Part shown: in pieces, positions 1-55,064 of the stretch | Layout of the letters: the number at the start of each line of letters is the position of its first letter | Position numbering within the stretch: position 1 is the stretch's first letter | From: Burkholderiales bacterium | Lineage (GTDB): Bacteria; Pseudomonadota; Gammaproteobacteria; Burkholderiales; SG8-39 | DNA length: 55,064 bases | NCBI GenBank assembly: GCA_052172655.1 | Contig: JBQMQE010000002.1 | Location: 1-55,064 of the forward strand | Direction: 5' to 3' | Notes under the pieces: generated by a model | The model's input: only the letters and a program-made list of their open reading frames with translations | Database searches by the model: none | What the model was told of the DNA's origin: nothing | Made by a program: the position numbers and the translations under genes

Positions 1-1463
1 TTCTTGTAGCGTTCCCTGAGTTCCCGCAGTTTGTCGCAAGTGGCCTGCATGTCGGTTTGGAGGCGGTAGATGCCGCAACCTTCTTCCATGCTCTTGGCCA
101 TCTCGGTGCGCAGCACCGCCAGACGTTCTTTGCCGCCGGACCGGGTGACGACGCCGAGCGCGCGCACCTGTGCCGCCTCGGCCTGCCTCTCGATCGCGCC
201 GGGATTGCTGATCGCCACCGACTTCGCGAACTTCGCCGCCTCGACGCCCGCCACCTTGCCGAACACGATCAGTTCCGTCAGCGAGTTCGAGCCCAGCCGG
301 TTGGCGCCGTGAATGCCCACGCTGGAACATTCGCCTACCGAATACAGACCCGGCAGCGGTGCGGCCGTCTTGCCATCGGCCGTTATCCCGCCCATGGTGT
401 AATGCACTGCCGGCAGGACCGGAATCGGCGTGTGCGCCGGATCGACACCGAGGAATTCTTCCGCCAGTTCGCAGATCAGCGGCAGGCGCTCGTGCAGTTT
501 CGCCGCGCCTAGGTGGCGCAGATCCAGATTTACCACCGCACCATGCGGACCCTCGATCGTCCGCCCTTTCTTTTTTTCGTGCCAGAAAGCCTGGCTCAAA
601 CGGTCGCGCGGCCCGAGTTCCATCGCCTTGTTGCGCGGCGTAGGTTCGGCTGGTCCAAGTCCGTAGTCCTGCAGATAGCGGTAACCGTCCTTGTTCAGCA
701 TGAATCCGCCTTCGCCGCGGCACGCTTCGGTGAACAAGAGGCCCGTGCCCGGCATGCAGGTCGGGTGATATTGCATGAATTCCATGTCGCGCAGCGGCAC
801 GCCGTGGCGGTAGGCGAGCGCCATGCCATCGCCGGTGACGATGCCGCCGTTGGTGTTCTCTCGGAACACGCGCCCGGCGCCGCCGGTGGCGATGATCACC
901 GCTTTCGCCTGGATCAGCGTGAACTCGCCGGTGGCAATCTGGATCGCGAGCACGCCCTGGCAGCGGCCGTCCTCGACCATCAGGTCGGAGCAGAAATATT
1001 CGTCGAAGCGCTTGATCGAGGGATACTTGATCGAAGTCTGGAACAGCGTGTGCAGCATATGGAAGCCGGACTTGTCCGCGGCAAACCAGGTGCGCTCGAT
1101 CTTCATCCCGCCGAACGCGCGCACGTTCACATGGCCGTCCTCCTTGCGGCTCCACGGGCAGCCCCAATGCTCCATCTGCACCAGCTCTTCGTGGGCATGG
1201 GCAACGAAGTACTCGACCACATCCTGCTCGCACAGCCAGTCACCGCCGTGCACCGTGTCATCAAAATGAAAATCCAGGCTGTCGTCCGGCCGCGTCACCC
1301 CGGCAGCCCCGCCTTCTGCGGCCACCGTGTGGCTGCGCATCGGGTAGACCTTGGATATCAGCGCGATTTTCAGTTTCGGATCGGTCTCGGCAACCGCGAT
1401 TGCCGCCCGCAAACCCGCGCCACCCGCGCCCACTATCGCCACGTCCGCTTTGTAAACTTCCAC
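1..1463 (-). CDS. frdA: Quinol:fumarate reductase flavoprotein subunit FrdA, N-terminal ~487 aa (the C-terminal end lies beyond the left edge)
   Basis: Absent from the supplied ORF track because there is no stop in the window. Manual reverse-strand translation from GTG at 1463 (GGAGG 6 nt upstream) gives MEVYKADVAIVGAGGAGLRAAIAVAE..ISKVYPMRSHTVAAEGG..GGMKIERTWFAADKSGFHMLHTLFQT..MEFMQYHPT..HYTMGGI..GECSSVGIHGANRLGSNSL..MEEGCGIYR. This is collinear with E. coli FrdA as I remember it. Confidence 0.85.
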   Translation of the reverse strand, partial: MEVYKADVAIVGAGGAGLRAAIAVAETDPKLKIALISKVYPMRSHTVAAEGGAAGVTRPDDSLDFHFDDTVHGGDWLCEQDVVEYFVAHAHEELVQMEHWGCPWSRKEDGHVNVRAFGGMKIERTWFAADKSGFHMLHTLFQTSIKYPSIKRFDEYFCSDLMVEDGRCQGVLAIQIATGEFTLIQAKAVIIATGGAGRVFRENTNGGIVTGDGMALAYRHGVPLRDMEFMQYHPTCMPGTGLLFTEACRGEGGFMLNKDGYRYLQDYGLGPAEPTPRNKAMELGPRDRLSQAFWHEKKKGRTIEGPHGAVVNLDLRHLGAAKLHERLPLICELAEEFLGVDPAHTPIPVLPAVHYTMGGITADGKTAAPLPGLYSVGECSSVGIHGANRLGSNSLTELIVFGKVAGVEAAKFAKSVAISNPGAIERQAEAAQVRALGVVTRSGGKERLAVLRTEMAKSMEEGCGIYRLQTDMQATCDKLRELRERYK

Positions 1464-1612
1464 TGCTTACCTCCGTACGCGTATGCGCAAAACCAGCGGG
1501 ATTCTAACCCCAATTGATGAACGCCGTCGCATGCGTCGGCTCTCCATCCGCGCCGACGCCGAGCAGCCGTCACCGACCCCCGTTAAACTAACGTCCGCGA
1601 CTCTTTGCTTTG

Positions 1613-1626
1613 TTGATCCAAATCAA
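1613..1626. promoter_or_regulatory. Perfect FNR/CRP-family box TTGAT-CCAA-ATCAA in the divergent frdA / malic-enzyme intergenic region
   Basis: Exact match to TTGAT-N4-ATCAA. The centre is about 41.5 nt from a possible leftward TSS (weak -10 TAGTTT, rc of 1585-1590) and about 42-44 nt from a rightward one (-10 CATAAT at 1651-1656). Confidence 0.6.
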
Positions 1627-1764
1627 GCGCGAAGCTGAAAGTTCGAACAACATAATCGATTACGGTGCCGTCGCGCGCCACCGCATCGATCTGCGACGGG
1701 TCGAGGCTGAACAAAACCGCGACGCGATCAATAACGATAATTCAAGACAGTGGAGCTCTCTATC

Positions 1765-3405
1765 ATGTACGAAAAATCCAATGCCGACGGCAAACAGCCG
1801 ATGCCGTCCGGTCTCGCGCTGCTGCGCGACCCGGCCCGCAACCGGGGCACCGGCTTTACCGAAGCGCAGCGCGACGAGTTCAATCTGCGCGGCTTTCTGC
1901 CGCCTCGCGTGCACAACCAGGATGAGCAGGCCGCGCGCGTGCTGGCGCGCCTGCGCCTGCTAACCGACCCGTTGGAAAAATTCGTCGCGCTCAACGCCCT
2001 GCACGATCGCAACGAAACGCTGTACTTCCGCGTGCTATGCGACAACATCGACGAAATGCAGCCTCTGGTCTACACCCCGACAGTCGGATTGGCGTGCCAG
2101 AAGTTCGGCCACATCTTTCAGCGGCCGCGCGGCCTGTTCATTGGCGCGAACGACCGCGGACGCATCGCGCAGTTGTTGCGCAACTGGCCTTATCATGCCG
2201 GTATCATCGTCGTCACCGACGGCGAGCGCATTCTCGGCCTGGGTGATCTGGGCGCCAACGGCATGGGAATTCCGGTGGGGAAGCTGTCGCTCTACACCGC
2301 CTGTGCCGGCGTGCATCCGCAACTGTGCCTGCCGGTTACCCTCGATGTCGGCTGCAATAACACCGCAATGCTCGAGGACCCGTTTTACGTCGGGCTGCGC
2401 CAGCGCCGGCTGACAGGAGCGGCCTACGACGAAATGCTGGACGAATTCATTAGCGCGGCATCAGAGGTATTTCCAGGCGTGGTGATTCAGTTCGAGGATT
2501 TTGCCAATCACAATGCGTTCCGGCTGCTGAAGAAATACCGCGATCGCGTCTGCACGTTCAACGACGACATCCAGGGCACGGCGGCGGTCGCGCTGGCGGG
2601 CATCTTCTCGGCACTGCGCGTTACCGGCGGCAAGTTCACCGAGCAGAAACTGTTGTTTCTCGGCGCGGGCGAAGCCGCCACCGGAATCTGCAATCTCGTG
2701 GTGTCGGCGATGGTCGCCGAAGGCTTAACCGAAGCCGCAGCGCGCCAGCGTTGCTGGACCGTCGATTCGCGTGGCCTGGTGGTAAAAAGCCGCACCGATC
2801 TTGCCGAGCACAAATTGGCTTACGCTCACGACCACCCGCCGATTGGCGATTTTCTCACTGCGATCAAGACCCTCAAGCCCACCGCCATCATTGGCGTGGC
2901 GGCGATCGGCGGCACCTTCACCCAGGAAGTGCTGGAGGAAATGGCGCGCATAAACGAGCGACCGATTGTGTTCGCGCTTTCGAATCCGACCTCCAAAGCC
3001 GAGTGCAACGCCGTGGAAGCGTATCGCTGGACCAACGGACGGGCGCTGTTCGCTTGCGGCAGCCCGTTCGACCCGGTCAAGCGCGACGGCAAGACCTACG
3101 TGCCGCGGCAGGGCAACAACTCCTACATCTTTCCCGGCATAGGTCTGGGCGCGATCGCCAGCCGAGCGCGGCAGATCACGGACGAAATGTTCATGGGCGC
3201 GGCGCACACCCTTTCGCATCTCGTCACCGAATCCGATCTCGGGCAGGGCAGCCTCTACCCTGCACTGCCGCGCATCCGCGAGGTCTCGGCGCACATTGCT
3301 GCGGCCGTCGCGGAAACCGCGTACAAACATGGACTCGCCGGCAAGCCCAGGCCCGGGGACGTGCTGGCCGACGTGCGCTCGGCAATGTTCGATCCGCATT
3401 ACTAG
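1765..3405 (+). CDS. maeA: NAD(P)-dependent malic enzyme (SfcA/MaeA type, ~546 aa)
   Basis: ORF 1750-3405. The ATG at 1765 has GGAG 9 nt upstream. Motifs LYFRV..MQPLVYTPTVG, VVTDGERILGLGDLGANGMGIPVGKLSLYTACAG, FNDDIQGTAAV and LSNPTSKAE match E. coli MaeA along its length. Confidence 0.93.
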   Translation: MYEKSNADGKQPMPSGLALLRDPARNRGTGFTEAQRDEFNLRGFLPPRVHNQDEQAARVLARLRLLTDPLEKFVALNALHDRNETLYFRVLCDNIDEMQPLVYTPTVGLACQKFGHIFQRPRGLFIGANDRGRIAQLLRNWPYHAGIIVVTDGERILGLGDLGANGMGIPVGKLSLYTACAGVHPQLCLPVTLDVGCNNTAMLEDPFYVGLRQRRLTGAAYDEMLDEFISAASEVFPGVVIQFEDFANHNAFRLLKKYRDRVCTFNDDIQGTAAVALAGIFSALRVTGGKFTEQKLLFLGAGEAATGICNLVVSAMVAEGLTEAAARQRCWTVDSRGLVVKSRTDLAEHKLAYAHDHPPIGDFLTAIKTLKPTAIIGVAAIGGTFTQEVLEEMARINERPIVFALSNPTSKAECNAVEAYRWTNGRALFACGSPFDPVKRDGKTYVPRQGNNSYIFPGIGLGAIASRARQITDEMFMGAAHTLSHLVTESDLGQGSLYPALPRIREVSAHIAAAVAETAYKHGLAGKPRPGDVLADVRSAMFDPHY

Positions 3406-3415
3406 ACGAAAGCCA

Positions 3416-3460
3416 GCGCGGCGTTCCCGCAGAACGGGGACGCCGCGCGCTGTCGTTTGA
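3416..3460 (+). terminator. Strong hairpin downstream of the malic enzyme gene (14-bp stem, 5-nt loop), followed by a T-containing tract
   Basis: gcgcggcgttcccg (3416-3429) pairs with cggggacgccgcgc (3435-3448) with one G-U pair. The downstream tract tgtcgtttgat is only moderately T-rich. Confidence 0.55.
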
Positions 3461-3478
3461 TCTACGGTTTGATCTACG
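3455..3478. repeat. Perfect 12-bp tandem duplication GTTTGATCTACG x2
   Basis: 3455-3466 and 3467-3478 are identical. Read directly from the sequence. Confidence 0.9.
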
Positions 3479-3482
3479 TCAA
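3469..3482. promoter_or_regulatory. FNR-like box TTGAT-CTAC-GTCAA (9/10) with class-II-like spacing to a -10 (TATGCT, 3504-3509)
   Basis: One mismatch to TTGAT-N4-ATCAA. The box centre at 3475.5 would sit near -41 relative to a TSS predicted at about 3516-3517. It lies upstream of the nfn-rbr-nifJ-DHOD-like operon. Confidence 0.45.
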
Positions 3483-3695
3483 TGCGCTGACGACTGCCGG
3501 GACTATGCTTCGATTATCGTTGCAGGAGGACGCAGCGTTATCCGTGTTGACTCGCGACAACGGCGTGCCAGGCTGATGCGACTGCGGCCTGATTGCGCCG
3601 GATTGCTGCGTTCGACCAGCGCCATCGTGCTGATCATCCGCAAAGCGACTTTCCTTCGCCCGACTAACCCTTGAACAGGGCCGCAAGCTTATTCT

Positions 3696-6086
3696 ATGTA
3701 CACGATTGTCCGCCGCGAAGTATTTTCCGACACGACCTTCCTGTGGGAGGTGCTGGTTCCCGACGTGGCAAACTCGGCGCAGCCCGGCCATTTCGTCATG
3801 GTGCGGATGCACGAGGGCAGCGAGCGAATTCCGCTGACGGTGGCCGATTTCGACCGCGACAAAGGCACCATCACCATGGTGATCCAGTCGCTCGGCAAGA
3901 CCACGCTCGAGATGCGGGATCATTACAAGGAGGGCGACAGCTTCGCCGATTTCGTCGGCCCTCTCGGCATGCCGCAGCACGTGAGCAAGGTCGGGCACGT
4001 AGTGCTGGTCGGCGGCGGGCTCGGCGTGGCGCCGATATATCCGCAGTTGCGCGCGTTCAAGAACGCCGGCAATCGCACCACGGGCATCATCGGTTTTCGC
4101 AACAAGGACCTCGTGTTCTGGGAAGAGCGCTTCAACGCGTTCTGCGACGAGCTGATCGTCTGCACCGACGACGGCAGCTACGGCACGCCGGGCTTCGTTA
4201 CCTCGGCGCTGAAACAGGTGCTCGAGCGCGACAAACCGGATCTGGTCATCGCCATCGGGCCGCTGCCGATGATGAACGCATGCGTCGAGACGACGCGGCC
4301 CTTTGGCGTGAAGACCATGGTGTCGCTCAACGCGATCATGGTCGATGGCACCGGCATGTGCGGCTCCTGCCGCGTCAGCGTCGGCGGCGAGGTCAAGTTC
4401 GCCTGCGTGGACGGGCCGGACTTTGACGGCCATCAGGTCGACTTCAAGGAACTGGTCCTGCGCCAGCGGCGCTTCAAGGGAGAGGAGTCGAAGGCGAGCG
4501 AAGATTACGCCCATATCTGCCATGTGGAGGAGGTGCTGTTCGAGCAGAACAAGCGCAATTACAAAAAGTACAAAGATCTCTCGCCGCACGCGGTGAAGAT
4601 GCCGGAGCGCGACGCGCTGGAGCGCTCGCGCAATTTCAAGGAAGTGAACCTGGGCTACAGCATGCAAAATGCGCTGGAGGAGGCGGAACGCTGCATCATG
4701 TGCGCCAAGCCCGACTGCATCGCCGGCTGCCCGGTGTCGATCGACATCCCGCGCTTCATCCGCCACCTGCTGGTACGCGATCTCGACGGCGCGCTCGGTG
4801 TCATCAACGAATCCAATCTGTTCCCGTCGGTATGCGGCCGCGTCTGCCCGCAGGAATCGCAGTGCGAGGCCCAGTGTGTCGTCGGCAGGAACAAGAAGAC
4901 CCCGATGGAGTCGGTGGCGATAGGCCGGCTCGAGCGCTTCATCGGCGACAACGCCCGCGCACCCAAGGCGGTGCCGCCGCTGTTCGAGCGCGAACTGGGC
5001 CGGGTCGCCATCGTCGGCTCCGGCCCCTCCGGGCTCGCGGTCGCCGCCGATCTGGCGCGCTACGGCTGCGAGGTCACGGTATTCGAGGCGTTGCACGTGA
5101 TCGGCGGCGTGCTCCAGTACGGGATACCGCCGTTCCGGCTCCCGCGCGACATCATCAGCCGCGAGGTCGACAACCTGAAGAACATGGGCGTCAAGTTCGA
5201 GACCAACAAGGTAATCGGCAAGACGTTCTCCATCCCCAAACTCATGGGCGACATGGGTTTCGACGCGGTCTTCGTCGGCGCCGGCGCCGGCGCGCCATCG
5301 TTTCTCGGCATCCCGGGCGAGTTCGCCGGCCAGGTCTATTCGGCGAACGAATTCCTCACCCGCGTCAACCTGATGGGCGGGGACAAATTTCCCTATCTCG
5401 ACACGCCGATCACCCTAGGCCAGAGCGTGGTCGTGATCGGCGCCGGCAACACGGCCATGGACTGCCTGCGCGTGGCCAAGCGCCTGGGCGCGCCGACGGT
5501 GCGCTGCGTGTATCGCCGTTCCGAGGCCGAGGCGCCGGCGCGCATCGAGGAGATCCGCCATGCCAAGGAAGAAGGCATAGAGTTCTTCTTCCTGCATACG
5601 CCGGTCGAAATCATTATCGACGACGACGGCAGCGTGCGCGGGATGAAGGTGCAGAAGATGATGCTGGGCGAACCCGACGAGAAGGGGCGGCGCAGGCCCA
5701 TGCCCCTGGACGAATTCGTCGAGCTTGAATGCGATACCGCGATCTACGCGCTCGGCACCAAGGCCAACCCGATCGTTACCCAGTCGACGCCGGGGCTGGG
5801 CCTCAACAAGTGGGGCTACATCGTCGCCGACCCGCAGACGCAGGCCACCACCCTTCCGGGGGTGTTTGCCGGCGGGGACATCGTCACCGGTGCGGCGACC
5901 GTCATCCTCGCCATGGGCGCCGGCCGCCGCGCGGCCAGATCCATCGGTGCCTATCTGCAGGGCGGCAAGCAAAGATGGCCCGTTACCCAGGAAGACGCGG
6001 ACGCCTTCGTGCCGCCGGTCGCGCTCGGCGGCGCCGCGCCGGCCGCGGCAGCGCCGACCACCACCCAGAGCGAGAGCAAACCATGA
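3696..6086 (+). CDS. Fused NfnA-like (PyrK-type FAD/[2Fe-2S] reductase) and NfnB/GltD-like (2x[4Fe-4S], FAD, NAD(P)H) oxidoreductase, 796 aa
   Basis: The N-terminal ~280 aa resemble ferredoxin-NADP reductase/PyrK (MYTIVRREV.., GGGLGVAPIY, GTGMCGSCRV..FACVDGPDF). The C-terminal ~470 aa resemble the glutamate synthase small subunit/NfnB (CIMCAKPDCIAGCP, CGRVCPQESQCEAQC, VAIVGSGPSGLAVAADL, VVVIGAGNTAMDC, GVFAGGD). Confidence 0.8.
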   Translation: MYTIVRREVFSDTTFLWEVLVPDVANSAQPGHFVMVRMHEGSERIPLTVADFDRDKGTITMVIQSLGKTTLEMRDHYKEGDSFADFVGPLGMPQHVSKVGHVVLVGGGLGVAPIYPQLRAFKNAGNRTTGIIGFRNKDLVFWEERFNAFCDELIVCTDDGSYGTPGFVTSALKQVLERDKPDLVIAIGPLPMMNACVETTRPFGVKTMVSLNAIMVDGTGMCGSCRVSVGGEVKFACVDGPDFDGHQVDFKELVLRQRRFKGEESKASEDYAHICHVEEVLFEQNKRNYKKYKDLSPHAVKMPERDALERSRNFKEVNLGYSMQNALEEAERCIMCAKPDCIAGCPVSIDIPRFIRHLLVRDLDGALGVINESNLFPSVCGRVCPQESQCEAQCVVGRNKKTPMESVAIGRLERFIGDNARAPKAVPPLFERELGRVAIVGSGPSGLAVAADLARYGCEVTVFEALHVIGGVLQYGIPPFRLPRDIISREVDNLKNMGVKFETNKVIGKTFSIPKLMGDMGFDAVFVGAGAGAPSFLGIPGEFAGQVYSANEFLTRVNLMGGDKFPYLDTPITLGQSVVVIGAGNTAMDCLRVAKRLGAPTVRCVYRRSEAEAPARIEEIRHAKEEGIEFFFLHTPVEIIIDDDGSVRGMKVQKMMLGEPDEKGRRRPMPLDEFVELECDTAIYALGTKANPIVTQSTPGLGLNKWGYIVADPQTQATTLPGVFAGGDIVTGAATVILAMGAGRRAARSIGAYLQGGKQRWPVTQEDADAFVPPVALGGAAPAAAAPTTTQSESKP

Positions 6087-6718
6087 TCTCCTGTCCAAAG
6101 TGCCACCGTCCGATCGAGGGAGATGAAGCCTACATCTGCTGCGCCAACCTGGAACTCAGGTGGAGGTGCAGCGCCTGCGGCAAGGTAAGCGAGGGCTTCG
6201 CCTTCCCCTATGGCATGTGTCCGCATTGCAAAGGCAAGCTCGAGATGCTCGAGCGCGGGCCGATCGACGACAGCAAAGGCCTGGATGCCATCCGCGCCGC
6301 ATTCGAAATCGAACTCGGCGGCCATGCCTTCTACCAGCGCGCCGCGCGCGACGCGAAAGACCCGGCGCTTAGTGAACTCTTCGGCCGTTTCGCCGAGATG
6401 GAGCGAGAGCACATGCAGACCTTGTCCAAGCGCTACCACGCGAACCTGCCGCAGCCGGCCGAGGATTTCCAGATCGATCGCGCGGCCATCTTTGCCGGCG
6501 TCGAGCGCAAGCCCGAGGATCCGGCCAATCTGTTCCGCATCGCCATCGCGTTCGAGGAGCGGGCGGTGACATTCTTCAGCGAGCAGGGCGCGCGCGCGCC
6601 CGAAGCTTCGGTCGAGCGCGAGCTGTACAAGGAACTCGCGGCGGAAGAGCGCGAGCATGTGGCGCTGCTTGCTACCGAGTATGCGCGCTGGAAGGCCGGC
6701 AAGGCCGGACTTCTCTAG
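6083..6718 (+). CDS. Reverse-rubrerythrin-like protein: N-terminal 8-Cys zinc-ribbon/rubredoxin-like module plus C-terminal ferritin-like diiron domain (211 aa)
   Basis: The ATG at 6083 overlaps the upstream TGA (ATGA). Cys at positions 4, 7, 19, 20, 29, 32, 46 and 49 (CPKC, CC, CSAC, CPHC). Two E...ExxH sets are present (EIELGG..EMEREH; FEERA..AEEREH). Confidence 0.75.
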   Translation: MISCPKCHRPIEGDEAYICCANLELRWRCSACGKVSEGFAFPYGMCPHCKGKLEMLERGPIDDSKGLDAIRAAFEIELGGHAFYQRAARDAKDPALSELFGRFAEMEREHMQTLSKRYHANLPQPAEDFQIDRAAIFAGVERKPEDPANLFRIAIAFEERAVTFFSEQGARAPEASVERELYKELAAEEREHVALLATEYARWKAGKAGLL

Positions 6719-6764
6719 CAGCACGGCCGCGGCAAGGGCCAATGAAAACTAGCGAAAGGAAACC

Positions 6765-9700
6765 ATGAGCAACCGCCTGGCCGTCCTCGAGGGCAACGAG
6801 GCCGCTGCACGCATCGCCCACCTCACCAACGAGGTAATTGCGATCTATCCGATCACGCCGTCGTCGGGCATGGGCGAGTTCGCCGATGCATGGTCGGCGG
6901 CCCGCCATAAGAACATCTGGGGCGCCATTCCCGAAGTCATCGAGATGCAGAGCGAAGCCGGCGCCGCAGGCGCGGTGCACGGCTCGCTGCAGGCCGGCGC
7001 GCTCACGACGACCTTCACCTCGTCGCAGGGGCTGCTGTTGATGATCCCCAACATGTTCAAGATCGCGGGCGAACTCACGCCTGCGGTATTCCATATTGCC
7101 GCGCGCACGGTGGCCACACATGCGCTGTCCATCTTCGGCGACCACAGCGACGTGATGGCCGCACGCATGACCGGCTGGGGCATGCTCGCCGCGGCCAGCG
7201 TGCAGGAAGCGCAGGACATGGCGATGATCGCCCAGATGGCGACGCTGCGTTCGCGCGTGCCGTTCATGCATTTTTTCGACGGCTTTCGCACCAGCCACGA
7301 GGTAAACCGGCTGGAATTGCTGCTCGAGGAAGAAGTGCGCGAGTTGATCGACGACGAGTTGGTCACAGCGCATCGCGCGCGCGCACTCAATCCGGACAAG
7401 CCCGTGCTGCGCGGCTCGGCGCAGAATCCGGACGTGTTTTTCCAGGCGCGCGAAGCCTGCAACCCATTCTATATAGCGGTGCCGGGTATCGTGCAGGAAA
7501 GCATGGACCGGTTCGCCCAGCTCACCAAGCGTCGCTACAGGCTGTTCGACTATCAGGGCGCCGCCGATGCCGAGCGCGTTCTGGTGCAAATGGGTTCGGG
7601 CGTCGGCGCTTCGGGCGAAGCGGTCCGCGCTCTGGTCGCGCGCGGCGAGAAAGTCGGCCTGCTGACGGTGCGCCTGTACCGGCCGTTCGACACGCAAGCC
7701 TTCGTCGCGGCGCTGCCGAAGAGCGTGCGCGCCATCGCCGTGCTCGACCGCACTAAGGAGCCGGGCGCGATCGGCGAGCCCATGTATCAGGACATCGTCA
7801 CCGCTCTGGTCGAAGCATGGCCGCAGGACGTCGCGACGCCGAAGGTCATCGGCGGCCGTTACGGCCTGTCTTCCAAAGAGTACACGCCGGCCATGGCCAA
7901 GGCGACGCTGGACGAACTCGCGCAAAAACAACCCAAACGTCATTTCACCGTCGGCATCGTCGACGACGTCACCCGCCTGTCGCTGGCCGTGGATGAAAGT
8001 TTCGACACCGAGACCGAAGGCGTGACGCGCGCCGTGTTTTACGGCCTGGGCGCGGACGGCACCGTGGGCGCGACCAAGAACTCGGTGAAAATCATCGGCG
8101 AGAACACGCCGCTGCATGCACAGGGCTATTTTGTCTACGACAGCAAAAAGTCGGGCGCGGTCACCATCTCCCACCTGCGCTTCGGACCGAATCCGATCGA
8201 ATCCACCTATCTCATCCGCCACGCCGATTTCATCGCCTGCCACCAGTTCGAGTTCATGGCGAAGCTCGACGTGCTCGCACTCGCGCGCACCGGCGGCACT
8301 TTTCTGCTGAACAGCCCCTACGGGCCGGACGAGGTATGGGACAAGCTCCCGCGCGAGGCACAGGAGCAGATACTCGCCAAGAAACTGAAGATGTACGTGG
8401 TGGACGCGCTCGCCGTGGCAAAGGAGGCAGGCCTCGCCGGGCGCATCAATACCGTTACGCAAGCCTGTTTCTTCGCCATTTCCGGCATCCTTCCGCGCGA
8501 CGAGGCGATCGAGAAGATCAAGAGCTCGATCCGCAAGACCTACGGCAAGCGCGGCGAGTCCGTGCTCAACCGCAACTTCGCCGCGGTGGACCAGTCGCTT
8601 GCCGCGCTGCGCGAAGTGCAGGTCCCCGGCCGGGCCGATTCGGCGCTGCGCCGCCGGCCGGTGGTGCCGCGCACGGCCCCGGATTTCGTGCAGCGCGTCA
8701 CCGCGATGATGCTCGGCGGCAAGGGCGATCTGCTGCCGGTGTCGGCGCTGCCGATCGACGGCACCTTCCCCACCGCGACCTCGCAATGGGAAAAGCACAG
8801 CATCGCCCATGAGATCCCGATCTGGGACGCCGCCATTTGCACGCAATGTGCGTTGTGCCCGCTGATGTGCCCGCACGCGGCCATCCGCATGAACGTGTAT
8901 TCGCCCGATCAATTGAAAGGGGCGCCGGCGGGCTTCAACAGCGTGCCCTGGAGGAGCAAGGAGGGCGACGGGCTGGCCGGCTGGGCCTATACCCTTCAGG
9001 TGGCGCCGGACGACTGCACCGGCTGCGGCATCTGCGTGGACATCTGCCCGACGCGCAACAAGCAAGAAGCCAAGCGCAAAGCGATCAACATGGAGCCCAA
9101 ACTCGATCATCTCGAGGCCGAGCGGCGCAACTATGAGTTTTTCCTCAGCCTGCCCGAGACGCGCCCGTCGTGGGACACGATCGACCTGCTCAAGGGCTCG
9201 CAATTGCGCATGCCGCTGTTCGAGTACTCCGGCGCCTGCGCCGGCTGCGGCGAGACCCCGTACCTTAAGCTGCTGTCGCAGCTCCACGGCGACCACCTGC
9301 TGGTGGCCAACGCCACCGGCTGCTCCTCGATCTACGGCGGCAACCTGCCCTCGACGCCGTGGGCGCAGAACCGCGAAGGCCAGGGCCCGGCGTGGGCGAA
9401 CAGCCTGTTCGAGGACAACGCCGAGTTCGGGCTGGGCATGCGCCTCGCGCTGGACGCGCAGCGCGACCTGGCGCAAGCGCTGGTGCGCGACCTGCGCGCC
9501 GAGATCGGCGAAGACCTATCCACGGCGCTGCTCGAGGCGCCGCAGGCGTCCGACCAGCAGATTCACGAGCAGCGCGAGCGCGTGAAGCAGTTGAAGGCCA
9601 TCCTGCCGCGGATCAAGTCTCCACAGGCGCAGCAACTGCTGGCCGCGGCCGACAGCCTGGTAACGCGCAGCGTGTGGATCGTCGGCGGCGACGGCTGGGC

Positions 9701-10403
9701 CTACGATATCGGCTACGGCGGCCTGGACCACGTGCTCGCCTCCGGGCGCAACGTTAACATCCTGGTGCTCGACACCGAGGTCTACAGCAATACCGGCGGA
9801 CAGGCATCCAAGTCCACCCAGCGCGGCGCCGTGGCGAAGTTCGCCGCCGCGGGCAAATCCTCCGGCAAAAAGGATCTGGGCATGATCGCCATGGCCTACG
9901 GTAACGTCTACGTCGCCCAGGTGGCGATGGGCGCCAACCCCGTGCAAACGGCGCGCACGTTCCAGGAAGCGGCCTCCTGGCCGGGCACTTCGCTGATCAT
10001 CGCCTATAGCCAATGCATCGCGCACGGCATCGACATGGCCACCGGCATGAGCCATCAGCGCGATGCGGTCAAAAGCGGCTACCTGACCCTGTACCACTAC
10101 GACCCGCGCTTAGGCATGGGCGGCGCAAGTCAGCCACTCAAGCTCGATTCGCGCAAGCCGACCATGCCGGTCGAGCGCTTCACCATGAAGGAAGGCCGCT
10201 ACGCCATGCTCGCGCGGGCTGACCCGGAGCGCGCGAAACAACTGATGGAGACTGCGCAGTCTGCCGCTGAAGCGCGCTGGAGCCTCTACGAGCAGATGGC
10301 GGGCGTGCAGCGTATCGTGACCGAGGACGGCAAACCCGACCCAGAGGGCGACAGCGCGGTAGGCGCCGCGGCCGCGCCGAGTTCGAAGGAGGAGCAAGCA
10401 TGA
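6765..10403 (+). CDS. nifJ: Pyruvate:ferredoxin (flavodoxin) oxidoreductase, single-chain PFOR, 1212 aa
   Basis: Length and motifs fit: IAIYPITPSS, QSEAGAAGAVHG, two ferredoxin-type CxxCxxCxxxCP motifs (CTQCALCPLMCP; CTGCGICVDICP), the TPP region GGDGWAYDIGYGGLDH, and YSNTGGQ. Confidence 0.95.
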   Translation: MSNRLAVLEGNEAAARIAHLTNEVIAIYPITPSSGMGEFADAWSAARHKNIWGAIPEVIEMQSEAGAAGAVHGSLQAGALTTTFTSSQGLLLMIPNMFKIAGELTPAVFHIAARTVATHALSIFGDHSDVMAARMTGWGMLAAASVQEAQDMAMIAQMATLRSRVPFMHFFDGFRTSHEVNRLELLLEEEVRELIDDELVTAHRARALNPDKPVLRGSAQNPDVFFQAREACNPFYIAVPGIVQESMDRFAQLTKRRYRLFDYQGAADAERVLVQMGSGVGASGEAVRALVARGEKVGLLTVRLYRPFDTQAFVAALPKSVRAIAVLDRTKEPGAIGEPMYQDIVTALVEAWPQDVATPKVIGGRYGLSSKEYTPAMAKATLDELAQKQPKRHFTVGIVDDVTRLSLAVDESFDTETEGVTRAVFYGLGADGTVGATKNSVKIIGENTPLHAQGYFVYDSKKSGAVTISHLRFGPNPIESTYLIRHADFIACHQFEFMAKLDVLALARTGGTFLLNSPYGPDEVWDKLPREAQEQILAKKLKMYVVDALAVAKEAGLAGRINTVTQACFFAISGILPRDEAIEKIKSSIRKTYGKRGESVLNRNFAAVDQSLAALREVQVPGRADSALRRRPVVPRTAPDFVQRVTAMMLGGKGDLLPVSALPIDGTFPTATSQWEKHSIAHEIPIWDAAICTQCALCPLMCPHAAIRMNVYSPDQLKGAPAGFNSVPWRSKEGDGLAGWAYTLQVAPDDCTGCGICVDICPTRNKQEAKRKAINMEPKLDHLEAERRNYEFFLSLPETRPSWDTIDLLKGSQLRMPLFEYSGACAGCGETPYLKLLSQLHGDHLLVANATGCSSIYGGNLPSTPWAQNREGQGPAWANSLFEDNAEFGLGMRLALDAQRDLAQALVRDLRAEIGEDLSTALLEAPQASDQQIHEQRERVKQLKAILPRIKSPQAQQLLAAADSLVTRSVWIVGGDGWAYDIGYGGLDHVLASGRNVNILVLDTEVYSNTGGQASKSTQRGAVAKFAAAGKSSGKKDLGMIAMAYGNVYVAQVAMGANPVQTARTFQEAASWPGTSLIIAYSQCIAHGIDMATGMSHQRDAVKSGYLTLYHYDPRLGMGGASQPLKLDSRKPTMPVERFTMKEGRYAMLARADPERAKQLMETAQSAAEARWSLYEQMAGVQRIVTEDGKPDPEGDSAVGAAAAPSSKEEQA

Positions 10404-11407
10404 GCGCCGACCTGCGCAGCCGTTATCTGGGCCTCGAGCTCAAGAATCCCATCGTGGCCGCGGCCTCGCCCATGACCGGCTCGATAGAGAGCCTCAAGCG
10501 GCTGGAGGACGCCGGCGTCGCCGCCGTCGTACTGCCGTCGCTGTTCGAGGAACAGATCGAGCACGAGGAGATGGCCAGCCACAACCTGATGCTGGCGGGC
10601 GCCGAGATCTCGCCCGAAGCGCACGGCTTCTTTCCGGAGATGCAGAACTACAACACCGGTCCCGACAACTATCTGAAGCTGATCGGCGAGGCAAAAAAGA
10701 CGCTCGCGGTGCCGGTGATCCCCAGCCTGAACGGCTACACGCCGGGCGGTTGGACACACATGGCCAAGCAGTTCGAGCAAGCCGGCGCCGACGCGCTCGA
10801 ACTGAACATCTACTTTCTCGCCACCGATCCCGAGGACACAAGCACCGAAATAGAGAAGCGATACATCGACCTGGTGGCATCGGTCAGCCGCATGGTTTCG
10901 ATTCCGGTGGCGGTAAAGGTATCGCCCTACTTCAGCTCCATGGCCAATATGGCTGCGCGGCTCGCCGCGGCCGGCGCGACGGGCCTGGTGCTGTTCAACC
11001 GCTTCATACAACCCGACATCCATCTCGACGAACTCGAGGTGGCGCCGCATCTGGTGCTGTCGACTTCAGACGAACTGCGTCTCGCGCTGCGCTGGATCGC
11101 CATCCTGCGCGGCCGCGTAAAGGCGAGCCTGGCCGCAACGGGCGGAGCGCATACCGCGGACGACGTGCTGAAGCTGCTGCTCGCAGGCGCCGACTGCGTC
11201 ATGGTCGCGAGCAGCCTGCTGCGCAAGGGGCCGAACCATATCGCCACTCTGGTCAGTGGCATCGAAGAATGGATGACCGAGCGCGAATACGACTCGGTCG
11301 AGCAACTGAAGGGCTCGCTCAGCCAACTGTCCTGCCCCGACCCGGCCGCCTTCGAGCGCAGCAATTACATGAAGGCGCTGACCTCGTATACCGGCGATTT
11401 GACTTAG
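10400..11407 (+). CDS. Dihydroorotate dehydrogenase-like flavoprotein (TIM barrel) lacking the catalytic Ser/Cys loop, 335 aa
   Basis: The ATG at 10400 overlaps the nifJ TGA (ATGA). DHOD-family features are present: LKNPIVAAAS, VAVKVSP, ATGGAHTADDVLKLLLAGADCVMVAS. Where class 1 DHOD and DPD have LNxSCP(N/H), this protein has LELNIYFLATDP. Confidence 0.8.
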   Translation: MSADLRSRYLGLELKNPIVAAASPMTGSIESLKRLEDAGVAAVVLPSLFEEQIEHEEMASHNLMLAGAEISPEAHGFFPEMQNYNTGPDNYLKLIGEAKKTLAVPVIPSLNGYTPGGWTHMAKQFEQAGADALELNIYFLATDPEDTSTEIEKRYIDLVASVSRMVSIPVAVKVSPYFSSMANMAARLAAAGATGLVLFNRFIQPDIHLDELEVAPHLVLSTSDELRLALRWIAILRGRVKASLAATGGAHTADDVLKLLLAGADCVMVASSLLRKGPNHIATLVSGIEEWMTEREYDSVEQLKGSLSQLSCPDPAAFERSNYMKALTSYTGDLT

Positions 11408-11539
11408 ACGACGCGGCCTCCGGCGGGCCGCATCATTCCCAAGCCGGATCGTCCCGAAACGCCGGAGCAGTTGCTCGAAAAATGCCGCAACCTGCTCGGC
11501 TGACAGCCGTCCAGCGCAGCCGCGCCGGACGGCGTCAAC

Positions 11540-12817
11540 TCAGAACAGCAGGTTCGGCAGCCAAAGCGTTATGATCGGCACGTAGGTCACAATCACGAGG
11601 AATACGAGCAGGACCGACAGCCACGGCACGGCCGCGCGCACGACCTCGCCGATCGACATTCCGGTGATGCCTGCTGTGACGAAAAGATTGAGGCCGATCG
11701 GCGGCGTCACCATGCCGATCTCGAGGTTTACCACCATGATGATCCCCAGATGCACCGGGTCGATGCCGAGTTGCGTGGCAATCGGAAACAGGATCGGCGC
11801 CAGGATCAGGATGATCCCGGTGGGCTCCATGAACGCGCCTGCCGCGAGCAGCAGCACATTGACAACGATGAGGAAGCCCCACGAAGGCATGCCCCAGGCG
11901 ACGATCTGCTCGGCGATCACCTGCGGAATGCGCTCGGTGGTGAGCACGTGTGCGAACAGCAGCGCGTTGGCGATAATGAACATCAGCATTACCGTCACCT
12001 TGGACGCGTCCACCAGCACGCTGGGCACCTTGCTAAAACCAATATCCCTATAGACGAATACCGCGATCAGGAAAGCGTAGACTGCGGCGACCGCAGCCGC
12101 CTCCGTCGGCGTGAAAATCCCGCCGTAGATGCCGCCGAGAATGATGACCAGCAGCAGCAGGCCCCAGATCGAGTCGCGCCCCGCCACCAGCACCTCGTTT
12201 AGCGACGCGCGCGGCTGGCGCGGCAGGTTCTTGATACGCGCAAGAACCCAGATGGCGATCATCAGCATCAGTCCGAGCACGATCCCCGGCACCACGCCGG
12301 CCATGAACAGTTTGCCCACCGAAGTCTCGGTGGCCGCGCCATATACCACCATCACGATCGACGGCGGGATCAGGATGCCCAGGGTGCCAGCATTGCACAC
12401 GACCCCCGCGGCAAAAGCTTTTGGGTAGCCCGAGCGCACCATCCCGGCAATCACTATCGAGCCGACCGCGACCACGGTTGCGGGCGAGGAGCCCGACACC
12501 GCCGCAAACAGCATGCACGCCAGTACCGACGCAATCGCGAGGCCCCCGCGCAGGTGCCCGACGCAGGCGATGGCGAAGCGGATCATGCGTTTGGCCACGC
12601 CACCAGTGGTCATGAACGCGCCCGACAGGATGAAATACGGGATCGCCAACAAGGTAAAGTGTTCGGAGGTTTCGAACAGTTTCAGCGACAGCGAGGCGAG
12701 CGAATCATGGCCGAACACCATGATGGTCAGCAGTGACGACAGCCCGAGCGCAACCGCCACCGGCATGCCGAGCAGCATGAAGATGAACAACATCACGAAC
12801 AGCGCGAGAGTGGTCAA
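11540..12817 (-). CDS. dctM: TRAP transporter large permease DctM
   Basis: 425-aa polytopic membrane protein with the typical DctM N-terminus (MPVAVALGLSSL..) and 4-nt overlap with the upstream dctQ. Confidence 0.9.
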   Translation of the reverse strand: MTTLALFVMLFIFMLLGMPVAVALGLSSLLTIMVFGHDSLASLSLKLFETSEHFTLLAIPYFILSGAFMTTGGVAKRMIRFAIACVGHLRGGLAIASVLACMLFAAVSGSSPATVVAVGSIVIAGMVRSGYPKAFAAGVVCNAGTLGILIPPSIVMVVYGAATETSVGKLFMAGVVPGIVLGLMLMIAIWVLARIKNLPRQPRASLNEVLVAGRDSIWGLLLLVIILGGIYGGIFTPTEAAAVAAVYAFLIAVFVYRDIGFSKVPSVLVDASKVTVMLMFIIANALLFAHVLTTERIPQVIAEQIVAWGMPSWGFLIVVNVLLLAAGAFMEPTGIILILAPILFPIATQLGIDPVHLGIIMVVNLEIGMVTPPIGLNLFVTAGITGMSIGEVVRAAVPWLSVLLVFLVIVTYVPIITLWLPNLLF

Positions 12818-13365
12818 TTGCCCCCCTGCGTCGGCGGCTCGGCATCATTGCTGCGCAACTTGAGCGCCTCCTCCACTTCGTCGCCCAGCAGGTGGGCTTC
12901 CTTGCCCGTCAGGAGTTGGTAGAGTACCTGTCCAAAGCGGAAGAACAAGAACCCGAAACCGAATGGAAGCACCAGCCGCGGAACCCACTGCGGGATCGGG
13001 ATATCCTGCGCCATGATGCCGATTTGATACATCTTGGCGACGTATACCCAGCCACCGTAGAACACGATCGCCGCGTAGAGCATGCACAGCAACGTGGCCA
13101 CCACGCCGAGCGCACGCGCCTTCGCCGGCGGCAAGCTCTTGACCAGCGCGTCGACGCCGATGTGGCCCCCGACGCGCACACCGTAGGACATGCCAAGAAA
13201 GATCAGAAAGGCGAATAGGTAAGTAACCAGCTCCAGCGCCCAGATGAAGCTGAAATTGAATACATAGCGCGCCACCACCTGAGTGAAGCTGATGAGCGTC
13301 ATGACCGTGAGGAGGAGGGCAATTAGCCCTTCCTCCGCCCGGTCGACGACCTTGCCGAAACTCAT
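12814..13365 (-). CDS. dctQ: TRAP transporter small permease DctQ
   Basis: 183 aa with 4 predicted TM segments, positioned between dctP and dctM. Confidence 0.85.
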   Translation of the reverse strand: MSFGKVVDRAEEGLIALLLTVMTLISFTQVVARYVFNFSFIWALELVTYLFAFLIFLGMSYGVRVGGHIGVDALVKSLPPAKARALGVVATLLCMLYAAIVFYGGWVYVAKMYQIGIMAQDIPIPQWVPRLVLPFGFGFLFFRFGQVLYQLLTGKEAHLLGDEVEEALKLRSNDAEPPTQGGN

Positions 13366-13407
13366 GACACCCCCCCTCCTACGCCATTGGCGGTAGCAGC
13401 GCCGCGC

Positions 13408-14412
<1,005 letters not shown>

Positions 14413-14660
14413 TTAAACAAACAAATGTGGTACGTTGCCATAGCGCGCACGAATATCTTTGCGCTAGATCAAAGGTTTCCCTCACGGCTTTGCCGGCGCG
14501 CAATCTTCTTTCATACATACGCGCCACGGGAGCGCGCAATGGGATCGCATACACGAACGGAACTATTTCAGAATTGCCAGTGGGAAACTTCCAAATTGAA
14601 TCAAAAACTGCCCCTGGCGAGTCTCTGCGGACCCTTGTTTGGGTAACCTACCAAAAAATT

Positions 14661-14737
14661 TGGTAGGCGCGATTGGACTCGAACCAACGACCCCCACCAT
14701 GTCAAGGTGATGCTCTAACCAGCTGAGCTACGCGCCT
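14661..14737 (-). tRNA. tRNA-Val (anticodon GAC), CCA encoded
   Basis: The reverse complement reads AGGCGCGTAGCTCAGCTGGTTAGAGCATCACCTTGACATGGTGGGGGTCGTTGGTTCGAGTCCAATCGCGCCTACCA. It has a 7-bp acceptor stem, anticodon loop TTGACAT and GGTTCGAGTCC T-arm, and is close to E. coli tRNA-Val(GAC). Confidence 0.92.
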
Positions 14738-14749
14738 AAATGTCCGCGC

Positions 14750-14778
14750 ATTCTAGCCGAAAGCGGCGACTGGCACAA
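14750..14778 (-). promoter_or_regulatory. Sigma70-type promoter for tRNA-Val (TTGTGC-N17-TAGAAT with a GC-rich discriminator)
   Basis: The -10 TAGAAT is the rc of 14750-14755 and the -35 TTGTGC is the rc of 14773-14778. The discriminator GCGCGG precedes the mature 5' end by about 12 nt. Confidence 0.45.
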
Positions 14779-14941
14779 ACCGCGCCGCGCTTCCAAGCGG
14801 TCGGTCCGCAGCGGGATTCGGAATCATCAGCGTCGAGCCTGGCGCCGCGGCGCCGCTTGGAGTCTGGCCGGTTTGGAACGAGGGAGCACGCCCGCATGTA
14901 TTCCCTCAGATCAGAGTCGGACAAAATCCGTTTTCACCGGC

Positions 14942-16603
14942 TCAGCACAGACTCAGCATTTCCGCTGCATGCTTGCGCGTGATGGCGGTAATCTCGGTCC
15001 CCCCCAGCATGCGCGCCACCTCCTCGATCCGTTCTTTCTGGTCAAGCACCGATACCATGGTCTTCACCCTGCCCTCGATGCCGAATTTGCTCACCGACCA
15101 TTGCTGGTCGGCCTGGGCCGCCACCTGCGGCAGATGCGTGACGCACAGCACCTGGTGTTCGCGCCCCAGAGTCCTGAGCTGGCGGCCGACGATCTCGGCC
15201 ACACCACCGCCTATGCCGGCGTCCACCTCGTCGAAAATCAAGGTCGGCACCAGCGCCGCCTTGCTGGTGATCACCTGGATGGCAAGACTGATGCGCGAGA
15301 GTTCGCCGCCGGAGGCCACTTTGGCGAGCGAGCGCGCCTCCACCCCCGGATTGGCGGCGACCAGAAACTCGACCAGTTCCGCGCCATGCAGGCTGCCCTC
15401 CGGCGGATACGGGTTGAGCGCCACCTCGAACTTGCCGCCCGCCATGGCGAGTTGTTGCATCGCCTGCGTCACCTCCTTGCCGAGCTTGGCGGCGGCCTTT
15501 TTCCTGCCCGCGCTCAGCTTGGCCGCCAGGTCGAAGTAGCTCGTGCGCGCCTGCTGCTCCTCCCTCACCAGAGTCTCCAGGTTGGAGGCAATCTCAAGTT
15601 CGGCCAGGCGCGCCTGCAGTTGCCGCAGGTGTTCGGGCAGTTCCTGCGGCGCCAGGCGGAACTTGCGTGCGCTGCCGTGAATCGCCTCCATGCGCGCCTC
15701 CACCGCGGCGAACCGCTGCGGGTCCAGTTCGAGCCGGTCCGCGTAATGGCGCAGTGCGTAGACAGCCTCCTGCACCTGCGCCTCGCCCGAGCGGATGAGT
15801 TCGAGTGCGTCGCGCAGGTGTGCGTCGTAGTCCAGCAATGCCTCCAGCCGCGCGCCCGTGCGCGCGAGCAGCGGCAGGCAGGCCGCGTCGGCCTCCGACA
15901 GGGTATCCAGCGCCGCCTGCACGCCCTCGATCAGCCCGGTCGCATGCGCCAGACGGGTGTGTTCGGCCTGCACCGCATCCCATTCGCCGGGCTGCAGCGC
16001 CAACTGCTCGAGTTCGCGCGCCTGCCAATGCAGCTGCTCGCGTTCGGCATTGCGCTGCGCCGCGTGGGTCTCGTACTCGGTGCGCGCCTGCGCCAGCTTC
16101 TGCCATTGCCGATACGCCGCCGCCACCTGGGCCGCGAGCGGCGCGAGGCCGGCGTGCGCATCCAGCAATGCGCGCTGGGCATCGGCTTTGAGCAGGGACT
16201 GGTGCGCATGCTGGCCGTGGATGTCTACCAGCCATTCGCCCGCCTCGCGTAACTGGCCGAGCGTGGCCGGCCGGCCGTTGACGAACGCGCGCGAGCGCCC
16301 GTTCTTGTCGATTACCCGGCGCAACAGGAGCAGGCCGGGATCGCCCTCGAGCTCGGCCGCGCGCAGCCATAGTGCGAGTTCTGGCAGCGTCTGGATGTCG
16401 AATTCGGCGCTGACGTCCGCGCGCTCGCAACCGGCGCGCACCGCGGCCGCATCGCCGCGCTCGCCCAGAGTCAGCGCCAGCGCGTCGACGAGGATGGACT
16501 TGCCGGCGCCGGTTTCGCCGGTGAGCACTGTAAACCCGGCGTGGAATTCGAGTTCGAGCGAATCGACAATGACAAAATCGCGGATGCTGAGCGTCCGCAG
16601 CAT
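14942..16603 (-). CDS. recN: DNA repair protein RecN
   Basis: MLRTLSIRDFVIVDSLELEFHAGFTVLTGETGAGKSI.., followed by long coiled-coil and a C-terminal SGGELSRISLA signature. The start was moved to the ATG at 16603, which matches the E. coli N-terminus. Confidence 0.92.
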   Translation of the reverse strand: MLRTLSIRDFVIVDSLELEFHAGFTVLTGETGAGKSILVDALALTLGERGDAAAVRAGCERADVSAEFDIQTLPELALWLRAAELEGDPGLLLLRRVIDKNGRSRAFVNGRPATLGQLREAGEWLVDIHGQHAHQSLLKADAQRALLDAHAGLAPLAAQVAAAYRQWQKLAQARTEYETHAAQRNAEREQLHWQARELEQLALQPGEWDAVQAEHTRLAHATGLIEGVQAALDTLSEADAACLPLLARTGARLEALLDYDAHLRDALELIRSGEAQVQEAVYALRHYADRLELDPQRFAAVEARMEAIHGSARKFRLAPQELPEHLRQLQARLAELEIASNLETLVREEQQARTSYFDLAAKLSAGRKKAAAKLGKEVTQAMQQLAMAGGKFEVALNPYPPEGSLHGAELVEFLVAANPGVEARSLAKVASGGELSRISLAIQVITSKAALVPTLIFDEVDAGIGGGVAEIVGRQLRTLGREHQVLCVTHLPQVAAQADQQWSVSKFGIEGRVKTMVSVLDQKERIEEVARMLGGTEITAITRKHAAEMLSLC

Positions 16604-16605
16604 AT

Positions 16606-17499
16606 CTACATTTCGCTCCAATGCAGCTTCTCGCGCAACATGGCGTAGTAGCTGTAGCCGGGCGGATGGACAAAGCGGATGGAATGCGCCGCGCGGCGCA
16701 CGATCACCTTGTCATCGACTGCCAGCTCGGAATGCGGCTGACCGTCGAAATGCAGGCTCGCGCCGAGGGCACGCTGCTTGATGGTAATCTCGATCACACA
16801 GCGGTCGCTCACTGTAATCGGGCGATTGGACAGCGTATGCGGACAGACAGGTACCAGCGCGATACCGGGCACGTTCGGCTGCAATATCGGACCATTGGAG
16901 GAAAGCGCGTAGGCGGTGGAGCCTGTGGGGGTGGCCACGATGATGCCATCGGAGCGCAGATCGTAGACGAACTGGCCGTCGATATGCACCAGGAACTCGA
17001 TCATGCGGCCGGTCGCACCCTTGTTAACGACGATATCGTTGAGCGCCTGGGTGCTGAAAACCTCCTTTTCCCCGCGCAGCACCCGAGCCTCCAGCATGAT
17101 GCGCTCTTCGATTGTGTACTGGCCGGAGAGCAGCAGCTCGATGGTTTCCCGCATGTTCGAGAACGCGATGTCGGTCATGAACCCTAGCCGCCCCTGGTTT
17201 ATCCCGACCAGGGGCACTGCGTGAGCGGCCAGATGACGCGCGGCCGAAAGCATGCTGCCGTCGCCACCCAACACCACGGCGAGATCGGCCCGCTCGCCGA
17301 TGGCGGCATAATCCGCGGCGGTGAAACTGTTCCTGCCAATCTTGGCTGCAGTCTCTTTTTCGATCAACACGGCGCAGCCGCGCTGCTGCAGCAGCTGCGC
17401 CAAACCGAGCAGCGACTCGGCGATTTCGGCAGTGTTATAGCGGCCGATCAGTGCGACGGTTTTGAACGCGGGGGGCATCACGTTGAAATTAAACCACAT
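16606..17499 (-). CDS. nadK: NAD kinase
   Basis: Contains GGDGSMLSAAR and GINQGRLGFMTD. The stop lies 2 nt before the recN ATG. The start is uncertain (ATG at 17499 or 17478). Confidence 0.87.
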   Translation of the reverse strand: MWFNFNVMPPAFKTVALIGRYNTAEIAESLLGLAQLLQQRGCAVLIEKETAAKIGRNSFTAADYAAIGERADLAVVLGGDGSMLSAARHLAAHAVPLVGINQGRLGFMTDIAFSNMRETIELLLSGQYTIEERIMLEARVLRGEKEVFSTQALNDIVVNKGATGRMIEFLVHIDGQFVYDLRSDGIIVATPTGSTAYALSSNGPILQPNVPGIALVPVCPHTLSNRPITVSDRCVIEITIKQRALGASLHFDGQPHSELAVDDKVIVRRAAHSIRFVHPPGYSYYAMLREKLHWSEM

Positions 17500-17551
17500 C
17501 GCCCCTATTTCGTGTTGATGAAGACGAGTAAATTGTGGGTAGAATGCAACC

Positions 17552-18571
17552 ATGCTTGACCGCCGCGCCCAGATTCTGCTCAAAACCCTGGTAGAACGCT
17601 ATATTGCCGAAGGCCAGCCGGTCGGCTCGCGCGCGCTGTCGCGCTATTCCGGATTGGACCTGTCGCCGGCGACGATCCGCAACATCATGTCGGATCTGGA
17701 GGAGCTGGGATTCATCTCCAGCCCGCACACCTCGGCCGGGCGCGTGCCCACGCCGCGCGGCTATCGCATTTTTGTCGACACCCTGCTCACCATCAAGCCG
17801 CTGGAGCAAGTCGAATTGAGGGAGATCGAAGGCAATCTGCATCCGGATAACCCGCAGCGTTTGATCAGTTCGGCCTCGCAGCTCTTGTCGCAACTGTCCC
17901 ATTTTGCCGGTGTGGTGGCCTCGCCGAGGCGCAAGTCCGCCGCCTTCCGCCATATCGAGTTTCTCGCGCTTTCGGAAAAGCGTGTTCTGCTCATCATCGT
18001 CACCCCAGACGGAGACGTGCAGAACCGGATCCTGTTTACGGACAAGACCTATACGCCGGCACAGCTCACCATGGCCGCAAATTTCCTCAATCAGAATTAT
18101 GCCGGGTTTACATTCGACGAAATCCGCCGGCGGGTACAGGCGGAGTTGAAGCAGTTGCACCAGGATATGACCTCGCTCATGACAGCAGCGTTGGAAGCGG
18201 GCAACCAGGCCTTGAACGAAAACACGGAGAACTACGTCATTTCCGGGGAGAGAAACCTGCTCGATTCAACCGACCTCGCCTCCAATATGGCGCGGCTGCG
18301 GGAATTGTTCGAACTGTTCGACAAGAAAACCCTGTTCGTGCAGATCCTCGACATGAGCACGCGCGCGCAAGGCGTGCAGATTTTCATCGGCGGGGAATCG
18401 GGCGCCTCGGTGCTGGACGAGTGCAGCGTGGTCACCGCCCCCTACACCGTGGACGGACGGATAGTGGGCACCGTCGGCGTGATCGGCCCGACGCGCATGG
18501 CCTACGAACGCGTGATTCCCATCGTCGACATTACGGCGAAGCTGCTCTCCAGCGCGCTTTCCAGCAACTGA
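17552..18571 (+). CDS. hrcA: Heat-inducible transcription repressor HrcA
   Basis: [30 protein letters not shown].. is a typical HrcA N-terminus; 339 aa. Confidence 0.92.
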
Positions 18572-18591
18572 TCGCGCCGCGGCCACAGTCG

Positions 18592-19683
18592 ATGTCGTTC
18601 CTGGCCGAACCAGCCCATGCGCACGGCACGCCGGCGCGCACCGCGATCCTGCTCGTCAACCTGGGCACGCCCGAAGCCCCGACGCGCGCGGCGGTGCGCC
18701 GCTACTTGAAGGAGTTTCTCTCCGATTCGCGCGTGGTCGAAATTCCGCGGCCGCTGTGGTGGCTGATACTGAACGGCATCATCCTCAACCTGCGACCGGC
18801 CAAATCGGCGGCGAAGTACGCGCAGATATGGGACCGAGACGGATCGCCCCTCAGGGTGCATACCGAGCGCCAGGCAAAACTCCTGCGTGGTTACCTGGGC
18901 GCACAGGGTCACTCTGCGCTGGTCGTGGATTTCGCCATGCGCTATGGCGACCCCTCTATAGCCTCGGTGCTCGCCCGCTTGAAACAGCAGCGCTGCGAGC
19001 GCGTTCTGGTCCTGCCGCTGTATCCTCAATACGCCGCCAGCACCACGGCGACCGCGCTCGATGCCGTGTCCGATTGCTTTAGGCGCATGCGCAACATTCC
19101 CGAGCTGCGCATGGTCAAGCACTTTCACGACCACCCTGCCTACATCGCGGCGCTGGCCGAGGGCGTGCGCAAGCACTGGGCCCAACACGGCAAGCCGGAT
19201 AAGCTGCTGATGAGTTTTCACGGGTTGCCGCGCTACACGCTGGAACGCGGCGATCCTTACCACTGCGAATGCCAGAAGACCGCGCGCCTGCTGGCCGAGA
19301 CACTGTTGCTGGCGCCGGAACAATACCAGCTCAGCTTCCAGTCGCGCTTCGGCCGCGCCGAATGGCTCCAGCCCTATACCGCAGCGACGCTGGCGCAATG
19401 GGGCAATGAGGGCCTGCGCCGTGTCGATGTGATCTGTCCGGGTTTCGTCGCCGACTGCCTGGAGACACTGGAAGAGATAGGCATGGAGGGCAGGGCCGAA
19501 TTCCTCAAGGCAGGCGGCAAGGAGTTCCACGCCATCGCCTGCCTCAACGAGAGCGATGCCTGGATCCAGGCGCTGGCGCAAATCGCCCTCGAGCACGTGC
19601 GCGGCTGGGGCGAGCCCGCCCCAGGTGCGGACGAGCTCGAGCGCTCGCGCGTGCGCTCCAGGGCGCTGGGCGCGCCGGCCTAG
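18592..19683 (+). CDS. hemH: Ferrochelatase
   Basis: The real start is the ATG at 18592 within ORF 18421-19683. [31 protein letters not shown] matches E. coli HemH. Confidence 0.9.
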
Positions 19684-19692
19684 GATAGTCGC

Positions 19693-19723
19693 CGCTGGCT
19701 CGCGCGCATCGCGTGAGCCAGCG
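19693..19723 (+). terminator. Hairpin after hemH (9-bp stem cgctggctc/gagccagcg) without a clear T-run
   Basis: The inverted repeat was read directly. The lack of a U-tract lowers confidence. Confidence 0.3.
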
Positions 19724-19808
19724 CTAGACCCGCTTGCCGCCCCCTGCCTCGCCCGCCTGCGGCAGCCTCGGGCGTGCTCGCTTTGCATGCACCGAATCGT
19801 GCCCTCCA

Positions 19809-19836
19809 CTTGAAATGCACTGACCTGCCCCCATCT
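19809..19836 (+). promoter_or_regulatory. Sigma32 (RpoH)-type heat-shock promoter for grpE: CTTGAAA-N13-CCCCATCT
   Basis: Near-perfect match to the E. coli sigma32 consensus CTTGAAA / CCCCATnT, about 30 nt upstream of the grpE ATG. Confidence 0.65.
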
Positions 19837-19869
19837 GTCCAGAGGTTATTGGAAGACTAGAGGCAAGTG

Positions 19870-20430
19870 ATGGCGGATCAAGAACCTGACTATTTCCAAG
19901 CCGCGGCGGCCGAGAATGCTGCCGCGCCTGCAACCGCTGCCGATCCCGGGGCGAAGGAAGAAACGGCCCCCAGTCTGGAGGAGCAGCTGCGTCTGGCCGA
20001 GCAAAAGGCGCAGGAACACCTGGAGTCCTGGCTGCGCGCCAAGGCCGAAACCGAAAACCTGCGCAAACGCGCCCAGGCCGACATCGCCAGCGCGCACAAG
20101 TACGGCGTGGGAAACCTGGCCGAAGCGCTGTTGCCGGTGCGCGACAGCCTGGAGGCCGCGCTGGCGATTGAAAATATCACGCTGGAGAGCCTGAAAAGCG
20201 GCGTGGAACTGACCTTGAAGCAGCTCAACGCCGTGTTCGAAAAGGCCGGCCTCAGGGAAATCAATCCGGTCAACGAGAAATTCGACCCGCACAAGCATCA
20301 GGCCATGACCATGGTGGAGCACCCGGGCGAAGCCAACCAGGTGGTGGACGTGATGCAGAAGGGCTACCTGCTGCACGAACGTGTCATCCGTCCGGCCCTG
20401 GTGACGGTTTCGAAGGCAAAGGACGCTTGA
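19870..20430 (+). CDS. grpE: Nucleotide exchange factor GrpE
   Basis: The ATG at 19870 has AGAGG 6 nt upstream. Typical acidic N-terminus, coiled coil and C-terminal FDPxxHQA..V..GY motif. Confidence 0.9.
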
Positions 20431-20453
20431 AGCGCAGCGATTCAACCCCACAT
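20426..20453 (+). promoter_or_regulatory. Second sigma32-type promoter, for dnaK: CTTGAA-N14-CCCCACAT
   Basis: Overlaps the grpE stop codon. There is one mismatch in the -10, which lies about 36 nt upstream of the dnaK ATG. Confidence 0.5.
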
Positions 20454-20488
20454 TCCTGACAAGCATTTCATTCATCGAGGAACACACT

Positions 20489-22414
20489 ATGGCTAAGATC
20501 ATCGGCATCGACCTGGGAACGACCAATTCCTGCGTCGCCATCATGGAAGGCGGGCAAACCAAGATCATCGAGAATTCCGAGGGTGCGCGCACCACGCCGT
20601 CGATCGTCGCCTACCAGGAGGACGGCGAGATCCTGTGCGGCGCCTCGGCCAAGCGCCAGGCCGTGACCAACGCCAAGAACACGCTGTATGCGGTCAAGCG
20701 CCTGATCGGCCGCCGCTTCGAGGAAAAAGAGGTGCAGAAGGACCTCGACCTCATGCCGTACAAGATAGTCAAGCACGACAACGGCGACGCCTGGGTCGAA
20801 GTGCGCGGCAAGCGCATCGCCCCGCAGGAGGTTTCCGCCCAAGTGCTGCTGAAGATGAAGAAGACCGCGGAGGACTACCTCGGCGAACCGGTGACCGAGG
20901 CGGTGATCACCGTCCCTGCCTATTTCAACGACAGCCAGCGCCAGGCGACCAAGGACGCCGGCCGCATCGCCGGGCTGGAAGTAAAGCGCATCATCAACGA
21001 GCCGACCGCGGCCGCGCTCGCCTTCGGCGTGGACAAGCAGGGGGGCGACCGCAAAATTGCGGTATATGACCTCGGCGGCGGGACTTTCGACATATCCATC
21101 ATCGAGATTGCCGATGTCGAGGGCGAGAAACAGTTCGAAGTGCTCTCCACCAACGGCGACACTTTCCTTGGCGGCGAGGACTTCGACCAGCGCATCATGG
21201 ATTACCTTTGCGACGAGTTCAAGCGCGACCAGGGCATAGACCTGAGGAAGGACGTGCTCGCGCTGCAGCGCCTGAAGGAGGGCGCGGAGAAAGCGAAAAT
21301 CGAGCTCTCGTCCTCGCAGCAGACCGAGATCAACCTCGCCTATATCACGGCCGATGCGAGCGGGCCCAAGCACCTGTCGATCAAACTCACGCGCGCCAAG
21401 CTGGAGAGCCTGGTCGATGAGCTGATCGAAAAAACCGTGGCGCCGTGTCTGACCGCAATCAAGGATTCCGGCATCAAGGTTAGCGACATCAGCGACGTGA
21501 TCCTGGTGGGCGGCATGACGCGCATGCCCAAAGTGCAGGACAAAGTTAAGGAGATTTTCGGCAAGGAACCGCGCAAGGACGTGAACCCGGACGAGGCGGT
21601 GGCGGCGGGTGCGGCGATCCAGGCTTCGGTGCTCTCGGGCGAAAGGAAGGACGTGCTGCTGCTCGACGTCACACCGTTGTCGCTGGGCATCGAGACACTC
21701 GGCGGCGTGATGACCAAGCTGATCCAGAAGAACACCACCATCCCGACCAAGGCGCAGCAGGTATTTTCCACCGCGGATGACAACCAGACCGCGGTGACCA
21801 TACACGTGCTGCAGGGCGAGCGCGACATCGCTTCGGGCAACAAGAGTCTGGGCCAGTTCAACCTCGCCGACATCCCGCCGGCGCCCCGGGGCCTGCCGCA
21901 GATCGAGGTCGCCTTCGACATCGACGCCAACGGCATCCTGCATGTGTCGGCCAAGGACAAGGCCACGGGCAAGGAGAACAAGATCAAGATCCAGGCCTCG
22001 AGCGGCTTGAACGAGGAAGAAATCCAGAAAATGGTCAAGGACGCCGAGGTCCACGCCGAAGAGGACAGAAAGGCGCTGGAACTGGTGAATGCGCGCAATC
22101 AGTGCGAGGCGCTGGTGCACTCGGTCAAGAAATCGCTCACCGAGTACGGTGACAAGCTGGATGCGGGCGAGAAAGAAAAAATCGAGACGGCGATCAAGGA
22201 AACCGAGGCAGTGCTCAAGTCCGAGGACAAGGCGGCAATCGACGCCAAGTCGCAGGCGCTGGCGCAGGTGGCGCAAAAGCTGGGCGAGAAAATGTATGCC
22301 GATGCCCAGGCCGCCGAAGAAAAAGCGGCACCGGGCGGCAAGAGCGAGGCCAAGTCCGACGAAAGCGAGGTGGTCGATGCCGAATACACCGAGGTCAAGG
22401 ACAGCAAGAAATAA
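20489..22414 (+). CDS. dnaK: Molecular chaperone DnaK (Hsp70)
   Basis: [17 protein letters not shown].., [19 protein letters not shown]; 641 aa. Confidence 0.98.
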
Positions 22415-22436
22415 AGCATGAGCAGCAAGGCAGTGA

Positions 22437-22467
22437 GGGGCGAGGCGTGACAGCCTCGCCCCTTTTG
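22437..22467 (+). terminator. Rho-independent terminator/attenuator between dnaK and dnaJ
   Basis: ggggcgaggc (22437-22446), loop gtgaca, gcctcgcccc (22453-22462), then TTTT. Confidence 0.65.
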
Positions 22468-22510
22468 CCGTTGCCTCCTCACTCCTAACCCCTCACTCCC
22501 CACTGAATCT

Positions 22511-23638
22511 ATGGCAAAGCGCGACTACTACGAAATACTGGGCGTCAATCGCGACGCGGACGAAGACGCGATCAAGAAGGCCTATCGCAAGCTCGCGATG
22601 AAACACCACCCGGACCGCAATCCGGAGGACAAGGGCAAAGGGGCGGAGGAGAAGTTCAAGGAGGCGAAGCAAGCCTACGAGATACTCTCCGACGCCGACA
22701 AGCGCGCCGCCTACGACCGTTACGGCCACGCGGGCGTCGACCCGTCAGTCGGGGCCGGCGCGCACGGCGCGGGATTCTCCAATTTCGCCGACGCCTTCGG
22801 CGACATCTTCGGCGACATCTTCGGCCAGACGCGCGGCGGACGGTCGAATGTCTACCGCGGCGCCGATCTGCGCTACAACCTCGAGATCGCGCTGGAGGCA
22901 GCCGCGCACGGAACCGAGACCAAGATACGCATTCCCACCATGGACGAATGCGCGACCTGCCATGGCTCGGGTGCGAAGCCAGGGACTCAGCCCAAAATCT
23001 GCCCGACCTGCAACGGACAGGGCCAGGTGCGCATGCAGCAGGGATTCTTCTCCATCCAGCAGGCTTGCCCAAAATGTCACGGCACGGGCAAGGTGATTTC
23101 CGACCCCTGCACCAGTTGTCAGGGCGCCGGACGCGTGAAGCAGCACAAAACGCTGTCGGTCAAAATCCCGGCAGGCGTGGACGAGGGCGACCGCATCCGC
23201 TTGAGCGGCGAGGGAGAGCACGGCGTCAACGGCGGGCCGCCGGGCGACCTGTACGTGCAACTGCACCTGAAACCGCATCCGGTGTTCCAGCGCGATCACG
23301 ACGACCTGCACTGCGAGATGCCCATCAGTTTCACCGTTGCCGCACTCGGCGGAGAGATCGAAATACCGACGCTCTCCGGCGCCGCCAGGGTCAAGATTCC
23401 GGCCGAAACCCAGAGCGGCAAGATATTTCGCCTGCGCGGCAAGGGCATCAAGGGCGTGCGCAGTCACGCCCAGGGCGACCTGCTGTGCCATGTGGTGGTT
23501 GAGACCCCGGTGCATCTGACCGAGCGGCAAAAGGAGCTGCTGCGCGAGTTGGAAACGATCAACGTGACGGATTCGGACCGCCATAATCCGCGGGCCAAAT
23601 CCTGGATGGACAAGGTGAAAGAATTCTTTGCTGAATAG
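22511..23638 (+). CDS. dnaJ: Co-chaperone DnaJ
   Basis: J domain ([13 protein letters not shown]), G/F-rich region and 4x CxxCxGxG zinc finger; 375 aa. Confidence 0.96.
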
Positions 23639-23803
23639 CAAAGAATTCCTGACGACCTCCTGCACTGCGGAGGTGCGCGCTGCGCGCCGACGGGTTGTCG
23701 TCCGCGCAAAATCGCAACGCTGCAACAACGTGGGCGCGATTTCAGTCGCCACGCATCGGATCGGTCGTGCGTCCCCGGCACGACAGTTAATGGCGCATGA
23801 AAC

Positions 23804-25222
23804 TCAAGCGCGGCGCCACGTCGTACCTTGCGGCGTATCCTCGAGCACGATACCGGCATCGAGCAGATCCTTGCGGATGCGGTCGGCTTCGGCATAGTTC
23901 CTGGCCTTCTTTGCGGCCGCGCGCTCCTGAATCAACGCGGCAATGCGCTCGGCGCAATAGCCGCCGAGTTCCGCGCTGACAGCCCCGTCCTCGGCGGCGG
24001 CGGCGCGAACTCCACCTTCCTGGGGCCGTTGCAGGAATTCCATTGCATCCCTTTGCAGCAGCCCGAGCACGCCGCCCAGGGAACGCAGCAGCCCGGCTTT
24101 GCGCCGGTCCGCCGCCTTGTTGACCTCGTTTGCCAGATCGAACAACACGGCAACGGCTTCGGGTGTATTGAAATCGTCGTCCATTGCCGCGCGAAAGCGC
24201 GCCGCGTGCGCGTTGCTCCAGTCGATGGCGCACCCATCGCGCGGCGCGTCTTTCAACGCCGTGTACAGACGCGTCAGCGCGCTCTTCGCTTCGTCCAAAT
24301 GCCGGTCGGAATAATTGAGCGCGCTGCGGTAATGCGCGCGCAGGATGAAAAACCGCACGACCTCCGCATCGTATTGCTTCAACACCTCGCGAATGGTAAA
24401 GAAATTGCCGAGCGACTTGGACATCTTCTCGTCGTCGACGCGCACAAAGCCGTTGTGCATCCAGTAGTTCACGAAACCATCGCCGTGCGCGCCCTCCGAC
24501 TGCGCGATCTCGTTCTCGTGATGGGGGAATTGCAGGTCCTGGCCTCCGCCATGAATGTCGAAATGCACGCCGAGCAACTTGCACGACATGACCGAGCACT
24601 CCAGGTGCCAGCCGGGGCGACCTGCGCCCCAGGGCGATGCCCAGAACGGCTCGCCCTCCTTGGCCCGCTTCCACAGGACGAAGTCGAGCGGGTCGTGCTT
24701 GCTTGCATCGGCTTGGACGCGTTCGCCCGCGCGCAACTCATCCAGCGTCTTGCCCGAGAGCTTGCCGTAGCCGGGAAACTTGCGCACGGAGTAATTGACG
24801 TCGCCGCTCGCCGCATGATAGGCCAGACCCTTGGCCTGCAGCACCTTGATCATCTCCCGCATGCCGTCTATATGCCGGGTGGCTCGCGGCTCGTGATCGG
24901 GCTTTTGCACCCCCAGGGCCGCGGCATCCTCGTCCATGTAGGCGATGAAGCGTGCGGTGAGCTCGCCTATGGTCTCGCCATTCTCGGCGGCACGGCGGAT
25001 GATCTTGTCGTCAATGTCGGTGATGTTGCGTACGTAAGTAAGTTCAAACCCGGAAGCTCGCAGCCAGCGCTGCACCATGTCGAACACCACCATGACGCGC
25101 GCATGACCCAGGTGGCAGTAATCGTAGACGGTCATGCCGCATACGTACATGCGTACCATGCCCGCCTCGATCGGGACGAAATCCTGCTTGCGGCGGGCAA
25201 GGGTGTTGTATATCTTCAGCAT
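23804..25222 (-). CDS. cysS: Cysteine--tRNA ligase
   Basis: MLKIYNTL.., the HIGH-type motif HLGHAR and KMSKS. The ATG at 25222 is preferred over the TTG at 25228. Confidence 0.95.
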
Positions 25223-25331
25223 GCGCAAAAAGCAGCCAGAATGCGGTCGGATGCGCCGCGCTTTCCGCGTGAAGGCGGCGCCACCGCCGAAACTTTGGCA
25301 GAGGCCTCTATTGTGGAGGTTCGGGTGTTCT

Positions 25332-25340
25332 TGTTAGAAT
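25332..25340 (+). promoter_or_regulatory. Extended -10 element TGtTAGAAT upstream of the TPR-protein gene
   Basis: An AT-rich hexamer in an otherwise GC-rich spacer, 39 nt before the ATG at 25379. A possible -35 (TTGTGG) lies 18 nt upstream. Confidence 0.35.
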
Positions 25341-25378
25341 ACAAAGCTAATCTTACTGGCGTCAGAAAGTATAACACA

Positions 25379-26449
25379 ATGCACCACCTCCTTCGCCGCA
25401 TCGCGGTCACCCTAAGTCTTGCATTGGCTGCGGCCGCCGCCCACGCCGACGAGTTGCAGGACATCAATCGCATGATGAGGCAGGGCCAGTTGCCGCAGTC
25501 CCTGGAACGCGTCGACAAATACCTCGCCGGCAAACCGCGCGATGCGCAAGGGCGTTTTCTGAAAGGTCTGATTCTGACGGAGATGAACCGCCCAAGCGAG
25601 GCAATCCAGGTGTTCTTGAAGCTGACCACGGACTACCCCGAGCTGCCCGAGCCGTACAATAATCTGGCAGTCCTGTACGCATCGCAGGGTCAGTACGATA
25701 AAGCCAGGGCCGCGTTGGAAAGCTCGATCCGCACGCATCCGAGCTACGCCACCGCGCACGAGAATCTGGGCGATATTTACGCCAAGCTCGCTAGCCAAGC
25801 CTACGATAAGGCGCTGCAACTCGATTCCTCCAACACCGGCGCCAAGACCAAGCTGGCCATGATAGGCGAGATGATCGGCGGCGGAACGCGCACTGCCCGC
25901 GCCTCTGCGCGCGCTGATCCGGTCAATACGGCGGCGGCCCCGGACAAGCCAGCCGATAGCGGCAACGCAAGCGCGGTTGCGAGCGCCAAATCGGGCGCAG
26001 AATCCAAGGCCGCTGAGCCTAAGTCCGCTGAGCCTAAGTCCGCTGAGCCTAAGTCCTCTGAGCCCAAGGCCGCCGAGCCTGCAGCCAAGGCCGTCGTAGG
26101 CCAGGGCGCTGAAGCCGACGAACTGATCAAGGCCGTGCAGGACTGGGCCGGCGCCTGGTCCAGGCAAGACGTATCCGGCTACCTCGCGCATTACGCCAGT
26201 GACTTCAAGACGCCCAAGGGCGAGTCGCGCGGCGACTGGGAGAAAGCGCGCAGGCAGCGTGTCAGCGCGCCGAAGAAAATCGAAGTGGAAATAAAGTCGC
26301 CCAAGGTCAGCATCAACGGCGACAACGCCGCCAGCGTACGCTTCTACCAGGTTTACCGGTCCGATATAATCAAGGCCTCGGGAACTAAAACGCTGATCAT
26401 GGTCAAAACCAATGGGAAGTGGCTAATACATGAAGAGCGAGTCAACTAA
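25379..26449 (+). CDS. Secreted TPR-repeat protein with a (A/S)EPK(S/A) linker repeat and a C-terminal NTF2/SnoaL-like domain
   Basis: This is the real part of the chimeric ORF 23828-26449. It has a signal peptide (..AAAAHA/DE), TPR motifs (YNNLAVLYASQGQYDKARAALE.., ENLGDIYAKL) and a C-terminal domain similar to that of the next gene. Confidence 0.8.
   Translation: MHHLLRRIAVTLSLALAAAAAHADELQDINRMMRQGQLPQSLERVDKYLAGKPRDAQGRFLKGLILTEMNRPSEAIQVFLKLTTDYPELPEPYNNLAVLYASQGQYDKARAALESSIRTHPSYATAHENLGDIYAKLASQAYDKALQLDSSNTGAKTKLAMIGEMIGGGTRTARASARADPVNTAAAPDKPADSGNASAVASAKSGAESKAAEPKSAEPKSAEPKSSEPKAAEPAAKAVVGQGAEADELIKAVQDWAGAWSRQDVSGYLAHYASDFKTPKGESRGDWEKARRQRVSAPKKIEVEIKSPKVSINGDNAASVRFYQVYRSDIIKASGTKTLIMVKTNGKWLIHEERVN
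25997..26086 (+). repeat. In-frame 15-bp tandem repeat: 3 perfect copies of gctgagcctaagtcc plus about 3 degenerate copies
   Basis: Perfect copies at 26012-26026, 26027-26041 and 26042-26056. They encode AEPKS repeats. Confidence 0.9.
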
Positions 26450-26452
26450 TTG

Positions 26453-27646
26453 ATGCAGTTGCGGCGCGGATTCTCGAACACGTTACTCGCCGGGGCGCTG
26501 GGCCTCGCCAGTGCTTTCTTCCCCTCACCGTCCCCCGCACAGGCGGACCAAAGCGCCGATGACCAGCTGGGCAAGGTGTTCGAGGAGATCGAGGGCAACC
26601 ACCTCGATCTGGCACTCAATCAGGTTGAAACCCTGCTCCGGGCCAAACCCAATTTTCGTCTGGCGTACCTGATCAAAGGCGACCTGTTGCTGGCCCGAGG
26701 GCGCGAGCTCAAGACTTTCGGCAATGCGCCTCCCGGTTCGAGCGGACGGCTCGATGACCTGCGCGCCGAGGCGCTGGTCCGACTGCATGCCTACCGCGAC
26801 CGCCCATCGCAGGACCGGGTGCCGCGCTACCTGATGCAACTGCGTGAGGATCAGCGCTATGCCATCGTCGTCGACAACAAGCGCTCGCGTCTGTACCTTT
26901 ATCAGAACGAGAACGGCCGGCCACGCTTCGTCGCAGATTATTACATCAGCACTGGCAAGCGCAGCGGGGAGAAAACGCGCGAAGGAGATGAAAAGACGCC
27001 CGTAGGCGTGTATCACGTCACTGCCAGCCTGCCCAGAAACAAGCTCTCTGATTTCTACGGCAGCGGCGCCTTCCCCATCAGCTATCCAAACGAATGGGAC
27101 AAGCGCCACGGAAGGAACGGCCATGGCATTTGGCTGCACGGCACACCGAGCGATACCTACAGCCGCGCGCCGCGCGCCAGCAACGGCTGCGTGGTGCTGG
27201 CCAACGCAGACCTGGACGCATTGTCCAACAAGCTGCAAATCGGACTCACGCCGGTGATCATCAGCGAACAGGTCGAATGGCTGTCGCTGGATGACTGGAA
27301 CGCCGAGCGCAATGCGCTCAATGCCGAAATCGAGCGCTGGCGCAGCGACTGGGAAAGCCTGGATACCGAACGCTATCTGACCCACTACTCGAACAAATTC
27401 TCCGCCGAGCGCCAGAACTTCGCCGATTGGGGACGACACAAGCGCCAGGTCAACAGCGGCAAGAGCTGGATCAAGCTGACTCTCTCCAATTTCAGCATGT
27501 TCCGCAATCCGGGCAACGAGGAGCTGGTAGTAGTGACCTTCGACCAGGATTACCGCTCGAACAACCTGATCAACACGATGAAGAAGCGCCAGTACTGGAC
27601 CAAAGAAGGCGGCAAGTGGCGCATCATTTACGAAGGTGCGGCGTAG
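26453..27646 (+). CDS. L,D-transpeptidase family protein (YkuD domain) with a C-terminal NTF2/SnoaL-like domain
   Basis: Signal peptide, then the YkuD catalytic region HGIWLHGTP..SNGCVVL. It starts 3 nt after the upstream stop. Confidence 0.85.
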   Translation: MQLRRGFSNTLLAGALGLASAFFPSPSPAQADQSADDQLGKVFEEIEGNHLDLALNQVETLLRAKPNFRLAYLIKGDLLLARGRELKTFGNAPPGSSGRLDDLRAEALVRLHAYRDRPSQDRVPRYLMQLREDQRYAIVVDNKRSRLYLYQNENGRPRFVADYYISTGKRSGEKTREGDEKTPVGVYHVTASLPRNKLSDFYGSGAFPISYPNEWDKRHGRNGHGIWLHGTPSDTYSRAPRASNGCVVLANADLDALSNKLQIGLTPVIISEQVEWLSLDDWNAERNALNAEIERWRSDWESLDTERYLTHYSNKFSAERQNFADWGRHKRQVNSGKSWIKLTLSNFSMFRNPGNEELVVVTFDQDYRSNNLINTMKKRQYWTKEGGKWRIIYEGAA

Positions 27647-27668
27647 CTGCTTTGCTCGCCCGCCGGCC

Positions 27669-27696
27669 GCGTCCTGCGCTAGTCAGCGCAGGACGC
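27669..27696 (+). terminator. Perfect 11-bp GC-rich hairpin after the L,D-transpeptidase gene
   Basis: gcgtcctgcgc / gcgcaggacgc with a 6-nt loop. The T6 run comes only about 18 nt later (27715-27720), so this is non-canonical. Confidence 0.4.
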
Positions 27697-27786
27697 GCGC
27701 AGAAAACCGAGTGCGTTTTTTGTACGCTCTCTGCGTCCGCCGAGGTTGTGACCAGTGTATATCCGTATTGAATAAGGGCTAGAAAC

Positions 27787-28362
27787 ATGCGCTCGTTCCC
27801 GCTTCTGATATTGGGCATCCTGCTCTGGTCGGCGCAGGCGTCTGCCGCCAACCCGCAGGTTGAAATGAAGACCAGCGCCGGCACCATACGCATCGAGCTT
27901 TACGCCGACAAGGCGCCGAAATCGGCGGCCAATTTTCTGCAATATGTGAGGGACGGTTTTTATGACGGCCTGGTTTTTCACCGGGTCATCGACGGTTTCA
28001 TGATCCAGGGTGGCGGCTACTATCCTGACCTTAGGGAGAAGAAAGGCGCTCGCCCGCCGATCGAAAACGAGGCCGGTAACAGGCTGAAGAACCAAGTCGG
28101 CACCCTCGCCATGGCGCGCCGCCCGGATCCGCGCTCGGCCACGGCGCAGTTTTTCATCAACGTCGCCAACAACCCTTTCCTCGACTTCCGCGAAGCTACT
28201 CCGGTCGGTTTCGGCTACGCCGTGTTCGGCAAGGTAACTCAGGGCATGGAGGCAGTGATGCGCATCGCGCGCATGCCTACCGGTCCAGGTGGCCCTTTCG
28301 CCAAGGACGTGCCGCGGCAGCCGGTCGTCATCGAATCCGTCACCCTCATTACCGACAAATAG
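27787..28362 (+). CDS. ppiA: Periplasmic peptidyl-prolyl cis-trans isomerase (cyclophilin A type)
   Basis: Signal peptide followed by [14 protein letters not shown]. Confidence 0.9.
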
Positions 28363-28372
28363 CGAGCACATC

Positions 28373-28864
28373 ATGGTCAAACTGCACACCAACCACGGCA
28401 CCATCACCCTGGCACTCGACGCCGCCAAAGCCCCCGAGACGGTGGAAAACTTTCTCTCCTATGTCAGAAGCGGGCACTACGACAATACCGTGTTCCATCG
28501 CGTCATCGACGGTTTCATGATTCAGGGCGGAGGCTTCGAACCGGGCATGAGGCAAAAGCCGACGCAGGCACAGATACAAAACGAAGCGACCAACGGCCTC
28601 AAGAACGAGCGCTACACTGTCGCCATGGCGCGCACTTCCGACCCGCACTCGGCCAGCGCCCAATTTTTCATCAACGTCAAGGACAACAGCTTCCTCGACC
28701 ATAGCGCGCCGACGCCGCAGGGTTGGGGCTATTGCGTGTTCGGCAAAGTGGTCGAGGGTATGGACGTGGTGGACAAGATCAAGGCCGTCAAAACCGGCAG
28801 CGGCGGCGGTCATCAGGATGTCCCCGCCGAAGACGTGGTGCTGGAACGCGCTGAAGCGGTATGA
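28373..28864 (+). CDS. ppiB: Cytoplasmic peptidyl-prolyl cis-trans isomerase (cyclophilin B type)
   Basis: The ATG at 28373 lies within ORF 28289-28864. [29 protein letters not shown]. Confidence 0.9.
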
Positions 28865-28960
28865 ACACCGGCCCCGCGCGCGCAATGCAGGACGCGGGCT
28901 GCGGCAGGCCGGCGGTCTGATCCTTTCCTTGCGCATTTTGCGCCGTAGCCGCCGGCCCGC

Positions 28961-29689
28961 TTGAGCACCCTGTTCATCTCCGACCTGCACCTTTGTGCCG
29001 GCCGGCCGCAGAGCAGCCGCAGTTTCTTCGGTTTCCTCGAGCGCGAGGCGCGCAGCGCGCGCTCTCTCTATATCCTGGGCGACCTGTTCGAGTATTGGGT
29101 CGGCGACGACGACCTGGATGACCCATTTAACGCCGCGGTAGTCGCCGCCCTCGCCCGCTTGGTCGCCGGCGGCGTCCCAACCTACCTGATGCACGGCAAC
29201 CGCGATTTCGTCATCGGCGAAGCGTTCGCGCGAGCTAGCGGAGTGACGCTGCTGCCGGATCCCACTTTGATCGAGCTGCACGGGCGGTCGGTCCTGCTGA
29301 TGCACGGCGACACCCTGTGCACGCTCGATCTGGAATACCAGGCGTTCCGGCGCGAAGCGCGCGGCCAAACCTGGATCAGCAATCTTCTGCACCAGCCCCT
29401 GGCCGAGCGCAAGGCTGCGGTCGAAGCGCTGCGCCGCAAAAGCGAGCAGGAGAAACGCGGCAAGCCGGCCGAAATCATGGATGTCGCGCCGGCCGAGGTC
29501 GAGGCTGTCTTGCGCCGCCACGGCTATCCGCGGCTGATCCACGGCCATACCCACCGCCCCGCCCGCCACGTGCACACGGTAGACGGCCATGCCTGCGAGC
29601 GCTGGGTGCTGGCGGACTGGTATCAGGGCGGCAGCTATCTCGTCTGCGACGCATCAGGCTGCCGCGCGGTGCAACTGGACGAGAACTGA
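28961..29689 (+). CDS. lpxH: UDP-2,3-diacylglucosamine diphosphatase LpxH
   Basis: TTG start. STLFISDLHLC..GDLFEYWVGDD..HGNRDF..HGD matches the E. coli LpxH N-terminus. Confidence 0.9.
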   Translation: MSTLFISDLHLCAGRPQSSRSFFGFLEREARSARSLYILGDLFEYWVGDDDLDDPFNAAVVAALARLVAGGVPTYLMHGNRDFVIGEAFARASGVTLLPDPTLIELHGRSVLLMHGDTLCTLDLEYQAFRREARGQTWISNLLHQPLAERKAAVEALRRKSEQEKRGKPAEIMDVAPAEVEAVLRRHGYPRLIHGHTHRPARHVHTVDGHACERWVLADWYQGGSYLVCDASGCRAVQLDEN

Positions 29690-29718
29690 AACCCGGCGCA
29701 CCGCCGCGATTTCCACCG

Positions 29719-30894
29719 TTACCGGTTTAAGCCGCGCTCCAGATCGGCCTGAATGTCGCCCAGCGCCTCCAGGCCGACCGCGACGCGCAGCAGCCCCTCG
29801 CCTATGCCCGCCGCCTTGCGCGCTTCGGCGCTGATGCGGCCGTGGGTGGTCGTGGCAGGATGGGTAATCGTGGTCTTGGTGTCGCCCAGATTGGCGGTGA
29901 TTGAAATCATGCGCGTCGCATCCACCACCTGCCAGGCCGCCTCGCGCCCCCCCTTGACCTCGAACGACACCACCGCGCCGCCCAAGCGCTGCTGCTTCTT
30001 CGCCAGCTCATATTGCGGATGAGAAGGCAGGCCGGGATAGTACACGCGCTCGATGCCGGGGCGCCGCTCCAGCCACTGTGCCAGTTGCAGTGCGGCCTGC
30101 GACTGCGTATCCATGCGTATGCGCAATGTTTCCAGCCCCTTCAGCAGCACCCAGGCATTGAAAGGGGACAGACTCGGCCCGGCAGTACGCAAAAAGCCGT
30201 AAACGCCGTCCATTACCGGTCCGCGCGGTCCGACCACCGCCCCGCCAAGCACCCTGCCTTGGCCGTCCAGGTACTTGGTCGCCGAATGGATCACCAGGTC
30301 CGCTCCGAGCTGCAGCGGCTGCTGCAGTGCCGGCGTGCAAAAGCAATTGTCCACCGCCAGCAGCGCCCCCACATGTTTGGCCACTGCCGCGAGTGCCGCG
30401 ATATCCGCGATCTCGGTAAGCGGGTTGGACGGTGTCTCGACAAACAGCAGCTTGGTGTTCGGGCGCACCGCCCTCTCCCAGGCGGGGACGCTGGCGCCGG
30501 CAACAAAAGTGGTGTCCACGCCAAACTTGCCGAGGATGTTGGAAAACAACTGCACCGTCGAGCCGAATACGCTGGCCGAGCACAGCACATGATCGCCCGT
30601 CTTGAGCAGGGCCATGGCCGTCGCCAGAATCGCGGACATGCCTGAGGCGGTGGCAACGCAGGCCTGCGCACCTTCGAGAGCCGCGAGGCGCTCCTGGAAT
30701 GCGCTCACCGTGGGATTGGTGAAGCGCGAATAGATATTGCCTTCCGCGCCGCCGGTGAAGCGCGCCGCCGCCTGGGCCGCATTCTCGAACACAAAACTCG
30801 AGGTGAGATACATCGCCTCGGAATGTTCGCCGAACTGGCTGCGGTGGATTCCGGCGCGCAGCGCCAGGGTATCGAATTCAATTTTATCGGCCAT
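29719..30894 (-). CDS. metZ: O-succinylhomoserine sulfhydrylase (Cys/Met-metabolism PLP enzyme)
   Basis: MADKIEFDTLALRAGI..YSRFTNPTV..SATKYLDGQG (PLP lysine). The start is the ATG at 30894 or 30906. Confidence 0.85.
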   Translation of the reverse strand: MADKIEFDTLALRAGIHRSQFGEHSEAMYLTSSFVFENAAQAAARFTGGAEGNIYSRFTNPTVSAFQERLAALEGAQACVATASGMSAILATAMALLKTGDHVLCSASVFGSTVQLFSNILGKFGVDTTFVAGASVPAWERAVRPNTKLLFVETPSNPLTEIADIAALAAVAKHVGALLAVDNCFCTPALQQPLQLGADLVIHSATKYLDGQGRVLGGAVVGPRGPVMDGVYGFLRTAGPSLSPFNAWVLLKGLETLRIRMDTQSQAALQLAQWLERRPGIERVYYPGLPSHPQYELAKKQQRLGGAVVSFEVKGGREAAWQVVDATRMISITANLGDTKTTITHPATTTHGRISAEARKAAGIGEGLLRVAVGLEALGDIQADLERGLNR

Positions 30895-30906
30895 GATTGC
30901 GTCCAT

Positions 30907-31027
30907 ATAAAAAGCAAAAAACCCGCTCAGCTTTGGCTAAGACGGGTTTCCCACGCTTTAGCTGTATTTGTTTGCCGGTCGGTAACCGGCGGCGCCCGCA
31001 AGCTATGCTTCAAATCGGCGCGGCATT
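30907..31027 (-). promoter_or_regulatory. Structured ~115-nt metZ leader; candidate riboswitch/attenuator (class not established)
   Basis: It starts just downstream of a TTGACA-N17-TAACGT promoter. It contains CGAUUUGAAGCAUAGCUUGC, a GCCGGU/ACCGGC hairpin, two AAAGC(U) elements and the terminator. AGCUUGCGGG can alternatively pair with the terminator's 5' arm and loop. Confidence 0.35.
30916..30949 (-). terminator. Intrinsic terminator hairpin inside the metZ 5' leader
   Basis: The minus-strand RNA reads AAACCCGUC-loop-GAGCGGGUUUUUU (one bulge, U6 tract). It ends 10 nt (ATG at 30906) or 22 nt (ATG at 30894) before the metZ start. Confidence 0.55.
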
Positions 31028-31056
31028 ACGTTACTACTGCAGCGCGCAGGTGTCAA
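31028..31056 (-). promoter_or_regulatory. Sigma70-type promoter TTGACA-N17-TAACGT for the metZ leader
   Basis: The perfect -35 is the rc of 31051-31056 and the -10 is the rc of 31028-31033. Confidence 0.45.
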
Positions 31057-31292
31057 ATTTGTATGCGACGCGCATGCCGCCGCATGCCGGGGGCGGACTT
31101 GCGCGCGGCGCGCGCCAACCGCGTTTTGGTCAAGACCGGGACGGCGTGGTTTATCTACAAGATCGTCGATTGCACGCGGATGCGTTCTTCATCCGTGCGC
31201 AATCGGCGACGCGCGCGGACGGTACTTCGTCGACGCGACATCGCAACTCTACAATGACGTCGAGGTGCAATTTAAGCCGCCACGCACTGATG

Positions 31293-32816
<1,524 letters not shown>

Positions 32817-32820
32817 GGTT

Positions 32821-33309
32821 TCACCTGTAACGGATGCGTTGCGCCAAATCTTTCGGCAGCGCCGGCCTGGCAGCAAGCACCGCAGTTTCAACTGGGCCGG
32901 ACAGCGCGGCCTCGCGCCAGAAAGGCTCCTTCGGCAAGCTGGTCAGTCCGGCGAACATCACGCCTACGAACACGATCACCGCCCCACGCAGGAACCCAAA
33001 CAAGGCGCCTACGGCGCGGTCGGTGAAACCCAGGCCTGCCGCGTGAAACAGCTTCGCCAGCAGCAAGCCGATCGTTCCGGACAACAGCAGCACGCCGAGG
33101 AAAATCAATATGTAAGCGATGACCGCCCTCAGCATATGCGACAAACCCGCGGGCAGCCACTGCGCCAGTTCCTGCGCAAACAGCCCCGACAGGATCAGGG
33201 CCGCCGCCCACCCCGCCAGCGAGGCGATTTCCCGCACCACTCCGCGAAATACCGCCAACAGCACCGACAGGCTGACGATGACGACTACGGCATAATCAAA
33301 CCACGTCAT
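32821..33309 (-). CDS. cvpA: Colicin V production protein CvpA (membrane protein)
   Basis: 162 aa with 4 TM segments, in the conserved position upstream of purF. Confidence 0.85.
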
Positions 33310-33899
33310 CGGCTTAAGACGGCGCCGGGTTTGAGTCCCATCGCTTCCAGCTTGACACGCGCCTTCTCCGCGGCCTCCTTGCTGGCAAAAGGCCCGGCGC
33401 GCACGCGCGTCAACTCGCCCTTGCTGGTCTTCACCGGTTCAGTATATGACTTAATCCCCGCCGCAGAAAGCCTGGTGCGCAGTTGCTTTACGTTCTTGCT
33501 ATCGGAGAATGCATCGAGGGCCACGACCCAGGCATGGTCATTGAGCGCCGCCCGCGCCTGCAACTCCCCGGCCCTTCTTTGCGCCTTGTCCGCCTCCTGC
33601 GCTACCGCCGGCTCTGCCTTGGCCATTGCTGTGGCTGCCTTGGGCGCCGACGGTTCGGCAACGACCGGGGCGATCTCGACTTTCTTTTCGGGCGCCGGCG
33701 CGGCCGGCACAACACGGGGACTGAAACCGCCAGATTCCTGATTGGGGATCTGCACGCTGAGCAGCGGACCGGTCGGGCCAGGCTCCTTATCCAGAATGAG
33801 CGGCAGAATGATGACGACGAAAGCCACCAATGCGATGGCGCCGACCAGGCGGCGCCGGGCTCGCCGTTTCAGCTGCAGGGCTTCTTCGCTTTCCGCCAT
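33306..33899 (-). CDS. SPOR domain-containing cell-division protein (DedD-like)
   Basis: N-terminal TM segment, Pro/Ala-rich linker and a C-terminal SPOR domain (..RVRAGPFASKEAAEKARVKLEAMG). It has an ATGA overlap with cvpA. Confidence 0.75.
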   Translation of the reverse strand: MAESEEALQLKRRARRRLVGAIALVAFVVIILPLILDKEPGPTGPLLSVQIPNQESGGFSPRVVPAAPAPEKKVEIAPVVAEPSAPKAATAMAKAEPAVAQEADKAQRRAGELQARAALNDHAWVVALDAFSDSKNVKQLRTRLSAAGIKSYTEPVKTSKGELTRVRAGPFASKEAAEKARVKLEAMGLKPGAVLSR

Positions 33900-34021
33900 C
33901 TACGCCTTTGAGTTCATTGCAAAATGAGGGGATCAAGGTGGGAAAGCACGGGTCCCACGCCTTCCTTGGCCCTTCATGCTCCTCCAAGTTTGGGGCCATT
34001 GTGACGATACTGAAACGGCCA

Positions 34022-35293
34022 CTAACGCTCTCCCCGGGCGGCGATCACTCCCGCCACGGTAAGAAAGGATCCGAACACAACAATTCTATCATTTTCGACG
34101 ACACCGCTGCACGCAGCCGCATAGGCTTGCGCCGGATTTTCGAACTCGCGCACCGCGTCCAACCCCGCGTGCCGCAGCGCCTGCGCCAGTTCCGTCGCCT
34201 GCGCGCCGCGCGGCGGCAGCAGGCTGCAGACAAACCACCGGTCTATGTGCTTTGCGAGCAAGCTCACCACGCCGGCGATGTCCTTGTCGCGCAGCATCCC
34301 GAATACTGCCGAGGTGCGCGAACATGGCCCCAGATCGGATAGATTTTGCGCGAGTACTGCGGCCGCCTGCGGGTTGTGTCCTACGTCGAGCACCACTTCA
34401 GGCCGCCCCGGCAACAGTTGAAAACGCCCCGGCAATTCGACCTCGCCCAGACCCTGGCGCAGGTCGCGCATGGAAACGGGCAAACGTTCGCGCAGCGTTT
34501 CCAATGCCGCCAGCGCCGCGCTCGCATTTTGCAGTTGGATCGCGCCTCGCAACACGGGGCGGGGCAAGCCGGATTTCCTACCCTCCGACCCCCAGAAGGA
34601 CCATAGCCCGCCCTCATCCCGGTAGCCGAATTCCTGCCCGATGCGCAGCAACCGCGCGCCAATTGCCTGCGCGTGCGCCGGCACCGACGCCGGCGCCGCC
34701 GGATCAGCAAGCACGGCCGGTTTTCCGGCACGGAAAATTCCGGCCTTTTCAAAGCCGATGACCTCGCGCGTGGCACCCAGGTAATCCATGTGATCCAGTC
34801 CGACGCTGGTGACTATGGCGCAATCGGCGTCAAAGGCATTCACCGCATCCAGGCGTCCGCCCATGCCGACTTCGAGCAGCAGCACGTCCACCGCATTGCG
34901 CAGGAACAGGTCCACTGCGGCGAGGGTGCCAAATTCGAAATAGGTCAGCCGCGTAGCGGCGCCTTGTTCGGTCCTTGCCGCCTCCACCCGCGCGAACGCC
35001 GCAGCGAGCGCCGCATCATCGACCTCCCGCCGTGCGATGCGCACGCGCTCGTTGTAGCGCAACAGGTGCGGCGAAGTGTAGAGGCCGACGCGGTAGCCCG
35101 CCGCCGCGAGGATCGCTTCCAGCATGGCGCAGGTCGAGCCTTTGCCGTTGGTGCCGGCGACCGTGATGACCGGCACCGCGGGCGCGAGGCCCATCGCGTC
35201 GCGCACGCGACCGACCCGCTCCAGCCCGAGCGCGATGCTCTGCGGATGCTGCTGCTCGATATAGGCGAGCCAGCCGGCGAGATCTTTTGCCAA
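34022..35293 (-). CDS. folC: Bifunctional folylpolyglutamate synthase/dihydrofolate synthase
   Basis: Mur-ligase P-loop VAGTNGKGST; 423 aa, in the conserved accD-folC context. Confidence 0.9.
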   Translation of the reverse strand: MAKDLAGWLAYIEQQHPQSIALGLERVGRVRDAMGLAPAVPVITVAGTNGKGSTCAMLEAILAAAGYRVGLYTSPHLLRYNERVRIARREVDDAALAAAFARVEAARTEQGAATRLTYFEFGTLAAVDLFLRNAVDVLLLEVGMGGRLDAVNAFDADCAIVTSVGLDHMDYLGATREVIGFEKAGIFRAGKPAVLADPAAPASVPAHAQAIGARLLRIGQEFGYRDEGGLWSFWGSEGRKSGLPRPVLRGAIQLQNASAALAALETLRERLPVSMRDLRQGLGEVELPGRFQLLPGRPEVVLDVGHNPQAAAVLAQNLSDLGPCSRTSAVFGMLRDKDIAGVVSLLAKHIDRWFVCSLLPPRGAQATELAQALRHAGLDAVREFENPAQAYAAACSGVVENDRIVVFGSFLTVAGVIAARGER

Positions 35294-35311
35294 AGCGAAA
35301 CGCCGATGACG

Positions 35312-36181
35312 TCAGTTGGACTCTGGCACGATGCGCATCAACAGCGTAATCAACTGCGCCAGCCGATCACGCATCTGGCGCCGGTCGACGATCATGTCGA
35401 TGGCGCCCTTTTCCAGCAGGAACTCGGCGCGCTGGAAACCTTCAGGCAGTTTCTCGCGCACGGTCTGCTCGATCACGCGCGGGCCGGCGAAACCGATCAG
35501 CGCCCGCGGCTCAGCGATGATCACGTCGCCGAGCATGGCGAAGCTGGCCGACACGCCTCCCATGGTGGGATCGGCAAGCACCGAAATGAAAGGCAGCTTG
35601 CGCGCTGTGAGCTGGGTCAGCACCGCCGTGGTCTTGGCCATCTGCATCAGCGACAACAGCCCCTCTTGCATGCGTGCGCCGCCGGTGGCGGTGAAGCATA
35701 CGAAGGGCAGGTTCTGCTCTACGCATACATGCACACCGCGCACGAAGCGTTCGCCCACCACCGAGCCCATCGATCCGCCCATGAATTCAAACTCGAACAC
35801 GGCCGCAACCAGCGGGACGTTCTTGATTGCGCCTTGCATCACCACCAATGCGTCGGTTTCGCCGGTCTGGCGCTGCGCGTCCGCGAGGCGGTCGCCATAG
35901 CGCTTGCTGTCCTTGAATTTGAGGCTGTCCACCGGCAACACTTCGGCACCGATCTCGAATCGGCCCTCGGGGTCGAGCAGCATGTCGATGCGCGCGCGCG
36001 CCGACAGGCGGTTATGGTAGTTGCACTTGGGACAGACGTTGAGGTTTTTTTCCAGATCGGTGGCGTACAGCACCGCGTCGCAGGACGCGCATTTGATCCA
36101 CAGCCCTTCGGGTACGGCACGCTTGCTCGGGCCGATCGCGCGCTTGATCTTGGGCGGCAGCAGTTTCTGCAACCAGCTCAT
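35312..36181 (-). CDS. accD: Acetyl-CoA carboxylase carboxyltransferase beta subunit
   Basis: The real start is [13 protein letters not shown] (ATG at 36181, ATGA overlap with the trpA stop). Zinc ribbon [16 protein letters not shown]. Confidence 0.93.
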
Positions 36182-36978
36182 ATTGCATCCAGCGCTGCGC
36201 GTATGCCTTGGAGGAAGCTGCGCGCGCGCAGCACCTGCTCGCCTGTGGGAGCAGCTTCCATTTCCTGGATGATGGCGCTGCCGATGACCACCGCATCGGC
36301 GAACTGCGCCACAGCCTTGGCCGTGGCGGCGTTGCGGATACCGAAACCTACACCCACCGGCAGCTTGGTCTCGCGCCGAATCCGGGCAATCTTCTCCGCC
36401 ACCTCGGCCAGATCGAGGTGGCCGGCCCCGGTGACGCCTTTGAGCGAAACGTAATACAGGTAACCGCTGGCGAGCTTGGCCACCTGCGCGATGCGCGCTT
36501 CGCCAGAGGTCGGCGCAAGCAGAAAAATCAGGTCCATGCCGTGGCTGCGCACGAGGGCGGCAAAGGGCTCGCACTCCTCCGGCGGATAGTCGACCACCAG
36601 AACGCCGTCCACGCCGGCTTGCTGCGCCTCCTCGACGAAGCGCGCGGCTCCCATCGCCTCAATCGGATTGGCATAGCCCATCAGCACCACCGGCGTGGTC
36701 TGATTCGCAGTACGAAACTCGCGCACGAACGCGAGCACCCGGTCCAGGCCGACGCCGTGGCGCAGAGCGCGATCGCTTGCGCGCTGGATCACCGGGCCGT
36801 CGGCCATGGGGTCGGAGAACGGCACGCCGAGTTCGATCACGTCCGCGCCCGCCTCGACCAGCGCATGCATCAGCGGCACCGTCATGCCGGGTTCGGGATC
36901 GCCCGCGGTGACGAACGGAATCAGCGCCTTGCGCCGGCTCTTGGCAAGTTGCTCGAACGTGGCCTGGATGCGGGACAT
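36178..36978 (-). CDS. trpA: Tryptophan synthase alpha chain
   Basis: [29 protein letters not shown]; 266 aa. Confidence 0.95.
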
Positions 36979-37060
36979 TGGGATTTCACCGTACGGAAAA
37001 AAGATTCAGCGCGAAGTAGGATGCTGATTGTGCGCCAAGATTTAAATCCGCGCGCGCATT

Positions 37061-37912
37061 CTAGACTGTCCCTGCCTTATCGAACAGATCCGGCGTAAAT
37101 GGCTTTCCCTCGGGTTCTCTGCGTCCTTTGCGGTTCGCGCTCATTTCGCCGTTGCGCGCCTCGGCCACGCGCTTCTCGACGATTCCAAAATAATCCGGAT
37201 TGAGTTCGAAGCCGACGAAACGCCGTCCTTGCCGGATCGCCGCCGCCGCCGAAGTTCCGCTGCCCATGAAGGGGTCGAGCACGGTGCCGCCTGAAGGGCA
37301 GCTCGCCAGCACCATGCGCTCGATGATTTCCAGCGGCTTTTGCGTCGGATGGTCCTCGCGCTCGCCGTGCTGGCGATGCAGACGCGACACGCTCCACACG
37401 TCCTTGGGGTTGTAGCCTTGTTCCAGCCATTTCTTGCCGACGAATATGGAGCGCGAGCGTGCCTTCTTGGTTTCGGCGTCATAAGGAATGCGCACCGCAT
37501 CGACGTCGAAGTGGTAGTCGCGCGAGTTGACGAAGAAACCGATGTTGTCGTGCACCGAGGAGAATTTGCGCGTGCTGCCGCCCATGCTCGGGACCCTGCG
37601 GTCCCAGATGATCTCGTTCACCATGGCGAGCCGGGTCTTGAGATAGCTGAATACTTCCGGGCTGTGCTGCCAGGTGAGAAATACGTACAGGCTGCCGTTC
37701 GCCTTCAGCTTGGGCACGACGGCGTCGATCCAGCGCCGGCTCCAGGCGAGGTATTCGTGCGCGGCCAGGCGATCGGAGTCGTTGCCGTAGTCCTTGCCCA
37801 GACCATAGGGCGGATCTGCAATGACCAGATCCACCGAGGCGTCGGCGAGACGCAAAATGCCCGTCAGGGCGTCCTCGTTGTAGAGCAGCGCGCTCATCGG
37901 GGATTGCGTCAA
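37061..37912 (-). CDS. Orphan beta-class DNA methyltransferase (N6-adenine or N4-cytosine) embedded in the trp operon
   Basis: Motif IV DPPY (VIADPPYG) near the N-terminus and motif [10 protein letters not shown] near the C-terminus give beta-class order. No restriction-enzyme ORF is adjacent. The start is TTG at 37912 (overlaps the trpB TGA) or ATG at 37897. Confidence 0.85.
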
Positions 37913-39108
37913 AACTGGATGCCTGATTTCTCGGCGACCGTGTGCATGTCCTTGTCGCCGCGGCCGGACAAGTTCACCAGGAGAATCTTGTCTTTACGCA
38001 TGCCCGGCGCGATTTTCGCCGCATGCGCCAGCGCATGGCTGGATTCCAGCGCCGGAATGATGCCCTCGTAATGACACAAGTCGTGAAACGCCTTGAGCGC
38101 TTCGTCGTCGGTGATGGTGGTGTATTCGGCGCGGCCCGAGTCCTTCAGCCAGGCATGCTCCGGCCCCACGCCCGGGTAGTCGAGGCCGGCAGAAATCGAA
38201 TGCGTCTCGATGATTTGGCCGTGCGCATCCTGCAATAAGTAGGTCCGGTTGCCATGCAACACCCCGGGCCGGCCGGCGGTCAGGGAAGCGGCGTGCTTGC
38301 CGCTTGCGAGGCCTAGACCTGCCGCCTCCACGCCGATCAAACGCACGCCATCGAGCGGGATATAGGGATAGAAAATGCCCATCGCGTTGGAGCCGCCGCC
38401 GACGCAGGCGATGACCGCATCGGGATGGCGCCCCGTGAGTTCCGGCACCTGCTGCAGGCATTCCTCGCCGATCACCGACTGGAAATCGCGCACCATCATC
38501 GGGTAAGGATGCGGTCCGGCGACGGTGCCGATGATGTAATAGGTGTTGTGGATATTGGTCACCCAGTCGCGCATGGCTTCGTTCAGCGCGTCTTTCAGCG
38601 TCTTCGAACCCGACTCCACCGGAACCACGCTGGCACCGAGAGTTTTCATGCGATGGACGTTTGCCGCCTGGCGCCGGATATCCTCCGATCCCATATACAC
38701 CACGCATTCCAGGCCGTAGCGGGCTGCGACTGTGGCCGAAGCCACGCCATGCATGCCGGCACCGGTCTCGGCGATGATGCGCGCCTTGCCCATGCGCCGC
38801 GCCAGCATGGCCTGCCCGAGCGTATTGTTGATTTTGTGGGCGCCAGTATGGTTGAGATCTTCGCGCTTGAGGTAGATCTGCGCTCCGCCGAGCAGGCCCG
38901 ACCAGCGCTGGCAGTGATAGACCGGGCTCGGACGGCCGACGTAGTGCTTCAGGTCGTAGCGGAACTCGGCGATGAACTCCGGATCGCTGCGGTATTTCTC
39001 GTAGGCGAGCCTGAGTTCGTCCAGCGCCTGAATCAGGGTCTCGGCAACGAATATGCCGCCGTACGGTCCGAAATGTCCGTGGCTGTCCGGCAGATCATGC
39101 ATTTTCAT
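37909..39108 (-). CDS. trpB: Tryptophan synthase beta chain
   Basis: [15 protein letters not shown].., HTGAHKINN (PLP lysine), GGGSNAMG. Confidence 0.96.
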
Positions 39109-39718
39109 TCTTGACTCCCGTTACGAAGGCCGCGATTTTCGCGACGTCCTTGACACCTTTGCCCGCTTCCACGCCGCTGGACACGTCCACCGCCCAAGGC
39201 CGGACCTGGCGCACGGCCGCGCCCACGTTGCCCGGCGTAAGCCCGCCCGAGAGTATGACGGGCCTGGCCAGGTCGCGCGGGATCAACTTCCAGTCGAAAG
39301 ACTCGCCGGTGCCGCCGTAAAGTTGGTCATGGTAGGCGTCCAGCAGCCAGCCCTGCGCCGCGCCATAGAGCGACAGGTATTGTACCAAATCGGTATCTGC
39401 CCTGACCCGCGCGGCCTTGATGTAAGGCAGGCCGAAACTGGCGCAGAAATCGGGCGCTTCGTCGCCGTGAAATTGCAGCAAGTTGATCGGGCAGCCGCGC
39501 AGCACCGACTCGACCTGATTGCGCGTCGGATCGACGAACAGGCCTACCACGGTTACGAAAGGCGGAACTGCCGCAGAAATCGCGCGCGCCTGATCCAAGC
39601 TTACGTTGCGCGGGCTGGGCGCATAGAACACCAGACCGATGGCGTCGGCGCCCAATTGCGCCGCGGCGCGCGCATCCTCTACTCGCGTGATGCCGCAGAT
39701 CTTGACTCGCGTCCTCAT
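39095..39718 (-). CDS. trpF: Phosphoribosylanthranilate isomerase
   Basis: The real start is [11 protein letters not shown] (ATG at 39718, ATGA overlap with the truA stop). 207 aa; the 3' end overlaps the trpB start. Confidence 0.9.
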
Positions 39719-40512
39719 ACCAACACCTGCTCGGGAAAAGCGATTCGACTGGATTCGAAGTCGGGCAGCCTCCACCCGGGGGCGTATTCCACCGCCGCAA
39801 GATACAGCCCATCCGGGGAGAACGTCGGTGCTGCCCGGCAACGATCGCGGCCCGCCAGTACCTCGGCCAGCCAACCCGGAGGATACTTCCCCTTGCCCAC
39901 GTATACCAGGCAGCCGACGATATTGCGCACCATGTGGTGCAGGAAGCCGTTGGCGGTGAACTCGAAGCTGAGAAGCGCACCACGCCGCTCTATGGCCCAG
40001 CGCCGCAAGGTGCGCACCGGGCTCTTCGCCTGGCACTCGCTCGAGCGAAACGCACTGAAGTCGTGTTCGCCCGCAAGATGGGTCAGCGCCGAGCGCATCG
40101 CTTCCGCGTCCAGCGGCAGATGGAACCAGCCCACCCGGCCATGGTGCAATGCCGGCCGCACCGGATGATTGTAGAGTACATAACGATAGGTGCGCGAGAC
40201 GGCCGAATAACGTGCATGAAAATCGTCGGCCACCGGCGCAGCCCATTGCACCGCCACGGACTGCGCCAGCAGCGTGTTGACGCCGCGCACCCAGGCCGAT
40301 TGCGGGCGCATCGCAGCGGTCTCGAAATGCGCCACCTGTGCCAAGGCATGCACGCCGGCATCGGTGCGGCCGGCCGCGGCAAGGCGCACCCGCTCTCCGG
40401 CGATGGACGCCAGCGCGCGCTCCAGGTGATCCTGGACGGTATCACCGGACGGCTGCGATTGCCAGCCGTGGAAACGGCTGCCGTCGTACTCTATGCCAAT
40501 TGCGATTTTCAT
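39715..40512 (-). CDS. truA: tRNA pseudouridine(38-40) synthase
   Basis: [30 protein letters not shown] (catalytic Asp). Confidence 0.92.
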
Positions 40513-40569
40513 TGTTCCAAAAAACAAAACCCCGGGGCATGCCCGGGGTCGATTCAATCTTGCGCGGTG

Positions 40570-43500
40570 TCAGCCCAGGGCCGCGAGCAGGGTCTGCGCT
40601 TGCTGCTGCTGGGCCGCGTCGCCTTCCTTCAGCACTTCGTTAAGCAGTTCGCGCGCCCCTTCCAGGTCGCCCATCTCTTGGTAAGCTTTGGCCAGATCGA
40701 GCTTGGTCGCCACCTCCTGCCAGTGCGCGTCCGACGATAGTGTTGCCTCGCCCGGCGCGCCGAGATCCAGACTGATCGAGGACAGGTCCAGTGGCACCGA
40801 TGGCATTTCGTCCTTCTGCTCCGGCAGATTCAGATTGAAATCGAAATCGATGCCGCCCTCGGCAGCGGCTACCGGGACCTCCGGGGCAGGAACCCCCAGG
40901 GCTTCGGGTACGGGAATCTCCGGGAACTCGGGGGCGGGAGCCTTGGGCACTTCGGGAGCGGGAACCTCCAAGGGCGAGGGTACGGGAACCTCCGGCGCCG
41001 CTACCTCAGGCTCGGCCAAAGCCTGCAACGGCGCAGACTCCGCCGCAGCGCCGGGCAGCTCAAAATCGAAATCTATGGAAGCAACCGCGTCAGCGGGAGT
41101 CCCGGTTGCACTGCCCTCCAGGCTGGGTGCGCTGCCAGCTGCGGCCTCGGACTGCTGTTCCGCTTGAGCCGGCTCGGTCTTTATCTCCGCGCCACCGCCC
41201 AAATCCAGATCAAAACCGAGATCGGCAACTACATCGGTCGCCGGCGCGATGCCTTCTTCCGGCGCAAGCTCGGGCTGAGGCACACCCCCCTGCGCAGGCT
41301 CACTCAGGCCGAGATCAAAATCCAAGGCCGGAGAAACTTCCGGCCCGGTGCCGCCTTCCATTGCAAGCTCGGGCCGGGACGCCTCGGCCTGCGCAGGCTC
41401 GCCCAGGCCAAGATCAAAATCCAAGCCCGGAGAAGTTTCCGCTACGGCGCCACCTGCCGGCGCAAGCTCGGGCTGTGGCGCACTGCCCCTTGCAGGCTCG
41501 CTCAGGCCAAGATCAAAATCCAACCCCGGCGTAGCTTCCGGCTCCCCGCCCATGTCCAGCACAATATCCGAAGTGCGTTCGGCACCGGAAACAACCTGGG
41601 TGTCGGTGACAGCATGAGTCTCGCCCTCAGCTTGCATGCCGCCATATAGCGGATTTCCCGGATCGAGCTGAGCGCCGAGCGCGACGGCTTTTTCCCACTC
41701 GGCCCCGGCGCCGTTGGTGGCGGCGTGGATTTCAGCCGCCACGGCCTCGAATGCCTTGGCATCCTTCCGGTTGGCGTAGATTTCCAGCAACTTGGCGCGA
41801 ATCGGCTGACGCGACGGCTCCTTGGCCAACGCCTCCTTAAGGATCTCCTCGGCCTGCGCATCCCTGCCGTAAGCCATATAGACATCGGCTTCGGCGATAG
41901 GATCGACTTCCTCCGTGCCTATTGCCGCCGCAGTGCCGCCCTGACTGAAATCGCCCTGAAATTCGCTCGGACCGGTATCGAACTTGGTGTCGCCAAGTGC
42001 ACCAAACACGGAGTCGCTCGCCAAGTCAGGCGCGGCCATTGCACTGCTTTCCATTTGCTGCAGGGTCTTCTTGCGCCGCCACGCGTAATAGGCATAAGCT
42101 GCGAACAGAAGCAGCAGGAAGGCGCCGCCGCCGTAGAGAGCCAGTTCGTTGGCGAGAATTTCGTCGACGAAACTCGGCTCCGGCGCAGGCGGCGCCGGCG
42201 CTACAGGCTTGGCCGGGGTTTTGGGCGCAGCGGCTTTAGGCGCTGCCTTGGCCGGCTCCGGCGCCTTCATCGCATCCGCGGCTTGCGCGGGCTCCGGTGC
42301 CTTGACCGGCTCCAGCGTTTTGGCAGGCTCAGCTGTCTTAGCCGGGACCGGCGCCTTGACGGGCTCGACTGCTTTGGTCGCTCCGGCCTTTGCCGCTTGC
42401 TGCTGCAACAGCGCCCCGGGCTGGCTCTTGAGCTCGAGCAGTTTCTGCATGTCCCGTACGTTCTTCTCGAGCATCGCGATGCGCTCGTTCGCGTCCTTGA
42501 TCTCTTTCTCTTTCGCGAACAAATCTTCCTGCAGCCCCTGCGCACTGCGCTTGGCACCCGGCTTGCCTGCCTCCTCCGCCTGGGAAAGCTTGAGCTGGTC
42601 CCTGGCATCCTTGGCCGCCGCTGGCTTGTCTTCTACCCTGGCCGTAATCTTGCCGCTCGCACTTTGGAGGCGTTTGTCCGCCCGCTCGGGTGCGGCAGCC
42701 ACGGCGGCGGCCAGCTGGCGCCGGTATTCGTTGAAATCGGCAGCGTGCGCCAATACCGTGCGCGTAGCCTCATCCTGATCGACTGCAGCCGCTGCGTCCA
42801 TGTCGGGAATATTGAGGATCTTTCCGGCACGTAGGCGATTGATGTTGTTATCCTCGAACTCATCCATATTGCTGCGATACAACGCAATCAGCATTTGCTG
42901 CAAGCTGACTCTGTCCGATCTGTTGGCGTTGGCGATCTTGGTCAGGGTATCTCCGTGCTTAACCTGATAGCTCTTGACCGCCTTCGGTGCTGCCGCCTTC
43001 GGTGCTGCCGCCTTGGGTGCCGCGGCCTTGGGTGCTGTCGCCTTGGGTGCTGTCGCCCTGGGTGCCGCCGCCTTGGGTGCCACCGCTTCGCGCACGGGGG
43101 CGGTGAGCCCTTGCTCGACGCCGGGCGCGCGGCCGTCCGGCAGAGCCTGCTTGGGCATCTCCACGGACTTGATCACGGGCGCTCCCGTCACCGGCGCCGC
43201 CATTGCGGGCGCAGCCTGCGGCGCCTTGTATTCGGGAGGATCGAGCAGGAAGGTATACTCACGCACCAGGCGACCCGTGGTCCAATCGAGCTCGACCATC
43301 AGATCAAGGAACGGTTCGTTAATTGGCTGCCCCGAACTGAGGACTATGACATAACGATCTTCGCCGCGCTGTGCGATGCTGAATTTTACCGACAGCAGTG
43401 CACCGCTGTACTCGATATTGGCTTTCCGAAACACGTCTGCAGGCGGTAGGCGTACGCTAAGGTTATCTGCCTCGCCCTTTTGCACCGCGAGCAGTTCGAT

Positions 43501-43629
43501 CTCGGCCTTCAAGGGTTGTCCCAAGGCGGAAAATACAGTCAGCTTACCGAGCCCCGCGGCCGCGGCTAGCGACGGCAGCAACAGTAACGCCAATGCCAAC
43601 GCGCTTGTTCTTATGACGGATTTACCCAC
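40570..43629 (-). CDS. fimV: FimV/HubP-family polar landmark protein (LysM, TM segment, acidic repeats, C-terminal TPR-like FimV motif)
   Basis: GTG start and a signal/anchor sequence. LysM domain (YQVKHGDTLTKIA..LRAGKILNIP), a TM segment near aa 490-510, repeated DFDLGL acidic modules, and the C-terminal LDLAKAYQEMGDLEGARELLNEVL. Confidence 0.85.
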   Translation of the reverse strand: MGKSVIRTSALALALLLLPSLAAAAGLGKLTVFSALGQPLKAEIELLAVQKGEADNLSVRLPPADVFRKANIEYSGALLSVKFSIAQRGEDRYVIVLSSGQPINEPFLDLMVELDWTTGRLVREYTFLLDPPEYKAPQAAPAMAAPVTGAPVIKSVEMPKQALPDGRAPGVEQGLTAPVREAVAPKAAAPRATAPKATAPKAAAPKAAAPKAAAPKAVKSYQVKHGDTLTKIANANRSDRVSLQQMLIALYRSNMDEFEDNNINRLRAGKILNIPDMDAAAAVDQDEATRTVLAHAADFNEYRRQLAAAVAAAPERADKRLQSASGKITARVEDKPAAAKDARDQLKLSQAEEAGKPGAKRSAQGLQEDLFAKEKEIKDANERIAMLEKNVRDMQKLLELKSQPGALLQQQAAKAGATKAVEPVKAPVPAKTAEPAKTLEPVKAPEPAQAADAMKAPEPAKAAPKAAAPKTPAKPVAPAPPAPEPSFVDEILANELALYGGGAFLLLLFAAYAYYAWRRKKTLQQMESSAMAAPDLASDSVFGALGDTKFDTGPSEFQGDFSQGGTAAAIGTEEVDPIAEADVYMAYGRDAQAEEILKEALAKEPSRQPIRAKLLEIYANRKDAKAFEAVAAEIHAATNGAGAEWEKAVALGAQLDPGNPLYGGMQAEGETHAVTDTQVVSGAERTSDIVLDMGGEPEATPGLDFDLGLSEPARGSAPQPELAPAGGAVAETSPGLDFDLGLGEPAQAEASRPELAMEGGTGPEVSPALDFDLGLSEPAQGGVPQPELAPEEGIAPATDVVADLGFDLDLGGGAEIKTEPAQAEQQSEAAAGSAPSLEGSATGTPADAVASIDFDFELPGAAAESAPLQALAEPEVAAPEVPVPSPLEVPAPEVPKAPAPEFPEIPVPEALGVPAPEVPVAAAEGGIDFDFNLNLPEQKDEMPSVPLDLSSISLDLGAPGEATLSSDAHWQEVATKLDLAKAYQEMGDLEGARELLNEVLKEGDAAQQQQAQTLLAALG
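41195..41545 (-). repeat. In-frame ~99-bp (33-aa) tandem repeats within fimV (3 clear units plus 1 degenerate unit)
   Basis: The anchor gatcaaaa recurs at 41208, 41313, 41412 and 41511 (periods 105, 99 and 99 bp). The repeats encode ..PGLDFDLGLSEPA..PELAP... Confidence 0.8.
42980..43084 (-). repeat. In-frame 15-bp tandem repeat x7 within fimV, encoding (A/T)APKA repeats
   Basis: Units gccttSggtgcYgNc start at 42980, 42995, 43010, 43025, 43040, 43055 and 43070. The first two are identical. Confidence 0.9.
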
Positions 43630-43755
43630 CTTCCACCCCTGCAGACGTTTGTGGATTAACTAAATTAACATCATAGCCTTAGCCTTGCAAGCTAATCTTT
43701 CTTGTCATGAAAGCAGCTCAAGCCGGATATTTTTCAACCAAAAACCCACACTCGG

Positions 43756-44922
43756 CTAGACTTTCACTCCGGCCCTGACGTTCGCCGTCGACGTTCCCGG
43801 TTTCGCAGCAACCGCGTCCCCGGCGAGCAGGACGCGCAGCATGCGCCGCAAAGGCTCGGCCGCGCCCCACAGCAACTGATCGCCGACGGTAAACGCGGAC
43901 AGGTACCGTGCGCCCATGTTGAGCTTGCGCAGGCGCCCCACCGGCACGCTCAGACTGCCGGTCACTTTAGCCGGCGTAAGCTCGCGCATACTCGCCTCGC
44001 GCGTGTTCGGGATCACTTTCACCCAATTGTTGGCCGAGGCAAGAATGGCCTCGATCTCTGCGAGCGGCAGGTCACGCGTAAGCTTGATCGTGAGCGCCTG
44101 GCTGTGGCAGCGCATGGCGCCGATGCGCACGCAAAGGCCGTCGATAGGAATCGGCCGGTTCTCGCAGCCGAGTATTTTGTTGCCTTCGGCCTGGCCCTTC
44201 CATTCCTCGCGGCTCTGACCGTTGTCCATTTCCTTATCGATCCAGGGAATAAGGCTGCCGGCGAGCGCAACGCCGAAATGCTCCTTGGGAAGCGCATCGC
44301 CGCGCAGCACGTCGGCCACCTGGCGGTCGATCTCCAGAATGGCGGACGCAGGATCCGCAAGCAGCCCTGCGGCCGAAGCGTGGGCTGCGCCCATCTGCGC
44401 GAGCAGTTCGCGCATGTTCTGCGCGCCCGCGCCCGAGGCCGCCTGATAGGTCATCGCCGTCATCCACTCGATCAGCCCCTCTTTGAACAGACCGTGCAAG
44501 GCCATCAGCATCAGGCTGACGGTGCAGTTGCCGCCGATGTAGTTCTTCACGCCGCGCGCCAGTGCATCCTCGATCACCTGCATGTTCACCGGATCGAGAA
44601 TGATGACTGCGTCGTTTTTCATGCGCAGCGCGGAGGCCGCGTCGATCCAGTAGCCCTCCCAGCCGGCGGCGCGCAACTTCGGATAAACCTCATTGGTGTA
44701 ATCGCCGCCCTGGCAGGTGACGATCGCCTCCATCCGCTTCAGGTCGGCGATGGATTTCGCATCCGTCAGCGGTTCTTTGCTCTCGCCGGGCCCCTTGCCG
44801 CCGACATTGGACGTGGTGAAAAACACCGGATCGATGTGCGCGAAATCGTCTTCCGCCTGCATGCGCGCCATCAGCACCGAACCGACCATGCCGCGCCAGC
44901 CTATAAAACCCACTTTTTTCAT
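43756..44922 (-). CDS. asd: Aspartate-semialdehyde dehydrogenase
   Basis: The real start is [17 protein letters not shown] (ATG at 44922). The active-site region GGNCTVSL is present. There is a ~20-aa C-terminal extension relative to E. coli Asd. Confidence 0.93.
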
Positions 44923-44950
44923 GATCGTCTTCCTGACATAAACACTGAAA

Positions 44951-46015
44951 TTACAACGCCGCCGCCACCGCATCGCCCATTTGCACCGTGCCGACCTTTT
45001 CCGTCCCGAGCTGATGGATATCGGCTGTCCGCAACCCGCGCGCCAACACCTTGGTCACGGCGGCATCGATGCGGTCCGCCGCCTGGTCCTGGTTGAAACT
45101 GTAGCGCAGCATCATCGCCGCCGATAATATGGTCGCCAGAGGATTCGCCAGATTTTTGCCGGCGATGTCGGGCGCCGAGCCGTGGATGGGCTCGTACAGG
45201 CCCTTGTTGTTCGCATCGAGCGAGGCCGAGGGCAGCATGCCGATCGAACCGGTGAGCATGGAAGCCTCGTCGGACAGGATATCGCCGAACAGGTTGCCGG
45301 TGACCATAACGTCGAATTGTCTAGGGTCGCGCAGGAGTTGCATCGCCGCGTTATCGACGTACATGTGCGACAGTTCCACGCCCGGGTATTCCCGCGCCAC
45401 CTCGATCACGACCTCGCGCCACAACTGCGAAGTCTCGAGAACATTGCACTTGTCCACCGAACACAGTTTTTTCGAGCGCTTCATCGCCGCGCGAAAGCCC
45501 ACATGAGCGATGCGCCGGATCTCGGACTCGCTGTAGCGCATGGTGTCGAAGCCCTCGCGCTCGCCATTGGCAAGCGTGCGCATGCCGCGCGGCTGACCGA
45601 AATAGACATCGCCGGTGAGTTCGCGCAGGATCAGGATATCCATTCCCGTCACCACCTCTGGACGCAGGGTCGATGCGTTCACAAGTTCAGGAAACACCTT
45701 GGCCGGGCGCAGATTGGCGAACAGGCCCAATTCCTTGCGCAAGCCCAGAAGCGCCTGCTCCGGACGCTTGGCGCGCGGCAACTGGTCGTACTGCCAGCCG
45801 CCGACGGCGCCAAACAGAATGGCGTCGGCTGCGCGCGCGAGCTTAAGCGTGGCCGCGGGCAGGGGATCGCCGTCCGTGTCGCAAGCTGCGCCGCCCACCG
45901 GCGCCTGTTCGATTTCCAGCTTGAGACCGTCTTTGGCCAGCGCGCCGAGCACTTTCAGCGCCTGCGCGACGATTTCCGGGCCGATGCCGTCACCGGAGAG
46001 TACTGCAATTTTCAT
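44951..46015 (-). CDS. leuB: 3-isopropylmalate dehydrogenase
   Basis: [15 protein letters not shown].., [26 protein letters not shown]. Confidence 0.96.
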
Positions 46016-46038
46016 TTTTTCACTCAGTAAGAAATTTG

Positions 46039-46680
46039 TCAGCCGAACAGCCAGGGCTGTTCGATGCGGCGGCGCGCCTCGAATGCGCGGATTTTATCGG
46101 CGTGGCGCAGCGACAGTCCTATATCGTCCAAGCCGTTCAACAGGCAGTGTTTCCGATGCGCATCGACGTCGAACGCGATCTGCGTGGCGCCTTCTGGCGT
46201 GATCACCATCTGCCGTTCCAGGTCGATGGTCAGCTTGTAGCCGGAGAAGGCGTTCACCTCGTTGAACAGATGGCCGATACGCATCTCGGTGAGCACGATC
46301 GGCAGCAGGCCGTTCTTGAAGCAGTTGTTGTAAAAGATATCTGCGAACGAAGGCGCGATAACCGCGCGAAAGCCGTAATCGGCCAGAGCCCAGGGCGCAT
46401 GCTCGCGGCTGGAACCGCAGCCGAAATTCTTGCGCGCGAGCAGTATGCTCGCGCCCTTGTAGCGCGGCTGGTTCAGCACGAAATCCGGACTGAGCGGCCG
46501 CTTCGCGTTATCCATGCCCGGCTCGCCCACGTCCCGGTAGCGCCAGGCGTCGAACAGATTGGGGCCGAAGCCCGAGCGCTTGATCGACTTCAGGAATTGC
46601 TTCGGGATGATCGCGTCGGTATCTACGTTGGCACGGTCGAGCGGCGCCACGATCCCGGTCAGTACGGTAAATTTTTCCAT
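46039..46680 (-). CDS. leuD: 3-isopropylmalate dehydratase small subunit
   Basis: 213 aa; [12 protein letters not shown] and [13 protein letters not shown]. Confidence 0.95.
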
Positions 46681-46683
46681 GTG

Positions 46684-46830
46684 CTACTTCTTCGCCGCGC
46701 GCTCGATCGCCGCACCGCCCTGCTTCAGATCCTTGCCCACGCCCTCTACGGTGTTGCAGCCGCTCAATACAAACGCGGCGACGAGTAGCAGAAGAACCGT
46801 GCTTGCTTTTCCCACAGTTGCCTCCGTCAT
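46684..46830 (-). CDS. Entericidin A/B-family small lipoprotein (48 aa)
   Basis: [48 protein letters not shown] has a lipobox LSGC and resembles E. coli EcnA/EcnB. Its ATG overlaps the leuC TGA (ATGA). Confidence 0.75.
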
Positions 46831-48233
46831 TTCCAATTGCGTACATCGACGAAATGCCCGGCGATCGCGGCCACCGCCGCCATCGCCGGGCTGACCAGAT
46901 GCGTGCGCCCGCCGGCGCCCTGGCGGCCCTCGAAATTGCGATTCGAGGTCGAGGCGCAGCGCTCGCCCGGCTCTAGGCGATCGGCGTTCATCGCGAGGCA
47001 CATGGAGCAACCCGGCTCGCGCCACTGGAAACCCGACTCCCTGAACACGCGGTCCAGTCCCTCCTGCTCGGCCTGCCTTTTCACCAAACCCGAGCCCGGC
47101 ACCACCAGCGCAAGGCGGATGTTGGCGGCGACGCGCTTGCCGCGCACCATCGCCGCCGCAGCGCGCAGATCCTCGATGCGCGAATTGGTGCATGAACCGA
47201 TGAACACCTTGTCCAGGCGTATGTCCTCGATGCGCGTATTCGGTTTCAGGTTCATGTATATTAGCGCGCGTTCCATGCCTTCGCGCCGGGTCGGATCTTT
47301 TTCCTTGTCCGGGTCGGGTACGCGCCCATCCACCGCTACCACCATTTCCGGCGAAGTGCCCCAGGTGACTTGCGGCGCGATGTCGCGTGCGTCCAGCCGC
47401 ACCACGCGCTCGAATTGTGCGCCCTCGTCGGAGGCGAGCGTGCGCCAATAGGCCACGGCGCGGCTCCAGTTCTCGCCGGTCGGAGCGAACGGCCGCCCCT
47501 TGAGATAAGCGATGGTGACATCGTCCACCGCCACCATGCCGGCGCGGGCGCCGGCCTCTATCGCCATGTTGCACAGGGTCATGCGCCCTTCCATGCTCAG
47601 GGCGCGGATGCTGCTACCGGAAAATTCGAGCGCACATCCGCTCCCGCCAGCGGTACCGATTGTGCCGATGATAGCAAGCGCGACATCCTTGGCGGTGACG
47701 CCGCGCGCGAGCGGCCCTTCCACCGCGACCAGCATGTTCTGCATTTTGTTTTGCACCAGGCACTGGGTCGCGAGCACATGCTCGACTTCCGAGGTACCGA
47801 TGCCGTGCGCAAGGCAGGCGAACGCGCCGTGAGTGCTGGTGTGCGAATCGCCGCACACCACCGTCATGCCGGGCAGCGTCGCGCCCTGTTCTGGACCGAT
47901 GACATGCACGATGCCCTGGCGCTTGTCGAGAAACGGAAAGTACGCTTTTGCGCCGTATTCGCGGATATTCGCGTCCAGGGTTTCGACCTGCAAGCGCGAT
48001 ATCGGATCCTTGATGCCCTCGTTCCAGTCGGTGGTGGGCGTGTTGTGATCGGCGGTGGCGACGATGGAATCGATGCGCCAAGGCTTGCGCCCGGCAAGCC
48101 GCAGGCCTTCGAATGCCTGCGGACTGGTGACTTCGTGCACCAGATGGCGGTCGATATAGAGCAGCGCGGTGCCATCATCCTCGGCGTGGACTAGGTGGCT
48201 CGCCCAAAGCTTGTCGTAAAGGGTTTGTGGCAT
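46827..48233 (-). CDS. leuC: 3-isopropylmalate dehydratase large subunit
   Basis: The real start is [10 protein letters not shown] (ATG at 48233). Aconitase-family Cys ligands are present (GDSHT, GSCTN, CSMCL). Confidence 0.96.
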
Positions 48234-48261
48234 GGCCTGAAACCGGATTAAACAGCACAAA

Positions 48262-48270
48262 ATTATGCCA
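48262..48270 (-). promoter_or_regulatory. Extended -10 TGgCATAAT upstream of leuC
   Basis: It is the rc of 48262-48270, about 29 nt upstream of the leuC ATG and directly after the T-run of the upstream terminator-like element. Confidence 0.35.
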
Positions 48271-48271
48271 C

Positions 48272-48319
48272 AAAAAACAGGGGTTTGGAGCAGACAATCG
48301 GGCCGAAAAGCAGCCCCTG
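48272..48319 (-). terminator. Terminator-like element after the MFS gene (CAGGGG..CCCCUG stem with a large loop, then U6)
   Basis: The arms are the rc of 48314-48319 and 48278-48283, and the U-run is the rc of 48272-48277. The long loop lowers confidence. Confidence 0.35.
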
Positions 48320-48344
48320 ATGGCGCCGATGGCCTGCGCGCGTT

Positions 48345-49487
48345 TCAGATATCCGCAGAGCGCACCTTCCAGTGCAGCAGCGCGTAACCAGCCAGGGCAG
48401 CAAACGCCGCGGCACTGAACGTCCATGCCGGGCCTATGCCGTCCCAGCCCAGGCCGGAGAGCGCGCTGCCCAGCACGCCGCCTGCGCCGAAAGACACCGA
48501 CAGATAAATCGCCTGCCCGCGCACTTGATGCGCACCCTGAAACCAGCGGTGTATCGCCGTGACCGCGGCCGCGTGGTAGGCGCCGAAACTCAATCCGTGC
48601 AACACCTGCGCCGCGAGCAGGACCGGAGCCGAATCCACTCCCCAGCCTATCATCAGGAAGCGCGCGACCGCGGCGGCGAAACATACGCGCAGGATCAGCG
48701 AGAGCGAATAGCGCCGCATCAGCGCCGGCATCAGCAGGAACACGATGATTTCAGCGATCACGCCTATGCTCCACATCCAGCCCACAGCCGCCTTGCTGTA
48801 GCCATGGCCGACGAGGTAGATCGAGTAGAACGCATACAGCGGTCCATGCGCAAGGCTCATCAGGAAACACGCACCGAGCAGCGCGGCCACCTCCGGCCGC
48901 CGCAGGATGTTCCACACCGGCCCGGGCTGCGCGTGGCCGCTGCCCGCAGGCACATCCGGCACGGCCAGCGCGCAGGCCCAACTCAGCGCATATGTCGCGA
49001 GCACCATCCACAACAGGCTCGCCACCGGCAGCACATCCAGCGCATGGCCGACCGCTGTCACGGTGAGGATGAAGCCCACCGAGCCCCACAGGCGGATGGA
49101 TCCGTAACGGCTGACCGCCCGGCGCAGGTGCGACAGCGTCAGCGATTCGGTGAGCGGCATGGAGGCGCTGGAGAAAAAGCCGGTGGCAAGTAGCAAGGCG
49201 AACAGCCCCCAGAACGAGCGCACGAAGAAAAAGCCGGCGAAGCAGACGCCGCCGAGCGCCATCGTGATGCCGATAATGCGCGCGCGCCGCTGCGTGCGGT
49301 CGGCGACCCAGCCCCAGAAGTTCGGCCCGATCACCCGCGTCAGCGAGCCGAGCGAAAGCAACACGCCGATCTGCGCCGCGGCCAGGCCGAGCGAAGCCAG
49401 ATACAAGCTGAAATACGGCGCGACGGCGCCAACGTAGGCAAAGTAAGCGAAATAGAAGGCGGATAGGCGCCAGTACGGAACGGGCAT
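48345..49487 (-). CDS. MFS transporter (3-phenylpropionate/nucleoside-H+ symporter-like subfamily)
   Basis: 12-TM profile. The likely start is MPVPYWRLSAFYFAYFAYVGA at 49487. Confidence 0.8.
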   Translation of the reverse strand: MPVPYWRLSAFYFAYFAYVGAVAPYFSLYLASLGLAAAQIGVLLSLGSLTRVIGPNFWGWVADRTQRRARIIGITMALGGVCFAGFFFVRSFWGLFALLLATGFFSSASMPLTESLTLSHLRRAVSRYGSIRLWGSVGFILTVTAVGHALDVLPVASLLWMVLATYALSWACALAVPDVPAGSGHAQPGPVWNILRRPEVAALLGACFLMSLAHGPLYAFYSIYLVGHGYSKAAVGWMWSIGVIAEIIVFLLMPALMRRYSLSLILRVCFAAAVARFLMIGWGVDSAPVLLAAQVLHGLSFGAYHAAAVTAIHRWFQGAHQVRGQAIYLSVSFGAGGVLGSALSGLGWDGIGPAWTFSAAAFAALAGYALLHWKVRSADI

Positions 49488-49740
49488 CGTCGACGACTTA
49501 TGGGTGAAAACGGTGTGACTGCGGCGCGCAGCCGCAGGATAACTCACTTCATTGCCCCCTACACCCCCTGCGTGCGGCCCTTGACCCGCGATCGCCGGTA
49601 CGCAAAATCAGCCGTTCGCTCTAAACCGATACCCGCCTTCATCCATTCGGATGATGCTTTTCCTCGATGCGGGAGCCTACCATTGCCGCACCGGTCCCGT
49701 ACAGACGACCGACTACACGACATTGGACAGGAGAGCAAAC

Positions 49741-49977
49741 ATGAGGAACACCCTGGCAATCTTTTTGGCGTCCGCATTCTTCGCGGGTAGTGCGCTCGCC
49801 CAAGCGCCTGCGGCAAGCCAATCAGGTTCCGGCGGCGGCGCTGGCGCGTCGGCGGCGGCGGCCGGAGGGATTACGGCGGGCATGGTTGCCGCTGCCGTGA
49901 CGGTTGCCGCAGTTGCAGTGGCTGCCTCCTCGTCCAGCGACCAGACGACCACCACTTCTACTGCCACCGCCCAATGA
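49741..49977 (+). CDS. Small secreted or membrane-anchored Ala/Gly/Thr-rich hypothetical protein (78 aa)
   Basis: Strong SD (AGGAGA 6 nt before the ATG at 49741). Signal peptide MRNTLAIFLASAFFAGSALA/QA, a low-complexity Gly/Ala tract, a hydrophobic stretch ITAGMVAAAVTVAAVAVAA and a Ser/Thr tail. No family recognised. Confidence 0.45.
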   Translation: MRNTLAIFLASAFFAGSALAQAPAASQSGSGGGAGASAAAAGGITAGMVAAAVTVAAVAVAASSSSDQTTTTSTATAQ

Positions 49978-50236
49978 GCCGGCCGGCGGCCGCTGGTCCC
50001 TGGCGCGGTTGCATGCGTCAAGTTGCGCAAATTCGTGATCGGGTGATCATGTTGCGCTAGCTGTATTGAATTCGTTGCAACCGGCCCAGGAGCGAGCTCC
50101 GGGATTTCTCCGCCGTAGCGAGCCGGCGCGGGTACGAAACGTCCAGGTTCCTCCTCCCCTGGACTGATTGGAACCCGCACTACGGATCGGGTGGCGCATC
50201 TCCGAATGCGCTGCGATTTGCTCGTTTCTGCTCTTC

Positions 50237-50268
50237 AGGCCCCTGCTCCGCAGGGGCCTTTTTTTTTT
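50237..50268 (+). terminator. Very strong rho-independent terminator (9-bp GC stem plus T10)
   Basis: aggcccctg (50237-50245), loop ctccg, caggggcct (50251-50259), with T-run 50259-50268. It is oriented for the + strand. Confidence 0.85.
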
Positions 50269-50295
50269 GCCCGCGCGCGGCGCAGTCGTGCATGT

Positions 50296-51459
50296 CTAGG
50301 CTTCGTCTGGATCCGGGTCGTCCACAGGCTTCGCCGCATACTTCGCCGCAATACGGGCATCGGCTACGCGCGCGGCAATCTTCGGCGTGGGCGTGCTTAC
50401 ATCGGCGTTTTGCGCACGCTGCCTGAGCGCGTGGTCGGCAAGCACCAGCGCCAGCATCGCTTCCGCAATGGGCGTGGCGCGGATGCCTACGCAGGGATCG
50501 TGGCGGCCGTGCGTCTGCACGCTCACCGCCTCCCCTTTCTTGTTGATCGAGCGGCGCGCGAGGCGAATGCTGGACGTCGGTTTGATCGCCAGGTTCACCA
50601 GCACGTCCTGCCCGGTGGATATGCCGCCGAGAACGCCGCCGGCGTTGTTGGACAGGAACCCATCCGGCGTGAGCTCATCCGAATGCTCGCTGCCTTTTTG
50701 CTCGACCGAGGCGAAACCCGCGCCGATCTCCACTCCCTTCACCGCGTTGATGCCCATCATGGCGTAGGCGATGTCGGCGTCGAGCCGGTCGTACACCGGC
50801 TCGCCCCAGCCCACCGGCACGCCTTCAGCGATGACGGTGATTTTCGCGCCGCAGGAATCGCCCGATTTGCGCAGCGCGTCCATGTAGGCTTCCAGTGCCG
50901 GCACCGCGGCCATGTCCGGCACGAAGAACGGATTCCTATCGACTGCGCTCCAGTCCGCCAGCGCGATTTTGTTCGACCCAAGCTGCGACAGATAGCCGCG
51001 CACAGTAATGCCGTACTTTTCCCTGAGCCATTTCTTCGCAATCGCGCCCGCCGCGACCCGCACCAGCGTCTCGCGCGCCGAGGCGCGCCCGCCGCCGCGA
51101 TAGTCGCGTATGCCGTATTTCTGCCAATAGGTGTAGTCGGCATGCCCCGGGCGGAAGCTCTCGGCGATATTGCCGTAGTCCTTGCTCTTCTGGTCTTCGT
51201 TGCGCACCAGTAAACCGATGGTGGTGCCGGTGGTGCGGCCCTCGAATACGCCGGAGAGGATTTCCACGCGGTCTGCCTCGCGCCGCTGGGTCACGTGGCG
51301 CGAAGTACCGGGCTTGCGGCGATCGAGTTCCCGCTGGATGTCGGCTTCGGCGAGTTCCAGTCCGGGCGGGCAACCGTCCACCACGCAGCCGTAGGCAGGG
51401 CCATGCGACTCGCCAAACGAGGTGACGCAGAACAGTTTTCCCAGTGTGTTGCCGGACAT
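50296..51459 (-). CDS. aroC: Chorismate synthase
   Basis: The real start is [20 protein letters not shown] (ATG at 51459). RPGHADYTY and GRHDPCV are present. There is a ~30-aa C-terminal extension. Confidence 0.94.
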
Positions 51460-51539
51460 CGCTTTCGCTCGCGGATTTGCTGTATCGAGTTTAACATATC
51501 GCCTATTCGGGCCCGCCCGGAGCAGAAGGAGAAACACCT

Positions 51540-52343
51540 GTGCCGAATGCACCAGCGCTTTGCGCCGCGAGCGATCGCTACGACTGGCCCGTTCTCGTCG
51601 ATGAACTGAACCGGCTGCTGCGTCTGAAGACCACACCGATCGCGATGAAGCTGTTCGAGCGCGTCGAGCAGATGCAAGCCATCCCGAAACTGCGCCGTCC
51701 CACTGCGATCCACACCACTGACCAGATCGTGGCGCAGGCGGCGCGGCTGGGCTTTACCGTAGGCATCACGCACGAAGACCTGGTCGGCGCGCAATGCGGC
51801 GCTGTCATAGGCCTCGCTGCGCAGGATGAGGAATGGCGCTCGGGCAAGCGCATGGCGGGCGTGTGGTTCGCCACCGTGGCCGATTCCGCCGCGCACCAGC
51901 ACGCGATGGATGTAGTGCCCCATGGAAAATACCAGGCCATGGCGGTGTCGCCGCTGGCGAGCGGGCGGCTCGATCCGCCGGACATTTGCCTCATCTACGC
52001 CACGCCCGGGCAGATGATCATCCTCATCAACGGCCTGCAATGGTCGGGCTACCGGAAGTTCGACTGGAGCGTGGTAGGCGAATCGGCCTGCGCCGATTCC
52101 TGGGGCCGCGCGCTCGCCAGGGGCGAACCCAGTTTGTCCATTCCCTGCTACGCGGAGCGGCGCTACGGCGGCGTGCTCGACGACGAGATGCTGATGGCCA
52201 TGCCGCCGCAGTATTTGCCCAAGGCGATCGCGGGCATGCAGGCGCTATCGGCGAACGGCCTCAGATACCCGATAGCGCAATACGGCATCCAGGCCGATGT
52301 GCGCGCCGGCATGGGCGCGAGCTATGCGTCGCACAACAAGTAG
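51540..52343 (+). CDS. DUF169-like hypothetical protein
   Basis: GTG start with AAGGAGA 7 nt upstream. The N-terminal L.L...PIA.K pattern and size (~267 aa) resemble DUF169. The family assignment is from memory only. Confidence 0.55.
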
Positions 52344-52550
52344 GCCCGGTCAATTAACGCCCGCGTCTCGAATGTTCCCGCGGCGAAACGGCAGGCCCCG
52401 CCGTACCGGGCGCGCGGCCGCCCGATAGGGCAAGAAATCTTCTGCGCGAAATGCCCGGAACAGCGCGATCAAGCACCCGCTGCGAAATCAGTTTCGCAAC
52501 GCGCCGAATTTAGGGAGCATGAGGCGAGGTATCCCCGCATTTTGAAACAG

Positions 52551-52985
52551 CTATGCCGGCGAGTCCTTGATATAACCCTTGAGCATGCGGTTCTCGAACG
52601 CCTGCTCTTCCAGCACCGCCCTGGCCACGTCGTGAAACGAGAGCACGCCGATCAGCGTGTCGCCTTCCATCACCGGCATGTAGCGGATATGGTGCTCCAG
52701 CATCACGCTGCGCAGCTCGTCCACTTCGACGCCCGGAGCGATGGTCCTCGGATTTTTCACCATGACGGCGTCCACGCGCAGGCCCTGGATCGAGCCCTTG
52801 TTCTGGTGCAAGGCCTGCAAGACTTCGCGGAAAGTGAGCATGCCCACCAGCCTCCCCTGATTCGTTACCACCAGCGAGCCGATGTCCTTCTCCGACATGA
52901 CGCTGACCCCGTCGCTCACCATGCCGTCTGCAGCGATGGTGATCAGCAGCTTACCTTTTATTCTGAGTATTTCCCGCAGTTGCAT
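52551..52985 (-). CDS. CBS-domain pair protein (144 aa)
   Basis: The real start is the ATG at 52985 with GGAGGAGG upstream. Two CBS motifs are present (..IGSLVVTNQGRLVGMLTFREV.. and ..IRYMPVMEGDTLIGVLSFHDV..). The rest of ORF 52551-53948 is a shadow frame. Confidence 0.8.
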   Translation of the reverse strand: MQLREILRIKGKLLITIAADGMVSDGVSVMSEKDIGSLVVTNQGRLVGMLTFREVLQALHQNKGSIQGLRVDAVMVKNPRTIAPGVEVDELRSVMLEHHIRYMPVMEGDTLIGVLSFHDVARAVLEEQAFENRMLKGYIKDSPA

Positions 52986-53110
52986 GATGTCCTCCTCCAC
53001 TAGCGGCGAATGACAGTTTAGACCATGCCGCAGGCGCCTGCCAAGCCGACAGAAACAGAACTGGCCCGCGCTGCGCACGCTCGCGTTTGCCCGCGCCCGG
53101 CCCGGAGCCG

Positions 53111-54004
53111 CTATTTCGTCGGCCGGTTCACCAGCACGATACCCGCACCGACCAGCAGCGCCGCCGCGAGAAAAGCGGCGCTGAGCGGCTCGGACAGCAG
53201 GACCACACCGAAGGCGACGCCGAACAGGGGCGTGAGAAACGAAAATACCGCCAACCTGCCGGCAAGATAGCGCGTCAGCAGCCAGAACCAGGCGAGGTAG
53301 CTGGCGAAGGCAACAATTACGCTTTGATAGGCGAGGCTCGCCACCACCTTGGGCGTGAGCGCGATGATACCGGGCTCGCCCGCGACTAGCGATGCGAGCG
53401 GCAGGGCGAGCGCCGAGATGCCGAGCTGGTAGAACAGCGTCTTGGTCGCGCTGGCCGAGGTGAGCCGGGTCGAGCGGACCACCACCGTGGTCGCCGCCCA
53501 AAACGCAGCGGCGATGACACCGAACGCATCGCCGATCAAGGTAGAGCCCTGGTCCGTGCTGAAACCATCGGCGAAAGCGAGCGCCACGCCGACGAACGCC
53601 AGCATCACGCCGGTCCACTGGCTCGCATTCAGGCGCTCGCCCGGCACGAACCACTGCAGCCCGAGCGCGGTGAGGCAGGGCGCGAGGTAGATGAACACCA
53701 CCATGCGCGAAGCCGCGGTGTAGGCGAGCCCGGCGTAGATGAACACGAACTCGCCGGCGAACAGCGCCCCGGCCGCCATGCCGCCCATGATCGTGCCGTC
53801 GCGCCGGAACAGCGGGATGCCGCGCAGCCGCGCCCAGGCGAGCAGCAGCGCGGTGGCGATTATCGAGCGCAACCCCGCCTGCATGATGGGCGAAATGCCC
53901 GCGGCGGCGACTTTGATCGCGATCTGGTTGAAGCCCCAGCACATGCACAGCACGATCATCGTCGACACCGCCAGCGCGTCTGCGGGTTTGCGCTCGGACG
54001 ACAC
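53111..54004 (-). CDS. DMT-superfamily (EamA-like) transporter
   Basis: 297 aa with 10 TM segments in two EamA repeats. GTG start with AGGAAG upstream. Confidence 0.85.
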   Translation of the reverse strand: MSSERKPADALAVSTMIVLCMCWGFNQIAIKVAAAGISPIMQAGLRSIIATALLLAWARLRGIPLFRRDGTIMGGMAAGALFAGEFVFIYAGLAYTAASRMVVFIYLAPCLTALGLQWFVPGERLNASQWTGVMLAFVGVALAFADGFSTDQGSTLIGDAFGVIAAAFWAATTVVVRSTRLTSASATKTLFYQLGISALALPLASLVAGEPGIIALTPKVVASLAYQSVIVAFASYLAWFWLLTRYLAGRLAVFSFLTPLFGVAFGVVLLSEPLSAAFLAAALLVGAGIVLVNRPTK

Positions 54005-54035
54005 TATCTATGTTCTTCCTGCGGTGAAATCCGCG

Positions 54036-54854
54036 CTATGCGTCGTGCTGTTTCAGCCCGAGCTGTACGCCGATCGGCTGAGCGGGGTAATGGAACGGGA
54101 TCGGCCCGTCGGGCTCGGCGTGAATGAACTGGCGCACCACCGGATTGTCGGATGCGAGCATCTCCTCCGGCGTACCTTCGCCGATGACCACGCCATCGGC
54201 AATGACGTACAGGTAGTCTACCAGCTTGAGCGACTCGCTCACGTCGTAGGTGACAATGATCGAAGTGGTGCCGAGCGCATCGTTCAGGCGGCGGATCAAA
54301 TCGGCGATGACATTGAGCGAAATCGGGTCCAGGCCGGCGAACGGCTCGTCGTACATCGCCAGCATGGGGTCGTGCACGATGGCGCGGGCGAGCGCCACGC
54401 GGCGCGCCATGCCGCCGGAGAGCTCGCTCGGCATGAGCTTCCTCGCGCCGCGCAGCCCGACCACGTGCAGCTTCATCAGGATCAGAGAGCGGATCAACTC
54501 CTCCGGCAGGTCCGAGTTTTCGCGCAACGGAAACGCGATGTTCTCGTATACCGACAGGTCGGTGAACAGCCCGCCCGCCTGGAACATCATGCCCATCTTG
54601 CGCCGCAACTGATACAGGCTGTCGGTGTCGAGCTCGTGCACCAGCTCGCCATCGACCTTGACCGAACCTCGCGTCGGCTTCTCCTGCCCGCCGATCAGCC
54701 GCAGCAGCGTGGACTTGCCGCAGCCGCTCGCCCCGAGGATGGCGACCACCTTGCCGCGGGGAATCTTGAGGTTGAGCCCCTTGAGGATTTCGCGTTTACC
54801 GTAACTGAACTTGAGGTCGGTGATTTCGACCAAGTTATCTGGGGAGGGAGTCAT
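54036..54854 (-). CDS. mlaF: MlaF-like ABC transporter ATP-binding protein
   Basis: The real start is MTPSPDNLVEITDL (ATG at 54854). Walker A GASGCGKST, signature LSGGMARRVALARA and the C-terminal tail ..QFI..PDGPIPFHYP are characteristic of E. coli MlaF as I remember it. Confidence 0.85.
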   Translation of the reverse strand: MTPSPDNLVEITDLKFSYGKREILKGLNLKIPRGKVVAILGASGCGKSTLLRLIGGQEKPTRGSVKVDGELVHELDTDSLYQLRRKMGMMFQAGGLFTDLSVYENIAFPLRENSDLPEELIRSLILMKLHVVGLRGARKLMPSELSGGMARRVALARAIVHDPMLAMYDEPFAGLDPISLNVIADLIRRLNDALGTTSIIVTYDVSESLKLVDYLYVIADGVVIGEGTPEEMLASDNPVVRQFIHAEPDGPIPFHYPAQPIGVQLGLKQHDA

Positions 54855-54997
54855 CGATTGGGTGCTTGGATGAAAGGCTTTCCGCGATTTTACACGGCTT
54901 GCCGCAGGCACGAGGTACGAAGCCGGCCGCCGGCCGGCAGGCTGCATCCCGAAACCGCTACATCGCGTATAGTCGAACTTGGAAACAGGAGATGCAC

Positions 54998-55064
54998 ATG
55001 GACAGGCGCGACTGGCTCAGAGTATTGGCGTTGACGCCCCTGGCGGGGCTCACCGGGTCGTGGT
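54998..55064 (+). CDS. 5' end of an ORF with a Tat-like signal (MDRRDWLRVLALTPLAGLTGSW..), truncated by the window edge
   Basis: AGGAG 6 nt upstream of the ATG at 54998, with a twin-arginine RRDWL motif. Only 22 codons are visible. Confidence 0.35.
   Translation, partial: MDRRDWLRVLALTPLAGLTGSW

Follow-up and report, generated by a model that had tools for sequence, protein, structure and literature searches.

Does the nifJ cluster of this Burkholderiales bacterium encode a single dedicated electron path between pyruvate:ferredoxin (flavodoxin) oxidoreductase (PFOR) and NAD(P)H, or several systems that merely share an operon? A sequence-only reading of the window (the whole analysed stretch of 55,064 nucleotides) proposed the former, namely a dedicated four-protein module guarded by a diiron protein. 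The four open reading frames, all on the same strand and of the lengths given there, were confirmed at their coordinates, and the domain calls are borne out by profile matches for all four genes (Table 1). The dedicated module itself does not survive genomic comparison: the cluster consists of two independent, translationally coupled and separately conserved pairs, genes 1 and 2 and genes 3 and 4, which are juxtaposed in this locus.

Organization of the locus

Table 1. Features of the nifJ locus and its immediate surroundings, in window coordinates.
Feature	Position	Strand	Remarks
Perfect Fnr/CRP-family-type palindrome TTGATCCAAATCAA	1613..1626		~130 nt 5' of malic-enzyme gene
NAD-type malic enzyme (oxaloacetate-decarboxylating malate dehydrogenase)	1750..3405	+	NF010052, 714 bits
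Intrinsic-terminator-like hairpin	3416..3448	+	14 pairs, 12 of them G-C, then T-rich tail
Putative Fnr/Anr/Dnr-type box TTGATCTACGTCAA	3469..3482		214 nt 5' of gene 1
Gene 1, NfnA-NfnB fusion	3696..6086	+	796 aa
Gene 2, Cys-rich diiron ferritin-like protein	6083..6718	+	211 aa
Gene 3, nifJ/PFOR	6765..10403	+	1212 aa
Gene 4, DHOD-like FMN TIM-barrel protein	10400..11407	+	335 aa
YfhL-type ferredoxin gene remnant	11432..11503	+	last 23 codons plus stop
TRAP transporter dctM, dctQ, dctP	11540..14397	-	convergent; downstream boundary, context

The four genes very probably form one operon, as originally suggested, given the short gaps, the lack of any terminator above chance level inside the operon, and the position of its sole Fnr-type box upstream of gene 1; the conservation of the gene order of the cluster in five relatives supports the same conclusion. 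The expected ATGA stop/start overlaps were found between genes 1 and 2 (6083-6086) and between genes 3 and 4 (10400-10403, with the Shine-Dalgarno sequence AAGGAGGA just upstream), and genes 2 and 3 are separated by 46 nt (6719-6764). Because the 4-nt overlap of genes 1 and 2 recurs in Georgfuchsia and two other relatives, and that of the PFOR and dihydroorotate dehydrogenase (DHOD)-like genes is seen in many phyla (22 of 72 loci), these overlaps are neither chance nor sequencing errors. The hairpin upstream of the cluster, also confirmed, is the strongest terminator-like site within 3000-12000 and, by its sequence, would terminate the malic-enzyme transcript and mark the upstream boundary of the operon. 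The malic enzyme, which lies outside the operon, is likely to be the supplier of pyruvate. The convergent gene on the other side (11540-12817) indeed encodes the TRAP subunit DctM (TIGR00786, 485 bits), and the transporter probably imports C4-dicarboxylate.

Only two Fnr-type sites were detected in the 55 kb, compared with 0.11-0.32 expected by chance, one upstream of the malic-enzyme gene and the other, which overlaps two tandem copies of the 12-mer GTTTGATCTACG (3455-3478), upstream of gene 1; similar boxes precede the gene 1 orthologue at loci L001, L002 and L084. Co-regulation of the malic-enzyme gene and the operon through these boxes, which are assigned by consensus match, is possible, and regulation of the operon by oxygen is likely, with Fnr as the candidate regulator.

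The single-chain Nfn and its diiron partner

The product of gene 1, in which the domains DHODB_Fe-S_bind, Fer4_20 and Pyr_redox_2 were identified, gives end-to-end alignments with the two subunits of NfnAB (Thermotoga maritima 4YLF, Pyrococcus furiosus NfnI 5JCA). With FAD, a site for NAD(H) and a [2Fe-2S] cluster, the NfnA part (aa 1-270) yields 314 and 258 bits with the NfnA structures, the higher score being that of 5jca_S, the small subunit of P. furiosus NfnI. The NfnB part (aa ~299-761), with 2x[4Fe-4S], FAD and an NADP(H) site, yields 500 and 468 bits with the NfnB structures, with the T. maritima protein (4ylf_B) at the top, and is followed by an Ala/Pro/Thr-rich C-terminal tail. All the features by which Nfn is recognized (PMC12221290), namely Arg201, Arg333, an extended N-terminus and an upstream NfnA, are present, the upstream NfnA being fused in this case, and so are the cysteines of the two [4Fe-4S] clusters and the [2Fe-2S] motif (IMVDGTGMCGxCRV...ACVDGP). 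Gene 1 is thus confidently predicted to encode a true NfnA-NfnB fusion, with every Nfn hallmark tested in place, as the sequence-only reading had it. What sets it apart from NfnAB is the union of both subunits in a single 796-aa chain, an architecture already catalogued as NCBIfam PRK12778, and its translational coupling to the Cys-rich diiron ferritin-like protein, which constitutes the third domain in PRK12775 proteins.

That protein, the product of gene 2, matches the Rubrerythrin/ferritin-like profile and combines an 8-Cys N-terminal domain (zinc-ribbon or rubredoxin-like) with a diiron ferritin-like four-helix domain. Eight cysteines (C4, C7, C19, C20, C29, C32, C46, C49) and six acidic or histidine residues (E77, E107, H110, E158, E189, H192) are invariant. 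The protein shares with the rubrerythrin/COG1633 group (P. furiosus PF1190, PDB 2FZF; E=1.5e-5) the diiron ligand pattern E, ExxH, E, ExxH and a Cys4-type metal site within the same chain. However, classical rubrerythrins carry a C-terminal rubredoxin, whereas here the Cys-rich domain is N-terminal with 8 Cys; true rubrerythrins are matched only marginally (E=0.33), and the gene is genetically tied to Nfn. Together, genes 1 and 2 correspond to one 1006-aa NCBIfam model, PRK12775, of which gene 2 covers positions 798-1006 (354 bits); the two are fused in some bacteria, and the best 120 homologues of gene 2 are all free-standing proteins, mostly of 211 aa. Given this fusion, and given that Georgfuchsia toluolica and a Georgfuchsia MAG have the Nfn-ferritin pair but neither PFOR nor the DHOD-like gene beside it, the diiron protein belongs to Nfn and not to PFOR. 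The literature searched yielded no biochemical account of an Nfn with such a partner.

The PFOR/DHOD-like pair

Gene 3 encodes a full PFOR (TIGR02176, 1728 bits; 1360 bits to the Moorella thermoacetica enzyme, 6cin) that retains all PFOR domains, including the 2x[4Fe-4S] ferredoxin domain, and is predicted to be a canonical homodimer-type pyruvate:ferredoxin (flavodoxin) oxidoreductase. A PFOR gene is located directly upstream of the DHOD-like gene in 135 of the 141 informative loci (72 of 76 from genomes, 63 of 65 from metagenomes), which represent approximately 13 bacterial phyla, among them Planctomycetota, Acidobacteriota, Chloroflexota, Actinomycetota, Cyanobacteriota, Bacteroidota, Verrucomicrobiota and Deinococcota; the remaining loci, four from genomes and two from metagenomes, lack an adjacent PFOR. 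No further gene families are conserved around the pair, and no natural fusions of the two proteins were detected in 160 loci or among 150 family representatives.

The neighborhood survey accordingly supports the claimed association of the DHOD-like gene with PFOR but not the inclusion of the PyrK-like and GltD-like parts: Nfn/GltD-like genes occur within 6-10 kb of only 5 of the 135 PFOR-linked pairs. These sporadic neighbors fall into three architectures, that of the window clade, PFOR-DHODL-NfnA-NfnB (L088), and a 566-aa PRK12771 GltD-ferredoxin fusion followed by PFOR and DHODL (L130/Propionibacterium), so that on at least three separate occasions GltD/Nfn-type genes were recruited to the side of a PFOR/DHOD-like pair. 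Such repeated recruitment makes it plausible that PFOR is functionally linked to NAD(P)H-dependent flavoproteins of the GltD/Nfn type.

The view that this gene combination had not been described requires partial correction. In Propionibacterium, GltD-like and DHOD-like genes flank PFOR, the genes are co-transcribed and co-regulated, and a bifurcating complex has been proposed (McCubbin et al. 2020, PMC7650540); in Synechocystis, nifJ-sll0743-sll0744 form one transcription unit, and nifJ and sll0744 are induced together under microoxia (PMC11368403). Both systems share with the window the PFOR to DHOD-like pairing, and that of Propionibacterium also the adjacent NAD(P)H-dependent GltD-type iron-sulfur flavoprotein. 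Judged by L130, however, the GltD-type protein of Propionibacterium is the 566-aa fusion, without a PyrK-like part, whereas the window has a full NfnA-NfnB fusion and a ferritin-like protein, to which relatives add a ferredoxin gene. None of these systems is known to have been characterized biochemically.

Two modules in one probable operon

With moderate confidence, we interpret the locus as a probable two-module operon whose modules are linked by a soluble ferredoxin; the DHOD-like protein would serve PFOR specifically, as an electron outlet with FMN. The single-chain Nfn of the first module would function as an electron-bifurcating or confurcating NADH-dependent reduced-ferredoxin:NADP+ oxidoreductase, and the diiron protein may take low-potential electrons from its iron-sulfur chain and pass them to peroxide, O2 or another sink. 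In the second module, the DHOD-like protein would dock on PFOR and receive electrons from the distal [4Fe-4S] cluster on its FMN, in the same manner as the barrels of class 1B DHOD and dihydropyrimidine dehydrogenase (DPD) are fed by an iron-sulfur cluster of the partner, and would convert one-electron to two-electron chemistry for a further acceptor. The modules would most likely communicate through a soluble 2x[4Fe-4S] ferredoxin: imported malate would be converted to pyruvate and NADH by the malic enzyme, PFOR would oxidize pyruvate to acetyl-CoA and CO2 with the production of reduced ferredoxin, and Nfn would use reduced ferredoxin and NADH to form 2 NADPH.

Alternatively, the four proteins could form one hard-wired complex, a multi-subunit analog of pyruvate:NADP+ oxidoreductase (PNO) with the diiron protein as oxygen guard, in which electrons from the PFOR clusters enter the Nfn fusion by way of the DHOD-like FMN and/or directly and end on NAD(P)+, with no free ferredoxin involved. 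The two translationally coupled junctions and the 46-nt gap, the three independent architectures described above, and the correspondence of the combined parts to the DPD cofactor chain are all compatible with such a complex. Nevertheless, it appears unlikely, given that 130 of the 135 PFOR/DHOD-like pairs lack an Nfn/GltD-like gene within 6-10 kb, that Georgfuchsia has the Nfn-ferritin pair on its own, and that gene 1 keeps all the hallmark residues for ordinary ferredoxin-coupled bifurcation. Moreover, a YfhL-type 2x[4Fe-4S] ferredoxin is the intact fifth gene of the cluster in close relatives, which argues for ferredoxin-mediated coupling and against a hard-wired, PNO-like complex. In the window, the 5' part of this gene, with both cluster motifs, is deleted; this loss, which favors the hard-wired alternative, could mean that direct protein-protein transfer works here or could be a peculiarity of the MAG assembly. 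The PNO of Euglena and Cryptosporidium would share with the proposed two-module system the overall chemistry, pyruvate oxidation ending in NADP+ reduction, but is a fusion of PFOR to a cytochrome-P450-reductase-like FMN/FAD domain, which is absent from the window proteins, whereas the coupling here most likely involves free ferredoxin and Nfn.

Identity and possible roles of the DHOD-like flavoprotein

Gene 4 belongs to the PRK07565/NF005741 family, with a strong match to NF005741 (466 bits), which is named only 'dihydroorotate dehydrogenase-like protein', in agreement with the earlier statement that the protein has no assigned function. It contains the family-specific SLFEEQ motif and a helical insertion (aa 50-85). 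The AF2 model (pLDDT 90.6) has its closest folds in DPD domain IV, the best structural match, and class-1 DHODs (18-22% identity). Asn132, Lys170 and Asn197 of class 1B DHOD are kept as N136, K173 and N200, which, together with the modeled fold, suggests FMN binding; at the positions of Cys135 and Asn137 the protein has F139 and A141. DPD/PreTA and class 1B DHOD (PyrK-PyrD) are built from the same types of module as the window proteins, namely GltD-like 2x[4Fe-4S]/FAD, PyrK-like FAD/[2Fe-2S] and a DHOD-fold FMN barrel, which in both known enzymes is reduced via an iron-sulfur cluster of the partner. In contrast to these enzymes, the gene 4 barrel lacks the catalytic Cys, Asn137 and the C-terminal ferredoxin domain and is linked in genomes to PFOR rather than to GltD-like or PyrK-like genes.

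Instead of a productive electron outlet, the protein could be an oxygen/redox-protection or regulatory partner of PFOR, for example an FMN oxidase passing electrons to O2 or quinone, or a redox sensor, in which case PFOR could operate in aerobes and microaerobes. Groups rich in aerobes or facultative organisms, such as Acidobacteriota, Planctomycetota, Chloroflexota, Cyanobacteriota, Actinomycetota and Trueperaceae, account for most occurrences of the pair. The putative Fnr-type boxes, the absence from the gene 4 product of a residue that could act as general acid/base in substrate reduction, and the microoxic induction of the Synechocystis operon (PMC11368403) point in the same direction. We consider this role improbable, however, given the strongly conserved polar residues near the former substrate pocket (N136, E134, R201, R320, Y323 and SLFEEQ), which would fit a specific ligand better than O2.

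Finally, that gene 4 is a real class-1 DHOD or a PreA-type dihydropyrimidine dehydrogenase subunit located beside PFOR by chance is highly improbable despite the DHOD/DPD fold, the weak Pfam DHO_dh match (52 bits against a cut-off of 27), the automatic label 'dihydroorotate dehydrogenase (fumarate)' and similar JGI labels of many homologues, given that throughout the family the ELNxSCPN motif has other residues in place of its catalytic Cys and the neighboring Asn (ELNIYFLA in gene 4), that all NCBIfam DHOD/PreA equivalog scores are far below the cut-offs (e.g., 94 vs 269 and 71 vs 335), and that adjacency to PFOR is kept across the ~13 phyla. As far as its residues indicate, the protein has the DHOD/DPD fold but is neither a dihydroorotate nor a dihydropyrimidine dehydrogenase.

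Organization of the locus

The four genes, all on the forward strand, encode an NfnA-NfnB fusion (gene 1), a Cys-rich diiron ferritin-like protein (gene 2), a PFOR (gene 3, nifJ) and a DHOD-like flavoprotein (gene 4). Genes 1 and 2 share an ATGA stop/start overlap at 6083-6086, and genes 3 and 4 share another at 10400-10403, with AAGGAGGA just before it; the spacing between genes 2 and 3 is 46 nt (6719-6764). The TRAP transporter operon dctMQP lies downstream of the cluster in convergent orientation. Every detail of this layout that a previous reading of the sequence alone had described, including the four ORFs, the overlaps, the 46-nt gap, the upstream hairpin and the convergent dctM, was borne out. 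Terminator-like matches inside the cluster score weakly, and their number is in the range of chance (9 found vs 6.6 expected); the 247-nt leader matched no Rfam family. By its source label, the window is a 55,064-bp contig of a Burkholderiales MAG.

The segment of the window at 14661-27646 is core chromosome: beyond the gene for tRNA-Val(GAC), it carries recN, the NAD kinase gene, hrcA, dnaK and dnaJ, followed by genes for a pair of proteins that both have a Cds6 C-terminal NTF2-like domain, the first protein of this kind with additional TPR repeats and the other with a YkuD L,D-transpeptidase domain. No signs of mobile elements around the cluster were seen in this surveyed neighborhood.

Features of the locus, and of the two Georgfuchsia loci that encode the Nfn fusion and the ferritin-like protein without PFOR
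Feature	Sequence	Coordinates	Strand	Remark	Source
Perfect-palindrome Fnr-type box	window	1613-1626		~130 nt upstream of malic-enzyme gene	pattern match
14-bp hairpin with T-rich tail	window	3416-3448		3' of upstream malic-enzyme gene	
Fnr-type box	window	3469-3482		214 nt upstream of gene 1	pattern match
Gene 1 ORF	window	3696-6086	+	796 aa	ORF call
Gene 2 ORF	window	6083-6718	+	211 aa	ORF call
Gene 3 ORF	window	6765-10403	+	1212 aa	ORF call
Gene 4 ORF	window	10400-11407	+	335 aa	ORF call
YfhL-type ferredoxin remnant	window	11432-11503	+	last 23 codons; directly after DHOD-like gene	
tRNA-Val(GAC)	window	14661-14737	-		
Nfn fusion and ferritin-like pair	L081 (Georgfuchsia toluolica)	7629-10636		no PFOR	
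Nfn fusion and ferritin-like pair	L082 (Georgfuchsia MAG)	5629-8636		no PFOR	

Linkage of PFOR and the DHOD-like protein

The neighborhoods of the DHOD-like family were explored in genomes and in metagenomes. The genome scan, in which an alignment of 14 DHOD-like sequences served as the query, covered GTDB at one genome per species and yielded 594 confirmed matches, the best 80 of which were kept with 10-kb flanks. These best 80 loci come from approximately 13 phyla and include the complete cyanobacterial genome of Chlorogloeopsis fritschii PCC 6912. In 72 of the 80, the next gene upstream, in the same orientation, encodes PFOR; four loci lack upstream sequence and are uninformative, and another four have the upstream room yet no PFOR. 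The gap between the two genes is exactly -4 nt in 22 genome loci and does not exceed 152 nt in all but one. The metagenome scan, for which a divergent family alignment was used, returned loci 48-57% identical to the window protein; here 60 loci have PFOR as the immediate upstream neighbor and three more have it 1-3 kb away on that side, behind unrelated inserted genes, which makes 63 of the 65 informative loci (those with enough upstream sequence to show the presence or absence of PFOR). In both scans combined, the linkage holds for 135 of the 141 informative loci.

All-against-all clustering of the flank ORFs revealed no third gene family conserved around the pair, the next-best family being found in 19 of the 80 loci without a fixed position. 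No natural PFOR/DHOD-like fusion is present among 160 loci; the longer DHOD-like representatives carry unrelated N-terminal extensions, or else probably have wrongly called starts or frameshifts in their C-terminal regions. The six loci without an adjacent PFOR have unrelated neighbors (histidine phosphatase, CoA-binding protein, DJ-1/PfpI and HypF, among others) that provide no functional hint. In a few genomes, unrelated genes intervene in the PFOR/DHOD-like pair, as at 3196-5832 in locus L095 and at 2318-3619 in locus L129; from inspection of the translations by eye, we take these to encode a P-type ATPase and a membrane PP2C/SpoIIE-type phosphatase, respectively. The situation is similar to that of sll0743 in Synechocystis, so the two genes stay linked in spite of insertions. 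The DHOD-like partner is not universal to PFOR, since no such neighbor accompanies ydbK of E. coli.

Two modules in one cluster

The genes for NfnA, NfnB and the ferritin-like protein are found in only three of the best 80 genome loci, all betaproteobacterial (L001, L002 and L020), and are present also in two loci identified through gene 2 (L083 and L084). In L020 and L083, which are long-read-derived MAG contigs, the nfn and PFOR genes are frameshifted or fragmented, PFOR of L083, for instance, being broken up into a number of short ORFs; faulty assembly is a more probable cause than pseudogenisation. The Nfn fusion and the ferritin-like protein are encoded as an overlapping pair in Georgfuchsia toluolica and in a second Georgfuchsia genome, a MAG, with neither PFOR nor the DHOD-like gene within 8-10 kb. 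In both Georgfuchsia genomes the pair has a conserved context, in that an opposite-strand gene for a 534-536-aa FAD-dependent protein (DUF8436/FAD-depend_C) and the genes of a PAS-domain two-component system come after it.

Given the linkage between PFOR and the DHOD-like gene and the occurrence of the Nfn/ferritin-like pair on its own in Georgfuchsia, we consider it highly probable that the anatomy of the locus is that of four genes making up two adjoining but autonomous modules, genes 1 and 2 in one and genes 3 and 4 in the other. The co-occurrence with nifJ that the sequence-only reading had proposed to check holds for the DHOD-like gene but not for the separable Nfn fusion. Elsewhere, GltD-family genes of other forms accompany PFOR/DHOD-like pairs. 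Locus L088 has the order PFOR, DHOD-like, NfnA, NfnB (NfnA/NfnB homologs at 7057-9350). Locus L130 encodes, at 710-2410 and directly upstream of PFOR, a 566-aa GltD-like protein of the PRK12771 type whose C-terminus is a 2x[4Fe-4S] domain, and it appears to correspond to the Propionibacterium arrangement, in which the PFOR/DHOD-like/GltD-like neighborhood is co-transcribed and co-regulated and for which a bifurcating quinol-linked complex has been postulated without tests (PMC7650540).

PFOR and the DHOD-like protein

PFOR is central to carbon metabolism, both anaerobic and, as is increasingly recognized, aerobic. The product of gene 3 matches TIGR02176 over its full length (1728 bits, cut-off 911) and the M. 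thermoacetica enzyme 6cin over residues 7-1179 (1360 bits), and all PFOR domains (POR_N, PFOR_II, POR, EKR, 2x[4Fe-4S] and TPP_enzyme_C) were found in it; by these matches, it is a canonical PFOR. The C-terminal 33 residues are of low complexity. In PNO, PFOR is fused to a CPR-like domain, whereas the domain search detected no CPR-like flavodoxin/FNR NADPH domain on the PFOR chain of the window.

The product of gene 4 belongs to the NCBIfam family NF005741/PRK07565, "dihydroorotate dehydrogenase-like protein" (465.7 bits, cut-off 303; profile 2-330/335), and resembles real DHODs only distantly (best PDB match E=1e-7). As a candidate PyrD or PreA equivalog it falls far below the respective cut-offs (93.6 vs 269 for PRK07259 and 71.3 vs 335 for PreA). 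Its AlphaFold model (pLDDT 90.6) is a TIM barrel, with domain IV of DPD and class-1 DHODs as the nearest folds (18-22% identity, TM-score ~0.67). Asn132, Lys170 and Asn197 of L. lactis PyrD, which contact FMN and pyrimidine, correspond to N136, K173 and N200; of these, K173 and N200 do not vary in any of the three DHOD-like alignments, and N136 is invariant in the closer relatives and conserved in at least 90% of the family. The ELNISCPN loop of PyrD reads ELNIYFLA in gene 4, such that Cys135 is replaced by F139 and Asn137 by A141, and none of the aligned family representatives has a Cys at the DHOD catalytic position. Family signatures include SLFEEQ with a helical insertion after it (aa 50-85, low model confidence), W118, F199-N200-R201 and the C-terminal ERxNY. 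Because the catalytic Cys is missing across the family, the label "dihydroorotate dehydrogenase (fumarate)" attached to many of its database entries is very likely a systematic mis-annotation. Judged by these residues and by gene context, gene 4 encodes a non-catalytic DHOD-fold protein that retains the FMN-contact residues and is tied to PFOR.

The Nfn fusion and its ferritin-like partner

In the product of gene 1, NfnA is followed by NfnB head-to-tail in one chain, an architecture that is already catalogued as NCBIfam PRK12778. Residues 1-270 score 314 bits against the small subunit of P. furiosus NfnI and 258 bits against that of T. maritima Nfn, and for residues 299-761 the scores against Nfn large subunits are 500 and 468 bits. 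The cluster motif of the NfnA part, IMVDGTGMCGxCRV...KFACVDGP, is the same as in 5jca_S, 4ylf_A and 5vj7_B, and the [2Fe-2S] motif has, as is typical of NfnA, an Asp in place of the first Cys; this Asp reportedly acts as a ligand. True NfnB is told apart from the monofunctional ferredoxin:NADP+ reductase Fnor by its extended N-terminus, by Arg333 together with Arg201, and by an nfnA gene lying upstream (Huang et al., 2025, PMC12221290), and gene 1 shows all three features: the alignment begins at chain residue 8-9, Arg201 and Arg333 (P. furiosus numbering) are kept in the efRlp and paRiee motifs, and nfnA directly precedes nfnB, to which it is fused here. The scores for both subunits, the identity of the motif and the NfnB features bear out the NfnA-NfnB fusion suggested previously, and on these sequence features gene 1 is a bona fide Nfn.

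The product of gene 2 consists of an N-terminal segment with 8 invariant Cys and a ferritin-like domain, in which the candidate diiron ligands E77, E107/H110, E158 and E189/H192, as read from the sequence, are invariant and form the E, ExxH, E, ExxH set of the rubrerythrin four-helix bundle. This protein had been taken for a rubrerythrin, and the diiron ligand set agrees with that, but classical rubrerythrins have a C-terminal rubredoxin domain, whereas the 8-Cys domain of gene 2 is N-terminal, and the similarity to true rubrerythrins is not clear (best match E=0.33). A closer counterpart is the "trifunctional" protein of NCBIfam PRK12775, which combines PyrK-like, GltD-like and ferritin domains in one chain of ~1006 aa, whereas the window has two genes: gene 1 corresponds to model positions 1-780 and gene 2 to positions 798-1006, each separately scoring below the cut-off of 1895 bits. 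Given that the model spans both, other bacteria make the products of genes 1 and 2 as a single chain. The split in the window is a real one, given that gene 2 homologs are free-standing in 120 of the 120 best matches, mostly with 211 aa, and that the 4-nt overlap with gene 1 is kept in three relatives. On these genomic grounds, the ferritin-like protein belongs with Nfn, not with PFOR, and since it is genetically welded to Nfn, the window variant points to a putative Nfn accessory function.

A lost ferredoxin gene

Each of the five relatives that have the four-gene cluster (L001, L002, L020, L083 and L084) carries, next after the DHOD-like gene, an intact gene for an 80-aa YfhL-type 2x[4Fe-4S] ferredoxin. 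What is left of it in the window reads IIPKPDRPETPEQLLEKCRNLLG up to the stop codon, the L001 counterpart being CIIPDPKHPETPDQLKAKYDRLHA, also up to the stop; the 5' part that encodes both cluster motifs has been deleted. Given the presence of the gene in all five relatives and the remnant in the window, the ancestral cluster comprised five genes, with a soluble carrier of its own.

Functional implications

Under the scenario that we favor, malate imported by DctPQM would be decarboxylated to pyruvate by malic enzyme with the formation of NADH, PFOR would convert pyruvate to acetyl-CoA, CO2 and reduced ferredoxin, and Nfn would produce 2 NADPH from reduced ferredoxin and NADH, the carrier ferredoxin having been originally encoded in the cluster. 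The ferritin-like protein would probably draw electrons from the cluster chain of Nfn via its Cys-rich domain and reduce peroxide or O2; the protective role previously attributed to the diiron protein is in agreement with such a reaction, but the protein that it serves would be Nfn instead of PFOR.

In DHOD 1B (PyrK-PyrD) and DPD, FMN is reduced by the iron-sulfur cluster of a partner. Given the kinship in fold with these enzymes and the almost constant place of the gene after PFOR, the simplest reading is that the DHOD-like protein docks near the distal [4Fe-4S] of PFOR, its FMN gathering electrons to be passed to a two-electron acceptor; that it serves as an electron outlet of PFOR is a real, if tentative, possibility. 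A bolder version, which we regard as doubtful, holds that PFORs of a widespread class nearly all have an unrecognized second subunit in the DHOD-like protein, whose FMN is fed directly by the PFOR iron-sulfur chain through a DPD-style wire; this class may be found particularly in aerobic or facultative bacteria and in cyanobacteria. If so, PFOR would gain a ferredoxin-independent two-electron outlet leading to NAD(P)+ via recruited GltD/Nfn modules, to quinone or to O2, which would change the wiring of pyruvate oxidation and might explain oxygen-tolerant PFOR activity. A hard-wired four-protein complex comparable to PNO is improbable: the sequence-only reading, which proposed a multi-subunit PNO analogue, identified the components of the cluster, but its single four-protein module gives way to two.

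Our searches of the searchable literature turned up no functional study on the DHOD-like family, which is touched on there in one speculative paragraph, operon tables and one proteomics list; nifJ is listed with sll0744 in operon tables of Synechocystis (PMC11368403). There is no new fold or family in the cluster, since every gene falls in a curated family; the new elements are the breadth and tightness of the linkage between PFOR and the DHOD-like protein, the composite make-up of the window cluster, and the variant Nfn fusion with its ferritin-like partner and a ferredoxin gene since lost. A DHOD-fold flavoprotein is encoded directly 3' of PFOR, often with translational coupling, in some 13 phyla; the model cyanobacterium Synechocystis is among the carriers (sll0744). 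Knowledge of its function could reveal a new electron outlet or protection device for PFOR, correct a widespread mis-annotation, and inform metabolic engineering that uses PFOR, ferredoxin and Nfn.

Predicted regulation

The 55-kb window has two matches, and no more, to the Fnr-type pattern TTGAT-N4-RTCAA, compared to the expectation of 0.11. The site closer to gene 1 is located inside a tandem 12-mer (two copies of GTTTGATCTACG), and in L001, L002 and L084 similar boxes are found in front of the orthologous operons. This pattern suggests Fnr/Anr-type control of the cluster, which would agree with the induction of the Synechocystis nifJ-sll0743-sll0744 unit under microoxia (PMC11368403).
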